A stretch of 64,000 bases of DNA from Trypanosoma brucei (taxonomy: Eukaryota). The notes under the pieces were generated by a model that worked only from the letters and a program-made list of their open reading frames with translations, did not search any database and was not told where the DNA came from. This document shows, in pieces, positions 1 through 64,000 of this stretch. Numbering within the stretch: position 1 is the first letter of the stretch; the number at the start of each line of letters is the position of its first letter. Location: the NCBI GenBank assembly GCA_000002445.1, contig CH464491.1, positions 512,001 through 576,000 on the forward strand, written 5' to 3'. Position numbers and translations under genes: made by a program.

Positions 1-1062
1 GTCCACCATCCTCTCCACGCACCACTCGTTACACCAGTTATGATTGATGGAAATAACCAAGTCCACTACACTTTCGTTGGGAGTAGAAACGGATTCTATC
101 CCCTCACAGCTAGTAGCCGCAACGTTCGCAGTCTCTCTAGTTTGTGGTAAAGTGAAACATGACCCTTTTACGTTATGCACTTGATGCAAATAGCAGCTTG
201 GTACAAATACAAGATCACCTGGATACTGCGTGACTGTCCATAACTCGGCACCAGCGGTTGTGCGGATGTCTGGCGCAAGAGCGACTCCATGAAGTCCACC
301 CCGCAGCAACGTTTGGTTGCCCTCAGGGGTGGGGAAAAACCACAACTTCTCACCGCAGACGTTCAACGACCATGAATAAGTTCCAAAAACATCAAAATGT
401 AACGGTGTCCAGCTTCTGGGCGGTCCAATGTAAGCAAAACGATAATCACTCTCCTCCTCGCCAAAGTAGCGGTATTTTGAATCACCATGTTGCGAAAACC
501 TGCAAAACTCATCCATCCAATCTGGGCCTAGATAACATGGAACGCAGTAGAGATTGCCGCCATGCACAACCGCGCGGCGACCGTTACACACTGCCGCATT
601 CCCTTCTTCAGCATCAGAGGCAACAACAGATGAAACACCCCGCAGGTCGGGCGCACCCACACAAGACGACACCGCCTCGAGATCAGACTGCATGTGCCAG
701 TCTTTTACATACACCAAAGTTGGGCTGCCCCTCCAGCGTTCAATGACTTCAAATAATCTCAGCTTGCTACATTTCATGTGACCTTCGCTTATGCCGTCCT
801 TCAGAGAATCGGAAGCCACAGTAGCGGGGCTCTCAGTCGCAGGAACCACATGATCCCCACCGAAAAGGTTTACTACACCAATTGGCGAAAGGTGCGACTG
901 CATGTCGCCCAGAGGTGAAAAGTACGGAGACGGACCGGAGCCTCCAACAGAGTTAGTAGTACTGTCTACTGCAGCATGGCGAATGATGGCAGGGAGATTG
1001 GGTTTGAGACAACATTCACGAAACTGCTCGAAAGTTAGCGTGCGTCCGTCCAGTTCCAGCAT
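1..1062 (-). CDS. JmjC (cupin) domain-containing protein, partial (3' end runs off the window; start at first ATG ~1062)
   Basis: My own minus-strand translation of 1..1062 is open to the window edge; it is not in the ORF track because no stop lies inside the window. It contains HFDvFGTYSWSLNVCGEKLWFFPTPEG and GDLVFVPSCYLHQVhNvkgS..SINHNWCNE, the Fe(II)/2-oxoglutarate-binding and C-terminal cupin signature of JmjC proteins, plus an LVYVKDWHM motif typical of this family. Confidence 0.6.
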   Translation of the reverse strand, partial: MLELDGRTLTFEQFRECCLKPNLPAIIRHAAVDSTTNSVGGSGPSPYFSPLGDMQSHLSPIGVVNLFGGDHVVPATESPATVASDSLKDGISEGHMKCSKLRLFEVIERWRGSPTLVYVKDWHMQSDLEAVSSCVGAPDLRGVSSVVASDAEEGNAAVCNGRRAVVHGGNLYCVPCYLGPDWMDEFCRFSQHGDSKYRYFGEEESDYRFAYIGPPRSWTPLHFDVFGTYSWSLNVCGEKLWFFPTPEGNQTLLRGGLHGVALAPDIRTTAGAELWTVTQYPGDLVFVPSCYLHQVHNVKGSCFTLPQTRETANVAATSCEGIESVSTPNESVVDLVISINHNWCNEWCVERMVD

Positions 1063-1874
1063 AGCCAACAGAAACTTGCAAAAATATATACCCGTCCTTC
1101 CTTTCCTTTCGTGGTGCAAGCGCGCTCCCACAGGTTCCACACAACTGGGGCACAAAAGTGGTAAAACAACCTCCGACTGATTTTTCTACTAAACATTCAT
1201 TTTTAATATGGACACGAAAAAAACAATGCAAAACGTATTAAAGGTAAGAAAATACATACACAACTCAAAGGTCGTTAAGCGCAACGAGTGGACATGATAT
1301 AGCCGTATGGCAGCATTACACGCTAGGGGCTACACGGTAAGAAATAATATAAACCGATCCCAATGCTGGTCATTCAAGGTCGTACCAACAAGCATATGTA
1401 TCCATACGCACCACACATATCGTATTTGCATGCCCTGCAATATAGACAGGTGGCGGACTAACAGCTCCTCGTTGGTGCAAAGTGCCATCTTGTAGAGGAA
1501 AGTCCATCCTTTTTGACGCGTTTCGTATTACTACCCATGTCGAAAATGACACCACGGGAACTCTTTGGCGCACGGCTATCACAGATTCCCTCTCCATGCA
1601 CCTCCGGTTACACACACAAAAAAAATGAGCACATCCAAGAAATAAGCAGGCCTTTCCTCACACGTGCCGAGTTTCATGTATGTCGATTCCATGCAGCTCT
1701 CTGAGAAAATACGATAACATTGTGAATTCATAATAAAGTCCGATGACTCACACAGCAGCAGAGAAACAGACATATTGAGCCGCACCTCATCCCCAGCACC
1801 AAGTGAATTTAGAACTAAAACGGAGAACTAAAAGGGAAAAAAGTGACGCACCAGGTCATGCTTGTGGATGAATC

Positions 1875-2555
1875 CTACTCAATACCAGTTTCCTCATCAC
1901 TTCCCTCCTCCTCCCCTCCTTCTTCCTCCTCCTCCTCTTCACCAAAGAAAAATGGCACCTTGTGTCGTATGTTATTCCTGTTAGGGTTCATATGCTCCAA
2001 CTCGCCGATATCGCTGCTACCCTCCACACTTGACTGATACCCCTCACATGAAGGCAGAGGGTACGCCACTTTGGGAAGAGTCGACGTCGTGGTATGCGCC
2101 GTTTTGGCGTACTGCGGCTGCTGTTCCATCTCTCGTCTATTCCTTTCCACGTAGTCCTGGACAGCACCTACTAGTCTCTTCCACTCGGGCTGCTCACGGA
2201 AGAAATGCTTTAGTTGGTCCGGCGACGGTTTAGAGGCAACCGTCGAGCGATCCGCCACAACAACAATGTCGCGCACCGCGAGCCAAATGACCTTTCGAAA
2301 CTTTCCGGGGATAAACACGAGATGCTCTTCCGCCTTGTCTGCGCTAGGGCTCGCTCCGTTATGTTTTTCTACAGTAGCAGCGTCCGTGCCCGCGGAGAGT
2401 GGTGGCTCCACAAAGATGACACGCACATGTTGACCTTGAGGCGCCTCCGTACAGACCGCTAAAACTTCTCCTTCCCCAAGTCCACACCACGCGGATGCAT
2501 CGAGGAACTGTCGCGTAAGATGCTTTGCACGGTGCTTCCTGCCACAACCGCTCAT
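1875..2555 (-). CDS. hypothetical protein with acidic (E/G-rich) C-terminal tail
   Basis: 226-aa ORF starting with ATG at 2555 on the PTU strand. Non-repetitive body with a poly-Glu tail (EEEEEEEGGEEEGSDEE). No family recognised. Confidence 0.45.
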   Translation of the reverse strand: MSGCGRKHRAKHLTRQFLDASAWCGLGEGEVLAVCTEAPQGQHVRVIFVEPPLSAGTDAATVEKHNGASPSADKAEEHLVFIPGKFRKVIWLAVRDIVVVADRSTVASKPSPDQLKHFFREQPEWKRLVGAVQDYVERNRREMEQQPQYAKTAHTTTSTLPKVAYPLPSCEGYQSSVEGSSDIGELEHMNPNRNNIRHKVPFFFGEEEEEEEGGEEEGSDEETGIE

Positions 2556-3695
2556 ACGTTGTTGTTTTTTTTTTTTGCTGAAGAGGCCGCAACTGGCAAC
2601 GATTACAGAAGCAGATGGCTTCCCTCTCTACTCCCCCTCACACCGTAACTGGACCACCATCCCACAACCCCACCAGAACCCAGAGAGCAAAAAGTGCAGA
2701 AAGAAACGGGATAACGTAACGAAACAAATACAGCATAAAAAGGGGTGGTGCGGGAGTGGACTCCCAGGTGAGGACTGCAAAATATATATATATATATGCC
2801 AACATCCATCAGAAGTCGAAGACATTTTTTTTTCTTTCATAATGCAAAATGTAAACACTCACGCCCCTTTTTCTACAGCTTCAGGACACCCCTTATTTCC
2901 AAAGGGAAATAAGTCACACGCATCAGATATGATACGACGCATACGGCTAGGAACGTGGGCGCCGGAGGGGGGGGTCGACCTGAAGGAAAGCGAATAGAAG
3001 AAAAGCGAGAAACGACGAAAAAATAAATAATAAAGAAGGAGCATCGCGCAATAACAATATCTTTCGTCGAGGCTACTCTCAATTCCACACAAACATACGC
3101 GACACATCGAAAACAAAGAAGGTGCAGAGCAACAACATAAAAAAAATGTAAAAGAACGAAAAACCATAACAGCAACGTAACTTATGTTTCTGCTGGTCCG
3201 AAACAAATATGACGAGAAAGATTGATTTAATGGCACCGGGAGGTACAGAAGAATCACTACACCAACTTAAAACAGCGCATATGAAGGGATCAGAGATGGG
3301 GAAAAGTAGCAACCCTAACAGCGTGCGAACAGCACACCTGTAACAGAAAGCACCAACCACAACGTTACTGGTACCGCGTGATTACTATGTTCAGGATGGT
3401 AACGGAAGCGAAAGCGTGGGCTAGTTACCATATCATCATGAAGATAAAAATAAACTCAAACCAGTGAAACGAAAGAGGAGCATCCCCTTAGTGGCGGTCC
3501 ACCGTACATCGAAGGAGACAGCCCCTACCCCCATAGTGGGTACGACCTCATGTGGGTAGGCGAGACAGGTACAACGCAAATGAATGTTGCCGGCATTGGT
3601 TACACAACCAAAGAACAATTCACACCGCAGCAACACAAAACGGGCCTCCAAACTCCGGAGAAGTGCGAAAAAATAAAAGCACCACAAAAAGGATT

Positions 3696-4700
3696 TCAAG
3701 GCCAATCCCTGTAAGGGGTAGGGAGCAATACTCCGCTTTCAGCGAGTTGCACACTTCTGTCCAGGTCAAACTTCTCATCAATGATCGATCCGAGCAATGT
3801 CATATCATCAAGCCTTCCACCTCGGTAGTTGGCACCATTCTCAATTGCTTTATTAGAGTATGGCGTATTGCACTTGACATCACGCGCATTTGCACTAGCC
3901 ACCCGCACAACTTCATCCACCCCAGCGGAAAGGGCCCTCAGGACGTCATCAGGTGGGATTATTTTAGTTGCAACATCATATTGAGATGGCCGATCAAAAT
4001 CTAACGCATACCTCCCACACACAGGACCTACAAATTTCCACACCAGCTCCGCGATATCATGTTTAAAAACGTTATCAAAGATCCCATCGCTGCCCAAAAG
4101 TAGCACGTCCCCGGGCCGCACAACAACACGATATTGCAGCGAATGCACAGGAATGTCGGCACTACCCTGCCCTAGCTGAAAAGGATAATCAAAAGAATGC
4201 ATCTGTTCATCGGACACAAAAACGATCCTACCATCACGAATTATCATCGACGTACAATCACCAATACTGCACACATCCAACATACAATTACTAAATTTCG
4301 CACTAACGGAACAAGACGCATCGGCGGCACAACAAGGGCGCTGCAACGTAGCCACAAGAGCAGTCGAAGTACCGTGAATCTCATCCGACAAGCAGGCGTC
4401 ATAGGCACGCTGCAACAGTTCACACGAGGATAACGGCAACGAACCCAATGCATCATCTTCCACAAAAGAATACATGAACTTCGCCAACGCAGCACTATAA
4501 AGACCGGAATCAACACCAGCATATTCCTTCCACCAGCTCACACCATCAAAAACACACTGTACTTCCGACATTGAAAGAAACGCGTCTTCACCGCCACATG
4601 TCGAACGTTTGGGATGAGAAACAAGGTTCACCGCACGCAGATCAAACGCAAGGCTTCTTCCTCCCACATTGTGTCTCAACAACAACTTTACCACATGCAT
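3696..4700 (-). CDS. PP2C-family protein phosphatase (PTC7/SpoIIE-like)
   Basis: 334-aa ORF. Contains GGEDAF near the N-terminus, then GTSTAlvAtL, IGDCTSmIiRDG and LLLGSDGIFDNV, corresponding to PP2C motifs 1, 2, 5-6 and the GxDG region. Confidence 0.7.
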   Translation of the reverse strand: MHVVKLLLRHNVGGRSLAFDLRAVNLVSHPKRSTCGGEDAFLSMSEVQCVFDGVSWWKEYAGVDSGLYSAALAKFMYSFVEDDALGSLPLSSCELLQRAYDACLSDEIHGTSTALVATLQRPCCAADASCSVSAKFSNCMLDVCSIGDCTSMIIRDGRIVFVSDEQMHSFDYPFQLGQGSADIPVHSLQYRVVVRPGDVLLLGSDGIFDNVFKHDIAELVWKFVGPVCGRYALDFDRPSQYDVATKIIPPDDVLRALSAGVDEVVRVASANARDVKCNTPYSNKAIENGANYRGGRLDDMTLLGSIIDEKFDLDRSVQLAESGVLLPTPYRDWP

Positions 4701-4994
4701 ATAAGTCAGAATACTTTATACAAAGGGAAAAATGAAACTAAAAACAGTAACATCAAGAAGAATACACGCTCTCTGCAACGCTACGACACCAACACCGCAT
4801 GGCGGTACATAAGACGCAACCCACAAATGAAAATATCCAATAAAAACGGTAGAAGGGAACTAAACAAAAAAGATAGGAAAAATCTAACTCCGTCCTGGAG
4901 GGACGCACGAGGACGTCCTGAAACGTGTGACAGCTTTCTCCCACACTCAGGTAAACCTCATAGCGTGTCTAATAGCGGGCAGCAGCGGATGCGC

Positions 4995-5225
4995 TCACGC
5001 CTTCTTAGCGGCGGCCTTCTTGCCGGCAACCTTCTTGGGGGCAACCTTTTTGGGAGCGGCCTTCTTGGCTAAAGGTTTCTTGGCAACAGCCTTTTTGGGA
5101 GCAGCCTTCTTAGCGACAGCCTTCTTTGGAGCAGCCTTCTTAGCGACAGCCTTCTTTGGAGCAGCCTTTTTGGGGGCTGCCTTCTTGGCCACAGCTTTCT
5201 TGGGAGCAGCAGATGCCTTCGCCAT
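4995..5225 (-). CDS. H1: histone H1 (copy A), 76 aa, Lys/Ala/Pro pentapeptide repeats
   Basis: [20 protein letters not shown]...KKAAAKKA. The track ORF 4995..5408 was trimmed to the internal ATG at 5225 (cat at 5223-5225). The upstream part of the track ORF translates the T-rich UTR. Kinetoplastid H1 is a short AK/P-rich protein lacking a globular domain. Confidence 0.85.
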   Translation of the reverse strand: MAKASAAPKKAVAKKAAPKKAAPKKAVAKKAAPKKAVAKKAAPKKAVAKKPLAKKAAPKKVAPKKVAGKKAAAKKA

Positions 5226-5651
5226 ACTTCCGAGTGTTGATAAGATTGCGACTTCTTCCACAGGGAGAAAGAGAAAAATGAAAGCAAAATAAAATGAATG
5301 TGAAAGAACATGAGAATACAATGAGTTTGGAGGAAATAAGCGGAAAGGAAAAAGACCTACAGCAATACTATTGGACCACAACCATACACAGGCAGTTAAA
5401 ATAGCCACACATCAGGATGATATGCTCTTTGCAACGCTACGACACCAACACCGCATGGCGGTACATAAGACGCAACCCACAAACGAAACATATCCAATAA
5501 AAACGGTAGAAGGGAACTAAACAAAAAAGATAGGAAAAATCTAACTCCGTCCTGGAGAGACGCACGAGGACGTCCTGAAACGTGTGACAGCTTTCTCCCA
5601 CACTCAGGTAAACCTCATAGCGTGTCTAATAGCGGGCAGCAGCGGATGCGC

Positions 5652-5894
5652 TCACGCCTTCTTAGCGGCGGCCTTCTTGCCGGCAACCTTCTTCGGGGCA
5701 ACTTTTTTGGGAGCGGCCTTCTTGGCGACAGCTTTCTTGGGAGCAGCCTTCTTAGCGACAACCTTCTTAGCTAAAGGTTTCTTGGCAACAGCCTTCTTTG
5801 GAGCAGCCTTTTTGGCCACAGTTTTCTTTGGAGCGGCCTTTTTGGCTGCAACCTTCTTTGGGGTGGCCTTCACAGTAGCGGTTGTGTTGTTCAT
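5652..5894 (-). CDS. H1: histone H1 (copy B), 80 aa, variant N-terminus [14 protein letters not shown]
   Basis: Same pentapeptide-repeat body and identical C-terminus ([13 protein letters not shown]) as copy A. ATG at 5894. The N-terminal 12 residues and the 5' flank differ from the other copies. Confidence 0.75.
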
Positions 5895-6664
5895 TCTTGT
5901 GGGGAGTCGATAAAGAGCTTTCTATGCAAATAAACAGGAGAGGAAAAACTGCGAAAGGGGAGCGAGCTGACCGAGGAACAAAACAATGAATCTGCAGTAA
6001 GTTGCCGCCCAGGCAAGGCGACGAGCTAGTGGCACGGTGTAAAGGAGAATAACAGCATGTTCGGGTGAAGAGTCTGAATTTGGAGCACCTAACCTTGTTA
6101 TAACCACCTACTCACATCTCCTTCCACAGGACCTAGGGGAAACATTAGTGGGGGACACAGAAGAATATATTTATATATGAAACGGAAGGAACCCAAAGTT
6201 TCCTGCGAAACTTCTTGATGGGTTCCCACAGGAGTTAAAGGGTTCTAAGACAACAGACGGTAAGGGAGGCGAGCCCCCCACCCGGGTGTACAATAGACGC
6301 AATATGACATTGAGGAAGTAATTTTCGTGGAAAAACTGGATAGCAACACACTGCTAATGGTGAATACATCCTTTTCTGGACGCAAAAAAATGCAAAACAG
6401 TTGAAGTCAAAGGAATGATCTAACCTTTTCCACCCACGCACACCCACGTATATGCTCATATTTTGCCGCTTCACAAAAAAAAAGGTGTTCCTTTACCCAC
6501 GCACAAGCACCTGATGTACATTGAATTTGTATACATGCATCGACAGCGCTGATGCGGATGGAAGGGTAAAAGCAGGAAAGAGGTGTGAGAGAACGCGAAA
6601 AATAACAACTGCAAACGTGTCAAATAATATGGCGGAAGTTATGGCCCGACTTAGTGGTTGCCAC

Positions 6665-7039
6665 CTAATACTTTGCTTGCTCCCGCTTCATGTCGCCCCC
6701 ACACCTCCATAGCGAAAAGCAACCAAAAAACTTACAATAAGGGCCAGTGGTAAACGAGGTGTCGATATGCCGATGTCTCCAAAACAACAAGGGTATGCAC
6801 AAAGTAATAAGAACAAAACACCCGCAGAAGGGAAGCATGAAAACAGACGCTGAAGGAATCAAGTCAAGAAAAAAATTAAGGAAACGTTCCTCTCCTTTAC
6901 GCGTACACACAATTTTATGTGACCCCCAGAACAATACTGAATAATAACCATTCCATGTTGCGTACATCAAAGGCCACATCAATCCAACCGCGACCGCTAC
7001 GTGAAAACAAAGTGACGCGCAAAGATAATAAGGTCCCAT
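6665..7039 (-). CDS. doubtful small hydrophobic ORF abutting the RING gene stop
   Basis: The track ORF starts with GTG at 7051; the first ATG is 12 nt downstream. It sits where the 3'UTR of the upstream gene is expected and has no recognisable family. Listed only for completeness. Confidence 0.1.
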   Translation of the reverse strand: MGPYYLCASLCFHVAVAVGLMWPLMYATWNGYYSVLFWGSHKIVCTRKGEERFLNFFLDLIPSASVFMLPFCGCFVLITLCIPLLFWRHRHIDTSFTTGPYCKFFGCFSLWRCGGDMKREQAKY

Positions 7040-7051
7040 CCCTTCAATCAC

Positions 7052-8008
7052 TTACCGTTTAAAACAGCAAAATACCCTACTGAAAAATGAACGTTTAGGC
7101 TTGCTTGCGACCTGGCCATTCTGCGCGGGGGACACTTGTCGGTTAACCTTCGCCGTCGCTGCCCTGCCGCCGTTACCGGTGCTGCCTACACTACGATGGC
7201 CCGAGTCACCCGACACACCACCAAGAGGGTGATTTGTGGGGCGTGCGCCGCTGCCTGGCTGCCTTCCCTGAAGGGGACGACCGGGATGGCCACGGACTCC
7301 CGGGTTCTTGGGAATGCGCGGCTCGCGCCTACTATACCGTTGATGCGCTGTGGGCGAAAGGTGATCATCCAAAGAGGTAGGTGACGTTCTCCGAGGGGGG
7401 GGCTCCTGGTCATCCGCAACGCCTCTCAGGGTCTCCGAATCGCACATGGGGCAAACATTACTACGCTGCTTCCAAGCCATCAGGCAGGGCATGTGAAAGT
7501 GGTGTTTGCATTCACCATAGAGAATAGGATTTTCTTCATTGTATCCTTCTAAGCAAATGCAACACACTAACTCATCTTCGTCACAGCTCTTCGGATTCGT
7601 TGCTACAACAATTTCATCACCGCTTTTACTGCAAGATCCATTCTTGTGCTGTTGCGCACATAACGAGTCATTTTCGCCTCCACAAGAAGACCCCCCTCCT
7701 AACGTTGGATTTGGGTTCGAAAACTGGGTCCAGGACGGCCTCCTCTTTACAACAGACCTTTTAATTTCACCATCTGTAGTGCCACAATTACCCGCTTCCG
7801 GAGGCATTTGATCTGCAGACGCCTGGTCGCCATTACTTCCTCCGCCATCCGCGATCCGTGGACCATCACCCATGTTCGAATGAGCATCCCTAGAGCCCGT
7901 TGGCGGCACCCTTTGAACGATTCCGATGCCTTCACTAGGTACAACAGGCCCAGCACCGACTAAAGCATCATTCTGTGACAACTGTTTGCCACACTTATCG
8001 GCGATCAT
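7052..8008 (-). CDS. RING-H2 zinc-finger protein (putative E3 ubiquitin ligase)
   Basis: CCICLEGYNEENPILYGECKHHFHMPCLMAWKQRSNVCPMCD is a C3H2C3 RING-H2 signature. The track ORF starts with GTG at 8029; the first in-frame ATG is at 8008. Long low-complexity S/G/P-rich C-terminal half. Confidence 0.65.
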   Translation of the reverse strand: MIADKCGKQLSQNDALVGAGPVVPSEGIGIVQRVPPTGSRDAHSNMGDGPRIADGGGSNGDQASADQMPPEAGNCGTTDGEIKRSVVKRRPSWTQFSNPNPTLGGGSSCGGENDSLCAQQHKNGSCSKSGDEIVVATNPKSCDEDELVCCICLEGYNEENPILYGECKHHFHMPCLMAWKQRSNVCPMCDSETLRGVADDQEPPPRRTSPTSLDDHLSPTAHQRYSRREPRIPKNPGVRGHPGRPLQGRQPGSGARPTNHPLGGVSGDSGHRSVGSTGNGGRAATAKVNRQVSPAQNGQVASKPKRSFFSRVFCCFKR

Positions 8009-8578
8009 CGTACGGTACACGACACGCACAAGCAGCGTGAAACGCTACAAGTTAGAGTCCAGATCTCTAGATACGCACCACAAATTTGTAAAGCAAAAGG
8101 GGAGAAATAATTCCAAAAAGAAAAAAGCAGCTCTAACGCAAGTGAAACAGCTTAGGAAAGGTAGACCTTGCTCAAAACACCACTAACGCATCTGGGACTG
8201 AGCGGCCTACCGTAGGTCACCGGCCGAAAAGCCAGATACCTTAGTTAAATGGCTAAAATTAATGGGTCCATCCACACGGACACACAGAGGGGCACAAGAG
8301 GGGGGGAACAAATAAAGGAAACGGGAAAAAACAGAGCGGAAAGAGCAGCGCTGGTAGTGGTGTCATGATTGACATCCAACCGAAACGAAAACCAAACTCC
8401 ACCGTACGTCGTGGAAAGTGCGAACGTGAGAAAACACTCAAGAATTATTCCTTTCTTCGTGTTTTTTGAGTGACGTTTAGTGGGGTATATACACATGTAT
8501 GCGCATACATATGCATACGTCACCAGACACGTGCCGAATATAAAACTTTGTCGGAAACATTAGTAACGCCGGTATTCC

Positions 8579-10465
8579 TCACGTAGCCGACATCAAATAA
8601 AGATCTCTGTCCTCACGATCACGCAGCGCTGCAAGAATCGCCGAAGTGTGCAAGCACCCCATCTCACAGATGATCATGTCAATGTAAGCGGCTGGCGTAA
8701 GGTCATAGAGGTAACCGGAGCTGGGTGGGGCATCCGTCTGCAGCAACCGGGACGGCTCTTCGTTCGTACCTCGGCCGGAGAGACCACCGGAATTGCACTG
8801 ACCCCAGCCCTTCTTGACATCCATTAATTCACGGCTACCGTGCGATAAGGGGCTCCAGTTGCCTGGACTTCGGATTCGGAGCTCGCCGCGGTGAGGCTGC
8901 CGCATGTCGGTCAGCCTGGTATTTTGTCCAAGATTACCGAGCCACACCTCTGGGACAAACTTAATGCTCTCACTGAAGCACAGAACGGGTTTGCGAAATT
9001 GCTTCGCGCTTGAGACCACGACAGCCGTGCCACAGCGGCTAAACACATCACCGTTCTGAAGAACGGCGGCTGCCCCAATAAAAACGCGAGTGCATCTGGG
9101 CATGAGTGTGCAACACGTCGTAATAAGCCCGTATGTGACGTCAAGGCCGCTGCACGAAAGCCTCGTTGCAAGGGCACGACCTTCGTAAAGTGGAGCTGAA
9201 TCAACGACGATAACCTTCGGCTTACTTGCAAGGCGCGGGTTATTCGCTGCAGCAAGGAGAATGAGCTCGACGGTACTACTCCTACCAAACACAAGAATTG
9301 TGTCGTTAGAGGAAAGATGGGGTTCTGCGCGATCCTCGACGATGCTCTTTATAGAGAGTTGAAGCTCCCGCTCGATGGCGCCTAAAACTTTCAGTGCCAA
9401 ATCACGAGGGCTGATGTCAAGGAAGCATGTTTCATTCCTATCCCGCCCGACGGCAGTAGATTGAACACACATTGAACTCTCTAGTCGCGCGGATCTTAGT
9501 GAGGCAAACAAATCGTCCGCGGAAAACCGCGCCTTCTCTCTCTGTGACAGCAATGCAACTACACGACGCACTAAAGAATCCTTAGCGTTGGTCATACCTG
9601 CAGACGGTGCGCGACTTCGGCATAGAAAGTCGAAATTAACCTTGATCAGACTTTCAAACTCTTTTGAAGGAAAGTGGTTAACAGTGGAACCAGACAACGT
9701 TGGAGACGATTTCAGTAACGCTTTGAAGGCTTCAATCATCGCGAAGGTACGGGCATTTCCTCCAACAACCATCATGGACTCCATCATCAGCGCCAACTCC
9801 GCAACCTGATAGTGCACTCCCTCACAGTCGATATCGTTCCGAGGGGAAACGATGGCGCACGGTGAGCCTGTCACGGAGCGGTCAATGTGCTCCTGAACAA
9901 CAGCCTGCACGTCCACAAAGAGTTGCTCATCACGCATCTGTGATCCCGCCGTCCCAGCACTCACAGTAACAGCCACTCTCTCGCCCAGGTCATCTGTCAC
10001 ATAACCCGCCCGTCTCTCCTCCTTGCTCACGGCCTTCTGTCGGGATGTGTGCGCACTGGGGGCCAGATCCCGCCTTATGCGCGGTGTTGACAACGCTTTC
10101 GGAGTCTTCACTCCTGCACCCCTCGGTGTCAAGGACTTGAGGGGGTCCTTTCTGGGAGATCCAACTAGGCGGGGAGCCGCCGAGGTCCCGCGACGCGGTG
10201 ATTTCGATTCAACACTACTCTTCTTTTCTTCCTGCTGCGAGGCGACGCCTTTCTCCAGTTGGTCCACCTCGTTCTTAAGTTTCTCCATTTCCTCCATAGT
10301 CACCTGGAAGACAGTGTCGGAAGGCTTAAGGGCCTTCATCTTCTTCTCAAGTTTTCGTAGAGCGTCCTTTCTGCGCTTCAGCTCCCGCTGCAGCCTTACC
10401 GCCGCTCTTGCCTCATCACTATCCTGTCCAATAAGGGACATTGCGGCTCCCACTGCGGAGGACAT
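8579..10465 (-). CDS. translation initiation factor eIF2B-family subunit (delta-like) with long basic/coiled-coil N-terminal extension
   Basis: The C-terminal ~330 aa show the IF-2B fold pattern: LVFGRSSTVELILLAAANNP...KVIVVDSAPLYEGRALATRLSCSGLDVTYGLITTCC...RVFIGAAAVLQNGDVFSRCGTAVVVSSAKQFRKPVLCFSESIKF. The N-terminal ~250 aa are K/R/E-rich. Start chosen at ATG 10465 (MSSAVGAAMSLIG); the track ORF extends to 10606 through low-complexity sequence. Confidence 0.65.
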   Translation of the reverse strand: MSSAVGAAMSLIGQDSDEARAAVRLQRELKRRKDALRKLEKKMKALKPSDTVFQVTMEEMEKLKNEVDQLEKGVASQQEEKKSSVESKSPRRGTSAAPRLVGSPRKDPLKSLTPRGAGVKTPKALSTPRIRRDLAPSAHTSRQKAVSKEERRAGYVTDDLGERVAVTVSAGTAGSQMRDEQLFVDVQAVVQEHIDRSVTGSPCAIVSPRNDIDCEGVHYQVAELALMMESMMVVGGNARTFAMIEAFKALLKSSPTLSGSTVNHFPSKEFESLIKVNFDFLCRSRAPSAGMTNAKDSLVRRVVALLSQREKARFSADDLFASLRSARLESSMCVQSTAVGRDRNETCFLDISPRDLALKVLGAIERELQLSIKSIVEDRAEPHLSSNDTILVFGRSSTVELILLAAANNPRLASKPKVIVVDSAPLYEGRALATRLSCSGLDVTYGLITTCCTLMPRCTRVFIGAAAVLQNGDVFSRCGTAVVVSSAKQFRKPVLCFSESIKFVPEVWLGNLGQNTRLTDMRQPHRGELRIRSPGNWSPLSHGSRELMDVKKGWGQCNSGGLSGRGTNEEPSRLLQTDAPPSSGYLYDLTPAAYIDMIICEMGCLHTSAILAALRDREDRDLYLMSAT

Positions 10466-12031
10466 CAGCAAGGGCAGCGCACGAAAAATAGGAAAGAGTA
10501 AAACTCGCCTGAGTGGGAAACTACTGATCAAGTGAATGAAAGCAAGCAAAAAATATATAGGGAAGCGAGTGAGTAAATGAGTGGGTTCTCGAACAGCTGT
10601 TAACACTGCACATCATGAGAAACGGAGTGACTTGAAAGCACAAGATGGACCCCTTCCCCTGCAATGCACAGTTAATTGCGGTGCTCAATTGACCGTTCAC
10701 GTTAACAAACATTCGAGCAAACATCAGTGCCCTTGACGAAGCACAAGTGGTCGTTGGCTGCATTTATTTTGGATCCTACTTATCCGCGTCACTCGCTACC
10801 CCTCTCCTAACCCCTGCTGCTCATCGCAACAAGAAAATCCGTCTTTCAATTGTTCGACGGCCTCCACCAAATTAAACATATTTCTTTCCATTTATTATGC
10901 GGGTGTGGAAGAAAAAGCGCACGGAGCACAACCGTAGCAATCTCTCATACATGTTTCACCTCACCAGTAATGAGAGATGTGGACAACTCCACAATCCACC
11001 AACCGTTTGTTTTCTTTTCTTTTTTGCCTCCCGATAACTTTTGACGGCACCAAACGTAAATGCTACGCGCAAAAGAGGTGTTGAGAACATATGTGACTGT
11101 ATATGTGCGTGCAAGGGTCCTGGCATACTGCCACCTTTACACTCTACCTTTTCTCTTCCGTACCCCATTAAATTGTTCGCTGAATTACCAATAATATTTA
11201 AAAAATAAACGCCAAACCCGAACAACAAAAACAAAAAATACGCATAAACATAAATAAATATATACAAACATGTGCGATATTGCATAATGGTTTACGAAGA
11301 ATATCCCTAATGTTGGATACACTCGCGCCGACTTATCTCCTCAATACACTCCCACACCCCCTCCCTTTCCCACGCGTTCATGCGCATGTGGGAAAACGGA
11401 AAAAAAAACGATCGGAAAATTGTGTCAGGAAAGAGAGATCAGAAAAATATAACGCCAACAAAAACACTAACAAGATCAGAATGCAACAAATACAGGAGAC
11501 AAGTGCCGTTCAAAAGAAAAAAATTAAGATAACGTTCGACCGAGCGGTACTGATTCACCCGGTAGAGAAGTGGGGAGGAAGACCCAACGCTTATTCACGA
11601 GATAAATAGGGGGACGGCCTCCTCCTCCGCTAGATCAGTTAAATGAAGGGACCACAACAAAAATACTAAAAAGAGTAAGAGGGATGAGAAAGAACTAAAT
11701 GATTGTCAAACGATACACAACCCGTCCCATTAAGGCGCGTCACAACGAAAGCGAAAGGAACAAGAAGAGGGCCAATTTACATACTGTCACATGTATAAAC
11801 GACACTGAGGGGAAAAGAAAAAAAGGTACAATTTTTGTAATGTTTCTCTTTTCACTCATTTCCCTCCATTCCCCACTCCTCATTGTCATCTATCCCACAA
11901 TATTGTGTGCATTATAAATCTGATGTAAGGAGAATAAACGATTCAGTCTAGTGGAAAGACAAAACAGAAATAGATAAGTAAATGAAGAACTCAATTAATT
12001 GACGAAAAGGGAAGCGAGGCGCCCTGTGACT

Positions 12032-13744
12032 CTACGAAGCTTTCGCATCCCTAGTGAACATCGGTATCTCACCCCATACGCAAGCACCACGGAGCATAAT
12101 ATATATACCGAGGCCAAACACAATTGCACCAATGAAAAAACCTGCACCCAACACCATCGTTCCTGCCGTGATGTCCCCGCATGCTTCTAGAGACTCTACA
12201 ATCTTGTCGATTACGAAGTTGCACTCAAGTAGCGGCCTGGCATACGACCACGCGATGGTTACGTTCTGCACTCTCTCAATCTGACTTGTTGCGCGAACCG
12301 CAAGCTCCTGTAATTGATCGTTTTCACAACGCGCGGCACACTCCGTAAGGTTGCACGCCTTTCCGGCCTCTCCACATGGGTTTAAGGAACCTTTAACTTC
12401 CGCCGTCAACACAAGTGCGGACATCGCATCAAACGTCGTACACTGCGAGGCGTCTGTAAATCCTTCTTGACAGTTTAGCACAGGGACCGCGGGAAGATCC
12501 GGAAAATTCGGCCCCTCGGAAATTCCAGGCAGACCCGAGTGGTCACGCACAGGTGTTGGATGCGGTGGACCCCCCGCCCTATCGCTTGCAGGAGGAACAT
12601 TTCCGTGTTTGTGGCTTGTGTTCTCCAAGGCCTTTTCATTTGGATATTCGCCACCGGGTGGCAGCAACCTGTTTCTCTCACCAGGGTGAGGATCAGCACG
12701 ATCCACTACGCCACCGGGGCCCCGAAGCTTACGTCTGTCACAGAACGGTAGAACTGCCTTGCAGACACCCTGAGACAGCTGCAACTCAGCGGCCATAATG
12801 CCCTTGTTTAACTGTTGGAAATTAAAAAACTCTTTACAAACAGGGACGCCATACCACTGAATCAGCCCTGGATCCCGCCCATGGTGTCGCTCCACTTCGC
12901 CGCAGGTAAGGGTGGCGAAGTACGCCAGAATCGTCAACAGAAGTCCGAGCACGGCGAAGGCAAGACCAAAAATCCAATAGACGAACGAGATACATATTGG
13001 AAACCCCGGAATGCAGCACTTGAACATGGCAAAAGGGAGAATAACAAGTACCATAACGAAACCAAGGCTTCCGACAACGTAGGACGCGATGGAGACCTTG
13101 TCAAAGTGTACAAAGACTGTTGCACGGACTGCGGACACGCCTTCCATTACCTTCTTCTGCATGCTGGAAAACTCGGAGAAGTCAATCGTAAAGTCACCTG
13201 GTTCCCTCCGCTCACCCGAGCTCCAGTCATATGTGTAATCCATTACACTTTCTGCTGTTTGATTAAAGTACGACAAGGGTCCAGAGACTGCGTCGTCGAC
13301 GAACGTTGGAACAGCCTTCGTCACCGTCCGAGTCCCGTATACGATAAGAAAAAAAACCATAACGCTCCAAAGTAGGGCATACACGATGTACAACCACAAA
13401 CAGCAACGGGCCTGATTCCTGCTCTTCTTCGTTTCCGGTTTACAGCAGTTTGCACCACAACAGCCGCAACAGTTACAGCATATGGAGCAAATGAATACAA
13501 GAGGGAAGCTTACCAACAGTACTGCAAGAAGTACAGCACTTAGAAACGGCAAAACAAAGAGCTTCCACTGAGACCGCATGCGCTCTGCATTGAGTATACA
13601 CGCCTGAACGTCATTACTGGTACTCGGGCCATCCCACACATTCTCGCATTGAAACGAACCCTCTCTAGTTGCGGATGCTGGCGTGGCGGCAAACAGTAAC
13701 ACCAACCCCACTGCCAGAGCTGCTGACCTCAGGGCATTATACAT
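12032..13744 (-). CDS. multipass transmembrane protein with N-terminal signal peptide and CC-rich (CSICCNCCGCCGANCC) juxtamembrane cluster
   Basis: 570-aa ORF with ATG at 13744. Hydrophobic N-terminus MYNALRSAALAVGLVLLFAATPASA, and at least five further long hydrophobic segments. The Cys cluster is encoded at ~13442-13489. Family not recognised. Confidence 0.55.
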   Translation of the reverse strand: MYNALRSAALAVGLVLLFAATPASATREGSFQCENVWDGPSTSNDVQACILNAERMRSQWKLFVLPFLSAVLLAVLLVSFPLVFICSICCNCCGCCGANCCKPETKKSRNQARCCLWLYIVYALLWSVMVFFLIVYGTRTVTKAVPTFVDDAVSGPLSYFNQTAESVMDYTYDWSSGERREPGDFTIDFSEFSSMQKKVMEGVSAVRATVFVHFDKVSIASYVVGSLGFVMVLVILPFAMFKCCIPGFPICISFVYWIFGLAFAVLGLLLTILAYFATLTCGEVERHHGRDPGLIQWYGVPVCKEFFNFQQLNKGIMAAELQLSQGVCKAVLPFCDRRKLRGPGGVVDRADPHPGERNRLLPPGGEYPNEKALENTSHKHGNVPPASDRAGGPPHPTPVRDHSGLPGISEGPNFPDLPAVPVLNCQEGFTDASQCTTFDAMSALVLTAEVKGSLNPCGEAGKACNLTECAARCENDQLQELAVRATSQIERVQNVTIAWSYARPLLECNFVIDKIVESLEACGDITAGTMVLGAGFFIGAIVFGLGIYIMLRGACVWGEIPMFTRDAKAS

Positions 13745-15483
13745 GGTATAGAACGCTCAGTGCCAATATCGGTCTCCGCAGTTGAAAAAAGGGGGTGTGC
13801 TGGCAGCCAAACCCGATAGAGGAATGAGAAACTAACGATTAGGTATATCGGCAGGTTGATAAACAACAAAGTGGGTGCTTACCGTCAGTGTTCTTGGGCC
13901 AAGCTACGAATGCAAAGAGAGGTTACGGCAACAAAGGGGAGAACAAGAGGAACGCCGTTGAAAACAGTGGAAAGGCAGACAAACATACCAGTGTGTAAAC
14001 GAAGACCTGCAATAAAAGAATGATCAGCTGTGCTGCCCCAAGGAAAAGAGTAATATAACTCCGATTCGTGCCCCACAGTATTACAGAGTAATAGCTTGAG
14101 AGTAATTAGTTGCCCCGGTCGGGCCTCCGTCACTGTTTTGGTACAACAAACTGACCACAAAGAAGCATGTGAAGAACACCCAGCAAATCGGTTGCCACAC
14201 CCCGTGGGCATAGCATCAGGCGATGACAGAGGCGAAGCATCGATATTAGTATTACAAACTTGCGGAAACGGCAACTGACACGAGGGTAGTAGCGTTAACT
14301 GCAGACGAACCTGTGTTTCAGCGCGAGCAGAAAAAGATAAAATTGGGTGCTATTTTAGTCCGGAAATGTGCCGGCGGTTACAAAAACGAAGTTAACGGTA
14401 ACATAACAGCGGGGATGCGAGGAACTACACACGCCTAAATCTCCGCGACCACAATCTAAGCGGCAAAGCAGAATTTAAGGAAGCCACGCCACATTCCTTC
14501 GTTTGACAACATTACATGCAGTCGGGTATCATTGTGCCTGCAGCCAATGTTCAGAGTAAAGAAGACCCCATCCCCACAGTGCCACAGCGCACCACCGCTA
14601 AGTGGAGTAATCTAAAAGAACCAAAGGCATCTAGAACTTTTCGTCGAGCCCAAGTTCTGCTGACTCGATCTTTGAAGAAGCAAGGGAGTGTAGTACCTAA
14701 ACTGTCAGCTTGTAAAAATAGGGAAGGACGTGAAACAGGAAAATAGGGGGAAAACGGCAGCTTTATATGTATATTGTCTCCGTTCCAACATTACTGGTGG
14801 GAGGGAAGTTAAAGTGGCGTGTCCATGCGGAGTGAGAGGCAAGGACAGAGACGGGTAAACATAGGAGAACAATTAAATAGAGGACTAGGAGCTGATAAGC
14901 AATTCTCATGTAATATATATAACAAAAGTCCTTGAGTACAAATTGAAAATGAATGAAAATGGGGGAAATGACGGAAAATTGTGATTCGCCTTCAGGAAAA
15001 AGGGGGTCCCGTACATGTCAAAGATTTTTGTGGTCGGTGCTCTTGGCCCCGTTTCTCTTCCCCCACCATCACTCATTCCCCTCCACACCTTTCCCTTTCC
15101 TCATCTTGGTAGGTATACAAATGAAATATTCGCATCTGTTTACTTGGTTCCTTACCTTCCCCTCCGATTCCTCAACACCTAAGATCACATTTTACCTCCG
15201 ACATCCCTTTACAGTCAGAGCAGTGCAATTCATAGGGGCTGTGGAGGAAACGAAAATTCGAACAAACGTTGCTTAATAATACATCACAAACAGACACTGT
15301 AGGGGTAGTTTTTCTCCCTCTTGACCTCCACTTCTTCTTCCACGTGATCATTTTCGTGAGTACTTCCGGAGCCGTTATCGCATTACTTTCCTGCTATTAC
15401 CTTATACAAGCGGCCACACAAAAAAAACACTTTTTGACCCATCAAAACCCTTCCCTCTGAGTCACAACATCCACGGCACGACA

Positions 15484-15533
15484 CCCCCCCCCCATGCGCA
15501 ACGAAGATTGAACCACATCAGGGGGGGGGGGGG
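15484..15533. other. inverted homopolymer pair C10 - 27 nt - G13 (potential very stable G:C hairpin / G-rich structure) in intergenic region
   Basis: acaCCCCCCCCCCatgcgcaacgaagattgaaccacatcaGGGGGGGGGGGGGtag read directly. It lies ~330 nt downstream of the stop of the coiled-coil gene 15866..17065 on the transcribed (minus) strand. Confidence 0.6.
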
Positions 15534-15865
15534 TAGATGAACCGACAAAAAGCAGGAAGGAGGGAAAATATAGTGTTGGCTTGGAAGGCAACGTACATCA
15601 AGGGTATTTCCTGCAGTCGGCTACACGAAATTTTTATAACCTTTTTCTACTTCTATCTGCAGCAACCACTCACAAAAAACCCTGCGCGGCTATTAACCAT
15701 TAATAACGCAACGTCACCCCTCTTCATTTTTGTATTTGGTGTCAGCACCTCAAAAAAAAAAGTCACGATGGCATCTACACTTTCTCTCCCTTCCGGACAA
15801 CCAGCGCCCAACCGAGAAAAAAAAGTATACTAAGTGAGATGGATTGCAGATACCCTTTCCCATCC

Positions 15866-17065
15866 CTACTGGCTTAGCTTTGAGCGGCCGTTGCGGGCGC
15901 TCATCTGGCGGAGTGCCTCTACTTCCTTCTCAATCTGCTTAATCTCCTGCTCTGTGGCCTCCTGCTCCACCTCCAGTTCCTTCCTCTGTGCGTTGGTATA
16001 CTTCTTGTGCTCCTTTCCGATCCGCTTCATCTCCTTCCGCACGTTCGCTGTCGTCCGGATGAGACCAGCAGCCCGTCTGTCCAGGTCGGAGATGTCCGAA
16101 TCGAGTAACTCCAAATGCGCGGAGCCATCAAAGTGGAGGCGTGAGAGAGAAATGATCTCTTTGCGCAACTGCTCGACAAGGTCTGCATCGACACGCTCCT
16201 CTTCCAGGCTCTCATCGCCCCCAACTGCATCACCTATCATCTCAATACGTCGTTCCAGTCTGGCGATCTGCGCTGCTCGGTGGCAAACAGACAAATCATT
16301 GACACGAACAGCCTCACGTTCCTTGTCAAGCTTGTAGAGTGCCACCGTACGGTCCGTCTCGGCGCTCTTGATGAGGGCCAACTCATCAACAGGTTTCTCC
16401 TTCTCCAGCAAGGCCTCCTTCCGACGCAGGAGGCGCCGCATCGCCGCCACCTCATCACGGATACTCTTCAATTCTGCCTGCTTCTCAGAAAGCTGGTTAA
16501 GTGCATTAGCGCGATCACTCTCTATGTTATCGGTTGTCGACAATTCGCTTACCATACTCGAGAGATAGTTGTTCTGCTTCTTGAGGGTCTCCTGAATAAC
16601 TTCGCGGTCCTGTAGTGCGTTCACGATATCGAGCCTCAGTTTGTTCTTCAGGGCAACCGCATCCGTCATCTCCCTTATGGTTGCCATAGTCTCGCCGCCA
16701 GTTAGCCCAATGATCCTTTTGAACTCGTTGTTCTCCTCTTCCGCTTGGGTCGTACGCACAGTGGCATCTTGAAGGGCGGCCTCGAGGTGACTCCGTTCGC
16801 GTAGGAGGCGCTCGCGCTCCTTCACCAACAAGTGAAGTTCCCCCGCTTTGTTATTCACTTCACCGACAGCCTCGATAGGGATGAAAATCGTGCGTCCCTT
16901 AAAATTCTTCGACAAAATCTTTCCCTGCTCGGATGAAAGAGTTAAAGACGAAAGCTCCTCGTTCTGATAGCGCCTGGCCCTCTCGAGGATTGCAACTTCA
17001 GAGCGCAACCTCCGGCATTCCTCTTCCACATTGACAAACGCTCTTGCTAACTCTGCTGTTTCCAT
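15866..17065 (-). CDS. coiled-coil protein (hypothetical)
   Basis: 399-aa ORF with ATG at 17065. Heptad-like E/R/L/K-rich sequence throughout and no enzymatic motifs. Confidence 0.55.
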   Translation of the reverse strand: METAELARAFVNVEEECRRLRSEVAILERARRYQNEELSSLTLSSEQGKILSKNFKGRTIFIPIEAVGEVNNKAGELHLLVKERERLLRERSHLEAALQDATVRTTQAEEENNEFKRIIGLTGGETMATIREMTDAVALKNKLRLDIVNALQDREVIQETLKKQNNYLSSMVSELSTTDNIESDRANALNQLSEKQAELKSIRDEVAAMRRLLRRKEALLEKEKPVDELALIKSAETDRTVALYKLDKEREAVRVNDLSVCHRAAQIARLERRIEMIGDAVGGDESLEEERVDADLVEQLRKEIISLSRLHFDGSAHLELLDSDISDLDRRAAGLIRTTANVRKEMKRIGKEHKKYTNAQRKELEVEQEATEQEIKQIEKEVEALRQMSARNGRSKLSQ

Positions 17066-17688
17066 CTCCTTTTGTTAACCTTAGCCTTATTGTTACTTTC
17101 CCTAAGCACTTTAATTACAGTTTCTTTCCCTTTATAATCTTGTCCCTTCGCAGTTTTTTTTCTTTTTTGTTCCTCTTCTGTTAGACTCCGTGAACCGTTT
17201 GTGTTGTGTAAAATTGTACGTATAATATTTTATTCCCTATTTTTCCACCAAGCATTTGTCAAGAAAGAAAAATATAAACATACGTGTGTGCAACTTTTCA
17301 TTGTGTCCGAGTTCAATTTTCTTCGGATAGCAACCAGGAAAATGGGAATGGCAGTAGATATCGCCTTAAAACGTGCTAATTACTACCTTCTCCATTTGAA
17401 CCATAGCTGAAGCGCGCAGCGGCGCATGCAATGTTCGAATGCAGTGAAAAAACACCTGTAACGCTTCTGCAGACACAATGGTGAGAAGAATACTGCCAAA
17501 CAACAAAAAGGAGCTTCCCTCAACTTATCAACAGCCATGCCAAGACACACATGGCTGTACATCCTTACGCCCATAAGGGCAAAGCAACTCGATCGCATCA
17601 AAGGAAAACAAGCGAGGGAAGTCAAAAATGGTAACTAATTCAATACGGGGTTTACGCAGACACACATGTACTCACTAACTAGCCCGTG

Positions 17689-19176
17689 CTAGCCTGATTT
17701 AGGTGGATCCTCACACGATGGCGGAGGTTGCTTATCTGTCGCTCTCTCTCCCGATTCCTCAGGCTTGACCACCCCAGTGACATGCTGCCTAAAAACCTCC
17801 CTGGCTGCGCGCACTCCCCGCTTAAGGGATTCCCGCGCGTCGTCGTCATCGTGCAACTTGTGGATATCAACACAGACCCGTTCGGTACCCTCCCCCTTGT
17901 CAGAAAATCTCTTGGGTGGGGGTTTGGGGCCGTGGCCCGCTGTATGGGGAAACCTATAAATATCGTTCTCGAGTACGCCGTCCTCATGCACCTCAACACG
18001 ACTATCGTCGTTCAGTCCCTTGTTGTCACGAAGAACCGATGTGAATTGCTCATAATGACCCCGCGGATCTGTAAAACCTTTAGCGCCTTGCGCTCGAGAA
18101 AGAGAGAAGTTAAACTCTGCGGCCTCGCGCATTTGCTTTCGCGTTTGCTCTTCGTTGGCCGAAAGCCGTTCGTTGTACACAGGAACACCATGAATAGTGT
18201 CCACGGCACGCTTTATCCGTCGCGTCCGATCGAGCCACCATTGGAATTTAACCTGATTGACCCCATCTTTCCCGATGTCTGCTGCGTATATGTGACGATA
18301 TACCTGCTTTCTCGTACCATAGGGTTTCGGTTTGAGACATAGCTCTTCTGGCCTCTCAACGAGTTCCTCGTCAGTGAACACTGCTTCACCAGCCTCCAAC
18401 TGCTGCACACGACGCTCTTCCAGCAAGTCCTCCATCTCGTTGACAGTTGCTGCACGCTCCTTTCGCTTTCTCTCACGCAGGCTGGCACCCAACTCATCCA
18501 ACGTCTTTACCCCTCGTGTCCTGTTGGTGAGATACTGCTCCTCTTTCATAATCTCCTCCTCGCTATAGCCAATCTTGCGTAAAATTTCCGTTTCACGCGC
18601 CTTTTCAATCTGCTGTTTTCTTGCAGCGAGATGCGTGTTCGCATCATCAATGGACTTATGAAGTTTACCCTTGTAGTTACGATATTGTGTGCGTGGCAAC
18701 TCCACGGTGTCAAGCACGTCCTGTAGCGTGCTCTTCTCCAGCTTCGTGAACTCCACGAGTGCGTCAACGCCTTTGCTCCGCTGCTCTGGGGCCAGTACCC
18801 ACTTGAGATCCTCATCGTCAATACGACCACGCACAAGAGCATATGGTTCAAACTTATCACGCTCCCACGAGAGGGGAAGATTACCTGTGATGATGACCTG
18901 ATCAGTCCGCTGATTGTCCACCATTTCCATGTACGTGTTGAGGTACCACCGGGGAGCGGTGTGGTCGGTGAGCTCCGTGCTGCTGGCGTCCTTTGACGTC
19001 TCAACGTACATCAGAGGTTCAGTGTTGACATCATCAAGGCGTTTGTTGATACCCTTCGCCGTAAATTCCGGTTTCTGAAACTGTCGCTCAACCGGTGTGG
19101 AGTCGACACGAGGAAGCTGCTTAGCCACATACCTTACCGGGGCCTCGCGAGCGGGTTTACTCCGCGCAGCGCCCAT
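17689..19176 (-). CDS. hypothetical protein with N-terminal MGxxxS (candidate N-myristoylation) motif
   Basis: 495-aa ORF with ATG at 19176, beginning MGAARSK. Charged, non-repetitive sequence. A C13 run on the sense strand lies ~70 nt upstream of the ATG. Confidence 0.5.
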   Translation of the reverse strand: MGAARSKPAREAPVRYVAKQLPRVDSTPVERQFQKPEFTAKGINKRLDDVNTEPLMYVETSKDASSTELTDHTAPRWYLNTYMEMVDNQRTDQVIITGNLPLSWERDKFEPYALVRGRIDDEDLKWVLAPEQRSKGVDALVEFTKLEKSTLQDVLDTVELPRTQYRNYKGKLHKSIDDANTHLAARKQQIEKARETEILRKIGYSEEEIMKEEQYLTNRTRGVKTLDELGASLRERKRKERAATVNEMEDLLEERRVQQLEAGEAVFTDEELVERPEELCLKPKPYGTRKQVYRHIYAADIGKDGVNQVKFQWWLDRTRRIKRAVDTIHGVPVYNERLSANEEQTRKQMREAAEFNFSLSRAQGAKGFTDPRGHYEQFTSVLRDNKGLNDDSRVEVHEDGVLENDIYRFPHTAGHGPKPPPKRFSDKGEGTERVCVDIHKLHDDDDARESLKRGVRAAREVFRQHVTGVVKPEESGERATDKQPPPSCEDPPKSG

Positions 19177-19247
19177 TCAGCTCTTCCCCGACAGCGATAC
19201 ACGGCTGCGCGAACCTACACAAAGCCACACCACAAATTTGATGATCG

Positions 19248-19260
19248 GGGGGGGGGGGGA
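19248..19260. other. G13 homopolymer (C13 on the transcribed minus strand) ~70 nt upstream of ATG of gene 17689..19176
   Basis: gatcGGGGGGGGGGGGGaagtg read directly. On the sense strand it is an all-C pyrimidine tract in the position where a trans-splicing polypyrimidine tract is expected. Confidence 0.5.
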
Positions 19261-20602
19261 AGTGCGAGATATGCTCAAAACGAAAAACAGTTTTACAATA
19301 TGTTAATGTTTAAGTTGTTGCTAATGTCAACGATCGAAACGGCATCCACTCCACCGTGAACCCTAGGAGAGGCGGCAACTAACGGATTTTGGACGCCCAA
19401 TGTACCAAAGCTATTGCCGAAAAGATGAACCACACTTCCACATCTGGCAACTCGTCAAGAATGTTTTGGCGCCCTGAAATCCATTTACCGCTCTTCACCA
19501 CAACCGACCAAGCCGCCTCACCCCATTACCCTCAGCAGCTCGCCCGGTAACGCACAGAAAGATTAGTAATAATCGCATGCGGACATCACTCACACCAGTC
19601 AACTACGAGATTCAGAGTACCTGCAAACGCCCACTTCCCCACAGAGATACGTCCCAGATTCATGTGCATACGCGCTAACACACAAAAACCAAGACACATT
19701 AACAGTCAGCGCTTCCTACTTTTCCGAACGCAACAAAAGAACCGAAAATAATTCGAATGGTCCATGGTGCGACAACGAAAGGAAGTAACATCTAAATAAA
19801 AAACAGAAAACAGTGACAACGGACCGATGCCGCAACAAATGCAAAGACACAAAACACGATCCCTTCATAGTGCAATAATTAGTTCATGCAACACAGGACG
19901 CCCAAAAATAAAAACTACGTGCGCTCATTCATCGTATCTGCAAGTGACAATAAGTAGCAAATAAATTTTCCTAAACTACAGATCACAATCCTAAATAATT
20001 ATATCGAAAAGACACAATTAAACACTACTCCAAATTCGACCAGCACGAAGAGTCTATCGCAAATGAACTACCGCGATGATACAATCCACGAGACAGCTAT
20101 CCACCGCAGTGCAGTCACCACTCCACTAAAAACGTTACACAATAACAAAAAACACCGCGCTACTGATACCTTCCCCTGGCACAAGGGAAGTGAAAGATGT
20201 CAGGCATCGAAGCACAACCTCATAACACAACACTTATTCCTATCCCTTGACAAGAAAAAAAAAAGAAAATGGGCATTACACAAAACTAGATCAGCAACAG
20301 AAAGAACATACAGTAATCCCATTGGACCAAAACCATACACAGGCAGTTAATATAGCCACACATCAGGATGATATGCTCTTTGCAACGCTACGACACCAAC
20401 ACCGCATGGCGGTACATAAGACGCAACCCACAAACGAAACATATCCAATAAAAACGGTAGAAGGGAACTAAACAAGTAAGATAGGAAAAATCTAACTCCG
20501 TCCTTGACGGGCGCACAAGTACCTTCTGAAACGTGTGACAGCTTTCTCCCACACTCAGGTAAACCTCATAGCGTGTCTAATAGCGGGCAGCAGCGGATGC
20601 GC

Positions 20603-20833
20603 TCACGCCTTCTTAGCGGCGGCCTTCTTGCCGGCAACCTTCTTCGGGGCAACCTTTTTGGCGACAACCTTCTTGGCTAAAGGTTTCTTGGCAACAGCCT
20701 TTTTGGGAGCAGCCTTCTTAGCGACAGCCTTCTTTGGAGCACCCTTCTTAGCGACAGCCTTCTTTGGAGCAGCCTTTTTGGGGGCTGCCTTCTTGGCCAC
20801 AGCTTTCTTGGGAGCAGCAGATGCCTTCGCCAT
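20603..20833 (-). CDS. H1: histone H1 (copy C), 76 aa
   Basis: MAKASAAPKK... Differs from copy A at a few positions (KKGAPKK, KKVVAKK). ATG at 20833 and stop tca at 20603-20605. Confidence 0.85.
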   Translation of the reverse strand: MAKASAAPKKAVAKKAAPKKAAPKKAVAKKGAPKKAVAKKAAPKKAVAKKPLAKKVVAKKVAPKKVAGKKAAAKKA

Positions 20834-21258
20834 ACTTCCGAGTGTTGATAAGATTGCGACTTCTTCCACAGGGAGAAAGAGAAAAATGAAAGCAAAATAA
20901 AATGAATGTGAAAGAACATGAGAATACAATGAGTTTGGAGGAAATAAGCGGAAAGGGAAAAGACCTACAGTAATACTATTGGACCACAACCATACACAGG
21001 CAGTTAGTATAGCCACACATCAGGATGATATGCTCTTTGCAACGCTACGACACCAACACCGCATGGCGGTACATAAGACGCAACCCACAAACGAAACATA
21101 TCCAATAAAAAAATGAAAAAGAAATAAAAAAGTAAGATAGGAAAAATCTAACTCCGTCCTGGAGAGACGCACGAGGACGTCCTGAAACGTGTGACAGCTT
21201 TCTCCCACACTCAGGTAAACCTCATAGCGTGTCTAATAGCGGGCAGCAGCGGATGCGC

Positions 21259-21474
21259 TCACGCCTTCTTAGCGGCGGCCTTCTTGCCGGCAACCTTCTT
21301 CGGGGCAACCTTTTTGGGAGCGGCCTTCTTGGCGACAGCTTTCTTGGGAGCAGCCTTCTTAGCGACAGCCTTCTTTGGAGCACCCTTCTTAGCGACAGCC
21401 TTCTTTGGAGCAGCCTTTTTGGGGGCTGCCTTCTTGGCCACAGCTTTCTTGGGAGCAGCAGATGCCTTCGCCAT
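21259..21474 (-). CDS. H1: histone H1 (copy D), 71 aa (one pentapeptide repeat fewer)
   Basis: MAKASAAPKK...[23 protein letters not shown]. It lacks the KKPLA repeat unit, so this unit has a 639-bp period against 655 bp for copy C. ATG at 21474. Confidence 0.85.
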   Translation of the reverse strand: MAKASAAPKKAVAKKAAPKKAAPKKAVAKKGAPKKAVAKKAAPKKAVAKKAAPKKVAPKKVAGKKAAAKKA

Positions 21475-21899
21475 ACTTCCGAGTGTTGATAAGATTGCGA
21501 CTTCTTCCACAGGGAGAAAGAGAAAAATGAAAGCAAAATAAAATGAATGTGAAAGAACATGAGAATACAATGAGTTTAGAGTAAATAAGCGGAAAGGAAA
21601 AAGACCTACAGTAATACTATTGGACCAAAACCATACACAGGCAGTTAAAATAGCCACACATCAGGATGATATGCTCTTTGCAACGCTACGACACCAACAC
21701 CGCATGGCGGTACATAAGACGCAACCCACAAATGAAAATATCCAATAAAAACGGTAGAAGGGAACTAAATAAGTAAGATAGGAAAAATCTAACTCCGTCC
21801 TGGAGGGACGCACGAGGACGTCCTGAAACGTGTGACAGCTTTCTCCCACACTCAGGTAAACCTCATAGCGTGTCTAATAGCGGGCAGCAGCGGATGCGC

Positions 21900-22130
21900 T
21901 CACGCCTTCTTAGCGGCGGCCTTCTTGCCGGCAACCTTCTTCGGGGCAACCTTTTTGGGAGCGGCCTTCTTGGCTAAAGGTTTCTTGGCAACAGCCTTTT
22001 TGGGAGCAGCCTTCTTAGCGACAGCCTTCTTTGGAGCAGCCTTCTTAGCGACAGCCTTCTTAGGAGCAGCCTTTTTGGGGGCTGCCTTCTTAGCCACAGC
22101 TTTCTTGGGGGCAGCAGTTGTCTTCGCCAT
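21900..22130 (-). CDS. H1: histone H1 (copy E), 76 aa, N-terminus MAKTTAAPKK
   Basis: Full ORF with ATG at 22130. The body is identical in style to copy A. The 5' flank is unique because this copy is at the array edge. Confidence 0.85.
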   Translation of the reverse strand: MAKTTAAPKKAVAKKAAPKKAAPKKAVAKKAAPKKAVAKKAAPKKAVAKKPLAKKAAPKKVAPKKVAGKKAAAKKA

Positions 22131-22371
22131 ATTTTATTTTCCTTTCTACTTTCCTATGAAATGTTTTGGTCGAGAAAATAGTTTGAATTAATTTAATTAG
22201 GGTAATGGAGTGTTGTTTATACACATATATCTCCTTCTCTATTTTTTTTCCTTCATTACAGCATTTGGGTTAAGTTTTTTTTGGTAGTGATCTTCCGGGA
22301 CAATCAGGTGAGGTGCCTAAATTTGTGGTCGACGGAAAATTACCAAAAGTGTCCTCTGACTGTTGCTTTGT

Positions 22372-23352
22372 TTAGTTCTCGTTATCGTATGTCTCGATTA
22401 TGTCGTGAGACGGCCAAATACGAGCCATACCATCTTCTGCGCCGGAGGTAAATGATTTACCGTCTGGTGCCCAGCGTATATGAAAAATAGGACCATGGTG
22501 GCCCCTGTGGGACTCCAACTCAGTCCCGTCAACAGTGAACTCTTTTGCCTTTAGCTTTGATCCCGCAGCCACGTTTTGCCCGTTGGGAGAAAGCGATGCG
22601 CATTCGATATCGTCACTCGTTGTAAAGGAGCTCTTGATTTCTAGCGACGTAGTGTCTATGAAAGATATGCTCTTCTCATGGGCCGCCACAATGCTGTTGG
22701 AATGGGTGTACTCGAGGAAATTGAGGCCGGGAATCTCTTTCCTTAAGTATGGCAACGAAGTATCCCGAAGATCCCACTTCATAATAGTATTTTCGCATGC
22801 TGTAACCATTGTTGTGTGATCAATGAAGTACGTCGCCTTCACTTGATTAACCTTCTCGGTGCTGTCGAAACAAACAGGATTGGCATCGTAGGCTTGAGCG
22901 TCAAAAATGCGGACCAAGCCATCAACGCACCCCGTTGCGATTTTGTTGCCACACCAATCGCAGGACTTAATATACTTTGGATGGCTCCATGTATGTAGCT
23001 TATCCCCGGTCACGGCATTCCACACCATCGAGGAATAATCACCGCTTCCGGTAACCAATCTTGTGGCGTCCTCATTGAAGACCGAACAGTACACAGCACC
23101 CTTGTGCCCTTCGAATGTCCCAACCCAATCTCCAGTTTCTCCGTTACGCAACATAGGCTTAGCGTCGTGACATGACGTCACAAGCCAGAAGGTCCCGTCG
23201 ATGATGTTGCTATAGTTAATATGACATATTGGCCTCGTGTGCCCAGAGCAGATTTTCACCTTGGTTATATCGGCATTGGTGGCTGAAGGTGCCAACGAGT
23301 CTTTTTTCTGTGTTGCTGGTGTTTTTTCGGATCCCGAATGTCTGTTGTTCAT
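22372..23352 (-). CDS. STRAP: WD40-repeat protein, STRAP/UNRIP (serine-threonine kinase receptor-associated protein) homologue
   Basis: Collinear similarity to metazoan STRAP: CSGHTRP near the N-terminus, CHDAKPMLRNGETGDWVGTFEGHKGAVY (compare [28 protein letters not shown]), and the C-terminal ESHRGHHGPIFHIRWAPDGKSFTSGAEDGMARIWP (compare [35 protein letters not shown]). ATG at 23352. Confidence 0.75.
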   Translation of the reverse strand: MNNRHSGSEKTPATQKKDSLAPSATNADITKVKICSGHTRPICHINYSNIIDGTFWLVTSCHDAKPMLRNGETGDWVGTFEGHKGAVYCSVFNEDATRLVTGSGDYSSMVWNAVTGDKLHTWSHPKYIKSCDWCGNKIATGCVDGLVRIFDAQAYDANPVCFDSTEKVNQVKATYFIDHTTMVTACENTIMKWDLRDTSLPYLRKEIPGLNFLEYTHSNSIVAAHEKSISFIDTTSLEIKSSFTTSDDIECASLSPNGQNVAAGSKLKAKEFTVDGTELESHRGHHGPIFHIRWAPDGKSFTSGAEDGMARIWPSHDIIETYDNEN

Positions 23353-23948
23353 TTTCCTTCCTATTCCAGGATACTTACGAGCACTGTTTTTTTTTCCTGT
23401 TGCAAGTGATAGACAACTACACTGTCCCCTCTGGGTAATAGTATCTTGTGTGAGAAGAAGCCTTTAGTGAGACAGAAATTGTTTTCCCCTTTACTCGGAG
23501 GTAAGAAAGGAAGAAACTGACGACACCCTACAAAAACACGCAGTGCTGTTGTAACCGTTGTTGAAAAGACGTGAGAAACAAATATTTTCACTAAACGTGT
23601 AAAGAAAAAACCTTTTAACAACAAAAAATCGACTCCGCTGGTTCTGTTTCCCTCTCTTATATTGGCTTCCCTCACACTTAAGTTTCAATATCTCTCCTAC
23701 CATTAAGCTTCCCCCATCTATAATTATGTGTTAAAGTTACGTTCTCAAAATGACGGGACGGAAATGTACAGCTCCACTTTTCACGGTAAAACGCGATGGG
23801 TTGGTGAGTCCTCCCGCGGTTTCCAACACACATTTCGCATTCGCATACCTTTGACCCCCCGTCTTCTACCTATGAATGCTTCGCCGACAAATGCTAGTAA
23901 CGATTAATAAATAAAATCTTTTTCATTTGGCAACACTGCTCATTTGCT

Positions 23949-25538
23949 TCATTGAGTCCGTTTGCGTGGCACAGCCCGAAGGATGTCATCAACGCGAAGT
24001 ATCATTTCAGCAGCCTCAGCAGCGTAGCCCAAGACAGAACTTTTAACCTTGAACGACTCAGTGATCCCAAGGGCCTTGACGTCAGCAACATCGCCCTTTA
24101 CAACATCGATCCCAAATGTATTACGACCTTGATAGTGCTCCGCCTGCAAGCGAGTGATCAGATCATTACTGTCAAGCCCCGCATTATCGGCGATGATGGA
24201 TGGGATCATCCGGAGTGCGTTAGCAAAGGCAATCATCGCGAGCTGCTTCTTTCCTGGTGTTGTTTTGGCCCTTTCCTCAACAGCGCGTGCCATGACAAAT
24301 TCAGAGCACCCAGCGCCCAGCACCGTCCTCGTTTCACCGATGGTTTGTGAAATAACACAGAGTGCATCGTGGATGGAACGCTCAGCTTCATCTAAAATGT
24401 GCTGCGACATTCCGCGAACCACAATCGTACATGCTTCGCCCTTGGGGAGACCAGAGAACCGTATAACGGTGCTCTCACCGATCATAATTTCGTCAATCCT
24501 CTTTGCAAAGCCATACTTGACATTCTGAGACTCGTCAAACTGTGAAAGCACGTCGGCACCCAGTGCCTTGGCAAGTCGTTCAATCCCCTCAAAATCAGCG
24601 TGTTCAATTGCCATAATTCCGTGCTGGGCAAAGATTTCTTCGGGATAATTGTAGATAAGTTGGCGGTTAATGAAGCAGTTGATATTGTGCTTTATTATCT
24701 TCATACACTTGTTTTTCATCTTTTCCTTCTCTGAAGCTTCAACTTCCGCCAACTGCGACACACTTTCCACTCGAACTTTGGCTCCAAAAATCTTGATTTT
24801 GTCGGTGTCCATGGGAGTGTTCGCTACCAGAATCTTAGCGTCCTCTAGGAAACGCGGTTGGCCGACACCAATTTTTTTATCGAGTAAGAAACCAGGTTCA
24901 AGGTAGCTGTCACGGAGGGTTCCCCCCAATTTTTTCATTATATTAATCATTTCAAGGTTACCACTTCCCTTTAAGCGAAGAACAGCGTCTACACAAAGCT
25001 TGGCGAAGTGCTCCTTTTCCACAGTAATAATTTTAGAACTCAGAGTCGTTTTGGCAATCCTGATCAAGTCGTCATAGAACAACTTCTCGTCACTACCGTG
25101 GTCTTCAGCGGAGGCAACCAGTGCCTCACGTGCAACTTGCGTAGCTAGACGGTATCCTTCGATGATCGTTTGAGGGTGAATCGATTGGTCTAGCAGTTTC
25201 TCAGCGTTTCGAAGAAGTTCACCGGCGAGAACGGTCACACTCGTGGTTCCATCACCAACTTCGTCATCCTGGGTCTTACTCATGTCAATGAGAATTTTTC
25301 CTGCTGGGTTATCCATGAAGAGGGACTTGAGTATAGTAGCACCATCATTGGTCACACGTACTCCCTGAGACCGATCCATGCCTTGAAGAATCTTGTCCAT
25401 TCCCTTTGGTCCAAGGGTCGTTTTCACAATATCGGCAACCGATACGGCACCCATAATATTCATGAGGCGGGCACGCTCACCCTTCTCCTCTGAAGCTCCG
25501 TCACGGAGCACCTGCTGAGCTTGGTTAGCGAAAAGCAT
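23949..25538 (-). CDS. CCT2: T-complex protein 1 (CCT) subunit beta chaperonin
   Basis: Near-collinear identity blocks with CCT-beta: [88 protein letters not shown]. The track ORF starts at TTG 25559; the first in-frame ATG is at 25538. Confidence 0.85.
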
Positions 25539-26075
25539 TATTGTTTTCTCTTGTATCAACTATTCTACATATAGTGGATCGAAGCATGAATGTTTAGTGT
25601 GACTTCAAATGCACAAGGATGTGTCCCCCGTTTTCCAATACGGTGGCGAAGACCCTTCCAGGAAAAAAGGAAATGATTTACATAACCACTTAGTCCAATA
25701 TGCTACAAGCACCGCACCCAGTGGCATGTTCCCCTGTCAAGCAGCATAGTCGCAACAATCGTTTCGGACCGCCACTAGCATTGCGGTCCTTCAACTTCAT
25801 TTTCACAGAGAGAATAAAAGACAAAGAATGGTCACCACTTGACAAAATAATCTCTCGTTTGCAGAGTGGCAAATACACTCAAAACGCAACACCTCGGTAA
25901 ATAGTTTTAGCCAGATGATGTTGACACTTAAATATGTCGAGACACTCATTCGTGTTCTATTTCACACAGTTGTTCATGAGCAAATACAACCGACTGTAGG
26001 ACCAAAATGATCCACCTCAACTAGATTTATTAGCTTCTATCAATCTAACTGTCGCGGTAGATTTTGTAGAGCCAA

Positions 26076-27044
26076 TTATTCTACATGAACAATAATTCCG
26101 GTATTCCGTACCCCAGTTGCGGAGGTAATGAAGCTCCTTATAGATCCCTTAACGAGGCCGCGCACGGAGCTCTGATCAGCCGAATCGTGCTTCAGAAGTT
26201 TAACTGCACAAAGTGAAGAGTCCCTGGGTGAAGTTGAATGTGTCCACGCACAAAGACAGAGAACTCTTTTAACACCAACAACACTGCATATCTCGGAAAT
26301 TAGGGTCTGGAAAAACGACAGCTCTCCATAAGGCTGATTTGACAACAGCAAAACTTTACCTGTTTCCTCTAAGAGGGGAAACGCCGATGCAGCTATGAAA
26401 AACGAACACAGAATGCTACAAATTGGGTCAGAAATCCTCGCCCCCGTCAGTGTAATTATGATACTTGATGTCATCACGCTTATGCTCCCTAGAAGATCAG
26501 CCAGTATGTGCAAGTAAACCCCTCTAATATTGTGATCAACCGAGCCCGAGCAACCACCATGAGCATGTGAGTGACCGTGCATACCATGAAAAAAAATGAT
26601 TCCTAGAATATTTACAATTAACCCGATAAGTGAAACTTGTATCAAATATCCAGCTTCAATTTCCGGCGGTTTAATTATCCGTTCAATTGATTCCAGGGTA
26701 ACATACCATGCAATAAATAGTAGAAGAACAGCGTTTACAAAGCCTCCCAAAACTTCATATCTCGCATACCCAAACGGATACCTCCTTTCATCAGATGGAA
26801 AGGATGCAACAACGGCAGCGCACAAGCCGATGGCAATAGAAGCGGAGTCGAGCATCATGTGAAAGGCATCAGAGATAAGCCCCAGCGAATTAACCGCAAT
26901 TCCATATACTAATTCAAGCACCATCACCCCAGTCGTCAGCAACAGAAACATCGCTAAATTCCTCTCCCGTCGGCTGGAAAATAATTGACTGATAGCATTT
27001 GCAACAGAAATATCGTTCCCCTTGTAGGGAAACCCGGGAAGCAT
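26076..27044 (-). CDS. cation diffusion facilitator (CDF/ZnT-like) metal transporter
   Basis: 322 aa with six hydrophobic helices, a His-rich loop HGMHGHSHAHGGCSGSVDH and an HILADLLGSISV motif typical of CDF transmembrane helix 5. ATG at 27044. It is the promoter-proximal gene of the minus-strand PTU. Confidence 0.75.
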   Translation of the reverse strand: MLPGFPYKGNDISVANAISQLFSSRRERNLAMFLLLTTGVMVLELVYGIAVNSLGLISDAFHMMLDSASIAIGLCAAVVASFPSDERRYPFGYARYEVLGGFVNAVLLLFIAWYVTLESIERIIKPPEIEAGYLIQVSLIGLIVNILGIIFFHGMHGHSHAHGGCSGSVDHNIRGVYLHILADLLGSISVMTSSIIITLTGARISDPICSILCSFFIAASAFPLLEETGKVLLLSNQPYGELSFFQTLISEICSVVGVKRVLCLCAWTHSTSPRDSSLCAVKLLKHDSADQSSVRGLVKGSIRSFITSATGVRNTGIIVHVE

Positions 27045-30000
27045 TAGTCACTTATTTGAACACACATAACGATAACAATACAACCATAAGCATTCGTAAA
27101 AAAAAAACGAAAAATGTATAATGTAAGTGTGAAAACTGCGAAACAGACACAGCTCAGTGCCAGAAACAATAGCAAATACAAATTTGAGGCGGGGAGAGTA
27201 CCAACCTGTTCCTTGGACATGGCGAAACGGCCTCACATTACGAGACCAACTCCTTCCCTAAAATAAGAAAAGGAGGTAAATTTGTAAAAAGGAGATCGCC
27301 TATTTATTTTACATCTGGCGGACGTTTCAGACTACCCATCAAAACTACAAGCAAAAATCATATTCCTTCCTCAAAAAGGGGGGGATTAACCGCCCACCAA
27401 CCACCCTCCAGAGGTAAGGGGCAAGAGAATACCAAAAATAAAAGACATTAGGTAACTACGTGTAACACCAGATGGGTCAATAGCAATATCCCACAGCATT
27501 CATTCTTACCAGGATAAATGCACATACGCAGTCGCCTCCCTGTGTACAATTAAGGTAATTCAACAAAGAAAAAATGTTGAACCACAAAGACTGTCTTCAT
27601 CCATCAAGGTTTCTTCTGTTACCGCGGAAAAACGGTTTGAACAACTCCATCCCGATCCTCTAATACTTATGCATGCCTAGTAGAGGAGTCCTTCTCCTTC
27701 AAGTCCATTAAGACAAACCATACGTCCACAGAAGACCAGATATTGGAAACTGCAAAGGAGTAATTAGTGAACAGAGAAAACGGTCGTATATTCCTCAATT
27801 GTCAGTATGATCTCCAAAACAAATCACCGAAAACACCAGACAACCGTCAACAATGAGAAAAACAGGGGGAAAAATACACTGCGTAGTGGAGCCTCCCATT
27901 GCATTGACCAGTCCTTCGTTCACATCTATATTTCAAATGGTCCAACGCCAATTATACCTCATACCTAAACTAATGATGTACCCAACAATAAAGATGCGTA
28001 TTAATATTAAAGCTGGTTGTTGTTTTCATACGTTAAGCACGATAAAAGAAATATTAGTAACAATAGAAATAATAGATTCCATCAACAAATCAACTCACCT
28101 CTCACCACCAAAAAAAAAAAGTAGTAAGGAATGTAAGGCGAAGCTAATTGGTCGCAGTAAAAAAAACTCGGAGCAGTATTTTAAAAAAGGGGGGCAAGGA
28201 CAACGGAGGCAGTTGAGCACCAAGTATTCAGAGCTTTATCTCCCACTAACAACGGTAGGCTCCCACTAACACCGACGCCGTTTCCACCTGTTACGCCTAC
28301 GTGCAATATCCCCCTACCTGATGGGTGGCAGCAAATCCTACAGTGAATATGTTGAATTGACCGGGTGTAAAAACACTCAATATAGCAATTCGTAACCCGA
28401 CAACTTGGTTAAGGAGAAAAGTTTCTTTGAGGTACTTTTGGTTCAATGTCAAAACAAAAGCGAGGGGCAAAATAAAGAGTAGATTGCACAGGAATTTAAT
28501 TAACTTTTGCAAATAGAAAATACAATAGCTTCAAGTATTCTGAGTCCCTCTGATTGTCGACCTCTGAATATTTAAGGTAGTGGTCCATGCAACTGCACGA
28601 TACTATTTAGCACTCAATTAAACGATTGCTTTTTTTAAGTTTCTAACAATAGTATTATTTCAAGGATGATCCAGAGACGGAAACTTCTCTTGAAGCGGGT
28701 GTAATAATACTTAAAAGAGAGAAAAGGCACACTTTCACAGTAATAAAGTACGTTACATGTCGAAGGAGCTAGAAAAGAGCGATGAGCAAACATCAAGATA
28801 GGCAGCCCAGTACCCTGGCTCAACAACGTTTAAACAAAAAACAACAAAAACTGGTGATTCACAAAACATAATAACAATATATATGTCTAAATTTTGCGTT
28901 GTTACGGGAAAATAATGGCATCAGAGGTGACGTTGATGAAGTGTCACCCAAACAAGAACGCCGCCAGTGAATGCAGTACCTGCAAGGATTCGCAAGTGGC
29001 TCCAGGCGCCACAAAGCTAGCAGGTGAGAGAGACAGAAAATAAAACATCAATCCCCTGCGACCGCAACGGAGCGGCACAGCACCAAAAGGCCCAACATCG
29101 TCATGGTGGAAGAGACACTAAGCATCAGCACCCTTGTCGGAAGAATGAAACTACATTACCGGGCCAACCATCAGCGGCCCGCTTTAAAGCGCAGCGCACC
29201 AACGAGCTTCTGGGAGAGAGAAACACCGCGGGCTATATGGGTGACGGCACCAAAGTGTCACGACAAGCGGGGGGCGTCGACTTTCCAGATGGGCAGCGAC
29301 AGCATCGACCCGAGCCGGACAACACCATTCGCGAGGTGGTGCGGAACATGGGAAGCCCTCCCCATCTCCACCGAGGAGCCTTGCCCTGGAGGAGACACTC
29401 AGACAAGGTAAGACACACCTCTCCCCAGAAAGCCTTCTCTTAATATATTTAAATACCATGTAGCCGACACGTCCGACCCGAGAGGCAATTCGGGCCGTCC
29501 TCTCACATCCGCAACGGCGCGAGGGCACGTGAGGGGCTAACAGCCCTACACACATTGGGAAGAGTGGCGGCCTCTCTCGTGCTTGCACCGGGTGTTCACC
29601 ATGCCATGACACCAGTCTCCTTTTCCCAACACACCTCAACATGGGAAGAGGAGGGCCGGAGACTCTGAGCGACGCGTACTGACGTCCAGTTCCTAGAATG
29701 GCCAACAACGTACGCAATCCCGTTCGGCGTACCCACATCCAATGTCGTCCACGCCAAATGGTATCAACCAAAGGGTCGGCGAGGTATCGAACTGGGCCCC
29801 ATCCGCGAGCCCAGCAACCACAACACTTTGAAAGTGCTTGATACCACCGCTGGCGCCACAGAAGTGAGGACAGCTCTATTGACATAATGAAGATCATCAT
29901 TCTCACGGGAAAAAATCAGGTTGGCCGCGCGTATCAGCAAAGAGACAATCCGAAAGTTTTCTAAGGAAGGTGGGCAACGCGAATGGCAACACATACCCAG

Positions 30001-33000
30001 TCGTGCGTGGTGCCGGATAGGGTGGAAAAAAAAAAAGAACCCCCCCCCCGGGAGTCGAGAGGTCGCCCCTGACGACAGACGAGAAACATTTCTTATGCCC
30101 GGCTGGCACCACCGAAGGACCCAGGGGGGAAAGAAGGATGGTCGCCCCGGCGGTGCCAGCACAGGGTAGCCACTCGGGACAACAAAGCAAACCTCGGTAA
30201 ACAGAACAATAGGGTATCGAAACTGGTCGTGGCAGAAGAGCGTTTTAAACGCTGCGACAACTGCTCGCAACCCACTAGGCGGCGTCAACCCCCAGCGCTC
30301 GTTACTCTCGGGCTTCCGCGGGCCGAGGGGCGACAAGGACGAGCTGCGGCCGGAAGGTAACAAACAATGCCAACGAAACAGCGCGACGCATGGAAGATGA
30401 AAGTACTGGAGGTCAAGGGTTGCTTACTCGGGGCGTTTTATGGGCCCAACGGAAAGGCTACAATATGGGCGCTGCTTGGTGAATCGGAGATTTGTGGGGG
30501 CAGCACGTACTCGAGTAGCTGAAATATACGAACTGCAGCGAGAAGTAATATGTATTTAACCCGTTCAATTGAACCCTGTAATGCAGAAAAACACTGCGCT
30601 ACTGAAAGCAGAGCTCCATCACAACGTTACCGGTGGAAACAAACTGGATATCGACATTTCACCATTTTCAAAGTTATCGGAACGGATGGTCGCCAGTAGG
30701 TTCTGTGGTACCGTGGACCAACCGTCATGGGCGTAACAAGCCGAGTTAACACGAACGCCTCGAACAGTAGGCAGCATAGCGCAACTTTTTCGGACCTGAG
30801 TTTCTCTAGAAATATCACCAGGCGCCGCTGCTGTATTCACGCACCGTCCCCGAGCACTTGTATCAGTGAATCAAAGCCGCGCCATCCACGCATCGGAAAG
30901 ACTCCCCGTGGACTCATAGTCACTCGATGGATTAGCAATTCTCCAAGCAGAGTGGTGTGAGCCAGAGTGTGCACACTTCCGGGGGCTACCGCTAATACTG
31001 GGACCGCCGCAGGGACCAACGTTGGGCCTCATTCTGTTCAACCCTTGGAACAGTGGTAAATGTCTCGTCCCAGGGTTCAGCACCATGAGGGGACTCTGTT
31101 CCACTACATGACTTACCCTAGTGATGCAGAATACTTCAACGTAGTACCAGAGACCTCTGACACGTTTTTTCGCGTGAGACCAATAATCTTAAGGGGTGCA
31201 GACCTGTGGAACACTGTTTTGGCCGATCCGCTCGGTCGACCATACGGCATGGGGTCCGCCAACCCCGTTGCGGGATATCGCTTCTCTACGTTGTTCCCCT
31301 GACAGGTGCTAGTATTCCGGCAAAAGCATAACTTCAAGTAAGACAGCGGTCTTATTACACAGCATCCTGCAGTGTTGTTTCCTAGTTGCCCCGGTTTTTC
31401 GTATTTCTCACGAAGGTAAAAAGAAAATCTCTAACTTTTTTTTTGTTAATCAAAACGGCAGACGAAGTGAACATGGCACTTAACAGCGTGCAAGGGACCT
31501 GGCGCCACTTCGTTGTCGGTGATCTAAGTCTGGAGGTGATGGAGAAACAATAAGTACGGTGAAGCTGCAGCGTGGGCCACAAAAGGGTGGAAACAGTGAT
31601 GTAACCGTTGGCAGGGCGGTTGTAGGTCCTGCGCTGAATGAGATTTTGTTTGCTTCAAGCGTGGTGAAACATTCAAACCCAAAACACATAGGAGTCACAA
31701 ATGTCAGGTACCAGAAGTCTTCAAGAACTAATAGCGGTTTTAAACCAGGTAAGTAGGGTTATTGCTATTAGGCGTCAAGTAATGTAGGAGATGCCCACTA
31801 CCAGGGCACAAAAGAGAAAGAGCATCCGGAACACATTCCCAGCGCGACGACAACAAACGCAAATAAGCACTAGGGCAAAGAATTGCACCACTGGGTCTGA
31901 AAAGAAGCAGAGGACATGATGATAGGATGCGCACCGGCGACCCGAGCGCCAGAGTGCTTGTAAAAGGAATGTCACGCTTACCGAAAAGGTAAATTGCACA
32001 AACCTGTTTCCTCGGTACAAAACTGAAGAATCGGAAAGGTAGTGCGCTAACGCGGGGAATGGAAAGCACTTATACATTCGCCACTAAATGAACGGGGAAG
32101 GAGTAAACCCCCACATTCTTCACGGCACCCCAATATATTGGTAAATGCGTCCAGTTTCTATGATCCTGTTGGTATCGTCTTCCCAGGGTGACTCGACGAA
32201 GGGTTTGCAGAACTCAGGTTTCAAAAGTGCGGTGCCTACGCGCCGGAAGAACCCCAACCCTGGCAGAAACGACGGATGTCTGGGGGTTGGCGAGAAAATG
32301 CGCCTTATTCTGTGAACGCTTAAGAGCGGAACAAAGAAGTGTAGGCTTCCACTACAACTGGCGGTTATAGTATGGAGCAAAAAAAAGTTATAGTGAGTCG
32401 AATCCGCAGCACGATGTAAAGTTTTCGATCGAGGGGAGGGGTTAAATTAAAACGCAATCCCACAAGTCCACATAGCTGGAAAGGGGTCAGATTAAATCCC
32501 ATAAGCTACGATGCAACTAGTTTGGTCACTAGTTTTGCAGCCACATCGGCATTACGGCACTGAAGCAGTGGGAACAGCTACTGAATTTAGAGGCAACCCA
32601 CTATGCACTATCGCGAACGACGGCCAGCAACAGAAAAAAAAATGAAGCAAATCTGGGGGGAGGGAGAAGAGAAAGTTTAGCGCCAGATCTGAAAGGATGG
32701 CCTCATAACACGTGCTGTTATGATTTGAATTGGCCTCTTGTGTCTGAGATATCTCGTTGTGTTATCCAAAAGTTTGTTTGAGGTAAGGGAACCTGGGCAA
32801 TCCACAACGGACAGTTCAGCAAAACAGAGAGGGGAAATCAATGGAAGATAATTCAAGGAGGAGAAAGAAGAATCAAAGGTGTAACTGAAACTGGATCCCA
32901 AGAATGAACTTACGAGAAGTTGCAACGCGTCGAAGGTTCCCGGGCTGGTGGACAGCTCCTGTAACACACGCGGTGCGCGGGTTATATAAAACCAACAGTA

Positions 33001-35006
33001 CGCTCTTGGAGGTTGCCCGACGAACATGAAGAAGGGTTAAAGGCCTGTTTGGAAACCCATCGGCTTCCAAATTTGTACGGAACGTGTCAGTCGTATCGGT
33101 CTGACAGTGGACCCGACAAATGGGATGCACCGATAAGAGGGTAAACGCCCATACATATTAAAACTAGGATGTAAAAGGCTTTTCGGCTACATGTTAGGAT
33201 GGGACACCTTGAATCAGGAGGGGTAAGAAATCAGAATCTTCTTTTGACACTCCTTGGGGTGGTGTGGCACGTAAACTAGAAACTGTAACTGGGCAATTGA
33301 GGGTTCTATACGGGGAAAAGAGGTGCCACACTTGTTCCCTCATCTCAATTAAAAGCTTTTCCACTTCTATTACGGCCAGCACTACCCTCGCCCGCCCCAA
33401 TGGTTGAAATGGCGCCACCTCAGCCGGGGAACTCGGCTCTCTTCGAAGTGTCGCATTCTTTTTCCTCCGCTTGTCCATACAATACCTACTCGCAAGCTGG
33501 TGAAAATTAAGCCGCCAAGTCCCTCTCAACGGTATGCGCATAATCCGTGCCTGGCAAAATCAACTATTCTGAAACACTGTCTGTAGACACAAAGGGCGGT
33601 TAAGGCGCTCATTTTCATCTTCCATTTACTCTTCCTCCATCACACAATCAAACAAAAAACTTTCTCATTTTAGTGACAATGCCATTCGAACGGCGTCTTC
33701 GAGTATGCCAAAGCGGACCCATGTGCCCTACTCGGGCCGCAACGCCAGCAGCGCGTTATGGCCTTTACCAAGGGTTTACTGGGGAGTATAGTCGTTTCTC
33801 CATATTCCTGCATCATAGTTCCCTCTGGTTGTATTTCCCACTTTCTTTCTATAATCCTTCTGCGTTGGTTGACGAATGGATGTGTTACGTGGGCAGTTGC
33901 TCCATCACTGCGAAATGGTAGAAGGTGGGGGTGATAAACCTTGAGGTGTCGGGTGAAAGCAACCCTTTTCCACGTTCTGTACCGCCACATTCTGTATTCG
34001 GGTGCGCCAACCGCCGGCTTGAGTGCTTTTTCGTCCACATTGGCAGAAACGGGGTGCAGGTTGCAGAGTCCTTTTATTTATTTATTTTTGTGGGTGCCAT
34101 ACTTTTCAAGACTTCTCAAACAATTTCCTCTGCAATGCCGTCAGCCGCCTATTCGAGGTGAGTTTATCTTAAGGGAAATGAGGCGCATGACAACGTTGTT
34201 TTTTTTTCCACTTTACCCACAGCGAGGGCCTTCGCAGGGGCCGACGCATTGCCTGCGACAAAATGCCCAACTTTTGATATGCTTCGTTTCTTGTTGGGGA
34301 AAGATTTCAGTGCGAGCTTCGTTTGAAGAGCGAAAACAATTATGTATCTACGCTTTAAAGGGCATTTGATCAAAAGAAAATACCTTTCCACAGAGTTTCT
34401 CGTTGTCGTTAGTGTGTCCGATGTTCCGGTTAAGGTTAACAACTGGAGTGTGGATGTTTCCCGCAACGCGAAGCATTTTCACTTGGTAGTGGAAGCGGTG
34501 GCGTCGTCGGAACATGTCTTTTCGTGAGACTTTCGAGGTGTGATAAGGAGTTGTGTAGCGGTTCCGCGCCTATGCGAGTGTAAAGCCTGCAGGCTGTTTT
34601 CTTCCCGCCGCCGCGGTTTCCTGCTATGTTCAAGTGAGGTTGTCTCGTTCCGTTCGAATGTTGTTGTGGAGTTCACCCCTGGTGACCGGCGTTCCCTTTA
34701 GGCAGTGCAATTCACCTTAGTTATCTGACTACTAGCCTTATTTTGCTCTGTTATTTAAATATATATTTGATTGCCGTTACAATCTGACACTGTGCTGAGG
34801 AAGGTAATTGGGAGACATCTATGATAAAGTTCGCTTGTGTATTGAAAGGATGCAAGCTCCATTACAAAATAGGTAATGTGTTTTATTTTAACTGGTCGCT
34901 CGAGGCATGCTATCTCGTGCTTTAAATATTTTCTCAGCCTTATTTTTTCTAGTGTTCAACACCTGAAGTTGTTGCTGCTACTTTTCGTCGGAAGGAAGGC
35001 GTGGGT
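27045..35006. promoter_or_regulatory. divergent strand-switch region (putative bidirectional RNA pol II transcription start zone), ~8 kb, gene-free, with GC-rich core ~28900-31350
   Basis: Coding strand changes from minus (all genes <=27044) to plus (all genes >=35007). No ORF here has a recognisable family or a plausible trans-splice context. Plus-strand composition shifts from A/C-rich (27.0-28.9 kb) through a GC-rich block to T/G-rich (31.4-35.0 kb). An A11-C10 homopolymer lies at 30026-30049. Confidence 0.6.
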
Positions 35007-36671
35007 ATGTCCTTTTTCCAGTTGGATTGGGAATGTTCATATCAAGAGTATATGAAAATGATCTATCATCACGCAACGAACTATGTTCCGCCACGGGTTT
35101 CACAAGAGAGGCACCTCATCACTTGTAGGGAGCTGCTGAATGAAGCTCAGAGGGAATGCAAGGGAGGCAAGTATGATCTTTCCTTCTTTCACTACCTTCG
35201 GTGTGTGGAGATTCTCACTAAGGTGGGGATACCCTCTACATACAAAGATTCAATGGTTTTGAAGAAGCAGTGTATGGATGCCATTGAAGCCCTCATGAAT
35301 GGCGCTCTTAAAAATCACTATGAAAAAATGGTTGAAGAATTAAACTCGAAGAAGGAAGGAGTTGATGTTTTAAGTGTAGGGGATCCCTCTGTAGTTAATG
35401 TGAACAATGAGGAAGCTGAACATTTGAAGCGTAGGGAGGTGCTTCTGAAAAATGAGCGCGGTACTTTGGATAGTTGGAGGGGAGAGATAGGAGAAACGCG
35501 TATACCCTACAATCAAATCTATAATACCACTGTGGATTATCAGTATTGGAATCGTGATGTTGCAGCAACCGTGGCATCAGATGGTGTAGTTGTTCCGCCA
35601 CGATCCATACCGTGTGCTTCCCCTAACGCTTACTGCAAGTGGACATATAACTCTAGTTTTCAGGGTAAGTGGAACCCTAGACGGGGAATGGTTAATCTTG
35701 GTAATACTTGCTATTTGAATAGCGTCGTACAGACGCTTGTTTCTACACCATTGGGGGCTTATTTTCTGGGTGACAAGTATACGCTTGATGTCAGTACTGC
35801 TGGGAGGCAGACTTGTAGGCTGGTCAACTCTTTCACTTTCATTGTTCGAGAGTTGAACCGCAGGGACTGCGCTGCCCCTGTGAGTCCTTCACCATTTAAA
35901 AAAGCGATGGGAGAGGTTAATGAAGCGTTTTCTGGTTTTGGGCAACAGGATGCAAATGAGTTTCTGAGAGTCCTTCTTGAGGGGATACACGACGGGTTGA
36001 ATGATCGAAGAACGGTCAAAGCCGTTCCGAGTGACGCAGACACTATCGAATTCAGTGATGCGGAGTTGGCGAAACGCCACTGGGAGCAATACACGCAACA
36101 AAACAATTCTGTTGTCGTTGATAACTGTGCATTTCAAGAGCGGAGTTCTATTATGTGTTTAGTATGTCGAAGAATTAGTAGGTCTTTTACATGTTCGTTG
36201 GGAATCGACGTTCCCATTCCTGCCGGGACTGGGAACATTTGCCTGGAAGACTGCTTCAGACTATATTGCAAAGAAGAGGAGTTGGATCTTGATTCAGCGT
36301 ATCACTGCCCTTCGTGCAAGCAAAAGGTCAAAGTATCGAAACAGCTTTTGTTGTATTCACTACCGACCCTGTTGTTTGTAACGATCAAACGTTTTCGAAG
36401 CGATGGCGCTATATCGATGAAATTAAATGACCCCGTTTTCTTTCAGAAAAAGATTGACTTAAAACCCTTCTTGTGTTCGACAGAGAAAAACACCATATAC
36501 GATTTAGTCGGTGTGGTGAACCACAGTGGGAGCACGACCGGCGGCCACTACACTGCTGATTATTATGATAATCATTGTGGGTGGTCTTCAGCTAGTGATG
36601 AGCGAGTCTCTAGGGCGGACAAACCTGACTATCGACTTGTTTATATTCTGTGTTACGTACGTTCTGCTTAG
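35007..36671 (+). CDS. ubiquitin carboxyl-terminal hydrolase (USP family, peptidase C19)
   Basis: Cys box GMVNLGNTCYLNSVVQTL, QQDANEFL, and His box GSTTGGHYTADYYD. The track ORF begins at GTG 35001; the ATG is at 35007. First gene of the plus-strand PTU. Confidence 0.8.
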   Translation: MSFFQLDWECSYQEYMKMIYHHATNYVPPRVSQERHLITCRELLNEAQRECKGGKYDLSFFHYLRCVEILTKVGIPSTYKDSMVLKKQCMDAIEALMNGALKNHYEKMVEELNSKKEGVDVLSVGDPSVVNVNNEEAEHLKRREVLLKNERGTLDSWRGEIGETRIPYNQIYNTTVDYQYWNRDVAATVASDGVVVPPRSIPCASPNAYCKWTYNSSFQGKWNPRRGMVNLGNTCYLNSVVQTLVSTPLGAYFLGDKYTLDVSTAGRQTCRLVNSFTFIVRELNRRDCAAPVSPSPFKKAMGEVNEAFSGFGQQDANEFLRVLLEGIHDGLNDRRTVKAVPSDADTIEFSDAELAKRHWEQYTQQNNSVVVDNCAFQERSSIMCLVCRRISRSFTCSLGIDVPIPAGTGNICLEDCFRLYCKEEELDLDSAYHCPSCKQKVKVSKQLLLYSLPTLLFVTIKRFRSDGAISMKLNDPVFFQKKIDLKPFLCSTEKNTIYDLVGVVNHSGSTTGGHYTADYYDNHCGWSSASDERVSRADKPDYRLVYILCYVRSA

Positions 36672-36928
36672 GAAGTTGCTTAGCGAGGGATGTACTCAAG
36701 GTGGAGTTGAATGAGCAGTAAAATACCGCTGGTAAAGGTTTAATTACCATCACATTTATCTACTTCCCTCTTTTGAGAGCATATGAAGCTGTAAATGCTA
36801 TTTTGTCTCTATAATTTATATTGTGGGTTTTGCCTCCTGACAGCAACAAACCTTATTGTTAATGATATGTTGGTGCTTGTTTGTGTGATATGCTCATTTC
36901 GTATAGGTGCTAGGCTGTTATTACTCTG

Positions 36929-38323
36929 ATGGGCTCTGAATGCTCAAGGCATTCGAACCAAACCGAGCTGCGGGATGAGCGATTTTGCAGCAAGCGTAGG
37001 CAGGTGTTAGATGCAACACTTGCGCAAGCTCCACGCCCACCATCCTTTGTAAATTTGTCGAATGACTATCGTTGTTGCTGTGGTGCAGTGGGACCAGGTG
37101 GACTTAGATTTGCAGAACCGCCCAATAGGGGCAGCACCACGGGTCCACCCCGCGATCACCGGCCTGGTATCACGGGGAACCGTCGGTCAGAAAGACCCGG
37201 TAATTTGGGGCAAGTGTCTTCCCTTTATCCGGCCGTGGAGCCACACAGGGGGTTACCCTCACGTGACCAGCCTAAATCCACTCTGTTCCCGCAGTCGTGT
37301 CCGAAGGCTTCCACATCAAAGGTCAATACTCATGTGCGTGCGCGATCTGAGCCCCACACACGCGGTGGCCGAAGAGCAGGGTCGAAAATATCAGTGGCAA
37401 ATGCCTCAGGGAGCAGATCGAAAAGGTCAAAACTGACGTCATATGTTGATGATAATGAAAACGTACAGGGGGTGCACGAATTTCGAAAGAAATTAATTTT
37501 TCTCTCTCTGGAGGAAGAAAAGGAGCGCTTGCAGATCTCAAACGAGAGATTAACTGGGTTCTGTAACATGGAAGATATTTTTGTGCGTTCCATGAAGGGC
37601 ACACCCCATTGCAGCGCCGAACTAAAGTTGTTTTCGTTGCAGGGGAGGAGGAGAGAATTCATACGGGAGCAGGAGCACAATGAATGGAGACAGCTTTTGT
37701 TTTCGGTTAACCAAACACTACTCAATAGTTCTTTGGACGGTAAAGCGAAGGGATTTGCTTACTCCCATCTAGATGAAAATTCACTGTATTGGCCGTCGCC
37801 AACTTCGGAACGCGGATGTATTAGACGACCCTTCACCGCAGCTGAGCTGAATCAACTGGCCAGATCAAACTCTGAAACGGATTTTTACGTATCCAGCGAC
37901 GGATTGAAGAAACCGACATCTCACGCTACTAAGATGTGTGCGTTGTGTGAAGTTGCTCTGAAGAATGTACTAAGTGAAGACATTATAGATATTGATAGAA
38001 TAAATAGAAAGATAGCGCGACAAATTTATCTGCTAAATGAAATTTCTTCTTATTGCAGCCCGACAGACTCTGGCTCTTCTGCCTGCAGCAAGGAACGGGT
38101 TGCAGGTATGTGTCCTTTAACTACCAACGATAATCTACAGTCGGTGGCGTGCCGTCCCCTTCGCTTACCGCCTCGTGCCTCCACAACCACATGCACATCG
38201 TACCCAGTGGGGCACTCATGTTGTGGGTCGGTAAGTTCCACATCAAAAGGGTTGCCGGACTATTTAAGAAAAGAGTGTAACTTCGCTACAAGAAAAAGAC
38301 TAGTATCGCTTCTACAAGAGTAA
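36929..38323 (+). CDS. hypothetical protein, N-terminus MGSECS (candidate dual acylation)
   Basis: 464-aa ORF with ATG at 36929. S/P/R-rich N-terminal half and no recognisable domain. Confidence 0.45.
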   Translation: MGSECSRHSNQTELRDERFCSKRRQVLDATLAQAPRPPSFVNLSNDYRCCCGAVGPGGLRFAEPPNRGSTTGPPRDHRPGITGNRRSERPGNLGQVSSLYPAVEPHRGLPSRDQPKSTLFPQSCPKASTSKVNTHVRARSEPHTRGGRRAGSKISVANASGSRSKRSKLTSYVDDNENVQGVHEFRKKLIFLSLEEEKERLQISNERLTGFCNMEDIFVRSMKGTPHCSAELKLFSLQGRRREFIREQEHNEWRQLLFSVNQTLLNSSLDGKAKGFAYSHLDENSLYWPSPTSERGCIRRPFTAAELNQLARSNSETDFYVSSDGLKKPTSHATKMCALCEVALKNVLSEDIIDIDRINRKIARQIYLLNEISSYCSPTDSGSSACSKERVAGMCPLTTNDNLQSVACRPLRLPPRASTTTCTSYPVGHSCCGSVSSTSKGLPDYLRKECNFATRKRLVSLLQE

Positions 38324-38613
38324 GTTACTTCTCAATTGTCTTGTTCCAAATTTAACTTTCGTGGTGTTGTTATTGTACATTTCCCCTTTGTTATCGTGCT
38401 TCTTTTCGGATGTTGTCACGCTATCTTCCATTAATATTCCATGGACGGGGCACCTTAACATTAAGCATGGCTTTTTTCCCTTGAAAATTTTCTATGTTCG
38501 TTGATAACATCTTTTTCAGTCATTAAAATCGCTGTTGTGACAGTTTTATTGTGGTTTATCTTCTTCGTATCGCACATATATACCAAAGGCATCTGACTAG
38601 GCAAGCATCAAAC

Positions 38614-39282
38614 ATGAAGCGTACACGCAATGCTTTGTTGTCATCAGAACTACTATGCAAGGTTATGAAAATTACAGAAGAACCACGCGTTGTGAAAGAG
38701 CTGAGTGATATTTTACTCTTTCCCCGGGTTAAAATAAACTCTTTGCCCTTCGTTCCACCTCCCAAGTGGACTACAGAGCTCAATCGCAGACTGCAGAAGA
38801 GGTTTCCGGAACTTAGCCGGAAGCGACACATTTTATTCACACGTGCATTTATTCATCCTAGTTTTACCGCACCAGAGGCAGCTTCATCGACTATGAATGC
38901 ATCTATTGGGTTGGGCGAGTCCTTACTGCTTTCTGTTGGTGGGCGTTTAGTTGTCAGTATATTTGATGACCTGAGACGTGATGAAGTAATTTCGTTGGTT
39001 TCATTTCTATCCTCCGATGCAGCCCTCAGCCACCTTTTGCGTCACCACTGGGAGTTGGAAGATATGGTATTAACAGATGCATCAGTACAACTGTTCCAAC
39101 CAAAAGCAACGCCCTCTGCCTCTAACATTGTATCGTGGCTGCCAGATCAGAGGGGAAAACAGGTCCCTGATCAGTATTGTGCTGGAGCAGTAAAGGCAGT
39201 GATTGGAGCAGTGTTTTTAGATGGGGGCCTGTCGTTAGCCACGCAGTTCATCTTCCAACACGTTCTTGAGGCACTAGAATAG
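38614..39282 (+). CDS. RNase III-like domain-containing protein (hypothetical)
   Basis: The C-terminal AVKAVIGAVFLDGGL resembles the RNase III ..A.IGA.YLDgG block, and the upstream NASIGLGESLLLSVGGRLV is a weak match to the ERLEFLGD signature. The track ORF starts at GTG 38551; the first ATG is at 38614. Confidence 0.4.
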   Translation: MKRTRNALLSSELLCKVMKITEEPRVVKELSDILLFPRVKINSLPFVPPPKWTTELNRRLQKRFPELSRKRHILFTRAFIHPSFTAPEAASSTMNASIGLGESLLLSVGGRLVVSIFDDLRRDEVISLVSFLSSDAALSHLLRHHWELEDMVLTDASVQLFQPKATPSASNIVSWLPDQRGKQVPDQYCAGAVKAVIGAVFLDGGLSLATQFIFQHVLEALE

Positions 39283-39427
39283 TGGTATACATTACGGTTA
39301 GTGCAACGCTGGGTTACTGTCTATTTTGTTCTCAAATATTTTTAAAGAAGAGTTTTCAATGAAGGAGTTGTTTTGCTTATTTACCTATTTCTCTTTTTAT
39401 TTGTTCAATTTTTCCTTTAGAGCTTCA

Positions 39428-40606
39428 ATGAACCACCCTGATGAACTTGAAGGGTCGGCGACCTCTGGGGTTCTCTGCCCACTGACAGCATATGAGGAGG
39501 TTCCCCCGACGAAAACAAGGAGCCAGATAATTAAGGAACAACTGTTAGATTTAGAAAATTACTCGTTCGAAATCCCTGACCGGCCGGAAGGTGATCCGTC
39601 AGGGAAATTGGCCTATCTGGACATGTGTGAACAGCTACACAAGGAGTCATTTATGAAGTTTCCTACCCACAGCGTCGCGAACAGTCTTTGCGAGGGCAAA
39701 GAATCATTGGACGTCAGTTTTTTTGCCCTTGGAAAGAAAGGAAGTGCTGCGTTGGCTGCCGCTCTGCGAGTTAATCTTACAATCAGAAAACTTTCCCTCT
39801 TGAGGAACCACATTACTCCTTCGGGTGCCATGGAGATTGCACGGGCGCTTTCCGAAACGAAGGTAGTCTCCGATCTTGACTTAAGTGAGAACTTGCTGGG
39901 GCTGACAGATGCAGATGATATCCAAGGGGGTGCCGTGGTAGCTGAGTTCCTTAAGCCAGGAAACGTTTTGAAGACGCTATCCCTCCGGGACAACAAGTTA
40001 AGTGACCAGCATGTCACTGAGTTTGCGGAGGCGGCAATCGACAACACTGAATTGCACTCTCTTGACCTGAGCTTCAACAGGATTGGTTACATTGGTGCCA
40101 TTGAATTAGCAAACATTCTTTCTAAGAACGCAGACCTTCAGGAAATAAATCTAGAGTGGAACCAATTTCAAACGATTGGTAGCCGCCATATACTTGCCGA
40201 AGGACTTCTTTTGAACAACACAATCAAGCGCTTCAACATGAGTTGGAATGGATTAGATGATGCTTGTGGGGTGCTTGTAGGTCGTATTATTAGTGAAAAT
40301 GATATTGAAGAGATTGTTGTCGCTCACAATAGAATTGGACCGGCAGGGGCGGAAGCTATCGCAAAGGGACTTCTTAATACATCTGCGCTAACCACACTAA
40401 TCCTGGACGACAATCCCATGCAAAACGAGGGTTGCGCTGCAATTCTTCGTGTCGTCGGGGAGGCAGCTACTCTTACGAACGTTAGCCTTCAGCAATGTCG
40501 ATGTGACTCCAGCGTTGTGCTAGAAGCCGATCGAGTGATGAAGGAGGTTCGCCCGGATTTGGATATCCGAATATCTGAAGGTTGCTGTGCCAAGGTAGTG
40601 ATGTAA
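39428..40606 (+). CDS. leucine-rich repeat protein (ribonuclease-inhibitor-like LRR)
   Basis: Repeated ~28-aa units of the form L..L.L..N.i...ga..la..L, for example LDLSENLLGLTDADDIQGGAVVAEFL, LSLRDNKLSDQHVTEFAEAAIDNTELHSLDLSFNRIGYIGAIELANIL and LILDDNPMQNEGCAAILRVV. The start was moved from TTG 39326 to ATG 39428 (MNHPDELEG); ATG 39359 is also possible. Confidence 0.65.
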   Translation: MNHPDELEGSATSGVLCPLTAYEEVPPTKTRSQIIKEQLLDLENYSFEIPDRPEGDPSGKLAYLDMCEQLHKESFMKFPTHSVANSLCEGKESLDVSFFALGKKGSAALAAALRVNLTIRKLSLLRNHITPSGAMEIARALSETKVVSDLDLSENLLGLTDADDIQGGAVVAEFLKPGNVLKTLSLRDNKLSDQHVTEFAEAAIDNTELHSLDLSFNRIGYIGAIELANILSKNADLQEINLEWNQFQTIGSRHILAEGLLLNNTIKRFNMSWNGLDDACGVLVGRIISENDIEEIVVAHNRIGPAGAEAIAKGLLNTSALTTLILDDNPMQNEGCAAILRVVGEAATLTNVSLQQCRCDSSVVLEADRVMKEVRPDLDIRISEGCCAKVVM

Positions 40607-40853
40607 ATAATCATATGTGGAGGCATTGGCGGAGTGTACTCGCCTGTGGTTAAATGGAGAGGTTACGCTGGCAGAGATTTCTCTTTTTTTTTTTTTTGAA
40701 AGCTTAGTGTGTGTAGGGATGCCTATCGATGATGCACACCCTTCTTACTCCACAGTGACCCTCTTTATTGTATTTGTTGCTAAGCAGCTTTCGTTTCCCC
40801 GAGTTCTTCTAATTCCACCCATTAGGCAGATTTGAAAGGAGCTGACCTCGGAA

Positions 40854-41678
40854 ATGGTCGATCGAATTGAAGCAACACTTAATCGTCTCATAGCATTCGG
40901 ACCAGGTACGGCGTCTTATACAGATGATGCTGCCTTTTTGCAAAATGTTGCCTCTGCCATGGAGGTGGCAGGTGAGATTCCCGTTCTGACGGAAGCGTGC
41001 ATGTCACTTTCTGTAGATCTACTGGAGAACTCGTCACCACAGTCTGCTGCTACTCACGCTGTGTTGACACTTCTCGCATGCTGTTGTATGCGGGATGACA
41101 ACAGGGAACTAGCATCACGTTTCGGTATTTTTTCGTTATGTGTTCTTCTTCTTCGGAGCAGTGAGTTGTTGTGCAAGGACACTCTGTTGACTATTTTTGA
41201 CCTGATAGGGACCCTCTGCATGAGCAGTGCTAGCACGCGACAGATGATGCGCCCATGTATTCCTTATGTCCTCGGGGTGATGAGAACTCATCCCGATTGC
41301 TTTCAGTTGTGCTTCAGCGGGGCCGTCGTGATCGGCACGTTGGTCATGCTGGATGCTGCGAACGCGGAATTGGCTGCGGAAAACGACTGTGTTCAGATTC
41401 TTCTCACGGCTTTTATGCGTGGACATGACAAACGAAAAGAGTTGCTGAATCGCAGACGCACATCTTATTCCCTACGTTGTCAAAGAGAGGAAGATGAGTC
41501 ACGACGTCTATGCGACAACGTCATACGCTGGACGGAGGATGCATTGCAAAAACTTGTTCTGGCTCCATCTCCCGTGATTGATGCTAAACTAGAGGCTGCT
41601 GACTTTGGAAATTATGGGGACAGGGTAGAGGTTGACGAGCTCATGTGGAAGTTGAAGTTTGGGCGAGGAAAGATGTGA
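40854..41678 (+). CDS. hypothetical protein
   Basis: 274-aa ORF with ATG at 40854, helical-repeat-like (armadillo/HEAT-like) composition, and a polypyrimidine tract upstream. No family recognised. Confidence 0.4.
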   Translation: MVDRIEATLNRLIAFGPGTASYTDDAAFLQNVASAMEVAGEIPVLTEACMSLSVDLLENSSPQSAATHAVLTLLACCCMRDDNRELASRFGIFSLCVLLLRSSELLCKDTLLTIFDLIGTLCMSSASTRQMMRPCIPYVLGVMRTHPDCFQLCFSGAVVIGTLVMLDAANAELAAENDCVQILLTAFMRGHDKRKELLNRRRTSYSLRCQREEDESRRLCDNVIRWTEDALQKLVLAPSPVIDAKLEAADFGNYGDRVEVDELMWKLKFGRGKM

Positions 41679-41975
41679 AGTTTCAGCGATGCTTCAACTG
41701 TTCGTGTGTTGTGAACATGGTCACTGCTATCATTCGTGCGCATTCGCATTGTATGTGTTCGCCGTGATCAGTTTTTCGAGAATTTGTGTGAGCTGAGGGG
41801 TAGCTGTTGATGTTATCGACGTGAAGGAGATAAGATCTGTTTCTAGTGTTCATACCTTCTTTTTCATTACACTGTTGTTAATTCTTCTGCACAAAGAAGG
41901 AAGAGCAATAGGGTAATAACAATAACACTTTCCGTTGCGGGAAGAAGCAAAGGTAAGAAAGTTTACACCAGCACA

Positions 41976-43529
41976 ATGAGCAGCGCGGTAGATTCCCTGC
42001 TTGTACGCCTCAAGATTCCGGACCTAATCCCAAAGTTTAGGGAGATGAACGTTGATCGCATCATCAGCCTGCGCAAACTAAGTGAGGAGGAGCTTCGGAC
42101 TGCCGTTCCCGATGATGACCAGCGAAACCGAATAATCGAAGCCATTAAGAACCGTGGGAGTAGTGAGAAGAGGACACAGGCCCCGGCTGCAAGCATAAAT
42201 CCACCTCGTTCTACGGATGATGGAGGTCGCGGTGGCATGTCATACCCTCGTGGAGCACCCCGCGGTGGTGGTCCAGTGCGAGGACGAGGTCGCGGCGGGA
42301 CTGGCAGCGCAGGCGAGGGTGGATTTCACGGTAGTGGCAGCAATAACGCTAACATGTTTCCTTCTCGCCAGCGAGTGTGCAACCACTTTCTTAATGGTGA
42401 CTGCAGGTACGGTGACTCCTGCCGTTATAGCCACAACAAGGCACTGTGCCAGGAGGCGGCGGAAAGTGTGCCTCGACGCAACCACGATGCGACATCGTTG
42501 TCTGAGGATTTCAGTGAAACGTGTATTATTCCTACACACCGCATAAAGTATCTACTTGCGAACAGGGCTGATCGCCTTCGGAGTATACACAGCAAGAATC
42601 GCACACACAACAAGTCATTTCAACACATTGACCCCACCATCGAAAAATTCGAGCTCGTAATTTACGGGGCCGACCAGCAATCTGTTCAGGAGAGCAAGAA
42701 AATGATTCTTGCTTGTATTGGTGTGACACGTGAGGAGGAGCAGAAGAATCGTGTGCAGTACACAATGAACGAGTTGAGCAGTAATCAACGCGCGGCTAAA
42801 TTTTTGGCAGCATGCAATATGAAGAACGAGGGGACTGTTCGTGAACTGTCGGAGGCATCACTGAGGAATATCATTTCGTTCTTCCGCTTTGAGAAGCAGC
42901 AGGATATACGTCACTTTTGGGTGAACACCAACAGCGAACACAGTAAGCTGGATATCATCGCCAACATAGTTGCCCAGCTACAGGGAGTACAAGCCATCAT
43001 GTTCTGTGACCAGAAGCGTGTTGTGGATATGAGCAAAGTGGCATCTAAAATCACTCGCTATTTCAACGGTGTCTCCCCCCTGTTTCTCCACCGTGCCATC
43101 CCGAAGGAGGAGCGCATGAAGATGCTCCAAACTTTCAAAGACGGTAAACCTAATGAAAATGGTATTCGAGAACGTCTGCTTGTTACTAATGAAGACTATG
43201 CCAAACTGGCTCGGAAAACAATTGTTCCGTATGTTAATCTTGTCATTAACTACTCAGTCCCACGCTCTGAAGAATACTACCTACTTCAATCTCTTGTGGC
43301 GGGGCGCAGTGACACGGTAGGAGTTTCCATTGTGTGTGTTTTCCCGCACGAGCAGTCCCTATTTCAAGAATTGCAGCGGAACATCCCGTTTGAAGAGCTT
43401 GAGGAGGAAGGGAATTTCAAGGATGCCGCGGTGAAGCTGGTGTACGACACTGTGGACGAACCATTAACAGGTGAGGACGCCGACCCCCCAAGCAACTGGC
43501 ATGAGCAACTGAAGCCCAAGACCCTGTGA
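41976..43529 (+). CDS. SAM-like / RGG-box / CCCH zinc-finger protein fused to a degenerate DEAD-box (eIF4A-like) helicase core lacking ATPase motifs; possibly the T. brucei ZC3H41-type protein
   Basis: CCCH finger CNHFLNGDCRYGDSCRYSH (nt ~42366-42437). RGG region GGRGGMSYPRGAPRGGGPVRGRGRGG. The C-terminal ~290 aa align collinearly with the eIF4A RecA1-tail/RecA2: IRHFWVNTNSEHSKLDIIANIVAQLQGVQAIMFCDQKR (compare [39 protein letters not shown]), LHRAIPKEERMKMLQTFKDG (compare [20 protein letters not shown]), LLVTNEDYAKLARKTIVPYVNLVINYSVPRSEEYYLLQ (compare [38 protein letters not shown]). No GKT Walker A, DEAD or SAT motif is present. Confidence 0.7.
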   Translation: MSSAVDSLLVRLKIPDLIPKFREMNVDRIISLRKLSEEELRTAVPDDDQRNRIIEAIKNRGSSEKRTQAPAASINPPRSTDDGGRGGMSYPRGAPRGGGPVRGRGRGGTGSAGEGGFHGSGSNNANMFPSRQRVCNHFLNGDCRYGDSCRYSHNKALCQEAAESVPRRNHDATSLSEDFSETCIIPTHRIKYLLANRADRLRSIHSKNRTHNKSFQHIDPTIEKFELVIYGADQQSVQESKKMILACIGVTREEEQKNRVQYTMNELSSNQRAAKFLAACNMKNEGTVRELSEASLRNIISFFRFEKQQDIRHFWVNTNSEHSKLDIIANIVAQLQGVQAIMFCDQKRVVDMSKVASKITRYFNGVSPLFLHRAIPKEERMKMLQTFKDGKPNENGIRERLLVTNEDYAKLARKTIVPYVNLVINYSVPRSEEYYLLQSLVAGRSDTVGVSIVCVFPHEQSLFQELQRNIPFEELEEEGNFKDAAVKLVYDTVDEPLTGEDADPPSNWHEQLKPKTL

Positions 43530-44187
43530 AAAGAGTGACGTCGTATGGTCTCTTCTAATCGCAGTTGCCATTTCGTTCTGTCCCAATTGTCCACACCATG
43601 CACTCACCTCCTCTAACTTTAATGCGTGGGTTTCACCCCCTTCTGGGTGACTACGCGGTTGTTGCCACTCCAAAGAGAAAAAAGAGAAGAATAAAAAAGT
43701 GTCTGCATCTTTCTTTCGTGTGTCTTCTGCTTCGGTTCGATAGCCAATCTCATTTTGACAGTCCTCCAGAACACTTGGTTCTGCCGAGTTTGTGAAGTGG
43801 TGATGATGGCTTCGGAGACGTGTGGCAAGGGGAAATGGAGGGAGACATGTGGTATCTTTTCTTCTTTTTGAGTAACCCCTCTTTCAGTTATTTTCCCTTA
43901 CGCATTGACGGTGCTCCTTCTAGCGATGGGGATGTTCTGCCGTGCCGTGTATATCGGGGCACTGTAGAGGAGGGCTGGGTGGCGATTTTGTTGAAGAACG
44001 TTTTATGATTGTGGGGAGGTGTGCTTGTTTACGCGTGTGTGCAGTGGGGGAAACGGAAAGGAAGGGAAATGCTTAGAGCCTCCACCAGGGACATTCAGCC
44101 TCTTTATTATTTACTATAACCACAGAAACAAGGGAGTTACGATAAAATCAACGCGGAGAAAAAATTTATATTGGTGTATCTGCACAC

Positions 44188-44211
44188 ATATATATATATA
44201 TATATATATAT
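44188..44211. repeat. (TA)12 microsatellite
   Basis: catatatatatatatatatatatatg read directly. It sits in the long intergenic/UTR gap 43530-46093. Confidence 0.8.
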
Positions 44212-46093
44212 GCACCCTGAAAAGAATGAAAGAAAATTAATTAAATAGCAAGAAGGAAGGAATGAAGGTCATCACTGTCGTATAATTGTTTATACGTGGG
44301 TGCGAGGGGCGCTTCAGGGGAAGGAAGGGAAGAAAAATACACGAACATGTGAGACGGTAGTTGACGCAATAAGGCAAGAAGGTGAAGCACATTGGAAACT
44401 ACAGCGAGAGGTCATGCGGCTGGTGCTCGTATATACGGGACGGGGAAGGGAAAGAAGTGCGTATGTTTCCTTAGGTGTCGTGCCATGGAAACTTGTGGAG
44501 CAGAAGGAAAGAAGTATAAGGGAGGGGGGAGGAACTGTTATCAAGCGTAACGAAAGGATTATCGGAGGTAACTGAAGGTATGAGGTAGATTGAAGCCCAC
44601 AAACGAGCTTACTGAGCAGAGAGGAATCAAGTGGAGTAGGAAAGGAAGACGGACATGTATTATTCAGATAAATCCGAGGGGCTCGGTGTGGGATGCGTTG
44701 TGCTGGGACGAGCAAGAGATTTAGGTGGCTCGAACTTAGTGTTGACAAGCGAAGGCAGCACGTAATCTCGTGCGTGTGTGTGTTATGCGGTACAGGGGGG
44801 AAGGCATGTATAGGAAAACTCTCTAGTCCACTTGAAGAGGAGACGGTTAACAGAGTACGAGGGTGTTCCGCAGATGGTGGTGGCAGCAATACCCGAAAAA
44901 ACTTTACACGTATGAATCTGCCGCGGCTGGTGTCTTTGGGGAATTGAACACACGTCTCCTTCGTGTTCTCTGCCACTCATTCATCTATGCAGGCACGGGT
45001 AATCGGGGGGAAGGTGTGCTTCGCTCTGCAAGCCGTGATTTTTTCTTCCACTTCTTGCTAATTACTTCTTTCATTGCTGTTTTCGTTGTTTTAAGCCCGA
45101 CATTTCCTCCCTCCTGGATCCGAAGAGAAAAAAAAATTCCCCAGTAAATGCGGGTCCGAGCAGCGGAGCTTCCTGCCTTCCCTGTGAGTAAATGGCGAGG
45201 TGGTCGTACACGCGGAGATGGAACTAGAAAGTGGGTGTGACGAGAAAGGGAATGTTATAGCGGGATGCTGTGAGTTTTACATGCGCAAGGAAATGAGCTG
45301 AATGACGACCTTGCGAATCAGCAAACAGAAACGGAAGGCAGCGAGTGAGGATTGAAGTGAACTCCTGTTTGGCTGTTGTTTGCGTGTGGTTAATGTACGA
45401 GGGCCCCTTCCTTTTTTTTTAAACATCTGTTGAGGGTTCCGCTGCTGTTGCCGATTGCTTTTCCTTTCTTTGCCTCCAGCTCACCACTTCCGAGGCAGTT
45501 CTTTTGGTGTCAGACCCTTCCCGCTCAGTGGCCCCATCTCCGTAGCTCACTGCAGTACTCGTTTGCACGCGTTGCTGCGGTTGATCTCATATATATATAT
45601 ATACTTTTTAAAACCTTTTTTGTATTCCCTACTATTTCTTTCGCCTTCTGGGCCCCACAAGGAGTACATGCGCCGCCGGGGTAACGAGCTCAAGTAACCA
45701 AAAGCAACACACCAGGGAACGAAGGTGTATGCGGGAGGGGACGCCTTGTCGGTGTGACCCTCCCCACAGTTCCCCTTTCTTTTGTGATGTCTTTCCACTT
45801 GCCTTTGGTGCTCTTGATGGGAGATTGGAAAGTACCTAAAGTCGCTCTTCTCTCTTTTGTGAATGATCTGTCTTTACTTTTCTCACATACGTATTTTTTT
45901 TTACGTGGCCTTTTGGCATTTATTGTGTGAGCGGGTGCCAAGTGAAGAGCAATCTTTCTCGGAACCAATCACCGTCATTGTCATCGAAGCCTGCTGAGCG
46001 TGTAAACAATATCTAAAGGAAGAGGGATATCAGACTACTAAGGTTAACTTTTTGTACAAGTGAGGACCGCCCTGCGGCAGTAAGGTAGTTGCC

Positions 46094-48172
46094 ATGGCGA
46101 AATATATCGCAGGGCCAAATGTCGAGCTATCGCTAAAGGAAATTGTGCACAGGGCCATTAAGAGGGCCTTTCCGTCTATAAACCCACCCGAGATTCTTAT
46201 TACTCTGGGCAAGACGACAGAATATCAATGCAACAACGCTATGGGTCTTGTCAAGCTTCTCTCTTCCGCTTCGCCGCCGATAAAGACAAGCCCGGCACTG
46301 GTTGGAGAGGAGCTCAAGAAGAATCTTGAAGAAAATGACATGATTGAATCCTTTGAGCCCACACCACAGGGTTTCATCAACATCACCATCAAACCAATGT
46401 GGGTTGCCGGTACCGTGGGGAAGGTGCTCCGGGAGGGAATTCGTCCACCGAACCTCCCCAAACAAAAGGTGCTTGTGGACTTTTCTTCGCCGAATATTGC
46501 CAAGGAGATGCACGTTGGCCACCTCCGTTCCACAATAATCGGTGAGGCCATTTGTCGCCTGTTTGAATTTTGCCAGTATGAGGTTCATCGCATCAACCAT
46601 ATTGGTGATTGGGGAACTGCGTTCGGGATGTTGATCTTATTCTTGAGGCGTAAGCACCCCAATTTCACTGAGGAGGTGCCAAACATTTCAGATCTAACTA
46701 CGTTTTACCGTGAGGCCAAGAAGTGCTTCGATGAGGACGCCGAATTCAAAGAACAGGCACGACTGCAAGTCGTGAAGCTGCAAGCCCTGGAAGAGGAATC
46801 CATGAAGGCATGGAAAATTATCTGCGATATTTCTCGAAAGGAGTTTCTTCAGATTTATGAGCGTCTTAACGTTACCATAGAAGAGCGGGGTGAGAGCTTC
46901 TACAACCCACTCATTCCTGAAGTGTTGAAACTGTTGGATGAGGCCGGCAAACTCGTGGAGAGCAATGGTGCGAAAATTACCGTTCTCTCTGACAAAAAGT
47001 CGATATCTGCACTGGACGCAAAGGACATGGCGAAGTTGGCCGCTCCGCACTTGTTGTGGGCCGGTAAGGACACTCGTGTCGAGTTCCACCCCAATATGAT
47101 TACAGCCATGCGTGAAGTCGGGGTTCTAAAGGGTGAAGAGGGTAATGAAACCGTTGCTTTATCTAAGAAAGATGCAAAACCCCTGAAAAACTTCGACATT
47201 CGTACAGACGTGGACAAACTAGTATCGCTTTTACAGCCACTCTTCAAGAATAAAATGTCTCCTCTTTTCCGCGAGGTTTTTGAGGCTGCGGGTATCGTTG
47301 ATGGGGAGAACATTACCATCCCCCGCTTCAGCTTCCCACTCATGATTGTGAAAAGCGACGGCGGTTACACGTATGACACAACCGATGTTGCGACTATGTA
47401 TCATCGATTTGTCTTGGAGAAGATGGACCGTGTGGTTTACTGCACGGATGTTGGGCAGTACGAGCATCTGCGCATGTGTGCCGATTTGGCGAAGGATATG
47501 GGGTGGATGGACAGAGGCACCTGGAGCCATGCTGGCTTTGGGTTGGTAACAGGAGCGGACGGAAAGAAGATCAAAACTCGCAGTGGAGAATCCGCGAAAC
47601 TAAAGGACTTGCTCGATGAGGCCGTCGAGCGGTCACGCGCTATTCTTGAAGAACGCGAGAAGGGTGACCGTGCTCAAGGCCACACAAAGGAGGACATTGA
47701 TGAACTATCGAAAAAAATCGGAATCGGTGCAGTGAAGTACTTCGACCTGAAACAGAGTCGGCTCAACGACTACGCTTTCAGCTACGAAAAGATGCTGGAC
47801 TTATCGGGCAACACGGCTGTCTTCCTTTTGTATCAGTATGCGCGTCTTTGCTCAATTGAGCGTAAGTGTGGCGTTGATAGGGAACAATTCCTGAGTTCTG
47901 AGGTTGTTATTGAAACTCCGCAAGAGAAGAAACTGGCCCTCTGTGTACTGCGCATGGATTCTGTCGTGATCAGGACAGTTGACGACCTTCTTCTGCACCA
48001 TCTAACTGATTTCGCCTACGAGCTGGTGTCGTGCTTCTCTGACTTCTTCCAGAATTGTAAGGTGATTGGGCATGAGCAGCAGAATAGCCGGCTTTGCCTT
48101 GTGGAGCTTACCCGCTTGACGCTGAAGCAAGTGCTTGATATCCTTAACATAGACGTCGCCGAGAAGATTTGA
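46094..48172 (+). CDS. arginyl-tRNA synthetase (class I)
   Basis: 692 aa. HIGH-type motif FSSPNIAKEMHVGHLRSTIIGEA, and an overall ArgRS layout: N-terminal additional domain, catalytic core, and a C-terminal DALR-like anticodon-binding region containing LLYQYARLCSI. ATG at 46094. Confidence 0.8.
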   Translation: MAKYIAGPNVELSLKEIVHRAIKRAFPSINPPEILITLGKTTEYQCNNAMGLVKLLSSASPPIKTSPALVGEELKKNLEENDMIESFEPTPQGFINITIKPMWVAGTVGKVLREGIRPPNLPKQKVLVDFSSPNIAKEMHVGHLRSTIIGEAICRLFEFCQYEVHRINHIGDWGTAFGMLILFLRRKHPNFTEEVPNISDLTTFYREAKKCFDEDAEFKEQARLQVVKLQALEEESMKAWKIICDISRKEFLQIYERLNVTIEERGESFYNPLIPEVLKLLDEAGKLVESNGAKITVLSDKKSISALDAKDMAKLAAPHLLWAGKDTRVEFHPNMITAMREVGVLKGEEGNETVALSKKDAKPLKNFDIRTDVDKLVSLLQPLFKNKMSPLFREVFEAAGIVDGENITIPRFSFPLMIVKSDGGYTYDTTDVATMYHRFVLEKMDRVVYCTDVGQYEHLRMCADLAKDMGWMDRGTWSHAGFGLVTGADGKKIKTRSGESAKLKDLLDEAVERSRAILEEREKGDRAQGHTKEDIDELSKKIGIGAVKYFDLKQSRLNDYAFSYEKMLDLSGNTAVFLLYQYARLCSIERKCGVDREQFLSSEVVIETPQEKKLALCVLRMDSVVIRTVDDLLLHHLTDFAYELVSCFSDFFQNCKVIGHEQQNSRLCLVELTRLTLKQVLDILNIDVAEKI

Positions 48173-48813
48173 GAGAGCCGTTTGGGAAACGTTGCAACTA
48201 CCGCAATATCGTCGGACCAGAAACTGAATGCATAACCGCGCTCACAAGCATAATCTCTTGTAACAAGCGCGTTGGGTGCGATGATGCGTACGGACGGGAG
48301 TGTGGCAGCGATGTTGTTGAGATGGAGTAAGGCAACGTGGCGCTTTCCACTCGTTGGGTGCTTTCCCATGCGGTTGAAGCTTGATCTGACTCTCAGGGGG
48401 TTTGGCTGAAGAGCATGCAGATTCGGGTGAAAGCAAATGTTCGAGTGGGAGTGTGTAATAAAATAATGCTACAGAACCTAAGCTTCAGTAGATCTTTGAT
48501 AAGTATTTTCCTCCCCTTCCCGTAGCTGATCCGCAGTGCCTTGAGGGCGCAAGCAAGAGGTGTGTGACGTGTGAATAGTCTAGTTTCTCCCAAGGAAAGG
48601 TTGGGTGGGGGGGGGAGTTAATGATTTTCCACGATTTAATCTTCCAGAAGCTGCTGATGATACGGAGGCTCGTGAGTTGTGAGCGATCTTAGTGTCATAA
48701 CATGGATTGCGTGTATATCTGTGCGTTGAAGAGATCTGTATCATTTTATTGGACATTAGGTCTTTTTTACTCTTGTCTACACGGTCTTATTTTTATTTTG
48801 AAGTGTTTCACAC

Positions 48814-50466
48814 ATGGCGCAGAGCTGGTTCAAGCGACATCCTCTTGGTATCTATCCGCGTGGTAATGCGAAGAATTTAGATGAGTTGGTCTCCCCGAGG
48901 TTCGGTATTCTCTCAACCCTCCAGTTTGCCAGCAAGGGTCGTGCTGGTAAATGTTGTATTCTTGGATCACAACCAGCAGAAGAGGCGTTTGTTGACGTGA
49001 TGCTCCACCTTCTTTCATTCGTCGCTGTGGATGATATGTGCAGGTTATCGGCTGTATGCACGGGGTGGTATTGCTTTATTCATGCATCAGATGCGTTCAA
49101 ACAGGCCCATGGGTTGCTTTCACCTACGTATACGTGCTTCGAAGGCAGCTGGAAGGAAACAGCCATTCGTCGCTTTATCAAATTACGCTCCAAGCAAAGG
49201 TTAAATACGGCAAAGCGGATGCGTCTGGAGGGTGGTACACCTGGGGTTGGGGAAACTGTGAACTTGTCCCATCGTCCGGTGATGGTGAAGCGCGCCTTTT
49301 ACAATGATCAGTTGTTTCAGGCATGGATGTGCACCATTCTTCCCTGCCACTACCATCTCCGACAATCAAGTATTGCCGGCACCGCAACTGCAAATCGGCA
49401 GCCAAGTGTATTGTCGGCTCGGGGTCGATATCGTAGTCCACTCAAGGAAGTTCCGCGGTGCAGCGGCTTGTCAGTAGACGAGTTCCGCACTCGATTCGAG
49501 GAGACTAATTTACCGGTTATTATAGCAGACGTGGCCACTGAATGGCCTATTTACAAAATATTGCAGGAGAAGTTTGAAAACCTTGCTGTAATGCAGAAAA
49601 AGCTCTTTCGCCCCGGCACGCGTCCTGACGTCCCAATGTGCTGCGAACACACAACCATGAGTGTCGCTGATTATGTTCGGTACGCTCGGGACCAGACCGA
49701 CGAGCGTCCTATCTACCTCTTTGACTCAGAGTTTGGTACTTTTATGGATGTAGAGTCGCTGTACACTGTTCCCGAGTATTTTAGCCGTGATGATTTTTTC
49801 AAGGTTCTTGGTGGTGCGCGGCCCAAGTACCGTTGGATAATTGCCGGACCACGCCGTGGTGGAAGCAGTTTTCATGTGGATCCCAACTATACCAGCGCTT
49901 GGAATGCTAACTTGACAGGGCTAAAGCGGTGGATTCTGCTTCCACCTGGTCACACCCCCGCAGGGGTGTTCCCCAGTGAAGACATGTCGGAGGTTGTAAC
50001 CCCCGTTTCTTTGACGGAGTGGTTGCTGAATCATTACGATGCCACAGTGGAGAAGTGGCGTGACGTTGCGTACGAGTGCGTATGTGGACCAGGGGATATT
50101 ATGTTCATTCCTTGTGGATGGTGGCACTTTGTTATTAACCTGGAGGACTCGGTTGCAATAACACAAAATTATGTGTCAAAGTGCAACCTCTCGAGTGTAC
50201 TGAAGTTTCTCTCTGTCATGAAGTCTTCTATCAGCGGGATTGATGAGGATGTGGACAATTGCGACACGAGCCGAATGGTAGAGACGCGCCGCGCTAACTT
50301 CGCTGAAGAATTTGCCGCGGCGATGCACTTGTCGTACCCCGAGTTGATGCAGACTGTTGCTGGCGAGGCTAAACGTGAGGCAGAGGAACGACATGAGAAA
50401 AAGAAGATGCGAGCTGCTCTTCCGTTGTTGGATGTTGGTAGCAACGGCTTTGCGTTCAGCTTCTGA
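48814..50466 (+). CDS. JmjC-domain protein, JMJD6-like, with N-terminal F-box-like region
   Basis: GGSSFHVDPNYTSAWNANLTGLKRWILLPPGH...DIMFIPCGWWHFVINLEDSVAITQNY closely parallels JMJD6 ([27 protein letters not shown]...[24 protein letters not shown]). N-terminal LLSFVAVDDMCRLSAVCTGWYCF is F-box-like. Confidence 0.75.
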   Translation: MAQSWFKRHPLGIYPRGNAKNLDELVSPRFGILSTLQFASKGRAGKCCILGSQPAEEAFVDVMLHLLSFVAVDDMCRLSAVCTGWYCFIHASDAFKQAHGLLSPTYTCFEGSWKETAIRRFIKLRSKQRLNTAKRMRLEGGTPGVGETVNLSHRPVMVKRAFYNDQLFQAWMCTILPCHYHLRQSSIAGTATANRQPSVLSARGRYRSPLKEVPRCSGLSVDEFRTRFEETNLPVIIADVATEWPIYKILQEKFENLAVMQKKLFRPGTRPDVPMCCEHTTMSVADYVRYARDQTDERPIYLFDSEFGTFMDVESLYTVPEYFSRDDFFKVLGGARPKYRWIIAGPRRGGSSFHVDPNYTSAWNANLTGLKRWILLPPGHTPAGVFPSEDMSEVVTPVSLTEWLLNHYDATVEKWRDVAYECVCGPGDIMFIPCGWWHFVINLEDSVAITQNYVSKCNLSSVLKFLSVMKSSISGIDEDVDNCDTSRMVETRRANFAEEFAAAMHLSYPELMQTVAGEAKREAEERHEKKKMRAALPLLDVGSNGFAFSF

Positions 50467-50719
50467 TCAGTCTTACTTCACGTTTTTTTAATCTATGTTA
50501 AACAGTTAAGAGTACTAAGGTCATGATGTGTGAGGGAGGTTGGTGGGTATATACGTACCGTGGGTAGGGTGTGTTACCTCTGAACTTGTGTACGGTGTGT
50601 GAAAGCACCTTGATTTTTTTTTCTACTTTGAGTTTCGCCCCCTTTTTTTATTATGCGTGCATATTTATCGTTTATCACACGGATCTGGGGGTTGCCATAG
50701 GCGTGAATTTCCCTTGTAC

Positions 50720-52027
50720 ATGGGTCTTTTAACGAGGTATTATGAGAAACTGGCCGAGCAAGGTCGTTTGGAGCAACTGATCGTTTTTGGGATGTACGAC
50801 GAACGGGTGTATGAGGTTATCGACCGTCATAAACTGGCGGGGAGTATTACTGCGTTGCTTCCATCGTCTCAAGCAGCCGCGTTTCTCTCTCGAGGGATGG
50901 CATACGACTGTGTCAATGAAGAGGTGCTGAGAAATTTCATTAAGATATGCATGATGTTGTCCACCTACAAGACTGTCGAAGAGGGGGCGAGTCTTGCGGA
51001 GCTTATAGGGAGTTGTGGTGTGCCTGAACACTATCGAATGAGTTTGTTTAACTTTAGTGAGACGTACAGACACATGATATTATCCAAGTCGTACTTTCCT
51101 CAACGGGCCGTGTTGAAGCTTCTGTCGTACATTTTTTGTGATGATGTACTTACTGACGCGGTGGCGCAGTTGCAGTACAAATCAGATATATTGAACCACG
51201 TGAATAAAGTTTATGTCGATACCCCAGATTTCATCTCGTGGCGCTTCTCTGTGCGGGTTTTATCGTTGGCAGGGGGCTACAACGAGGACCGTAGTGATGT
51301 GGAATACACTGACGCATTGACCCGTTTGGTCACTCGTACTATCCCCGAGTTCATTGTCTACTTCGGTGCAACATTTATGTACGCTATGATACGCCACTAC
51401 CCCCGGCGTGTGCGTGGAATCACACCGCGATGGCTTGCCAGGCAGCGCGCCGTCTTTTCGGCCGCGTACTGCGCCTTTCTTGGGGTGTTTGTCAACTCCA
51501 TCTTAGAGTATCGTGTTCACAAACATCGTATGCTGTATGAGCTACGCAAAAGCCAAGAATGCCGTCGCCGCCGTGGCGCTGAGAAACGCGGCGTCGATTA
51601 CACTCCCAATACGTATTTTGACAGTCTTGAGGGTGTCACTCGCCACATTTACTCCATGCAGTTGACAACGTATGGTGCGTCCGCGTCGATGTTACTCCTT
51701 TCACTCGTTCCACTAGTGCCTGTGAAGTTCCCCAAGTGGATGGGTGACGTGGCATGGCGTCACCCATTTGTTCCACGACTGTTTCCGGCCATCCTTGGGA
51801 TGCACGCTGCATCGCGTTGCATGGTTCCGTTCGTGTTTGCCCCTTTCACTATTATGACAGCTCTGCGTTTCAATGGGTGGTCCACCACATTGTATGACCG
51901 TTACGTGGAGTTGCGAATGCGGCTCTGGCACAGGAAGGTGGAAGCTGTTTTTGACACATCAACAGATGTTACCGATCTTGACGTTACAAGGGAGTCGAAA
52001 AAGAAGGGAGGGCTGGCCGGAAACTGA
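50720..52027 (+). CDS. hypothetical protein (hydrophobic segments in C-terminal half)
   Basis: The track ORF starts at GTG 50657; the first ATG is at 50720 (MGLLTRYYEKL). No recognisable domain. Confidence 0.4.
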   Translation: MGLLTRYYEKLAEQGRLEQLIVFGMYDERVYEVIDRHKLAGSITALLPSSQAAAFLSRGMAYDCVNEEVLRNFIKICMMLSTYKTVEEGASLAELIGSCGVPEHYRMSLFNFSETYRHMILSKSYFPQRAVLKLLSYIFCDDVLTDAVAQLQYKSDILNHVNKVYVDTPDFISWRFSVRVLSLAGGYNEDRSDVEYTDALTRLVTRTIPEFIVYFGATFMYAMIRHYPRRVRGITPRWLARQRAVFSAAYCAFLGVFVNSILEYRVHKHRMLYELRKSQECRRRRGAEKRGVDYTPNTYFDSLEGVTRHIYSMQLTTYGASASMLLLSLVPLVPVKFPKWMGDVAWRHPFVPRLFPAILGMHAASRCMVPFVFAPFTIMTALRFNGWSTTLYDRYVELRMRLWHRKVEAVFDTSTDVTDLDVTRESKKKGGLAGN

Positions 52028-52469
52028 TCCTGCTTGCCTTAAGGCGCAAACCCCCTGGTCGTTGTGTGCGTGCGCGTCTTTGTGTGAGTTGTAGGGATGT
52101 ATGAGACGAAAAGTAAAAAAGAATAAGAGGGGCTGAGGTGGGTGTGACAGTTTGTGTGTGTGTTACTATATTTACATGTGGTTTAATTCTATCGGAATTT
52201 TGCGTGCCGCCGGGGCATATCTGTTCTTTGAAGGACTTTCGGCATTTGTTGCGTGCAACGGTACCGCTGTTCACGTGGGGATTTTCTTTCTACTGCACCT
52301 CGTTGTGGAGAAGTGAAAGCGAGCACTGTGTGTGTGTGTGTGCATTAACCTTCACTCTTACTCGCTATTTTACATTATTTGTGCTCATTTGAATACATTT
52401 TTTTTTTTCGCTTCAACCGAGCGACAAGCATCACTCACTCCGCGAGGAAAGTTTTGCAGCGCGTGGATA

Positions 52470-53246
52470 ATGACTAGTGAGTGCGTTACCGTAAAGGTGA
52501 AACTAGGCGGTGCAGCATTGCCTGCCCACGATTTGATGCAACTGGAAAGGAGGCTTATCGGAGCGCGTTCCCTTATGCAAGCGACGGAGAAAACTTTGAA
52601 GGAGACGGTGGTAGTGGTGTCACCAAACCTCAGAAAGGATGGTGATGAACGCAGGGACCACATTCTTAATGATGGAATGGTGAGTAAGCATACGCAACTT
52701 TCTTGGTATATTGTCGAAGACGTTCTTGCTGTGTACTACAGGCTCTCAACTCTCATAGAGGAGGAAGAGCGACAAGCGCGAATCCGTGTTGAACGATTTC
52801 ACTCAAGCACTATCAATCAAATGCGTCGAAGACACAATGCAGACCACCTCAGTAGCGCTAAGTGTGTCTATGAGCGATCCTGCGTTGAAGAGGATGCCCA
52901 CTGGGCTTTGAAGCTTGTGGCGCAGGAACATTCAGATTACCTCTTCTCCATCAAGATATTAGAAGAGGATGAGCGTCAGGACATTGCACGCCGTGTGGGG
53001 CTACCGATGCAAAATTCAACCCCGTTGCTGGGCTGGTCGCGCACACCTAACACTGTGTGGCAGCAGCCAGAACTCGCACCCTGGTGGGATCATTTAGAGG
53101 GGCCAGCTGGTTATTTCTGGGGCGTATCACCGAGTGGCGGCGTGGAAATGCCTCAGTGGAGTCATGTACACTGGGGAGACAATCCAGCCAGTGGGGGTTT
53201 CCAGTGTGTACCTGGTGAGTGGTGCCACCGCAGTAATCTTCAGTAG
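52470..53246 (+). CDS. hypothetical protein
   Basis: The track ORF starts at GTG 52332 inside a (TG)n/T-rich leader. The first ATG is at 52470 (MTSECVTVKV). No recognisable domain. Confidence 0.4.
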   Translation: MTSECVTVKVKLGGAALPAHDLMQLERRLIGARSLMQATEKTLKETVVVVSPNLRKDGDERRDHILNDGMVSKHTQLSWYIVEDVLAVYYRLSTLIEEEERQARIRVERFHSSTINQMRRRHNADHLSSAKCVYERSCVEEDAHWALKLVAQEHSDYLFSIKILEEDERQDIARRVGLPMQNSTPLLGWSRTPNTVWQQPELAPWWDHLEGPAGYFWGVSPSGGVEMPQWSHVHWGDNPASGGFQCVPGEWCHRSNLQ

Positions 53247-54030
53247 TGGTTGTTCCTTAGCTGCTCACTTTTATTCGTTTACCCAACCCCTTGTTATTTT
53301 TTTTTGGTTACATCACGCATTGTAAACATGCACATATATATGTATGTGCTTGTGTGTGGTTTTCGAATTGCCACCACACACTCGCTGTACCTGGAATAGC
53401 TGCTGTGCGGAGAGTTACAGGGTTTCCAGTCTTACCGAGAGGAACGGGACGGGCGCTCGACAGTAGGAGCGGATATTGGAAAAGAATTTATATACCTACT
53501 CGAGGCTTGAAGTTGAAAAGTAATCTTGTTTTTTCTTTTTCGTCGTACTGTGGTTGAGCCCACCGGGGTCAGGGGAGCGCGATTTCTGGCATTCTCAAAA
53601 TATATCTGTTCTCACACAAATGCTTGCAGCCATTTGAACTCGCTTAAAGGGTCAACCGAGAGGTTCTCTACGCGGCCTTCGGGTGTGGTTCAGGTGAGTG
53701 GGCATGCGTGCGACGAGGACCCCTTCTGCTGCATGCCTTGTCATTTGCCTCTTTCATCTGGGTTTATATAAAAAGTTGGTAGCAAGCGTAGGGCAGTTGC
53801 GTGTTTTTCTAACGTCGCGATAGCAACATCGCGATTTGTGTGCAGCCAGAGAAACGTGGTTTCCGCCCTCTGGACTCACTTCAGTTCGCGGGCGGTCGAT
53901 GTCTTCATCTTTCTTGGTTCCTTTCACACTGAATGTGCGGCTATCAGTTTCATGCAGCAGCCTGCACGATGGTTTGGGTGGTCTTTTGTCGTTATTACGG
54001 GCCGATGACCACAGTGTGAAGGCAGGTACA

Positions 54031-55605
54031 ATGTCGCGTGACCCATGTGCCGATGGGGAGAGACAGGATGCATTACGTCATCTTCTCAGCAGGGATGCCA
54101 GCGTCCTCTCGGAAATTGACTTCCGCGGCGACATCCCCGCCATTGAGGATTTCGCGTCCACTATCCGCAGTGTCGACAGCTTCGAGAAGGGGTATATTTC
54201 CCTTATTTTTCGTGAATATTGCAAGCGGATGGGTATAATTAGTGAGTGGAAAGCGTCCCTACAGGCTGCCCAAAGGGAGAGTTCGTTTCCCATATCGGGT
54301 GCGTTGCTGGACACAGTGATTGCCGAGGAGGCGAGTGCACGAGCGGAACTCCACACGTCCCGCGAGCATTTCGTGGAGTGGGCTAAGGGGGTGGCCCCAC
54401 GGTGGTTGGAGACGGCTCGCAACATGGGAGCCTCGAAGAAAACAGAGGATGGGGCTGCTGAGAGGGCACAAAATCAATTGGAAACTGTGATTGCTCAGCA
54501 GTTTGGCTTCAGTGGCAACGACGTGGTGAACAGCGGCCCCCCGTCGTCTCCCAGGGTGACAGGGGCCAACAGTGACGCGTTGCGCCGACAGGCGATTGCG
54601 ATGATTGAGCAAGAGCAGTCGCTGAGGAGACAAGAGGCGAAGACAAGGGTGGCGAGTCTACTTGAGCAGGAGGAACAGTTGCGTTGTCAAATGGAGGAAA
54701 GGCGCCAGAAGCGGGAAACCGAGGAAAAGCGGCACCACCAGGCCAATATGGAGGCATTCTGCCGACAGCTTAGGCAGGAGGAGGAGTCATTCCGTCAACG
54801 CATGGAGGCACGCGAGAGCGAGCGACTCCAGTTGCTTGAACACATTGAAGCAGAGGAGCAGTGGCTTTCTCAACGACTTGCTGATCGGGAGAGGCAACGT
54901 GCGCTGGAAATAGAGGCCAAGGAGAGAGCCGAGCGCGAGCAGCGAGAGTTGTACCGCGAGCACGTGGAGGCTGAGGAGGAGTTGCTTCGCAACCGTCTAC
55001 AACAGTATGAAGCGTCTCGAAAGATGGAGGCTGAAAAGGCACGACAGAAGGAAAAAGAGGATCGTGAGGAACTCTACGAGCATGTGCTAGCCGAGGAGCA
55101 ATTAATTCGACAACGACTTGAACAGCGGGAGAAAGAGGCTGAGCGGAGGGCTAGGTACGAGCTGTACCATGCAGGAAGAGCAGACGCAGGACTAGGCAAC
55201 ACAGATTCGACCTTGCCGGAGCATTCCTTCGGTACGCAGCAGCTCGTAGGATACCAAGCAATTAACAATTCATATACGGGTGTAGGATTGTGTGGGGAAA
55301 GGCAGGCCTTCACATCGCCCCAAGGGCATCCCCATTCTTATCATCAGCAGGTGCACTCTCTGCCCCATGTTCAGCATTACCAGCAACAGTATCTCCCACA
55401 GGTGATCACATCCCCAGCTCAACCCAGTTGCTATCCCGTTGCGCCAGCCGTCCCACAGCCCGCCACCGTTTACTCTCCCCTTACACAGTCAGTTGTTACA
55501 CCACCTTACAATCACTACGTGTCTTATCACCCCCAGGGAGAGCTGCGATCTCCGCAGCCACCCCAAATGTTTCCTGGGAATCACCCATATTACTTGAACC
55601 GTTGA
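54031..55605 (+). CDS. coiled-coil protein with ~41-aa internal tandem repeats and Q/P/Y-rich C-terminus
   Basis: The track ORF starts at TTG 53836; the first ATG is at 54031 (MSRDPCADGE). The repeats ...EAEEQWLSQRLADRERQRALEIEAKERAEREQRELYREHVEAEEELLRNRLQQYEASRKMEAEKARQKEKEDREELYEHVLAEEQLIRQRLEQREKEAERRARYELY span nt ~54604-55161. Confidence 0.5.
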   Translation: MSRDPCADGERQDALRHLLSRDASVLSEIDFRGDIPAIEDFASTIRSVDSFEKGYISLIFREYCKRMGIISEWKASLQAAQRESSFPISGALLDTVIAEEASARAELHTSREHFVEWAKGVAPRWLETARNMGASKKTEDGAAERAQNQLETVIAQQFGFSGNDVVNSGPPSSPRVTGANSDALRRQAIAMIEQEQSLRRQEAKTRVASLLEQEEQLRCQMEERRQKRETEEKRHHQANMEAFCRQLRQEEESFRQRMEARESERLQLLEHIEAEEQWLSQRLADRERQRALEIEAKERAEREQRELYREHVEAEEELLRNRLQQYEASRKMEAEKARQKEKEDREELYEHVLAEEQLIRQRLEQREKEAERRARYELYHAGRADAGLGNTDSTLPEHSFGTQQLVGYQAINNSYTGVGLCGERQAFTSPQGHPHSYHQQVHSLPHVQHYQQQYLPQVITSPAQPSCYPVAPAVPQPATVYSPLTQSVVTPPYNHYVSYHPQGELRSPQPPQMFPGNHPYYLNR

Positions 55606-56034
55606 GTCCGTGAGCGCTTGTTTCGAGTCGTGAATAAGAAGATGCTTTTTGGCCGTGGTCTGGTCACCACTGGCATTGCTCGCCTTTGCAAAAGCACAAA
55701 CTGGGTCTTTTTCTTAACTCGATTCTGGGCTGCACCGTTCTGCTTCCCGTTTTGTTTCTTTTAACCCATTTTTTTTGTTTCCACCCTTCTCATATCTAGG
55801 TGATAATTGTGCTTTGCCACGTGAAACTAGGAACATTTTTTTTGCCGCTGGAAGGTTGGTTTCCATAGCGACGGCGATTACTAGAGGGTTGTTGTCGTCT
55901 GGCAGGTATATATAAATAAAAAAAAAATATATATATACACTGGTTAAGTGTGCTCCACAGGGTGTCTGAAGAATTTATTACATTTTTAAATTTGCTCGGT
56001 TTGTGTGTGCGTGTGATACTTGCCCTCCGCTCGT

Positions 56035-58290
56035 ATGAAGCTGAGGGCTGACTCCCGTGGGGGTGGGGAGCAGGATATCAGGGCCAGCTTCGGCCACTCT
56101 ACCCCACGTGACACTGGTGAGAGTCCATCTATTCAACCCGTGGAAGGCCCGATCCCCCTAAATTTCCAATACGACCCGAAAGTCACATCATTAGAGGGAG
56201 CGCTGCTCTTTGTTGGCCGCACCTCCTCTGCGAACGTGAATAGTGTCAACCAAAAGCATCTTCACGGTAACTCCGGTGTTGCAATCCCGAATTCACCGGA
56301 GCTGGTTGGAGGAAACCAGCCGCTTGCGTCCGCTCGTTCATCGGTGGCTGACAATTCTGATCAAAGCAGCGGTAAGAAAAAGAGTGCCGTCGGTACGGGA
56401 TCTATAGGTGGCCGTCACCACGATCCAAACGCACCAGCAGCGAAAATCATAGTTAACGAGACGCAGGGGAGAACGTTGAATAAACCAAAGAGTGCCGCTG
56501 CCGACATCGTGAACGAGACTCCCCACGCTGAGGGCACTGGTGTGAAGAGTGCTTTTTGGGCTGTAGCGAAAAATGTAAGTGATAGAACTCCACTGAGCGG
56601 TCAGTCAAAGCCCCCACCTCGAAAAAATAGCAACGACGGCAGCCCAACCCCGGACCATGCGGGTGACGAGCCTATAGACGTGCGGGCGTGCAACTTTAAG
56701 TTCAAAATCATCCGAGAATTGGGTGGTGGAGGCTTTGGAAAGGTGTATCAGGCAATACTGGGTGACGGTAGGTTTGTAGCGGTTAAGAAGATGAAGATAA
56801 CATCCCACGATAAGGTGATCGACAGAGAGGTCCGCGTGCTGAGCACGCTTCCGCCGCACAAACACTGTGTCCGTTACCTTGGCTCGAAGAGGAGCAGTAA
56901 TCACTATTACATTTTCATGGAATACGTCAGTGGGGGTAGTATCCGTTACATTCGTAAAAGTGCTGGGGTGTTTGAGGAACCAGTGATGCGGCGCTGTGTG
57001 AAGATGGTTTTAGAGGGTCTTCAACACATTCACAGACACGACATCGTTCACCGCGATATCAAAGGGGAAAATGTTCTGCTTGACGAGAAAGGTTGCGTAA
57101 AAATTGTTGATTTCGGCGCATGCAAGGTTTTGAATAGCGGCCACAATACTGTGGGTAGTGTTGGCACACCGTATTGGATGTCCCCGGAGGTCTGCCGTGG
57201 GGAAGCGGCTACGGAGAAATCAGACGTATGGGGTGTGGGGTGCCTCTGTCTTGAGATGACAAATGAGTCGGGCATACCGTGGGAGTTCCATTCGACTGCC
57301 AACAATACGCAAGCTGTTCTCTATTCCATCGCGGCAGCAAAGAACCCTCCCAAAATCCCTCAACATCTTTCCCCAGCCGCTCGCGACTTCATTGCTTGCA
57401 CTCTGAGGGTCGACCCGAAGGATCGCCCTACTGTGGATAAGTTGTTGCAGCATCCCTTCTTTTCGCAAAGCTATTCCGCTGCGCAACCTGTTGAACGTGA
57501 AGCGGTGATGTCGAGGGTGGAGAGCTTCGACTTCGTCAACACTATTTCAACTCTTTCTCAACCGGGAGATGCAGCAAGTACCGGCAGCAAACCACCTGTC
57601 GTGAACATCGGACCCGTAATGATTAGCACAGGTTGTAAGACTGTGGCGCCGAGTAAAGACAAGGAGAAATCTCAGTCGCCGACCTATCAACTCAAGGCAG
57701 CAAGCAGCGACGACGATGATGATTACTGCAGGGTGCGTAATGTTATTAGACCTCAGGGAAATCTTGAACGGTATCCCCCGCCAGGTACCCCCGGAGATGA
57801 AGGTATCATCGGGAAGCGCAAGAAATCTGTTATTGCGACCCCCTCTCGCGTGGGTAAAGATGAGGTTAAGGAGATGCTAGAGGTGACCCCGGCACCACAA
57901 GCACGTGCGACTGGAGTGGGGCCCCCTGCTGATGTTCGTGTGTCGCCCCTTCCCAATCCAAGCAGCAGTAGCCCGGTGAGGGTGGTGAGGGCTCAGCCGC
58001 CTCCACGGCAGAGGCGAAGCACCGAAGCGTCTAATCCTTCTTCAACACGTGTAAGTTCTTCCTTAACTTCTGGAAAACCTGCCGGTGACCCCCCTGTGAC
58101 GAATTCGCTTGCCGAAGGAACAGCTAAGCGGAAAAAGACCAATGAGTCTGGCAAGTCGGCATCCGAACCCGGGCACAACGACGGCCGCCCAAGTAAGGAT
58201 AATCCTGGGCGCTCAAATAGTTCTGCGTGGTGGCGGCCCAAACAGGGATCTGACACCAACAAATCGGTGATCAAGTGGTTGATCAAATAA
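56035..58290 (+). CDS. serine/threonine protein kinase (STE/MAP3K-like)
   Basis: Kinase subdomains: G-loop LGGGGFGKVYQA, VAVKKM, HRHDIVHRDIKGENVLL, DFGACK, GTPYWMSPEV, DVWGVGC. Long S/P-rich N- and C-terminal extensions. The track ORF starts at TTG 56020; the first ATG is at 56035. Confidence 0.8.
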   Translation: MKLRADSRGGGEQDIRASFGHSTPRDTGESPSIQPVEGPIPLNFQYDPKVTSLEGALLFVGRTSSANVNSVNQKHLHGNSGVAIPNSPELVGGNQPLASARSSVADNSDQSSGKKKSAVGTGSIGGRHHDPNAPAAKIIVNETQGRTLNKPKSAAADIVNETPHAEGTGVKSAFWAVAKNVSDRTPLSGQSKPPPRKNSNDGSPTPDHAGDEPIDVRACNFKFKIIRELGGGGFGKVYQAILGDGRFVAVKKMKITSHDKVIDREVRVLSTLPPHKHCVRYLGSKRSSNHYYIFMEYVSGGSIRYIRKSAGVFEEPVMRRCVKMVLEGLQHIHRHDIVHRDIKGENVLLDEKGCVKIVDFGACKVLNSGHNTVGSVGTPYWMSPEVCRGEAATEKSDVWGVGCLCLEMTNESGIPWEFHSTANNTQAVLYSIAAAKNPPKIPQHLSPAARDFIACTLRVDPKDRPTVDKLLQHPFFSQSYSAAQPVEREAVMSRVESFDFVNTISTLSQPGDAASTGSKPPVVNIGPVMISTGCKTVAPSKDKEKSQSPTYQLKAASSDDDDDYCRVRNVIRPQGNLERYPPPGTPGDEGIIGKRKKSVIATPSRVGKDEVKEMLEVTPAPQARATGVGPPADVRVSPLPNPSSSSPVRVVRAQPPPRQRRSTEASNPSSTRVSSSLTSGKPAGDPPVTNSLAEGTAKRKKTNESGKSASEPGHNDGRPSKDNPGRSNSSAWWRPKQGSDTNKSVIKWLIK

Positions 58291-59081
58291 AATGCGACAT
58301 GGACTCAAGTTACTTGCCTGAGGTTTATTAATTTTAATTTACCTCGAAAGCGCCGTATATTCAGGCCTCTTTGTTTTATTCTCTCGTACCCCCCTAGCAC
58401 CTGCCAACCGCCTGTGGCGAGACTTGGATGTACGCAGTGCGTATGCGTGTATATGCTTGCTATTGCTGCACCCATGTGGGAGCGTACTTTTTTTGACATT
58501 TTGGCGTGTGGTCATACGCCCTTTCGACTATCAAAAAGTGAGAAATCGTAGCCGAGGGCAGTGTGGTTCCCCGAGCTCAGCCCACAGCGGGAATGTTTGG
58601 GTACAATGTATACATATATCTGTATATATATATACATATATGCATATACATTGTGTTCATGCAGGCTTTTAATATATGTTTGTAGTGATGGTATATTCTA
58701 TGTTCTTTAGTACATATACGGTGGTTAGTGCTAACTATACGTCCAAAAGCAGGCGTATTTTTCTCCCTACCCTGTTTTCTTTTCTTTTTCTTGCTCGTGG
58801 CGGTGAAGACATTGTGTTATTCCCCCTGCAACCTCTCAGGTAGTAGTTGCAGCGATGCCACCACCACCTTTGCCAAGCTGATACGGCGGTTCATTCATCG
58901 GAACAAAAAAGACTGAAAAAAGGGCAAGTTCATTTGGTGTCTGATGGAACTTGTTGATAATTATGGTTAACCATCACTCATTGCCGATGCCACATATCTT
59001 TTTTTAAGATTCAATTCCTTCTCTTTCTTCTCTTTCTAAACTATTCTGTGCGAACTGCAGGCTCCGTTGTAACAAACAGTT

Positions 59082-60056
59082 ATGCCATCCGTTTCCCAGG
59101 AGAAACGTGACTATGAGGATCGCCTCAACGGCTGCCTCACGAAGTACAGCCGTGTGCTCTTCTGCCTGATGGACAATGTTCGCTCGCAGCAGGTGCACGG
59201 TGTACGCCGTGATCTCCGCGGTAAGGGTGAGCTGGTGATGGGAAAGAAGACGTTGCAGAAGAAGATCGTGGAGAAGCGCGCTGAGGGCAACAAGGCCACA
59301 GATGCTGATAAGCTGTTCCACCAGGTTTGCACCGATAAGCAGCTTCTGTGTGGCAACACATCGATGATATTCACGAACAGCGAAGTGTCTGATATCACCA
59401 GCGTGTTGGACAGCCACCGTGTTCAGGCGCCTGCGCGTGTTGGTGCCATTGCCCCATGTGATGTTATTGTGCCCGCCGGTAACACGGGTATGGAGCCGAA
59501 GGCAACGGCGTTCTTCCAAGCGTTGAACATCGCGACGAAGATTTCCAAGGGTACTGTGGAGATTGTGAGCGACAAGAAGGTACTGAGCACTGGTGACAAG
59601 GTGGATAACTCCACGGCGACGCTGCTGCAGAAGCTCGACATCTCACCTTTCTATTACCAGGTCGAGGTGCAATCCGTGTGGGACCGCGGTGTGCTGTTTA
59701 CCCGTGAAGATCTCTCCGTCACCGATGCGGTTGTGGAGAAGTACCTCCTCGAAGGAATCAGCAACATCAGCGCTATGTCACTGGGTGCTGGTATCCCAAC
59801 TGCCGCTACACTGCCGCACATGATTGTCGACGCCTTCAAGACTCTTCTCGGCGCCTCCGTTGCCACGAATTACGAGTTTGAGGAATACGACGGAAAGAAC
59901 CTGCGCACAGCCGCCTTGGAGGGTAAACTCGGTGGTGGCGAAGCTGCTGCCCCCGCCGCTGCCGCTGCTGCCGCCGCCCCCGCCGCCGCTCCCGCTGCCG
60001 CCGCAGCTGAGGAGGAGGAGGATGATGATGACTTTGGCATGGGTGCTCTCTTCTAG
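59082..60056 (+). CDS. RPLP0: 60S acidic ribosomal protein P0 (copy 1)
   Basis: 324 aa. Conserved P0/uL10 N-terminal domain ([47 protein letters not shown]...) with an Ala/Pro-rich hinge and the acidic stalk tail [15 protein letters not shown]. Stop codon TAG. Confidence 0.9.
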
Positions 60057-60313
60057 TGATTTGAATGGAGTCTTCACTTATTTTTCTTATTTTTCATTTT
60101 CTCGTTGCTATGCGTCCATAGTTAATTGAATGTTTTGGTTTCATTCGTTTGTTGCAGACAGCCAAACCAACAGAAACGTTTGTGAACCAGTTTTTCGTAT
60201 TTGAAACGTTCTATTTTTCTTTTTCTTCTGTTGTTCTCCTCCCATCATAATCGCAAAATTTAAATTCCGTCTGAGCCGGAGAGAGCCGGATTGACCTACT
60301 ATAAAACGTAGTT

Positions 60314-61288
60314 ATGCCATCCGTTTCCCAGGAGAAACGTGACTATGAGGATCGCCTCAACGGCTGCCTCACGAAGTACAGCCGTGTGCTCTTCTGCCTG
60401 ATGGACAATGTTCGCTCGCAGCAGGTGCACGGTGTACGCCGTGATCTCCGCGGTAAGGGTGAGCTGGTGATGGGAAAGAAGACGTTGCAGAAGAAGATCG
60501 TGGAGAAGCGCGCTGAGGGCAACAAGGCCACAGATGCTGATAAGCTGTTCCACCAGGTTTGCACCGATAAGCAGCTTCTGTGTGGCAACACATCGATGAT
60601 ATTCACGAACAGCGAAGTGTCTGATATCACCAGCGTGTTGGACAGCCACCGTGTTCAGGCGCCTGCGCGTGTTGGTGCCATTGCCCCATGTGATGTTATT
60701 GTGCCCGCCGGTAACACGGGTATGGAGCCGAAGGCAACGGCGTTCTTCCAAGCGTTGAACATCGCGACGAAGATTTCCAAGGGTACTGTGGAGATTGTGA
60801 GCGACAAGAAGGTACTGAGCACTGGTGACAAGGTGGATAACTCCACGGCGACGCTGCTGCAGAAGCTCGACATCTCACCTTTCTATTACCAGGTCGAGGT
60901 GCAATCCGTGTGGGACCGCGGTGTGCTGTTTACCCGTGAAGATCTCTCCGTCACCGATGCGGTTGTGGAGAAGTACCTCCTCGAAGGAATCAGCAACATC
61001 AGCGCTATGTCACTGGGTGCTGGTATCCCAACTGCCGCTACACTGCCGCACATGATTGTCGACGCCTTCAAGACTCTTCTCGGCGCCTCCGTTGCCACGA
61101 ATTACGAGTTTGAGGAATACGACGGAAAGAACCTGCGCACAGCCGCCTTGGAGGGTAAACTCGGTGGTGGCGAAGCTGCTGCCCCCGCCGCTGCCGCTGC
61201 TGCCGCCGCCCCCGCCGCCGCTCCCGCTGCCGCCGCAGCTGAGGAGGAGGAGGATGATGATGACTTTGGCATGGGTGCTCTCTTCTAA
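60314..61288 (+). CDS. RPLP0: 60S acidic ribosomal protein P0 (copy 2)
   Basis: Protein identical to copy 1; the nucleotide sequence appears identical across the CDS. Stop codon TAA, and the flanks are unrelated to those of copy 1. Confidence 0.9.
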
Positions 61289-61650
61289 GCACGATGTTTT
61301 ACCTGATGGTCTCCGGCATCCATTCTTTTTTACTTTGTTCTTTTTTTTTTTGCCTTGGTGGTGATCAATACCTTGGTAGACTGAAATGTTCTGCAGTGTT
61401 GTTGCACCTGTTCGTGGTTTAGCGATGGTTAACCACTAGTTGGTGTTTTTGTGCGTGTGTTGAAACCTATTGACAGGCCTCTCTCTTCCGTTTACTTCAC
61501 TTTTCTTTTTTTGCTAACAACTTCCAACCCCCTATCGACCCCCAACAACTACTATATTTTTAAACTTAAGTATGTTCGTGTGTGTGGTAAACGGAAGGAA
61601 CTGACATCCGTTTGAACTACCCCTGCACCTTTGAAAGGCTCTGTTCCACA

Positions 61651-62055
61651 ATGGTGCGCTCGCTTGTTGTGTTGCTGACTTATGATGAACCAGAATGTGG
61701 TGGTGCAGCCGACGCACTTGTTGTTCACCTTCAACGGGACTGCGCAGCACTCGCGGATAGATGTCAGTTATCGGCTCGGCCAATATCTATTCTCCAGAAT
61801 TCTTCCCACCGTGACGCACTGTACAGGACACTGCAGGACCTTATTCAAGTGAAACCGCAAGATATTTACGCTATCAGTTTTTTAAAAGACAACAACCCTG
61901 ATGAATACCGCAAAATCCGAGAACTTTGCAACGGTGTCAAGCCACGACGTATCAAGCACCAGATACTTACACACCTCGCGAACTACAATGATGTGGGGCT
62001 CATTATAAGAAACCTTGTGCGGCTAGTGTTGGATGAGATGTCCCGTGACGTATGA
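61651..62055 (+). CDS. hypothetical small protein
   Basis: The track ORF starts at TTG 61612; the first ATG is at 61651 (MVRSLVVLL). 134 aa with no recognisable domain. Confidence 0.35.
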   Translation: MVRSLVVLLTYDEPECGGAADALVVHLQRDCAALADRCQLSARPISILQNSSHRDALYRTLQDLIQVKPQDIYAISFLKDNNPDEYRKIRELCNGVKPRRIKHQILTHLANYNDVGLIIRNLVRLVLDEMSRDV

Positions 62056-62420
62056 TGGCTCTGTGTGTTGTTTGTAGTGTGCGAGTTTGTGGGAGGGGAG
62101 GCAGGGTACGCTGTGGCCAAGTTGGAGGCGGTGACGCCAAATGAGTGCCTCGGGATGTTTGTACTGACTGGGGCACAGACAGAAGTATGGTTCATGCGTG
62201 TTGGTTATCCTTGTGACTATGTGGACGGGGCTCATTAAGACACAGGGCCTTTGTTGCGCTTTTATGAGTTGGTTGCTGAGTGGGCGTATGAATATACACA
62301 TAATGCACACATGCTTATATTCAAACTCTCTTTCTTGTTCTTCAGTTTTCTCCGCTTTCGGTTTTTTGCCTGTCTTTATATGTACCGCTGCTTGTTCACT
62401 CCAAATCCTGTATGTTGGCA

Positions 62421-62448
62421 CGCGCGCACACACACACACACACACACA
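62421..62448. repeat. (CG)3(CA)11 microsatellite
   Basis: cgcgcgcacacacacacacacacacaca read directly, in the intergenic region. Confidence 0.8.
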
Positions 62449-62567
62449 GAAAAACACATAGTTGCTTGCTTTGTTGTTACGCTTGACTGAACTGCTATTC
62501 ATGTATGCTTCCCAGTTTCTATTTCATCCCCGTTGTGTGTTAGTTTGTTGTCGGCGGGGAGTTTGTT

Positions 62568-63557
62568 ATGAATGATTGGATTACTAAGGCTTTGGAGGAG
62601 AAGCAGATCTTATCTCTTCCATCTCTTGCAGATGTAAAAGGGGTCTTCTGTGTGGCACGGGAGCATGAGTGGTATGATGATTGTGTTGTGATGGACTGGA
62701 CGGCCCTGCACCGTGGACTCCGGCCGAGTACCTCCTCATTTAATCCCACTGTTGCAGTGGCTGAGGTAATGCGTTTTGGATGTGAGTTGGAGGGGGATGG
62801 AAGTCTGGCGACAGCGTTGGAATTGCGCACCCCGTGGTGCGTGGTGCCACTCGCCGAGCAGGCGCAGCGACTCAGTGTTTTTTTACATCCATCTGGTGCG
62901 AATGTTAAGCCATACATGTTTTGCCGTGGACCACCTGGGCAGCGTAGCGTTCGTGATGACCTTCACTCTGTCCTTCAAGGGGTTCAGCGGCAGCTGCGGG
63001 ACTCGGGCATCAGGTGTCATGTGTTCTTTGGAAGTGTCATCGTGGTGTCAGATGACTTTGAGCATTTGATGCACCTCACGGCGGCGGTGTATCGGGCGCT
63101 GAAGAGTGCCGGCATCGAGTTAAACGCAAATGCCTCGTCATTTGAGCCGAGACGAGTCTTTAGGACTGCTGGTGGTTTGTGTTGGAATACATTGAGCCCC
63201 ATATCTTTGAAGAGTGTTGATAACATGGCTGCGCTTCTAGTTGATTTGTTTTACATGTGGTTGGGAGACTTCTACCTGTGGTTGTGTGTAACACCACCGG
63301 AATCGTTGCTGGGTGTGGCCGGGAGGGACGAGGACAAAATGAAGGTGTTTCGTGACTTCATTGTGAAGAGGGTGGTGCCGAACTGCGAATGTATTGAGTT
63401 TAACGGTTTAGCTGACGTGGACGTGGAGGAACTGCTTACAGCTGCTAAGCCCCTCCTGAAACGGAAACTACCACTTGTTGGACCGCAGAAGTGGAGTGCA
63501 CTTGAGTTGCGATTGTGCCTTGCGGCTTTGAAAGCTTACGAGCACCCGCCCCCGTGA
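62568..63557 (+). CDS. hypothetical protein
   Basis: 329-aa ORF with ATG at 62568 and a polypyrimidine tract upstream. No recognisable domain. Confidence 0.45.
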   Translation: MNDWITKALEEKQILSLPSLADVKGVFCVAREHEWYDDCVVMDWTALHRGLRPSTSSFNPTVAVAEVMRFGCELEGDGSLATALELRTPWCVVPLAEQAQRLSVFLHPSGANVKPYMFCRGPPGQRSVRDDLHSVLQGVQRQLRDSGIRCHVFFGSVIVVSDDFEHLMHLTAAVYRALKSAGIELNANASSFEPRRVFRTAGGLCWNTLSPISLKSVDNMAALLVDLFYMWLGDFYLWLCVTPPESLLGVAGRDEDKMKVFRDFIVKRVVPNCECIEFNGLADVDVEELLTAAKPLLKRKLPLVGPQKWSALELRLCLAALKAYEHPPP

Positions 63558-63945
63558 TTGGTTGGCCGCCTAAGTTAGAAGTTGCGCTCCTTCATCCTCT
63601 TTACTTTTACTTTTTTTCCCCACGGCAGTTGATCCTTTCTTTTATTTTCTCCCGGGCATCCGTGGCGTGCTGGTCACATTTGGTGATTATACAGCGATGG
63701 GATATTTAGTCTTTTTTTTTTTAAATGTTATCTCTACTTTTCATATTCCGCAAGAAGTGCATATAAAGGGGAGGTGACATTGATGACCCTATTTATTTTT
63801 TACACTTTGTTCTTTTCTTCTTTTGCGTGTGTGAACGACATTGACTGGTCGAAGGGTGTCCCTCAAAAATTTGTGAAGTAGAGACATTTAATAAGTGGGC
63901 GAAAACTTACCCAAGAATCAGTAGAGGAGAGAGGGGGAAAAGGTT

Positions 63946-63966
63946 AATAATAATAATAATAATAAT
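63946..63966. repeat. (TAA)7 microsatellite
   Basis: taataataataataataataa read directly. Confidence 0.75.
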
Positions 63967-64000
63967 TGCTGGTGCTAGGACTGCATACGGGTATATAATT

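What the first reader, a model, noticed from the sequence alone, without database searches (positions are those of the whole stretch)
15484..15533. C10 ... G13 inverted homopolymer pair able to form a 10-bp all-G:C hairpin with a 27-nt loop
Two long complementary homopolymers face each other across 27 nt inside the ~2 kb intergenic region between the coiled-coil gene and the membrane-protein gene. In the minus-strand transcript this is C13...G10.

Such a structure is exceptionally stable and is also G-quadruplex/i-motif prone. It could act as an RNA processing or stability element, or a polymerase pause site, or it could mark an internal start/stop of transcription. Long G-runs have been associated with transcription start regions in T. 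brucei.
Basis: partly seen in the sequence, partly recalled or inferred. Interest (0 to 1): 0.5.

Follow-up and report, generated by a model that had tools for sequence, protein, structure and literature searches.

The report
Homopolymer hairpin inside a trypanosome 3'UTR
Two real, facing runs of C and G can fold into a very stable hairpin, but they lie in the middle of an ordinary Trypanosoma brucei 3' untranslated region, vary in length between strains, and show no sign of marking a transcription start or RNA processing site.

Summary
In detail: C10 (15484-15493), a 27-nt spacer and G13 (15521-15533). The window is T. brucei TREU927 chromosome 11, v4 positions 512,001-576,000.

Published procyclic-form RNA-end maps (Kolev 2010) put the main poly(A) site of the upstream coiled-coil gene Tb11.39.0004 at window 14875, giving a 991-nt 3'UTR. 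The element, C13...G10 in the sense RNA, therefore lies 333-382 nt into a mature 3'UTR. It is not in spacer DNA and not at a processing site or internal transcription start.

The helix is predicted with pair probability about 1.0 in the whole UTR. It is present in nine other Trypanozoon assemblies, with drifting lengths (C 11-18, G 10-11) around an invariant spacer. It is absent from the syntenic regions of T. vivax, T. theileri and T. melophagium.

Canonical G-quadruplex and i-motif patterns are not met, and Rfam gives nothing. Given the run density, the adjacency has about a 1% chance per window, so a few are expected per genome.

Most likely this is two slippage-prone mononucleotide repeats that happen to pair: a physically real hairpin that is probably neutral. 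Low interest.

The parts
15521..15533 (-). 5' arm of the hairpin in the sense RNA: C13 (G13 on the + strand). It also forms the 3' end of a 22-nt pyrimidine tract (15541-15520).
   Evidence: Its length is 11-18 in other Trypanozoon assemblies.
15494..15520 (-). 27-nt spacer (sense: UGAUGUGGUUCAAUCUUCGUUGCGCAU). It is identical in all eight assemblies that span it. It is predicted to add 5 + 4 pairs, but is no more stable than shuffled sequence.
15484..15493 (-). 3' arm of the hairpin in the sense RNA: G10 (C10 on the + strand).
   Evidence: Its length is 10-11 in other assemblies.
14875..15865 (-). The 991-nt 3'UTR of Tb11.39.0004 that contains the hairpin. The predominant poly(A) site is at window 14875 (chr11 v4 526,875).
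   Evidence: Kolev 2010 Table S13: 'Tb11.39.0004 11 526869 996.84 526875 991 28.78'. 15866 - 991 = 14875. The 512,000 offset is cross-checked with Tb11.42.0003 (stop at 23949) and Tb11.42.0002 (stop at 26076) against the ORFs.
15866..17065 (-). Coding sequence of Tb11.39.0004, a 399-aa conserved coiled-coil protein (XP_828271 / EAN79159 / Q4FKA8) with no Pfam domain.
15547..15568 (-). U/C-rich pyrimidine tract (TTTTCCCTCCTTCCTGCTTTTT) just upstream of the C-run. The first AG downstream of both tracts is at 15458-15457. No processing is mapped here.
   Evidence: absence of mapped sites.
14709..14859 (-). The processing region actually used: pyrimidine tracts at 14859-14829 and 14754-14732, and an AG at 14710-14709. 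It lies directly downstream of the poly(A) site. The splice site of novel transcript Tb11.NT.23 is at 14708.
   Evidence: Kolev Table S7: 'Tb11.NT.23 526708 526004 704 -'.

Best explanation
The element is a pair of slippage-prone mononucleotide repeats. They lie 333-382 nt into the 991-nt 3'UTR of the T. brucei chromosome 11 gene Tb11.39.0004, which encodes a conserved 399-aa coiled-coil protein.

The region is transcribed as part of the minus-strand polycistronic unit and is kept in the mature mRNA. There the C-run and G-run pair into an 11-bp helix (one A:U plus ten C:G). The helix is a physical fact of the mRNA, but it is most likely a neutral or nearly neutral by-product of two microsatellites lying next to each other. 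It is not a dedicated signal.

Shown here:
- the sequence and its presence in independent assemblies;
- the length drift of both runs;
- the position inside the mapped 3'UTR;
- the absence of mapped processing sites or transcription starts at the element;
- the predicted pairing.

Inferred: that the helix forms in vivo, and that it has no selected function.
For: 1. Identity of the locus. The window proteins are exact matches to T. brucei TREU927 chromosome 11 proteins. Three Kolev 2010 poly(A) entries fit the window ORF stops with a single offset of 512,000.
2. Position in a mature 3'UTR. The predominant poly(A) site gives a 991-nt UTR with dispersion 28.8. The gene is absent from the list of alternative UTR processing. 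The only novel transcript between 453 kb and 531 kb on chromosome 11 is Tb11.NT.23, at window 14708-14004.
3. No internal transcription start. The minus-strand unit is listed as one 'Divergent' unit, and the window has no tRNA genes.
4. Microsatellite behaviour. The C-run is 13, 13, 18, 11, 15, 16, 16 and 15 nt, and the G-run 10, 11, 11, 10, 11, 11, 11 and 11 nt, in the eight assemblies that span both runs (TREU927 first). Two further contigs end inside the C-run, after 15 C's. Over the roughly 1 kb UTR alignment the only other differences are four substitutions and two T-run indels, apart from two mismatches at the end of one contig.
5. No conservation outside Trypanozoon. The syntenic regions of T. 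vivax, T. theileri and T. melophagium have no G/C run of 7 nt or more after the orthologous gene.
6. Chance adjacency is about 1.1% per window, so several pairs are expected per genome.
7. The spacer shows no excess structure, and Rfam gives no hit.
8. The mRNA is reasonably abundant, at 9.5 copies per cell in procyclic forms. The helix is therefore not a strong destabiliser.
9. A sense-strand G9 also lies in another 3'UTR of this window: 48607-48615, about 60 nt upstream of the Tb11.46.0008 poly(A) site at window 48674.
Against: - A helix of at least 10 C:G pairs is kept in every Trypanozoon assembly examined, despite the length drift. However, these genomes are more than 99% identical, so this has little weight.
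- The local probability of the adjacency is low (about 0.01), and no genome-wide count could be made.
- The RNA-end maps come from a single life-cycle stage (procyclic). Stage-specific processing, pausing, or an effect on stability or translation was not examined.
- T. congolense, the nearest informative outgroup, could not be retrieved.
Confidence: 0.7

Rival explanations
1. The hairpin is a functional cis-element of the Tb11.39.0004 mRNA. It might be a structured site that binds a protein or blocks exonucleases. Alternatively, the G-run might sequester the C-rich pyrimidine tract so that it is not used as a cryptic trans-splicing/polyadenylation signal in the middle of the 3'UTR.
For: - The helix has pair probability about 1.0 in the full UTR.
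- At least 10 C:G pairs are kept in all eight spanning assemblies.
- The C13 and the adjacent U/C tract together look like a strong pyrimidine tract with an AG 61 nt downstream. Yet no processing is mapped there.
- By contrast, the other C13 of the window (19259-19247) lies exactly where a used tract is expected. It is 67 nt downstream of the Tb11.NT.24 poly(A) site and 71 nt upstream of the next ATG.
Against: - There is no conservation outside Trypanozoon.
- Both runs drift in length.
- Homopolymers cannot show covariation.
- The neighbouring U/C tract (15568-15547) would not be masked by the G-run.
- Many trypanosome 3'UTRs contain unused pyrimidine tracts (general knowledge, not tested here).
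- No functional data exist.
Confidence: 0.15
2. The element acts at the DNA level. The G/C tracts would exclude nucleosomes or form a cruciform, G-quadruplex or R-loop that slows RNA polymerase II or replication forks.
For: - The single-stranded DNA fold is -16.7 kcal/mol (z = -2.3).
- Oligo-d(G.C) runs are reported as under-represented in T. brucei nucleosomes (PMC5359979).
- Two short-read contigs end inside the C-run. This shows the tract is hard for polymerases or assemblers in vitro.
Against: - The canonical G-quadruplex and i-motif patterns are not met in TREU927.
- A 10-bp stem with a 27-nt spacer is a poor cruciform former (inference).
- The mRNA downstream of the element is made normally: the poly(A) site is 609 nt beyond it, at 9.5 copies per cell.
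- No chromatin or replication data were available at this coordinate.
Confidence: 0.08
3. The element marks an internal Pol II transcription start region. A sense-strand G-run faces an antisense G-run, like a miniature divergent promoter.
For: - On the + strand the order is C-run then G-run, so each strand carries a G-run pointing outwards.
- A sense G10 followed by T11 also lies at the edge of the true divergent strand-switch region, at 30049-30026.
- The association of G-runs with T. brucei start regions is recalled from Siegel et al. 2009. That paper could not be read here.
Against: - The published 5'-triphosphate-based map lists the whole minus-strand unit as one 'Divergent' unit with no internal start.
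- The element is inside a mature 3'UTR with a tight poly(A) site downstream.
- No novel transcript starts nearby.
- There are no tRNA or snRNA genes in the window.
Confidence: 0.03
4. The homopolymers are a sequencing or assembly artefact.
For: The run lengths differ between assemblies, and two contigs break inside the C-run.
Against: Both runs and the identical spacer are present in eight independent assemblies: the reference TREU927 window, T. b. gambiense DAL972, two T. equiperdum genome assemblies, and four of six Logan assemblies of separate runs. The other two Logan contigs end inside the C-run.
Confidence: 0.01

Closest known systems
Mononucleotide microsatellites in non-coding DNA
   Same: Uninterrupted homopolymers of 10 nt or more in a UTR. 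Their length differs between closely related strains while the flanks stay identical.
   Different: Two complementary runs lie 27 nt apart, so the transcript can fold back on itself. A single run cannot do that.
Sense-strand G-runs at T. brucei Pol II transcription start regions (Siegel et al. 2009, recalled from memory; not readable here)
   Same: A G-run of about 10 nt on the sense strand. The true strand-switch region of this window carries one at 30049-30040.
   Different: This element lies 14.5 kb inside the polycistronic unit, within a mature 3'UTR. No start is mapped there.
Polypyrimidine tract signals for coupled trans-splicing and polyadenylation in trypanosomes
   Same: The C13 ends a 22-nt pyrimidine tract and an AG follows. 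The window's other C13 (19259-19247) lies exactly where a used tract is expected.
   Different: No splice-acceptor or poly(A) site is mapped around this tract in procyclic forms. The tract is also predicted to be base-paired.
Regulatory elements in procyclin (EP/GPEET) mRNA 3'UTRs of T. brucei, including a stem-loop and an internal pyrimidine tract (Hehl 1994, Hotz 1997, Furger 1997; titles seen in the reference list of PMC2926603; details from memory)
   Same: Structure or pyrimidine tracts inside a trypanosome 3'UTR that could affect mRNA abundance or translation.
   Different: Those elements were defined by mutagenesis. This one has no functional test, no sequence relation was examined, and it is made of homopolymers.

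Membership tests
Mononucleotide microsatellite | Uninterrupted homopolymer of about 9-10 nt or more | tested here: met
   C10 and G13.
Mononucleotide microsatellite | Length polymorphism between close relatives with conserved flanks | tested here: met
   C-run 11-18 nt and G-run 10-11 nt. The spacer is identical in the eight assemblies that span it. Differences of plus or minus 1 may be sequencing error.
Mononucleotide microsatellite | Non-coding location | tested here: met
   Inside the 991-nt 3'UTR of Tb11.39.0004.
Pol II transcription start region with G-run (T. brucei) | Lies at the head of a polycistronic unit, where primary (5'-triphosphate) transcripts start | tested here: not met
   Kolev 2010 Table S14 lists Tb11.42.0002 to Tb11.55.0027 as one 'Divergent' minus-strand unit with no 'Internal' entry.
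Pol II transcription start region with G-run (T. brucei) | G-run on the sense strand | tested here: met
   Sense G10 at 15493-15484.
Pol II transcription start region with G-run (T. brucei) | Enrichment of H2A.Z, H2B.V, H4K10ac or BDF3 | not testable with these tools
   No ChIP-seq tracks are available.
Trans-splicing/polyadenylation signal | Pyrimidine tract followed by an AG | tested here: met
   Tracts at 15568-15547 and 15541-15520; first AG at 15458-15457.
Trans-splicing/polyadenylation signal | Mapped splice-acceptor site downstream and poly(A) site upstream of the tract | tested here: not met
   The predominant poly(A) site is at 14875 with dispersion 28.8. There is no alternative-UTR entry and no novel transcript at the element. 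The data are from procyclic forms only.
Canonical G-quadruplex / i-motif motif | Four tracts of three or more G (or C) separated by loops of 1-7 nt | tested here: not met
   A regular-expression scan of 15400-15620 on both strands found no canonical match. Only a two-tetrad pattern within G13 and long-loop patterns fit.
Curated structured RNA family (Rfam 15) | Match to a covariance model | tested here: not met
   No hits at gathering score over the window, and none at E-value up to 1 over 13745-15865.
Conserved cis-regulatory 3'UTR stem-loop | Thermodynamically stable helix in the context of the mRNA | tested here: met
   Pair probability 0.95-1.0 for 8 of the 10 G residues in the 991-nt UTR. 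Local MFE -36.7 to -40.4 kcal/mol across strain variants.
Conserved cis-regulatory 3'UTR stem-loop | Conservation or covariation across species | tested here: not met
   Absent from the syntenic regions of T. vivax, T. theileri and T. melophagium. T. congolense was not retrievable. Homopolymer arms cannot show covariation.
Conserved cis-regulatory 3'UTR stem-loop | Measured effect on mRNA fate | not testable with these tools
   Only the steady-state abundance is known: 9.5 copies per cell.

The most novel reading that the evidence does not exclude
The G-run is kept because it base-pairs with, and so hides, a strong C/U-rich pyrimidine tract in the middle of the 3'UTR. Hiding the tract would suppress premature polyadenylation and trans-splicing. 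Because both runs are hypermutable, their lengths could tune this masking between strains or life-cycle stages. That would be a length-variable RNA switch for 3'-end choice in an organism that regulates genes almost entirely after transcription.
Probability: 0.07. Interest if true: 0.5.

Novelty: new member of a known kind. Interest (0 to 1): 0.12.

Why it matters
As it stands it matters little. It shows that a striking C...G homopolymer pair in a trypanosome chromosome is an ordinary 3'UTR feature, not a hidden promoter or processing signal.

It has some practical value:
- The tract breaks short-read assemblies, and its length is unreliable between assemblies.
- It could serve as a hypervariable marker within Trypanozoon.

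Only if the helix proved to control use of the neighbouring pyrimidine tract would it bear on how trypanosomes choose mRNA ends.

Tried and rejected
- T. congolense orthologue: the protein was found (P0002), but no contig is on record. The closest outgroup is therefore missing.
- Siegel et al. 2009 (G-runs at start sites) is not held. Text searches for a citable statement on G-runs at T. brucei start sites gave only general G-quadruplex papers.
- First attempt to place the window: I guessed that the 517-aa CCCH protein was Mex67 (Tb11.22.0004). That gene family maps to about 636-680 kb, far from a strand-switch region, so the guess was rejected. The correct placement came from Tb11.46.0011 and three poly(A) entries.
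- Other RNA-end data sets: the Nilsson 2010 supplements do not mention these genes, and the Siegel 2010 supplements are not held. Kolev's full site tables S4 and S5 are truncated in the library, so only the summary tables could be used.
- Rfam, at gathering score and at E-value up to 1, gave no match. The tRNA scan found none.
- The spacer as an independently selected stem-loop was rejected (z = +0.39).
- A genome-wide enrichment test was not possible, because no searchable collection here holds the T. brucei genome.

Full report
**The observation.** The sequence reads ...gacaCCCCCCCCCCatgcgcaacgaagattgaaccacatcaGGGGGGGGGGGGGtagatg... C10 lies at 15484-15493, a 27-nt spacer at 15494-15520 and G13 at 15521-15533, exactly as reported. 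Only four G or C runs of 10 nt or more occur in the 64 kb window. They are these two, a second G13 at 19247-19259 and a C10 at 30040-30049.

**Where this is.** Long ORFs lie on the minus strand up to about 30.4 kb and on the plus strand from 35 kb. The cumulative GC skew turns at the same place. This is a divergent strand-switch region of a trypanosomatid chromosome.

Six window proteins are exact matches to proteins of the T. brucei group, several of them T. b. brucei TREU927 chromosome 11 entries. They include EAN79158-79160 and XP_828270-828272.

Three poly(A) entries in Table S13 of Kolev et al. 2010 (PMC2936537) fit window ORF stops with one offset of 512,000:

| Gene | Predominant poly(A) site | 3'UTR | Implied stop (window) |
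|---|---|---|---|
| Tb11.39.0004 | 526,875 | 991 nt | 15866 |
| Tb11.42.0003 | 535,589 | 360 nt | 23949 |
| Tb11.42.0002 | 537,680 | 396 nt | 26076 |

The window is therefore Tb927_11_01_v4 positions 512,001-576,000, and the finding lies at 527,484-527,533.

**Anatomy of the neighbourhood, minus strand.**
- The 399-aa coiled-coil gene (17065-15866) is Tb11.39.0004. It has no Pfam domain and has orthologues across Trypanosoma.
- Its predominant poly(A) site is at window 14875. The averaged UTR is 997 nt and the dispersion 28.8 (column headers are).
- The element is C13...G10 in the sense RNA. It occupies nucleotides 333-382 of this 991-nt UTR, 609 nt upstream of the poly(A) site.
- Immediately after the poly(A) site come pyrimidine tracts at 14859-14829 and 14754-14732, then an AG at 14710-14709.
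- Table S7 lists a novel transcript, Tb11.NT.23, running from window 14708 to 14004. The real processing region is therefore about 650-800 nt downstream of the element.
- Tb11.39.0004 is not in the complete list of genes with alternative UTR processing (file 19 has no occurrence).
- No other novel transcript lies between 453 kb and 531 kb on chromosome 11.
- Table S14 lists the whole minus-strand unit, Tb11.42.0002 to Tb11.55.0027, as one 'Divergent' unit with no 'Internal' start.
- The window has no tRNA gene and no Rfam match.
- The mRNA is present at about 9.5 copies per cell in procyclic forms.

**Structure.** The sense RNA of 15470-15550 folds at -36.7 kcal/mol (z = -2.6). It forms A:U plus ten C:G pairs, and nine further pairs within the spacer. 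In the complete 3'UTR, eight of the ten G residues pair with the C-run at probability 0.95-1.0. Replacing the G-run with A's reduces the local energy to -7.3 kcal/mol. The spacer alone is no more stable than shuffled sequence (z = +0.39).

The antisense RNA and the single-stranded DNA fold less strongly, at -30.4 and -16.7 kcal/mol. Neither strand meets the canonical four-tract G-quadruplex or i-motif pattern. G13 fits only a two-tetrad pattern.

**Reproducibility and variation.** Contigs carrying the same gene were retrieved from:
- T. equiperdum OVI;
- T. b. gambiense DAL972;
- a second T. equiperdum assembly (GCA_003543875.1, locus tags DPX39);
- six Logan assemblies of separate sequencing runs.

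All carry the element. The sense C-run and G-run lengths are as follows:

| Assembly | C-run | G-run |
|---|---|---|
| TREU927 | 13 | 10 |
| T. equiperdum OVI | 13 | 11 |
| T. b. gambiense DAL972 | 18 | 11 |
| Second T. equiperdum assembly | 11 | 10 |
| Four Logan contigs | 15-16 | 11 |

Two further Logan contigs end inside the C-run. The spacer is identical in every contig that spans it. Apart from two mismatches at the end of one contig, the rest of the roughly 1 kb UTR alignment shows only four substitutions and two T-run indels. The two runs are therefore the most variable positions in the UTR, as expected for mononucleotide microsatellites. Differences of one nucleotide could be sequencing error. 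The range 11-18 is probably real. The element is not an artefact.

**Conservation.** Synteny is kept in T. vivax, T. theileri and T. melophagium. The sequence after the orthologous gene has no G or C run of 7 nt or more and nothing alignable. T. congolense, the informative outgroup, is not in the contig collection. The element is therefore known only from Trypanozoon. Those genomes are more than 99% identical here, so retention of at least ten pairs says little about selection.

**Chance.** If the four runs of 10 nt or more are placed at random in the non-coding 48% of the window, a complementary pair falls within 30 nt in 1.1% of trials, and within 60 nt in 1.8%. This is unusual for one window. 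At this run density it implies a handful of such pairs in a genome of some 26-35 Mb (my extrapolation). A genome-wide count could not be made with the available collections.

**Interpretation.** The most likely reading (about 0.7) is two slippage-prone homopolymers that happen to lie together in a long 3'UTR. They are transcribed and retained in the mature mRNA, where they almost certainly pair. Nothing suggests that the helix is a selected signal.

The start-site and processing-site ideas are contradicted by the published 5'-triphosphate, spliced-leader and poly(A) maps, although those cover procyclic forms only.

One rival deserves a test (about 0.15). The C13 and the adjacent U/C tract (15568-15520) look like a good pyrimidine tract with an AG 61 nt downstream, yet they are not used. 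The window's other C13 (19259-19247) lies exactly where a used tract is expected. It is 67 nt after the poly(A) site of Tb11.NT.24 and 71 nt before the ATG of Tb11.39.0005. Pairing with the G-run could hide the tract in the UTR. Against this, the neighbouring U/C tract would stay exposed, and unused pyrimidine tracts are common in trypanosome UTRs (general knowledge).

DNA-level effects are possible but untested (about 0.08). These include nucleosome exclusion by oligo-d(G.C), noted in PMC5359979, polymerase slowing and R-loops.

**Verdict.** The feature is a new but ordinary example of known kinds: mononucleotide repeats and a 3'UTR hairpin. Interest is low.

Noticed in passing
window 19247-19259: A second 13-nt run (G13 on the + strand, C13 in the sense strand). 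It lies 67 nt downstream of the poly(A) site of novel transcript Tb11.NT.24 (window 19326) and 71 nt upstream of the ATG of Tb11.39.0005 (19176). That is the expected position of the pyrimidine tract for trans-splicing of that gene. It is 12 nt long in T. equiperdum OVI.
   Followed up: partly
window 30026-30049: At the edge of the divergent strand-switch region, the minus (sense) strand reads G10-TTC-T11. It lies upstream of the first mapped minus-strand transcripts: Tb11.NT.25 (window 28012-27186) and the cation transporter Tb11.42.0002. This fits the recalled association of G-runs with start regions.
   Followed up: partly
window 14004-14708 (-): Kolev 2010 lists a 704-nt novel transcript, Tb11.NT.23 (2.85 RNA per cell), between the Tb11.39.0004 3'UTR and the 570-aa membrane-protein gene. 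Its 5' end is exactly the first AG after the pyrimidine tract at 14754-14732. The only sizeable ORF here (13885-14274) runs past the transcript's 3' end, so the transcript may be non-coding.
   Followed up: partly
window ~4768-5810 and ~20834-21600: Repeats of about 460-530 bp, 85-95% identical, correspond to histone H1 gene copies (Tb11.55.0001, Tb11.39.0008, Tb11.42.0005-0007 in Kolev's abundance table).
   Followed up: partly
L009 and L013 (contig ends); window 15521-15533: Two of six short-read (Logan) contigs end inside the C-run, 348 nt after the stop codon. A third contig (L010) ends in the T-run about 100 nt further on. Homopolymers break these assemblies.
   Followed up: yes
window 48607-48615: A sense-strand G9 lies in the 3'UTR of Tb11.46.0008, about 60 nt upstream of its mapped poly(A) site (window 48674). 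Sense G-runs in 3'UTRs are therefore not unique to the finding.
   Followed up: partly
window 12032-13744 (-): The 570-aa multi-pass membrane protein has a weak match to Prominin (PF05478, E = 4e-5, 22 bits against a cut-off of 34). The match is below threshold.
   Followed up: no
window 41976-43529 (+): The 517-aa protein combines a CCCH zinc finger (residues 132-154) with a Helicase_C domain (residues 324-435).
   Followed up: no
L005 1439-1451: T. melophagium has a C13 run in a different intergenic region of the syntenic block, between the cation-efflux and TCP1 genes. Long C-runs therefore arise independently in other trypanosomes.
   Followed up: no

What the first reader, a model, noticed from the sequence alone, without database searches (positions are those of the whole stretch)
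27045..35006. Unusually long (~8 kb) gene-free divergent strand-switch region with a GC-rich core
All genes to the left are on the minus strand and all to the right are on the plus strand. This polarity flip is the signature of a kinetoplastid bidirectional pol II start region.

The interval is larger than typical divergent strand-switch regions and has three parts. From 27.0 to 28.9 kb it is A/C-rich, like minus-PTU UTR sequence. A ~2.4 kb GC-rich block follows at 28.9-31.35 kb, full of overlapping 140-240-codon ORFs on both strands, none with recognisable motifs. From 31.4 to 35.0 kb it is T/G-rich, like plus-PTU UTR sequence.

The GC block could be the promoter core, a decayed retroelement (DIRE/ingi/SIDER-type remnant), a pseudogene, or an unannotated structured ncRNA. 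An A11-C10 tract sits in its middle (30026-30049).
Basis: partly seen in the sequence, partly recalled or inferred. Interest (0 to 1): 0.6.

Follow-up and report, generated by a model that had tools for sequence, protein, structure and literature searches.

The report
Known trypanosome divergent transcription start region
This is an ordinary, already catalogued stretch of Trypanosoma brucei chromosome 11 where two gene arrays start and run in opposite directions; its GC-rich middle shows no sign of a gene, mobile-element remnant or known RNA.

Summary
The window is T. brucei TREU927 chromosome 11, v4 positions 512,001-576,000. The strand flip at 27,045-35,006 is real. It lies between the cation transporter Tb11.42.0002 (minus) and the ubiquitin hydrolase Tb11.46.0014 (plus).

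Kolev et al. 2010 (Table S14) already list both arrays as 'Divergent' Pol II units. The same gene pair is divergent in Leptomonas, T. cruzi and T. theileri.

'Unusually long' is not supported: T. brucei divergent switch regions are described as 5-10 kb.

'Gene-free' is only partly right:
- A spliced-leader, polyadenylated transcript, Tb11.NT.25, occupies 27,186-28,012 (minus).
- The 238-codon ORF in the GC block is annotated as Tb11.42.0001. It is listed as producing no detectable transcript. It also has non-coding codon usage, mostly non-synonymous differences, a frameshift in one assembly, and no homologues outside T. brucei.

The GC block (54.5% GC) is real. It gave no Pfam, Rfam, tRNA, repeat or cross-species match.

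Strand composition suggests three zones:
- a GT-rich sense zone for the minus array, up to about 30.5 kb, ending just beyond the length-variable G10/T11 tract;
- a skew-neutral 3.3 kb spacer;
- a GT-rich zone for the plus array, from about 33.75 kb.

Verdict: already known; low interest.

The parts
26076..27044 (-). First annotated CDS of the leftward (minus) array: cation-efflux / ZnT5-7-like transporter, Tb11.42.0002
   Evidence: Pfam Cation_efflux on the called gene. Identical to the TREU927 and T. equiperdum protein. Poly(A) site at chromosome position 537,674, which is window 25,674 and 402 nt past the stop.
27186..28012 (-). Published novel transcript Tb11.NT.25 (826 nt, spliced leader plus poly(A)). 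It carries only short ORFs (43 aa or less on its own strand).
   Evidence: Kolev 2010 Table S7 gives 540012->539186 (-), and Table S13 gives a poly(A) site at 539186/539189. The paper states that novel transcripts were counted only if they had both SL and poly(A). On the minus strand an AG sits at 28014-28013, immediately before 28012, and a T11 tract at 28120-28110. ORFs.
27045..30500 (-). Zone that is GT-rich on the minus (sense) strand: the inferred start region of the leftward array
   Evidence: 10-mers with at least 9 A/C on the plus strand number 11-48 per 500 bp up to 30,499, then drop to 3. Keto skew is -0.22 to -0.05. GT-rich sense elements drive directional initiation in T. brucei (Wedel 2017). 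Its function at this locus is inferred.
28901..31350 (.). GC-rich block (54.5% GC), non-coding, with no detectable homology
   Evidence: Composition. Six-frame Pfam gave 0 families. Best codon score in any frame is 0.018 bits/codon or less. No Rfam match. No similarity to the orthologous regions of T. cruzi, T. theileri, T. vivax or Leptomonas. No plasmid match.
29184..29900 (-). Annotated hypothetical CDS Tb11.42.0001 ('T. brucei spp.-specific protein'); judged spurious
   Evidence: Listed in Kolev Table S2, 'ORFs not producing a detectable transcript'. Codon score for the 240-aa GTG-start ORF 29184-29906 that contains this CDS is -0.108, against 0.001-0.33 for 23 real genes. Three non-synonymous and one synonymous difference from T. 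b. gambiense, and a 1-nt deletion in assembly GCA_003543875. The only database hit is itself.
30026..30049 (.). A11-GAA-C10 tract, which reads G10-TTC-T11 on the minus strand, near the outer edge of the minus-sense GT-rich zone; length-polymorphic
   Evidence: Sequence. C10 in TREU927, C12 in T. equiperdum, about C12-T-C6 in T. b. gambiense, C11 in GCA_003543875. Oligo-d(G.C) runs longer than 7 bp are strikingly absent from T. brucei nucleosomes. 10-mers enriched on the coding strand at the 5' ends of start regions contain long G or T stretches.
30501..33750 (.). Skew-neutral central spacer, purine-rich on the plus strand at 31.5-33.2 kb
   Evidence: 500-bp windows in this zone have keto skew between -0.09 and +0.03; few strand-biased 10-mers on either strand at 30.5-31.5 and 33.0-33.5 kb, moderate numbers on both strands elsewhere. 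No Pfam, Rfam or repeat signal.
33751..35006 (+). Zone that is GT-rich on the plus (sense) strand: the inferred start region and 5' flank of the rightward array
   Evidence: Keto skew +0.12 to +0.20. 10-mers with at least 9 G/T number 26 and 15 per 500 bp at 34.0-35.0 kb, against 0-1 A/C-rich 10-mers.
33408..35367 (+). 1.96-kb segment (right end of the region plus the first 361 nt of the hydrolase CDS) that has a second copy about 100 kb away on chromosome 11
   Evidence: 98.98% identity to L013 8401-10361, which is T. b. gambiense chromosome 11 at about 432.9-434.8 kb. The truncated copy is P0170 and the ORF of Tb11.NT.20.
34936..34938 (+). Probable spliced-leader acceptor of the hydrolase mRNA: AG at 34936-34937, first transcribed base 34938
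   Evidence: In the duplicated copy the ORF begins at nt 70 of transcript Tb11.NT.20. That places the acceptor 69 nt upstream of the ATG, where the window has an AG, with a pyrimidine-rich stretch (34920-34935) just upstream. Inferred by analogy.
35007..36671 (+). First CDS of the rightward array: ubiquitin C-terminal hydrolase, Tb11.46.0014
   Evidence: 100% identical to the TREU927 protein XP_828277; Pfam UCH. Listed as the first gene of a 'Divergent' plus-strand unit.

Best explanation
The interval is the divergent strand-switch region on T. brucei chromosome 11, at about 539.0-547.0 kb in TREU927 v4. RNA polymerase II starts two polycistronic arrays there, in opposite directions.

Shown:
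- The gene polarity flips here, and the same divergent gene pair is conserved across trypanosomatids.
- The leftward array extends at least to 28,012, because a spliced-leader-capped, polyadenylated transcript (Tb11.NT.25) is processed from it.
- Published 5'-triphosphate RNA mapping classed both arrays as starting at a divergent site.

Inferred from composition, by analogy with the GT-rich dispersed promoters of Wedel et al. 2017:
- Leftward initiation is spread over the 27.0-30.5 kb zone, which is G+T-rich on the minus strand. This zone includes the left 1.6 kb of the GC block. It ends just beyond a G10/T11 tract that should exclude nucleosomes.
- Rightward initiation is spread over the zone that becomes G+T-rich on the plus strand at about 33.75 kb.
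- The 3.3 kb between them is a skew-neutral spacer between the two start regions.

The GC-rich block itself is non-coding, lineage-restricted DNA. Its long ORFs come from its composition: it is GC-rich, and the minus strand is poor in A.
For: - Strand polarity.
- Organism and coordinates: identity to TREU927 proteins and an exact 512,000 offset to published coordinates.
- Prior cataloguing: Kolev 2010 Table S14 lists both units as 'Divergent', and the text says 5'-triphosphate reads were enriched at every divergent unit.
- Processed transcript: Tb11.NT.25 is in Table S7, and AG and polypyrimidine signals sit at the expected places in the sequence.
- Synteny: the hydrolase/transporter pair is divergent in Leptomonas, T. 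cruzi and T. theileri.
- Composition: the skew and strand-biased 10-mer profiles show three zones.
- Mechanism in the literature: GT-rich sense elements drive directional initiation and H2A.Z deposition. Divergent regions of 5-10 kb hold two oppositely oriented core promoters.
- No coding, RNA-family, tRNA or repeat signal in the interval.
Against: - No TSS, Pol II or histone-variant data for this locus could be read at base resolution here. The positions of the two start zones and of the spacer therefore rest on composition alone.
- The SPARC study found no shared motif under Pol II peaks and suggests T. brucei promoters are heterogeneous.
- Divergence from T. b. gambiense is somewhat lower in the GC block (0.98%) than in the flanks (1.2-1.75%). 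This could mean some constraint that the model does not explain, but the counts are small (24 differences in 2,450 bp).
- The 243-codon open frame is longer than 98% of composition-matched shuffles.
Confidence: 0.85

Rival explanations
1. The GC-rich block is the decayed remnant of a lineage-specific insertion, such as a mobile element (ingi/DIRE/VIPER) or a captured gene. It enlarged an ancestrally compact switch region of about 2 kb and has no function of its own. This is compatible with the best explanation and concerns only the origin of the block.
For: - The orthologous interval is only 1.9 kb in T. theileri and 2.3 kb in Leptomonas.
- In T. cruzi it is 6.5 kb, GC-rich, and carries two ORFs with no Pfam match that look like retroelement remnants by eye.
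- The T. brucei block has no counterpart in any other species examined.
- An A11 run lies in its middle.
Against: - No RT, endonuclease, RNase H or recombinase domain in any of six frames.
- No residual coding periodicity.
- No target-site duplication or terminal repeat.
- No paralogues of its annotated ORF in the protein collection.
- No similarity to the T. cruzi insert.
- T. theileri's compact region also has a GC-richer core, so a GC-rich centre does not need an insertion to explain it.
Confidence: 0.25
2. The block encodes a real T. brucei-specific protein, Tb11.42.0001 (238 aa), which would then be the true first gene of the leftward array.
For: - It is annotated in TREU927, T. b. gambiense and T. 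equiperdum.
- The open frame is longer than 98% of shuffles.
- Divergence within it is 0.56%, similar to CDS values.
Against: - It is listed among ORFs producing no detectable transcript.
- Its codon score of -0.108 lies in the range of wrong frames.
- It shows three non-synonymous and one synonymous change against T. b. gambiense, with further non-synonymous variants and a changed start in other samples, and a frameshift in one assembly.
- It has no homologue among 5.8 billion proteins, and the neighbouring 199-aa ORF has none among 1.8 billion representatives.
- No Pfam domain.
Confidence: 0.03
3. The GC block or the central spacer produces an unannotated non-coding RNA (a lncRNA, or a structured small RNA made by Pol II or Pol III) that has a function.
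For: - T. brucei has more than 1,400 mostly intergenic lncRNAs.
- Low-abundance transcripts without a spliced leader were seen at divergent start sites.
- A few 150-nt windows on the minus strand fold better than shuffles, with z about -3 to -3.7 at 28,050, 29,750 and 30,050.
Against: - No Rfam match even at E <= 1, and no tRNA.
- Mean folding z-score over 158 windows is about 0.
- Kolev's novel-transcript list has nothing between 540,012 and 600,671 on this chromosome.
- T. brucei lncRNAs are reported as less GC-rich than mRNAs.
- There are no orthologues against which covariation could be tested.
Confidence: 0.1

Closest known systems
T. brucei divergent strand-switch regions with paired Pol II transcription start regions (Siegel 2009; Kolev 2010; Wedel 2017; Cordon-Obras 2022)
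   Same: Head-to-head polycistronic arrays. Length within the quoted 5-10 kb. G+T bias on each sense strand. Long G and T runs at the distal edge. Processed non-coding transcripts upstream of the first gene. This very locus is listed in Kolev Table S14.
   Different: Nothing essential. The leftward GT-rich zone is longer (3.5 kb) than the rightward one (1.25 kb), and the centre is more GC-rich than other non-coding DNA in the window. Whether that is unusual among the 71 divergent start regions counted by Wedel et al. was not measured.
Leishmania major chromosome 1 strand-switch region (bidirectional initiation near poly-C/G tracts; Martinez-Calvillo 2003, recalled from memory and not read here)
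   Same: Divergent arrays, no canonical promoter, and a homopolymer G/C tract inside the switch region.
   Different: The Leishmania region is far shorter (under 1 kb as recalled), and its start sites were mapped directly. Here the tract's role is inferred only, and G/C runs of 7 or more also occur eight times elsewhere in the 64-kb window.
Mammalian CpG-island dispersed, bidirectional promoters
   Same: Broad, motif-poor, GC-rich, divergent initiation. Kolev et al. draw the same comparison.
   Different: There is no gene-by-gene regulation, each start feeds an array of dozens of genes, and the marking is by H2A.Z/H2B.V and H4K10ac in trypanosome-specific form.
Degenerate trypanosome retroelements (DIRE, ingi/RIME, VIPER/SIRE)
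   Same: They are often found at array boundaries. The T. cruzi orthologous region seems to hold one (by eye only). The block contains an A-rich run.
   Different: No reverse-transcriptase, endonuclease or recombinase remnant, no repeats and no second copy were detected.

Membership tests
Kinetoplastid divergent strand-switch region / Pol II start region | Flanking genes point away from each other, with uniform polarity on each side | tested here: met
   ORF map; the two off-strand ORFs are non-coding by codon usage; annotated loci.
Kinetoplastid divergent strand-switch region / Pol II start region | Experimental evidence of initiation (5'-triphosphate RNA enrichment); classed as a divergent unit start | tested here: met
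   Taken from the literature, not computed here. Kolev 2010 Table S14 lists Tb11.42.0002 (-) and Tb11.46.0014 (+) as first genes of 'Divergent' units, and the text states enrichment at every divergent unit.
Kinetoplastid divergent strand-switch region / Pol II start region | H2A.Z/H2B.V, H4K10ac and H3K4me3 twin peaks; RPB1/SPARC peaks | not testable with these tools
   No ChIP-seq tracks are available here. The general property is described.
Kinetoplastid divergent strand-switch region / Pol II start region | Sense-strand G+T bias that flips across the region | tested here: met
   Keto skew runs from -0.22 through about 0 to +0.20. Strand-biased 10-mers switch at 30.5 kb and at 33.75-34 kb.
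Kinetoplastid divergent strand-switch region / Pol II start region | Length typical for the species | tested here: met
   7,962 bp, against the '5-10 kb' quoted for T. brucei. No genome-wide distribution was computed.
Retroposon or retrotransposon remnant (ingi/RIME/DIRE/SIDER/VIPER) | Recognisable RT, AP-endonuclease, RNase H or tyrosine-recombinase coding remnants | tested here: not met
   Six-frame Pfam of 28,800-31,500 and of the flanks gave no family above threshold. Two minus-strand frames of 33,250-35,006 were not scanned. Pfam also missed the suspected T. cruzi element, so sensitivity is limited.
Retroposon or retrotransposon remnant (ingi/RIME/DIRE/SIDER/VIPER) | Multiple copies in the genome | tested here: inconclusive
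   No second copy within the 64-kb window and no paralogue of the annotated ORF in the protein collection. The whole T. brucei genome could not be searched by DNA.
Retroposon or retrotransposon remnant (ingi/RIME/DIRE/SIDER/VIPER) | 3' poly(A) and flanking target-site duplication | tested here: not met
   An A11 run exists at 30,026, but no direct repeats flank any candidate unit.
Protein-coding gene (Tb11.42.0001) | Codon usage, transcript, purifying selection and homologues | tested here: not met
   Score -0.108; no detectable transcript in Kolev Table S2; three non-synonymous to one synonymous change plus a frameshift; the only hit is itself.
Known structured RNA family (snRNA, 7SL, snoRNA, tRNA) | Match to an Rfam covariance model or a tRNA model | tested here: not met
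   No Rfam hit at gathering score over the whole window, none at E <= 1 on 26,900-35,200, and no tRNAs.

The most novel reading that the evidence does not exclude
The GC-rich block is a T. brucei-lineage-specific acquisition that now defines the outer boundary of the leftward start region. Its G10/T11 tract would act as a nucleosome-excluding element whose length varies between subspecies, and the block may give rise to an unannotated start-site-associated RNA. The slightly reduced divergence of the block would then reflect real constraint on a promoter element that arose recently.
Probability: 0.1. Interest if true: 0.35.

Novelty: already known. Interest (0 to 1): 0.1.

Why it matters
It matters little beyond bookkeeping. 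The locus is one of the 71 divergent start regions (as counted by Wedel et al.) already mapped in T. brucei.

Three points are useful:
- The annotated CDS Tb11.42.0001 should be treated as spurious.
- The first processed RNA of the leftward array is Tb11.NT.25, not the transporter mRNA.
- The orthologous region is about four times smaller in T. theileri and Leptomonas. That makes this gene pair a convenient case for studying how start regions expand, and which parts are dispensable.

Tried and rejected
- Pfam on all six frames of the GC block and of nearly all the rest of the interval. Only sub-threshold chance hits appeared (DUF7860 E=0.003, Ntox27 E=0.008, UCR_6-4kD E=0.05).
- Homology search with the 240-aa ORF (the only hit was itself) and with the 199-aa ORF against 1.8 billion representatives (nothing).
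- tblastn, tblastx and blastn of the T. cruzi, T. theileri, T. vivax and Leptomonas switch regions against the T. brucei one: nothing below E=0.05.
- A test of whether the left part hides a decayed N-terminal domain of the transporter. That domain is present in T. theileri, T. cruzi and T. grayi. An HMM of it gave one marginal hit (E=0.025, 9.4 bits, at 28,297-28,512 minus) at the wrong distance from the gene. The domain is also absent in T. vivax and Leptomonas, so the hit was rejected as chance.
- Rfam at a permissive threshold, tRNA scan, direct, inverted and tandem repeats: nothing meaningful.
- Folding z-scores: no general signal.
- A plasmid search for foreign DNA: no match.
- Confirmation that the T. 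cruzi ORFs are VIPER: Pfam and PDB sequence searches were both negative, so this stays a visual impression only.
- A search for this locus in replication-origin and lncRNA supplements: not held or not listed.
- Siegel 2009 and Cordon-Obras 2022 could not be read. The G-tract observation attributed to Siegel 2009 is from memory, apart from its mention in Wedel 2017.


Full report
**Identity of the window**

The ubiquitin hydrolase encoded at 35,007-36,671 is 100% identical to the T. brucei brucei TREU927 protein XP_828277, which lies on a 5.26-Mb chromosome. The cation-efflux protein at 26,076-27,044 (minus) is identical to the TREU927 and T. equiperdum protein, and 99% identical to the T. b. 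gambiense chromosome 11 protein.

The 238-aa ORF at 29,184-29,900 is EAN79164, 'hypothetical protein Tb11.42.0001'. Kolev et al. 2010 place that ORF at Tb927_11_01_v4 541,184-541,900. The window is therefore chromosome 11 positions 512,001-576,000, an exact offset of 512,000. The offset is confirmed independently: the transporter's published poly(A) site (537,674) falls 402 nt past its stop codon, which matches the published 3'UTR length.

**Checking the observation**

The polarity flip is real and the interval is 7,962 bp.
- The left part is A/C-rich.
- The block at 28,901-31,350 is 54.5% GC, against 44.8% for other non-coding DNA in the window. It contains the most GC-rich non-coding 1-kb windows of the whole 64 kb.
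- The A11-GAA-C10 tract is at the stated place.
- The right part is T/G-rich only from about 33.75 kb. 31.35-33.2 kb is purine-rich, with A above T.

The long ORFs are largely what the composition predicts. The minus strand of the block is A-poor, so stop codons are rare there. Markov shuffles give a mean longest open frame of 141 codons per strand. The plus strand shows 140. The minus strand shows 243, which 1.6% of shuffles reach. There are three frames of 140 codons or more, against 1.2 expected, and 11% of shuffles reach three.

**Is it gene-free?**

Not by annotation, and not by transcript.

Tb11.42.0001 is annotated in three genomes, but it fails every test of a real gene:
- It is in Kolev's Table S2, 'annotated ORFs not producing a detectable transcript'.
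- Its codon-usage score is -0.108 bits/codon. All 23 real genes in the window score 0.001-0.33 in leave-one-out tests, and their wrong frames score below 0.04.
- Differences from T. b. gambiense are three non-synonymous and one synonymous. Other samples add further non-synonymous changes and lose the start codon, and one assembly has a 1-nt deletion.
- It has no homologue outside T. brucei among 5.8 billion proteins. The overlapping 199-aa ORF has none among 1.8 billion representatives.

A sliding six-frame codon score finds no coding-like segment anywhere in the block.

A genuine processed RNA does lie in the interval. Tb11.NT.25 runs from 540,012 to 539,186 on the minus strand, which is window 28,012 to 27,186, and is 826 nt long. 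The paper counted novel transcripts only if they carried both a spliced leader and a poly(A) tail. The sequence agrees with this. On the minus strand an AG sits immediately before 28,012, and a T11 tract lies about 100 nt upstream. The RNA has only short ORFs. The leftward array therefore reaches at least 28,012.

**What the interval is**

Kolev's Table S14 lists 'Tb11.42.0002 .. Tb11.55.0027, -, Divergent' and 'Tb11.46.0014 .. Tb11.02.0010, +, Divergent'. The text states that 5'-triphosphate reads were enriched at every divergent unit. The region is thus an already catalogued bidirectional Pol II start region.

The arrangement is old. The same hydrolase/transporter pair is head-to-head in three other species:
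- Leptomonas pyrrhocoris, gap 2,349 bp;
- T. cruzi Dm28c, gap 6,471 bp;
- T. theileri, gap 1,864 bp.

**Is it unusually long?**

Not for T. brucei. Divergent switch regions there are described as '5-10 kb regions ... [quoted passage not shown] Initiation is thought to occur within regions about 10 kb wide that are enriched in H2A.Z.

It is long only in comparison with the orthologous regions of T. theileri and Leptomonas.

**How it probably works**

Wedel et al. showed that sequences biased between strands, mostly long G or T stretches on the coding strand and most numerous at the 5' end of start regions, can drive directional initiation and H2A.Z deposition. I profiled this bias across the interval.

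| Zone (window) | Strand-biased 10-mers per 500 bp | Keto skew |
|---|---|---|
| 27,000-30,499 | 11-48 that are G/T-rich on the minus strand | negative |
| 30,500 to about 33,750 | few or mixed on either strand | near zero |
| from about 34,000 | 15-26 that are G/T-rich on the plus strand | +0.12 to +0.20 |

At 30,500 the minus-strand count drops to 3.

Oligo-d(G.C) runs longer than 7 bp are strikingly absent from T. brucei nucleosomes. The C run varies in length: C10 in TREU927, C12 in T. equiperdum, about C12-T-C6 in T. b. gambiense and C11 in a fourth assembly.

The most likely model has two dispersed, oppositely directed start zones separated by a 3.3-kb spacer. The left 1.6 kb of the GC block belongs to the leftward zone. 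These positions are inferred from composition. Only the polarity, the processed transcript and the published 'divergent' classification are shown.

**What the GC block is not**

- Not a known protein domain. Six-frame Pfam scans found nothing in the block or in the rest of the interval.
- Not a known RNA family. There was no Rfam hit at gathering score, none at E <= 1, and no tRNA.
- No internal repeats or target-site duplications.
- No excess RNA structure. Mean z is about 0 over 158 windows, with five windows below -2.5.
- No similarity to the orthologous regions of four other species.
- No similarity to plasmid DNA.

Divergence from T. b. gambiense varies by segment.

| Segment | Divergence |
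|---|---|
| GC block | 0.98% |
| Left part of the interval | 1.75% |
| Right part of the interval | 1.23% |
| Coding sequences | 0.3-0.7% |

The block is somewhat lower than its flanks, but the counts are small.

T. theileri's compact region also has a GC-richer core of 0.5 kb (51-55% GC). It lies between AT-rich arms carrying A-runs on the left and T-runs on the right. A GC-richer centre may therefore be the ordinary state of this region rather than a sign of an insertion. A decayed lineage-specific insertion still cannot be excluded, because the whole T. brucei genome and a repeat library could not be searched.

**Verdict**

The core interpretation is right, but the locus was already described in 2010. 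The claims of unusual length and of being gene-free do not hold as stated. None of the more exotic readings of the GC block gained support. Interest is low.

Noticed in passing
window 33408-35367; L013 8401-10361: The last 1.6 kb of the switch region plus the first 361 nt of the hydrolase CDS has a second copy about 100 kb away on chromosome 11. It is 98.98% identical and lies between a GRESAG4-type adenylate cyclase and an LRR gene. The copy carries a truncated 139-aa hydrolase ORF (P0170, the ORF of Kolev's Tb11.NT.20). It is as similar as the orthologues are, so it is either recent or homogenised by gene conversion.
   Followed up: partly
window 4995-5225, 5652-5894, 20603-20833, 21259-21489, 21900-22130 (all minus strand): Five histone H1 gene copies (about 76-80 aa, [10 protein letters not shown] repeats) sit in 0.55-0.65-kb repeat units. 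They correspond to Tb11.55.0001, Tb11.39.0008 and Tb11.42.0005-7. A 200-aa ORF cutoff misses them.
   Followed up: partly
window 26076-27044 (-); L010 6340-8136; L008 1904-3529; P0002: The ZnT5/7-like cation transporter has a conserved multi-pass N-terminal extension of 230-290 aa in T. theileri, T. cruzi and T. grayi. The extension is absent from the T. brucei (322 aa), T. vivax (293 aa) and Leptomonas (284 aa) proteins. No convincing relic of it lies upstream in T. brucei.
   Followed up: yes
L008 3530-10000 (T. cruzi Dm28c): The orthologous T. cruzi switch region is 6.5 kb and 52% GC. It carries two called minus-strand ORFs (340 and 183 aa) with no Pfam or PDB match. By eye the 340-aa one has a tyrosine-recombinase-like box ('ITASRWSEIAAL'), which suggests a VIPER-type remnant. 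This was not verified.
   Followed up: partly
L001, L009, L011, L012 contig ends: Draft assemblies of T. equiperdum, T. vivax and T. grayi all break inside or at the edge of this switch region. Contigs end at window position 33,774, at 185 nt and 192 nt upstream of the hydrolase gene, and at 2.5 kb upstream of the transporter. This suggests sequence that is hard to assemble there.
   Followed up: no
window 15484-15533, 19247-19259, 48607-48615 and others: Homopolymer G/C runs of 7-13 nt occur eight times outside the switch region in the 64-kb window (for example C10 and G13 at 15.5 kb, and G13 at 19.2 kb). Such tracts are therefore not specific to the switch region.
   Followed up: no

What the first reader, a model, noticed from the sequence alone, without database searches (positions are those of the whole stretch)
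59077..61288. Ribosomal P0 tandem pair: identity restricted exactly to the CDS, with different stop codons (TAG vs TAA) and unrelated UTRs
The two P0 genes encode identical proteins and appear nucleotide-identical across ~980 bp, starting ~5 nt before the ATG and ending at the second base of the stop codon. Upstream sequences (58980-59076 vs 60200-60308) and downstream sequences are unrelated.

This is a clean example of conversion tracts bounded by the ORF, with presumably selection for distinct UTR-mediated regulation. The stop-codon third base marks the tract boundary.
Basis: seen in the sequence. Interest (0 to 1): 0.5.

Follow-up and report, generated by a model that had tools for sequence, protein, structure and literature searches.

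The report
Tandem P0 genes homogenised by conversion
Two neighbouring copies of the ribosomal stalk protein P0 gene in Trypanosoma brucei are kept identical across their coding sequence by repeated copying of one onto the other, while their old, unrelated flanks stay distinct; this is real but is an ordinary, already described pattern for trypanosomatid ribosomal-protein genes.

Summary
Window 59078-60055 and 60310-61287 are 100% identical over 978 nt. Identity starts 4 nt (not about 5) before each ATG and ends at the second base of the stop codon (TAG vs TAA). The flanks are no more alike than shuffled sequence.

The protein equals T. b. brucei TREU927 P0 (EAN79177.1/EAN79178.1, probably Tb927.11.2050/2060), so both genes are already annotated.

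The syntenic two-copy arrangement (kinase, P0, P0, small gene) occurs in all nine complete trypanosomatid loci fetched. Copies within a genome are 99.6-100% identical; between species they are 76-91% identical. At fourfold-degenerate sites 0 of 175 differ within the pair, against 49-57% between species.

Among three T. brucei-group genomes, all four informative CDS sites group by genome, not by copy. Only the stop codon's third base is copy-specific. Sister genomes carry 1-3 internal differences, so perfect identity is a transient state.

This is concerted evolution by non-crossover gene conversion, confined to the block where homology survives. Copy A's 5' leader is shared with other Trypanosoma species, so the flanks are ancient. 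Selection for copy-specific UTR regulation is untested here.

The pattern is already published (Jackson 2007; Borges 2024). Interest is low.

The parts
59082..60056 (+). P0/uL10 gene copy A (324 aa, stop TAG); probably Tb927.11.2050
   Evidence: ORF. Pfam Ribosomal_L10 + RL10P_insert + Ribosomal_60s. Exact match to TREU927 EAN79177.1/EAN79178.1. The gene ID is inferred from PMC4783070 and PMC3894213.
60314..61288 (+). P0/uL10 gene copy B (324 aa, stop TAA); probably Tb927.11.2060
   Evidence: ORF, with the same protein as copy A. PMC3493610 lists Tb927.11.2060 as ribosomal protein P0.
59078..60055 (+). Homology (conversion) block, copy A: 978 nt 100% identical to 60310-61287
   Evidence: Exact extension; repeat family D2/D4.
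60310..61287 (+). Homology (conversion) block, copy B
60056..60056 (+). Third base of the copy A stop codon (G; A at 61288 in copy B). It is the first copy-specific site and is fixed in three T. brucei-group genomes.
   Evidence: Column 978 in the six-way table.
59015..59037 (+). Polypyrimidine tract upstream of copy A (predicted trans-splicing signal)
   Evidence: Pattern scan. Its function is inferred from general knowledge of trypanosomatid mRNA processing.
59059..59081 (+). Predicted spliced-leader acceptor AG (59059-59060) plus the 21-nt 'A-type' 5' leader GCTCCGTTGTAACAAACAGTT
   Evidence: It is the first AG after the polyY tract. The leader aligns with T. cruzi A, T. grayi, T. vivax and an unnamed Trypanosoma, with 13 invariant columns (alignment A1); z = 3.5-4.4 against T. 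cruzi A. I counted 16/21 identical to T. cruzi A by hand from alignment A1.
60057..60313 (+). 257-nt intergenic spacer: copy A 3' UTR, polyadenylation region, polyY tract (60214-60243), candidate acceptor AGs (60274-60285) and copy B 5' leader
   Evidence: Only 3/257 differences from T. b. gambiense. No Rfam family.
60064..60070 (+). AATGGAG, 7 nt after the copy A stop; the same heptamer lies at the same offset after the T. cruzi copy A stop
   Evidence: Alignment A3. First-45-nt scores of 15 against T. cruzi A and 14 against T. grayi A, versus -2 against T. cruzi B. Suggestive only.
61289..61480 (+). Copy B 3' flank (3' UTR region), containing GGTCTCCGG at 61308-61316, which resembles motifs in the B-type flanks of T. 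cruzi, T. theileri and T. melophagium
   Evidence: Alignment A4; z = 3.7-5.9 against T. cruzi B. Not significant in the permutation test.

Best explanation
This is the T. brucei chromosome 11 tandem pair of ribosomal stalk protein P0 (uL10) genes, lying inside a + strand polycistronic transcription unit. The duplication predates the divergence of Trypanosoma and Leishmania. Since then the two coding sequences have been homogenised repeatedly by non-crossover (interlocus) gene conversion. Repair of a break in one copy uses the neighbouring copy as template, so any new mutation is either erased or copied to both genes. Conversion needs homology on both sides of the break, so it can act only inside the block where the copies are still alike. 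The flanks escaped conversion long ago and have diverged beyond recognition. Purifying selection on the protein's conserved N and C termini keeps the block from eroding inward, so the block ends coincide with the CDS to within 4 nt at the 5' end and fall inside the stop codon at the 3' end. Shown here: identity, boundaries, antiquity, homogenised synonymous sites, and changes shared by both copies within a subspecies. Inferred: the molecular route (break repair without crossover) and the role of selection at the block ends. Each copy keeps its own splice-acceptor region, 5' leader and 3' UTR, which allows copy-specific post-transcriptional control but does not prove it.
For: (1) A 978-nt perfect repeat with chance-level flanks. 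(2) The same kinase - P0 - P0 - small-gene layout in T. b. gambiense, T. b. equiperdum, T. vivax, T. cruzi, T. theileri, T. melophagium, L. donovani, a second Leishmania assembly (L007) and, with the pair inverted, Leptomonas pyrrhocoris. Exactly two copies are present in every complete locus. (3) CDS nucleotide identity is 99.6-100% within genomes and 76-91% between species. (4) At fourfold-degenerate sites 0/175 differ within the T. brucei pair, against 49-57% between T. brucei and other species and 29% between T. theileri and T. melophagium. (5) In the six-way table of three T. brucei-group genomes, sites 438, 471, 801 and a 3-nt indel are shared by both copies of a genome and differ between genomes. 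No CDS site is copy-specific across genomes. The third base of the stop codon is copy-specific in all three. (6) Position-specific flank orthology: T. theileri A against T. melophagium A gives z = 13-15 and B against B gives z = 18-21, versus 2-4 for cross comparisons, while their CDSs are homogenised within species. (7) The A-type 5' leader is shared by T. brucei A, T. cruzi A, T. grayi and T. vivax. The B-type leader is shared by T. cruzi B, T. theileri and T. melophagium. (8) Block edges differ between lineages: 1, 4, 15, 30 or at least 57 nt upstream and 0-28 nt beyond the stop codon. That is expected for conversion end-points limited by local homology. (9) Differences between the copies of a pair lie nearer the block edges than expected (mean 155 vs 244 nt, P about 0.05). 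(10) GC3 is raised to 0.68, against 0.54-0.56 in neighbouring genes. Jackson 2007 associates raised GC3 with homogenised arrays, but translational selection could also cause it.
Against: No conversion event is observed directly; the mechanism is inferred from its products. The assemblies are haploid consensus sequences of diploid genomes, so some 'concerted' sites could be allelic variants sampled differently. In an older clone-based assembly, reads from a 978-nt perfect or near-perfect repeat could be misassigned, which might hide one or two real differences in this genome. Deep orthology of the T. brucei 3' flanks is only suggestive (label-flip test 6/64, and 12/64 once the close species pair is removed). 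The T. brucei B 5' leader matches the B-type leader only weakly. The edge-enrichment test rests on 7 sites.
Confidence: 0.85

Rival explanations
1. Conversion plus active selection for distinct UTRs. The two copies are kept with different 5' and 3' UTRs because each is regulated differently, for example by life-cycle stage or in dosage compensation. Conversions that spill into the UTRs are removed by selection.
For: The copy A 5' leader is about as conserved between T. brucei and T. cruzi (16/21 = 76%, my count from alignment A1) as the CDS (80%), and far more than fourfold sites (53% differ). The 3' flanks stay distinct beyond at most 28 nt in every species examined. In L. major, the tandem RPS16 paralogues with identical CDS and divergent UTRs are expressed at different levels and compensate for each other (PMC11098316).
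Against: Three lineages have homogenised the 5' leader (A-type on both copies in T. vivax, B-type on both in T. theileri and T. melophagium), so distinct leaders are dispensable. Leader conservation shows constraint on each leader, not selection for the two to differ. No expression data for the two T. brucei copies were available. Homology-limited conversion explains the boundary without this extra assumption.
Confidence: 0.3
2. Homogenisation by unequal crossing-over between misaligned copies, as proposed for the 'invariant' arrays such as tubulin and histones, rather than by non-crossover conversion.
For: Jackson 2007 attributes fully invariant T. brucei arrays to unequal crossing-over.
Against: Unequal crossing-over in a two-copy array yields one-copy or three-copy products and homogenises spacers. 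Here copy number is exactly two in all nine complete loci. The spacer and outer flanks are unrelated to each other and position-specific.
Confidence: 0.05
3. Purifying selection alone (protein constraint plus codon-usage selection on a highly expressed gene) keeps two old copies identical without any sequence exchange.
For: P0 is highly conserved and GC3 is raised (0.68), which fits codon bias.
Against: At fourfold-degenerate sites 49-57% differ between species but 0/175 differ within the pair. Two substitutions and an indel that distinguish this genome from T. b. gambiense, and one more that is private to T. b. equiperdum, are each present in both copies of the genome concerned. Without exchange that would need parallel identical mutations.
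Confidence: 0.03
4. A very recent, lineage-specific duplication of just the ORF, or an assembly artefact that duplicated or homogenised the gene.
For: Perfect identity confined to the ORF is what a fresh copy would look like.
Against: The pair is syntenic across trypanosomatids, with leaders shared by position between species. Three independent T. brucei-group assemblies give the same boundaries and the same TAG/TAA pair.
Confidence: 0.02

Closest known systems
Concerted evolution of tandem gene arrays in T. brucei (Jackson 2007, BMC Evol Biol 7:54; PMC1855330)
   Same: Tandem duplicates inside polycistronic units cluster by species although the arrays are syntenic across species, and this is attributed to gene conversion. 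The paper describes arrays whose copies carry unrelated UTRs, and notes that less conserved regions can escape conversion and then diverge freely.
   Different: That paper's main text does not mention the P0 pair (the only hit for 'ribosomal' is rDNA). In most of its invariant arrays the spacers are identical too, and it reports that conversion frequently affected UTRs. It also links remodelled flanks with copies that retain orthology. Here homogenisation continues although both flanks are unalignable.
Leishmania ribosomal-protein paralogue pairs with identical CDS and divergent UTRs, e.g. the L. major RPS16 tandem pair (Borges et al. 2024, PLoS One; PMC11098316)
   Same: [quoted passage not shown] The paper states this is the predominant situation for Leishmania ribosomal-protein genes. 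My L. donovani locus shows the same for P0 itself: 0 CDS differences, 1 nt of shared sequence upstream and 9 nt beyond the stop.
   Different: That work addresses expression and compensation, not the evolutionary mechanism; 'gene conversion' does not occur in its text. It concerns a different gene and genus. No expression data exist here for the T. brucei copies.
Leishmania HSP70-I / HSP70-II genes and the acidic ribosomal protein gene arrays (Soto et al. 1993, cited in PMC11098316; PMC3185273)
   Same: Tandem genes of one family fall into classes that differ in their 3' UTR (PMC3185273 abstract). That the coding regions are the same and that regulation is class-specific is from memory, not tested here.
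   Different: HSP70 arrays have several copies, and only the last one carries the alternative 3' UTR (from memory). Here there are exactly two copies, and both the 5' and 3' flanks differ.
Histone H1-like repeat clusters in the same window (4.7-6.0 kb and 20.3-22.2 kb)
   Same: Tandem duplicates in the same chromosome region that are kept similar (61-99% to the reference copy in register).
   Different: There the whole 641-657-nt unit, spacer included, is repeated. That is the whole-unit pattern, in contrast to the CDS-only block of the P0 pair.

Membership tests
Ribosomal stalk protein P0 / uL10 | N-terminal Ribosomal_L10 domain followed by the eukaryote/archaeal L10P insertion domain | tested here: met
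   Pfam PF00466 (46.7 bits, cut-off 22.8) and PF17777 (83.6 bits, cut-off 29.1).
Ribosomal stalk protein P0 / uL10 | C-terminal 60S acidic stalk tail: Ala/Pro-rich hinge, acidic run and a terminal FGMG.LF-type motif | tested here: met
   PF00428 (55.9 bits, cut-off 28.1). The translation ends ...[20 protein letters not shown].
Ribosomal stalk protein P0 / uL10 | Identity with an annotated P0 protein | tested here: met
   Exact sequence match to T. b. brucei TREU927 EAN79177.1/EAN79178.1, '60S acidic ribosomal subunit protein'.
Concerted evolution by interlocus gene conversion | Paralogues within a genome are more alike than orthologues between genomes | tested here: met
   99.6-100% within genomes versus 76-91% between species.
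Concerted evolution by interlocus gene conversion | The duplication predates the speciations compared (conserved synteny and copy number) | tested here: met
   Two copies between the same neighbouring genes in nine complete loci from Trypanosoma, Leishmania and Leptomonas. Position-specific leaders and 3' flanks are shared across species.
Concerted evolution by interlocus gene conversion | Neutral (synonymous) sites are homogenised, not only constrained sites | tested here: met
   0/175 fourfold sites differ within the pair versus 49-57% between species.
Concerted evolution by interlocus gene conversion | Derived changes are shared by both copies in one lineage and absent from both in a sister lineage | tested here: met
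   Columns 438, 471, 801 and the indel at 899-901 in the six-way table.
Concerted evolution by interlocus gene conversion | Direct detection of a conversion tract or event (mosaic copy, or experimental recombination assay) | not testable with these tools
   Identical sequences leave no tract ends. This needs population resequencing or marked-copy experiments.
Whole-unit homogenised tandem array (unequal crossing-over type; Jackson's 'invariant' arrays) | Spacers and UTRs are identical between repeat units | tested here: not met
   The flanks are no more alike than shuffled sequence.
Whole-unit homogenised tandem array (unequal crossing-over type; Jackson's 'invariant' arrays) | Variable copy number between genomes | tested here: not met
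   Two copies in all complete loci.
Trypanosomatid ribosomal-protein paralogue pair with identical CDS and divergent UTRs (as for L. major RPS16) | Identical or near-identical CDS with unalignable 5' and 3' UTRs | tested here: met
Trypanosomatid ribosomal-protein paralogue pair with identical CDS and divergent UTRs (as for L. major RPS16) | Paralogue-specific expression level and mutual compensation | not testable with these tools
   No transcript or protein data were available. Reads mapping within the CDS cannot tell the copies apart.

The most novel reading that the evidence does not exclude
The two P0 copies have kept position-specific UTRs since before the Trypanosoma radiation because each UTR set carries its own regulatory function. 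The roughly 21-nt A-type leader (AG|GCTYC..GT.A....C.G..ATG), which is conserved about as well as the coding sequence, would then be a previously unrecognised cis-element of a ribosomal-protein mRNA. Selection, rather than mere loss of homology, would police the conversion boundary.
Probability: 0.25. Interest if true: 0.4.

Novelty: already known. Interest (0 to 1): 0.15.

Why it matters
It matters little beyond being a tidy textbook case. It shows, at single-base resolution and across nine genomes, how gene conversion can keep two genes identical for a very long time while their regulatory flanks evolve separately. There are two practical consequences. First, short reads within the CDS cannot be assigned to a copy, so copy-specific expression has to be measured from the UTRs. 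Second, knock-out or tagging of P0 in T. brucei must target both genes, and the unique flanks provide the handles for that. The conserved copy A leader is a small lead for anyone studying translational control of ribosomal-protein mRNAs in trypanosomes.

Tried and rejected
(1) Hidden flank similarity. Gapped local alignments of the upstream, spacer and downstream regions found only polypyrimidine runs, at the score of shuffles.

(2) An embedded non-coding RNA in the spacers. A permissive Rfam scan of 58000-62600 gave only sub-threshold hits (25-30 bits against cut-offs of 60-97) on the TA-rich palindrome at 58.6 kb, which I take as chance. No tRNAs were found.

(3) Exact-protein look-up of the window protein in the contig index returned nothing, although the cluster listing does hold it as TREU927. 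The window's own record could therefore not be fetched.

(4) T. congolense, the best outgroup for UTR conservation, has no contig on record. I could only see that two consecutive accessions share one protein.

(5) Logan contigs of an unnamed Trypanosoma (L010-L015) are too short (at most 1129 nt) to resolve the two copies. They join an A-type leader to a B-like 3' flank, possibly through chimeric assembly across the identical CDS.

(6) Deep orthology of the T. brucei 3' flanks. The pairwise scores point the right way, but the label-flip test is not significant (6/64, and 12/64 without the close species pair), so I report it as suggestive only.

(7) The T. cruzi P0 cDNA paper (PMC2119278) is held only as abstract and references, so the splice-acceptor site could not be checked.

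(8) A literature search for copy-specific expression of Tb927.11.2050/2060 found only proteomic mentions.

(9) The apparent single-copy loci L003 and L005 are caused by N runs and are not real copy-number variation.

(10) The 355-aa T. vivax 'copy A' comes from a 1-nt frameshift at CDS position 852, probably an assembly error. With the corrected end (5688) the copy aligns fully with copy B.
Full report
**1. The observation**

The window holds two + strand ORFs of 324 aa, at 59082-60056 and 60314-61288, with identical translations. Extending the match base by base gives a perfect 978-nt repeat, 59078-60055 equal to 60310-61287, at an offset of 1232 nt (also repeat families). It ends at the second base of the stop codon, and the third base is G in copy A (TAG) and A in copy B (TAA).

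In register, the 20-300 nt on either side are 15-35% identical, which is chance level. Gapped local alignments of the upstream region, the 257-nt spacer and the downstream region find only polypyrimidine runs, with scores inside the range of shuffled sequence.

**2. What the genes are**

Pfam gives the complete P0/uL10 architecture: Ribosomal_L10, the L10P insertion domain and the acidic 60S stalk tail, all above the curated cut-offs. The protein ends in the usual [15 protein letters not shown].

The sequence is exactly that of T. b. brucei TREU927 '60S acidic ribosomal subunit protein', deposited under two consecutive accessions, EAN79177.1 and EAN79178.1. The ORF upstream is a protein kinase. 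Papers list Tb927.11.2040 as an STE11 kinase, Tb927.11.2050 as a putative ribosomal protein and Tb927.11.2060 as ribosomal protein P0. These are very probably the three genes seen here, but that assignment is an inference. Both genes are therefore already annotated in a reference genome.

**3. The arrangement is ancient**

I fetched the loci encoding the closest homologues. They come from T. b. gambiense (L001), T. b. equiperdum (L018), T. vivax (L002), T. cruzi (L004), T. theileri (L008), T. melophagium (L009), L. donovani (L006), a second Leishmania assembly (L007) and Leptomonas pyrrhocoris (L017). All carry two adjacent P0 genes between the same kinase and the same small (134-144 aa) gene. 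A tblastn count gives exactly two copies in every complete locus. Two loci that seemed to have one copy are interrupted by N runs. T. congolense also has two consecutive accessions for one identical protein. The simplest reading is that the pair was already present in the common ancestor of these genera.

**4. The coding sequences evolve in concert**

- CDS nucleotide identity is 99.6-100% between the two copies of a genome and 76-91% between species. The close pair T. theileri and T. melophagium is 91% identical between species but 99.9-100% within each.
- At fourfold-degenerate sites, 0 of 175 differ within the T. brucei pair. Between T. brucei and other species 49-57% differ, and between T. 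theileri and T. melophagium 29% differ. Constraint on the protein therefore cannot explain the identity.
- The most direct evidence is the six-way comparison of the three T. brucei-group genomes. Columns 438, 471, 801 and a 3-nt indel (one alanine codon) each have the same state in both copies of a genome and a different state in another genome.
- Four further sites (405, 621, 901, 942) are singletons in one copy of one genome.
- No site within the CDS is copy-specific across genomes. The one such site is the third base of the stop codon, G in copy A and A in copy B in all three genomes.

Sequence has therefore been exchanged between the copies across the CDS since these very close lineages separated, and the exchange has not crossed the stop codon. 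The perfect identity in this window is one state of a mutation-conversion cycle. T. b. gambiense currently has three internal differences between its copies and T. b. equiperdum has one.

**5. The flanks are old and position-specific**

- The clearest case is T. theileri against T. melophagium. For the 3' flanks, A against A gives z = 13-15 and B against B gives z = 18-21, while the cross comparisons give 2-4. Meanwhile their CDSs cluster by species.
- At the 5' end, T. brucei copy A shares a leader (AG|GCTYC..GT.A....C.G..ATG) with T. cruzi A, T. grayi, both T. vivax copies and an unnamed Trypanosoma from read assemblies. Thirteen columns are invariant (alignment A1), and z = 3.5-4.4 against T. 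cruzi A. By my count from that alignment, 16 of 21 leader positions are identical between T. brucei A and T. cruzi A. That is about the same as the CDS and far above fourfold sites.
- A different, B-type leader is shared by T. cruzi B and by both copies of T. theileri and T. melophagium. T. brucei B resembles it only weakly (alignment A2).
- For the T. brucei 3' flanks the signal is suggestive only. The first 45 nt after the stop of copy A score 15 and 14 against T. cruzi A and T. grayi A but -2 against T. cruzi B. However, a label-flip test over all species gives 6 of 64, and 12 of 64 without the close pair.
- In T. theileri the A and B flanks still resemble each other (88% over 100 nt upstream, 43% downstream). 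This suggests the original duplicated unit was larger than the CDS and that the flanks have since diverged.

**6. Where the block ends in other lineages**

| Species | Exact identity upstream of the ATG | Exact identity beyond the stop codon |
|---|---|---|
| T. brucei | 4 nt | none (ends at the second stop base) |
| T. cruzi | 1 nt | 0 nt |
| L. donovani | 1 nt | 9 nt |
| T. theileri | 15 nt (88% over 100 nt) | 3 nt |
| T. vivax | 30 nt (up to a TTTTTTCAG acceptor-like site) | 28 nt |
| T. melophagium | at least 57 nt | 2 nt |

In Leptomonas pyrrhocoris identity ends one base earlier than in T. brucei, at the third base of the last sense codon. Its copy 2 has thereby lost the stop and gained an 8-residue extension.

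The edge is therefore not a fixed feature of the gene. It sits wherever homology currently ends, usually at the limits of the selected coding sequence. T. vivax has spread the A-type leader to both copies, and T. theileri and T. melophagium have spread the B-type leader. This shows that conversion can run into the 5' UTR and that two different leaders are not required.

Differences between the copies of a pair tend to lie near the block ends, for example positions 16 and 960 of 972 in T. cruzi. The mean distance to an edge is 155 nt against 244 expected (P about 0.05, n = 7). That fits less efficient conversion near the ends of homology, but the test is weak.

**7. Mechanism**

The best-supported account is recurrent non-crossover gene conversion between the two copies. 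It is restricted to the homologous block, and purifying selection on the conserved protein termini stops that block from shrinking.

- Unequal crossing-over is unlikely. It would change copy number and homogenise spacers, and neither is seen.
- Purifying selection alone is contradicted by the synonymous-site and shared-change data.
- A recent duplication or an assembly artefact is contradicted by the synteny and by three independent assemblies.
- GC3 is 0.68 in P0 against 0.54-0.56 in the neighbouring genes. Jackson reported the same trend for homogenised arrays, but codon-usage selection on a highly expressed gene could equally explain it.

The molecular steps (a break in one copy, invasion of the other, synthesis, re-annealing) are inferred, not shown.

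**8. mRNA processing signals**

All functional assignments in this section are inferred from general knowledge of trypanosomatid mRNA processing.

- Copy A is preceded by a polypyrimidine tract at 59015-59037. The first AG after it is at 59059-59060, exactly where the conserved leader starts, which predicts a 21-nt 5' UTR.
- The 257-nt spacer must hold the copy A 3' UTR and poly(A) site, the tract at 60214-60243, acceptor AGs at 60274-60285 and the copy B leader.
- No Rfam family lies in these regions.

Each copy therefore makes an mRNA with the same ORF and different UTRs. Whether this is used for regulation is untested here. In L. major, the tandem RPS16 pair with identical CDS and divergent UTRs is expressed unequally and shows compensation (PMC11098316), so the idea is reasonable.

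**9. Comparison with what is known, and novelty**

Jackson's 2007 survey of T. brucei tandem arrays established concerted evolution and gene conversion as general forces. It described arrays whose copies have unrelated UTRs, and it noted that less conserved regions may escape conversion and diverge. Borges et al. 2024 state that most Leishmania ribosomal-protein genes are duplicated with predominantly divergent UTRs.

The P0 pair fits this known class. It does not fit the whole-unit type of array, in which spacers are identical; the histone H1-like clusters elsewhere in this window are of that type. I found no paper that dissects the T. brucei P0 pair itself. Even so, the genes are annotated and the phenomenon is established, so I rate this as already known, with low interest.

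What this analysis adds is detail: the boundary is stable to the base across T. brucei subspecies, leaders have been replaced in particular lineages, and copy A has a conserved leader.

Noticed in passing
window 4693-5970 and 20300-22218 (- strand): Two clusters (2 and 3 units, about 15 kb apart) of a 641-657-nt repeat unit. Each unit encodes an Ala/Lys/Pro-rich protein of about 80 aa ([10 protein letters not shown]...), which looks like trypanosome histone H1. The Pfam hit to HC2 (H1-like) is 34.4 bits, below the 40-bit cut-off. Unlike the P0 pair, the whole unit including the spacer is repeated (61-99% identity to the reference copy).
   Followed up: partly
window about 29900-35000: All long ORFs before about 29.9 kb are on the - strand and all long ORFs after about 35.0 kb are on the + strand, apart from one 220-aa ORF on the - strand at 44314-44976. 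GC skew changes sign at about 30 kb. This looks like a divergent strand-switch region between two polycistronic units. No tRNA genes were found anywhere in the window.
   Followed up: no
window 58603-58654: A TA-rich near-perfect palindrome (26-nt arms, 85% complementary, no gap between the arms) lies between the kinase gene and P0 copy A. It attracts only sub-threshold Rfam miRNA/RUF21 hits (25-30 bits), which I take as low-complexity chance matches.
   Followed up: partly
L017 (Leptomonas pyrrhocoris) 6001-8780: The P0 pair is on the opposite strand to all its syntenic neighbours (kinase, 144-aa gene, Vps16), so it appears inverted within its gene cluster. Identity between the copies ends at the third base of the last sense codon, and copy 2 reads GGLLLSKRNCAV instead of GGLF-stop, which alters the conserved C-terminal motif.
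   Followed up: partly
L002 (T. vivax) 4712-5779: Copy A is called as a 355-aa protein because one base is missing at CDS position 852 (GGCGGTGG becomes GGGGTGG). This is probably an assembly error. With that corrected, the two copies are identical from 30 nt upstream of the ATG to 28 nt past the stop.
   Followed up: yes
L010-L015 (Logan read assemblies SRR31578354, SRR33117282 and others): An unnamed Trypanosoma whose P0 protein is 85% identical to that of T. brucei. The short contigs join an A-type 5' leader to a B-like 3' flank, with polymorphic sites at CDS positions 627 and 960. This could be chimeric assembly across identical copies or a genuinely different arrangement.
   Followed up: no
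window 60054-60056, compared with all other loci: The TAG stop of T. brucei copy A is unusual. Both copies use TAA in T. vivax, T. cruzi, T. theileri, T. melophagium and Leishmania. Only Leptomonas copy 1 also uses TAG.
   Followed up: partly
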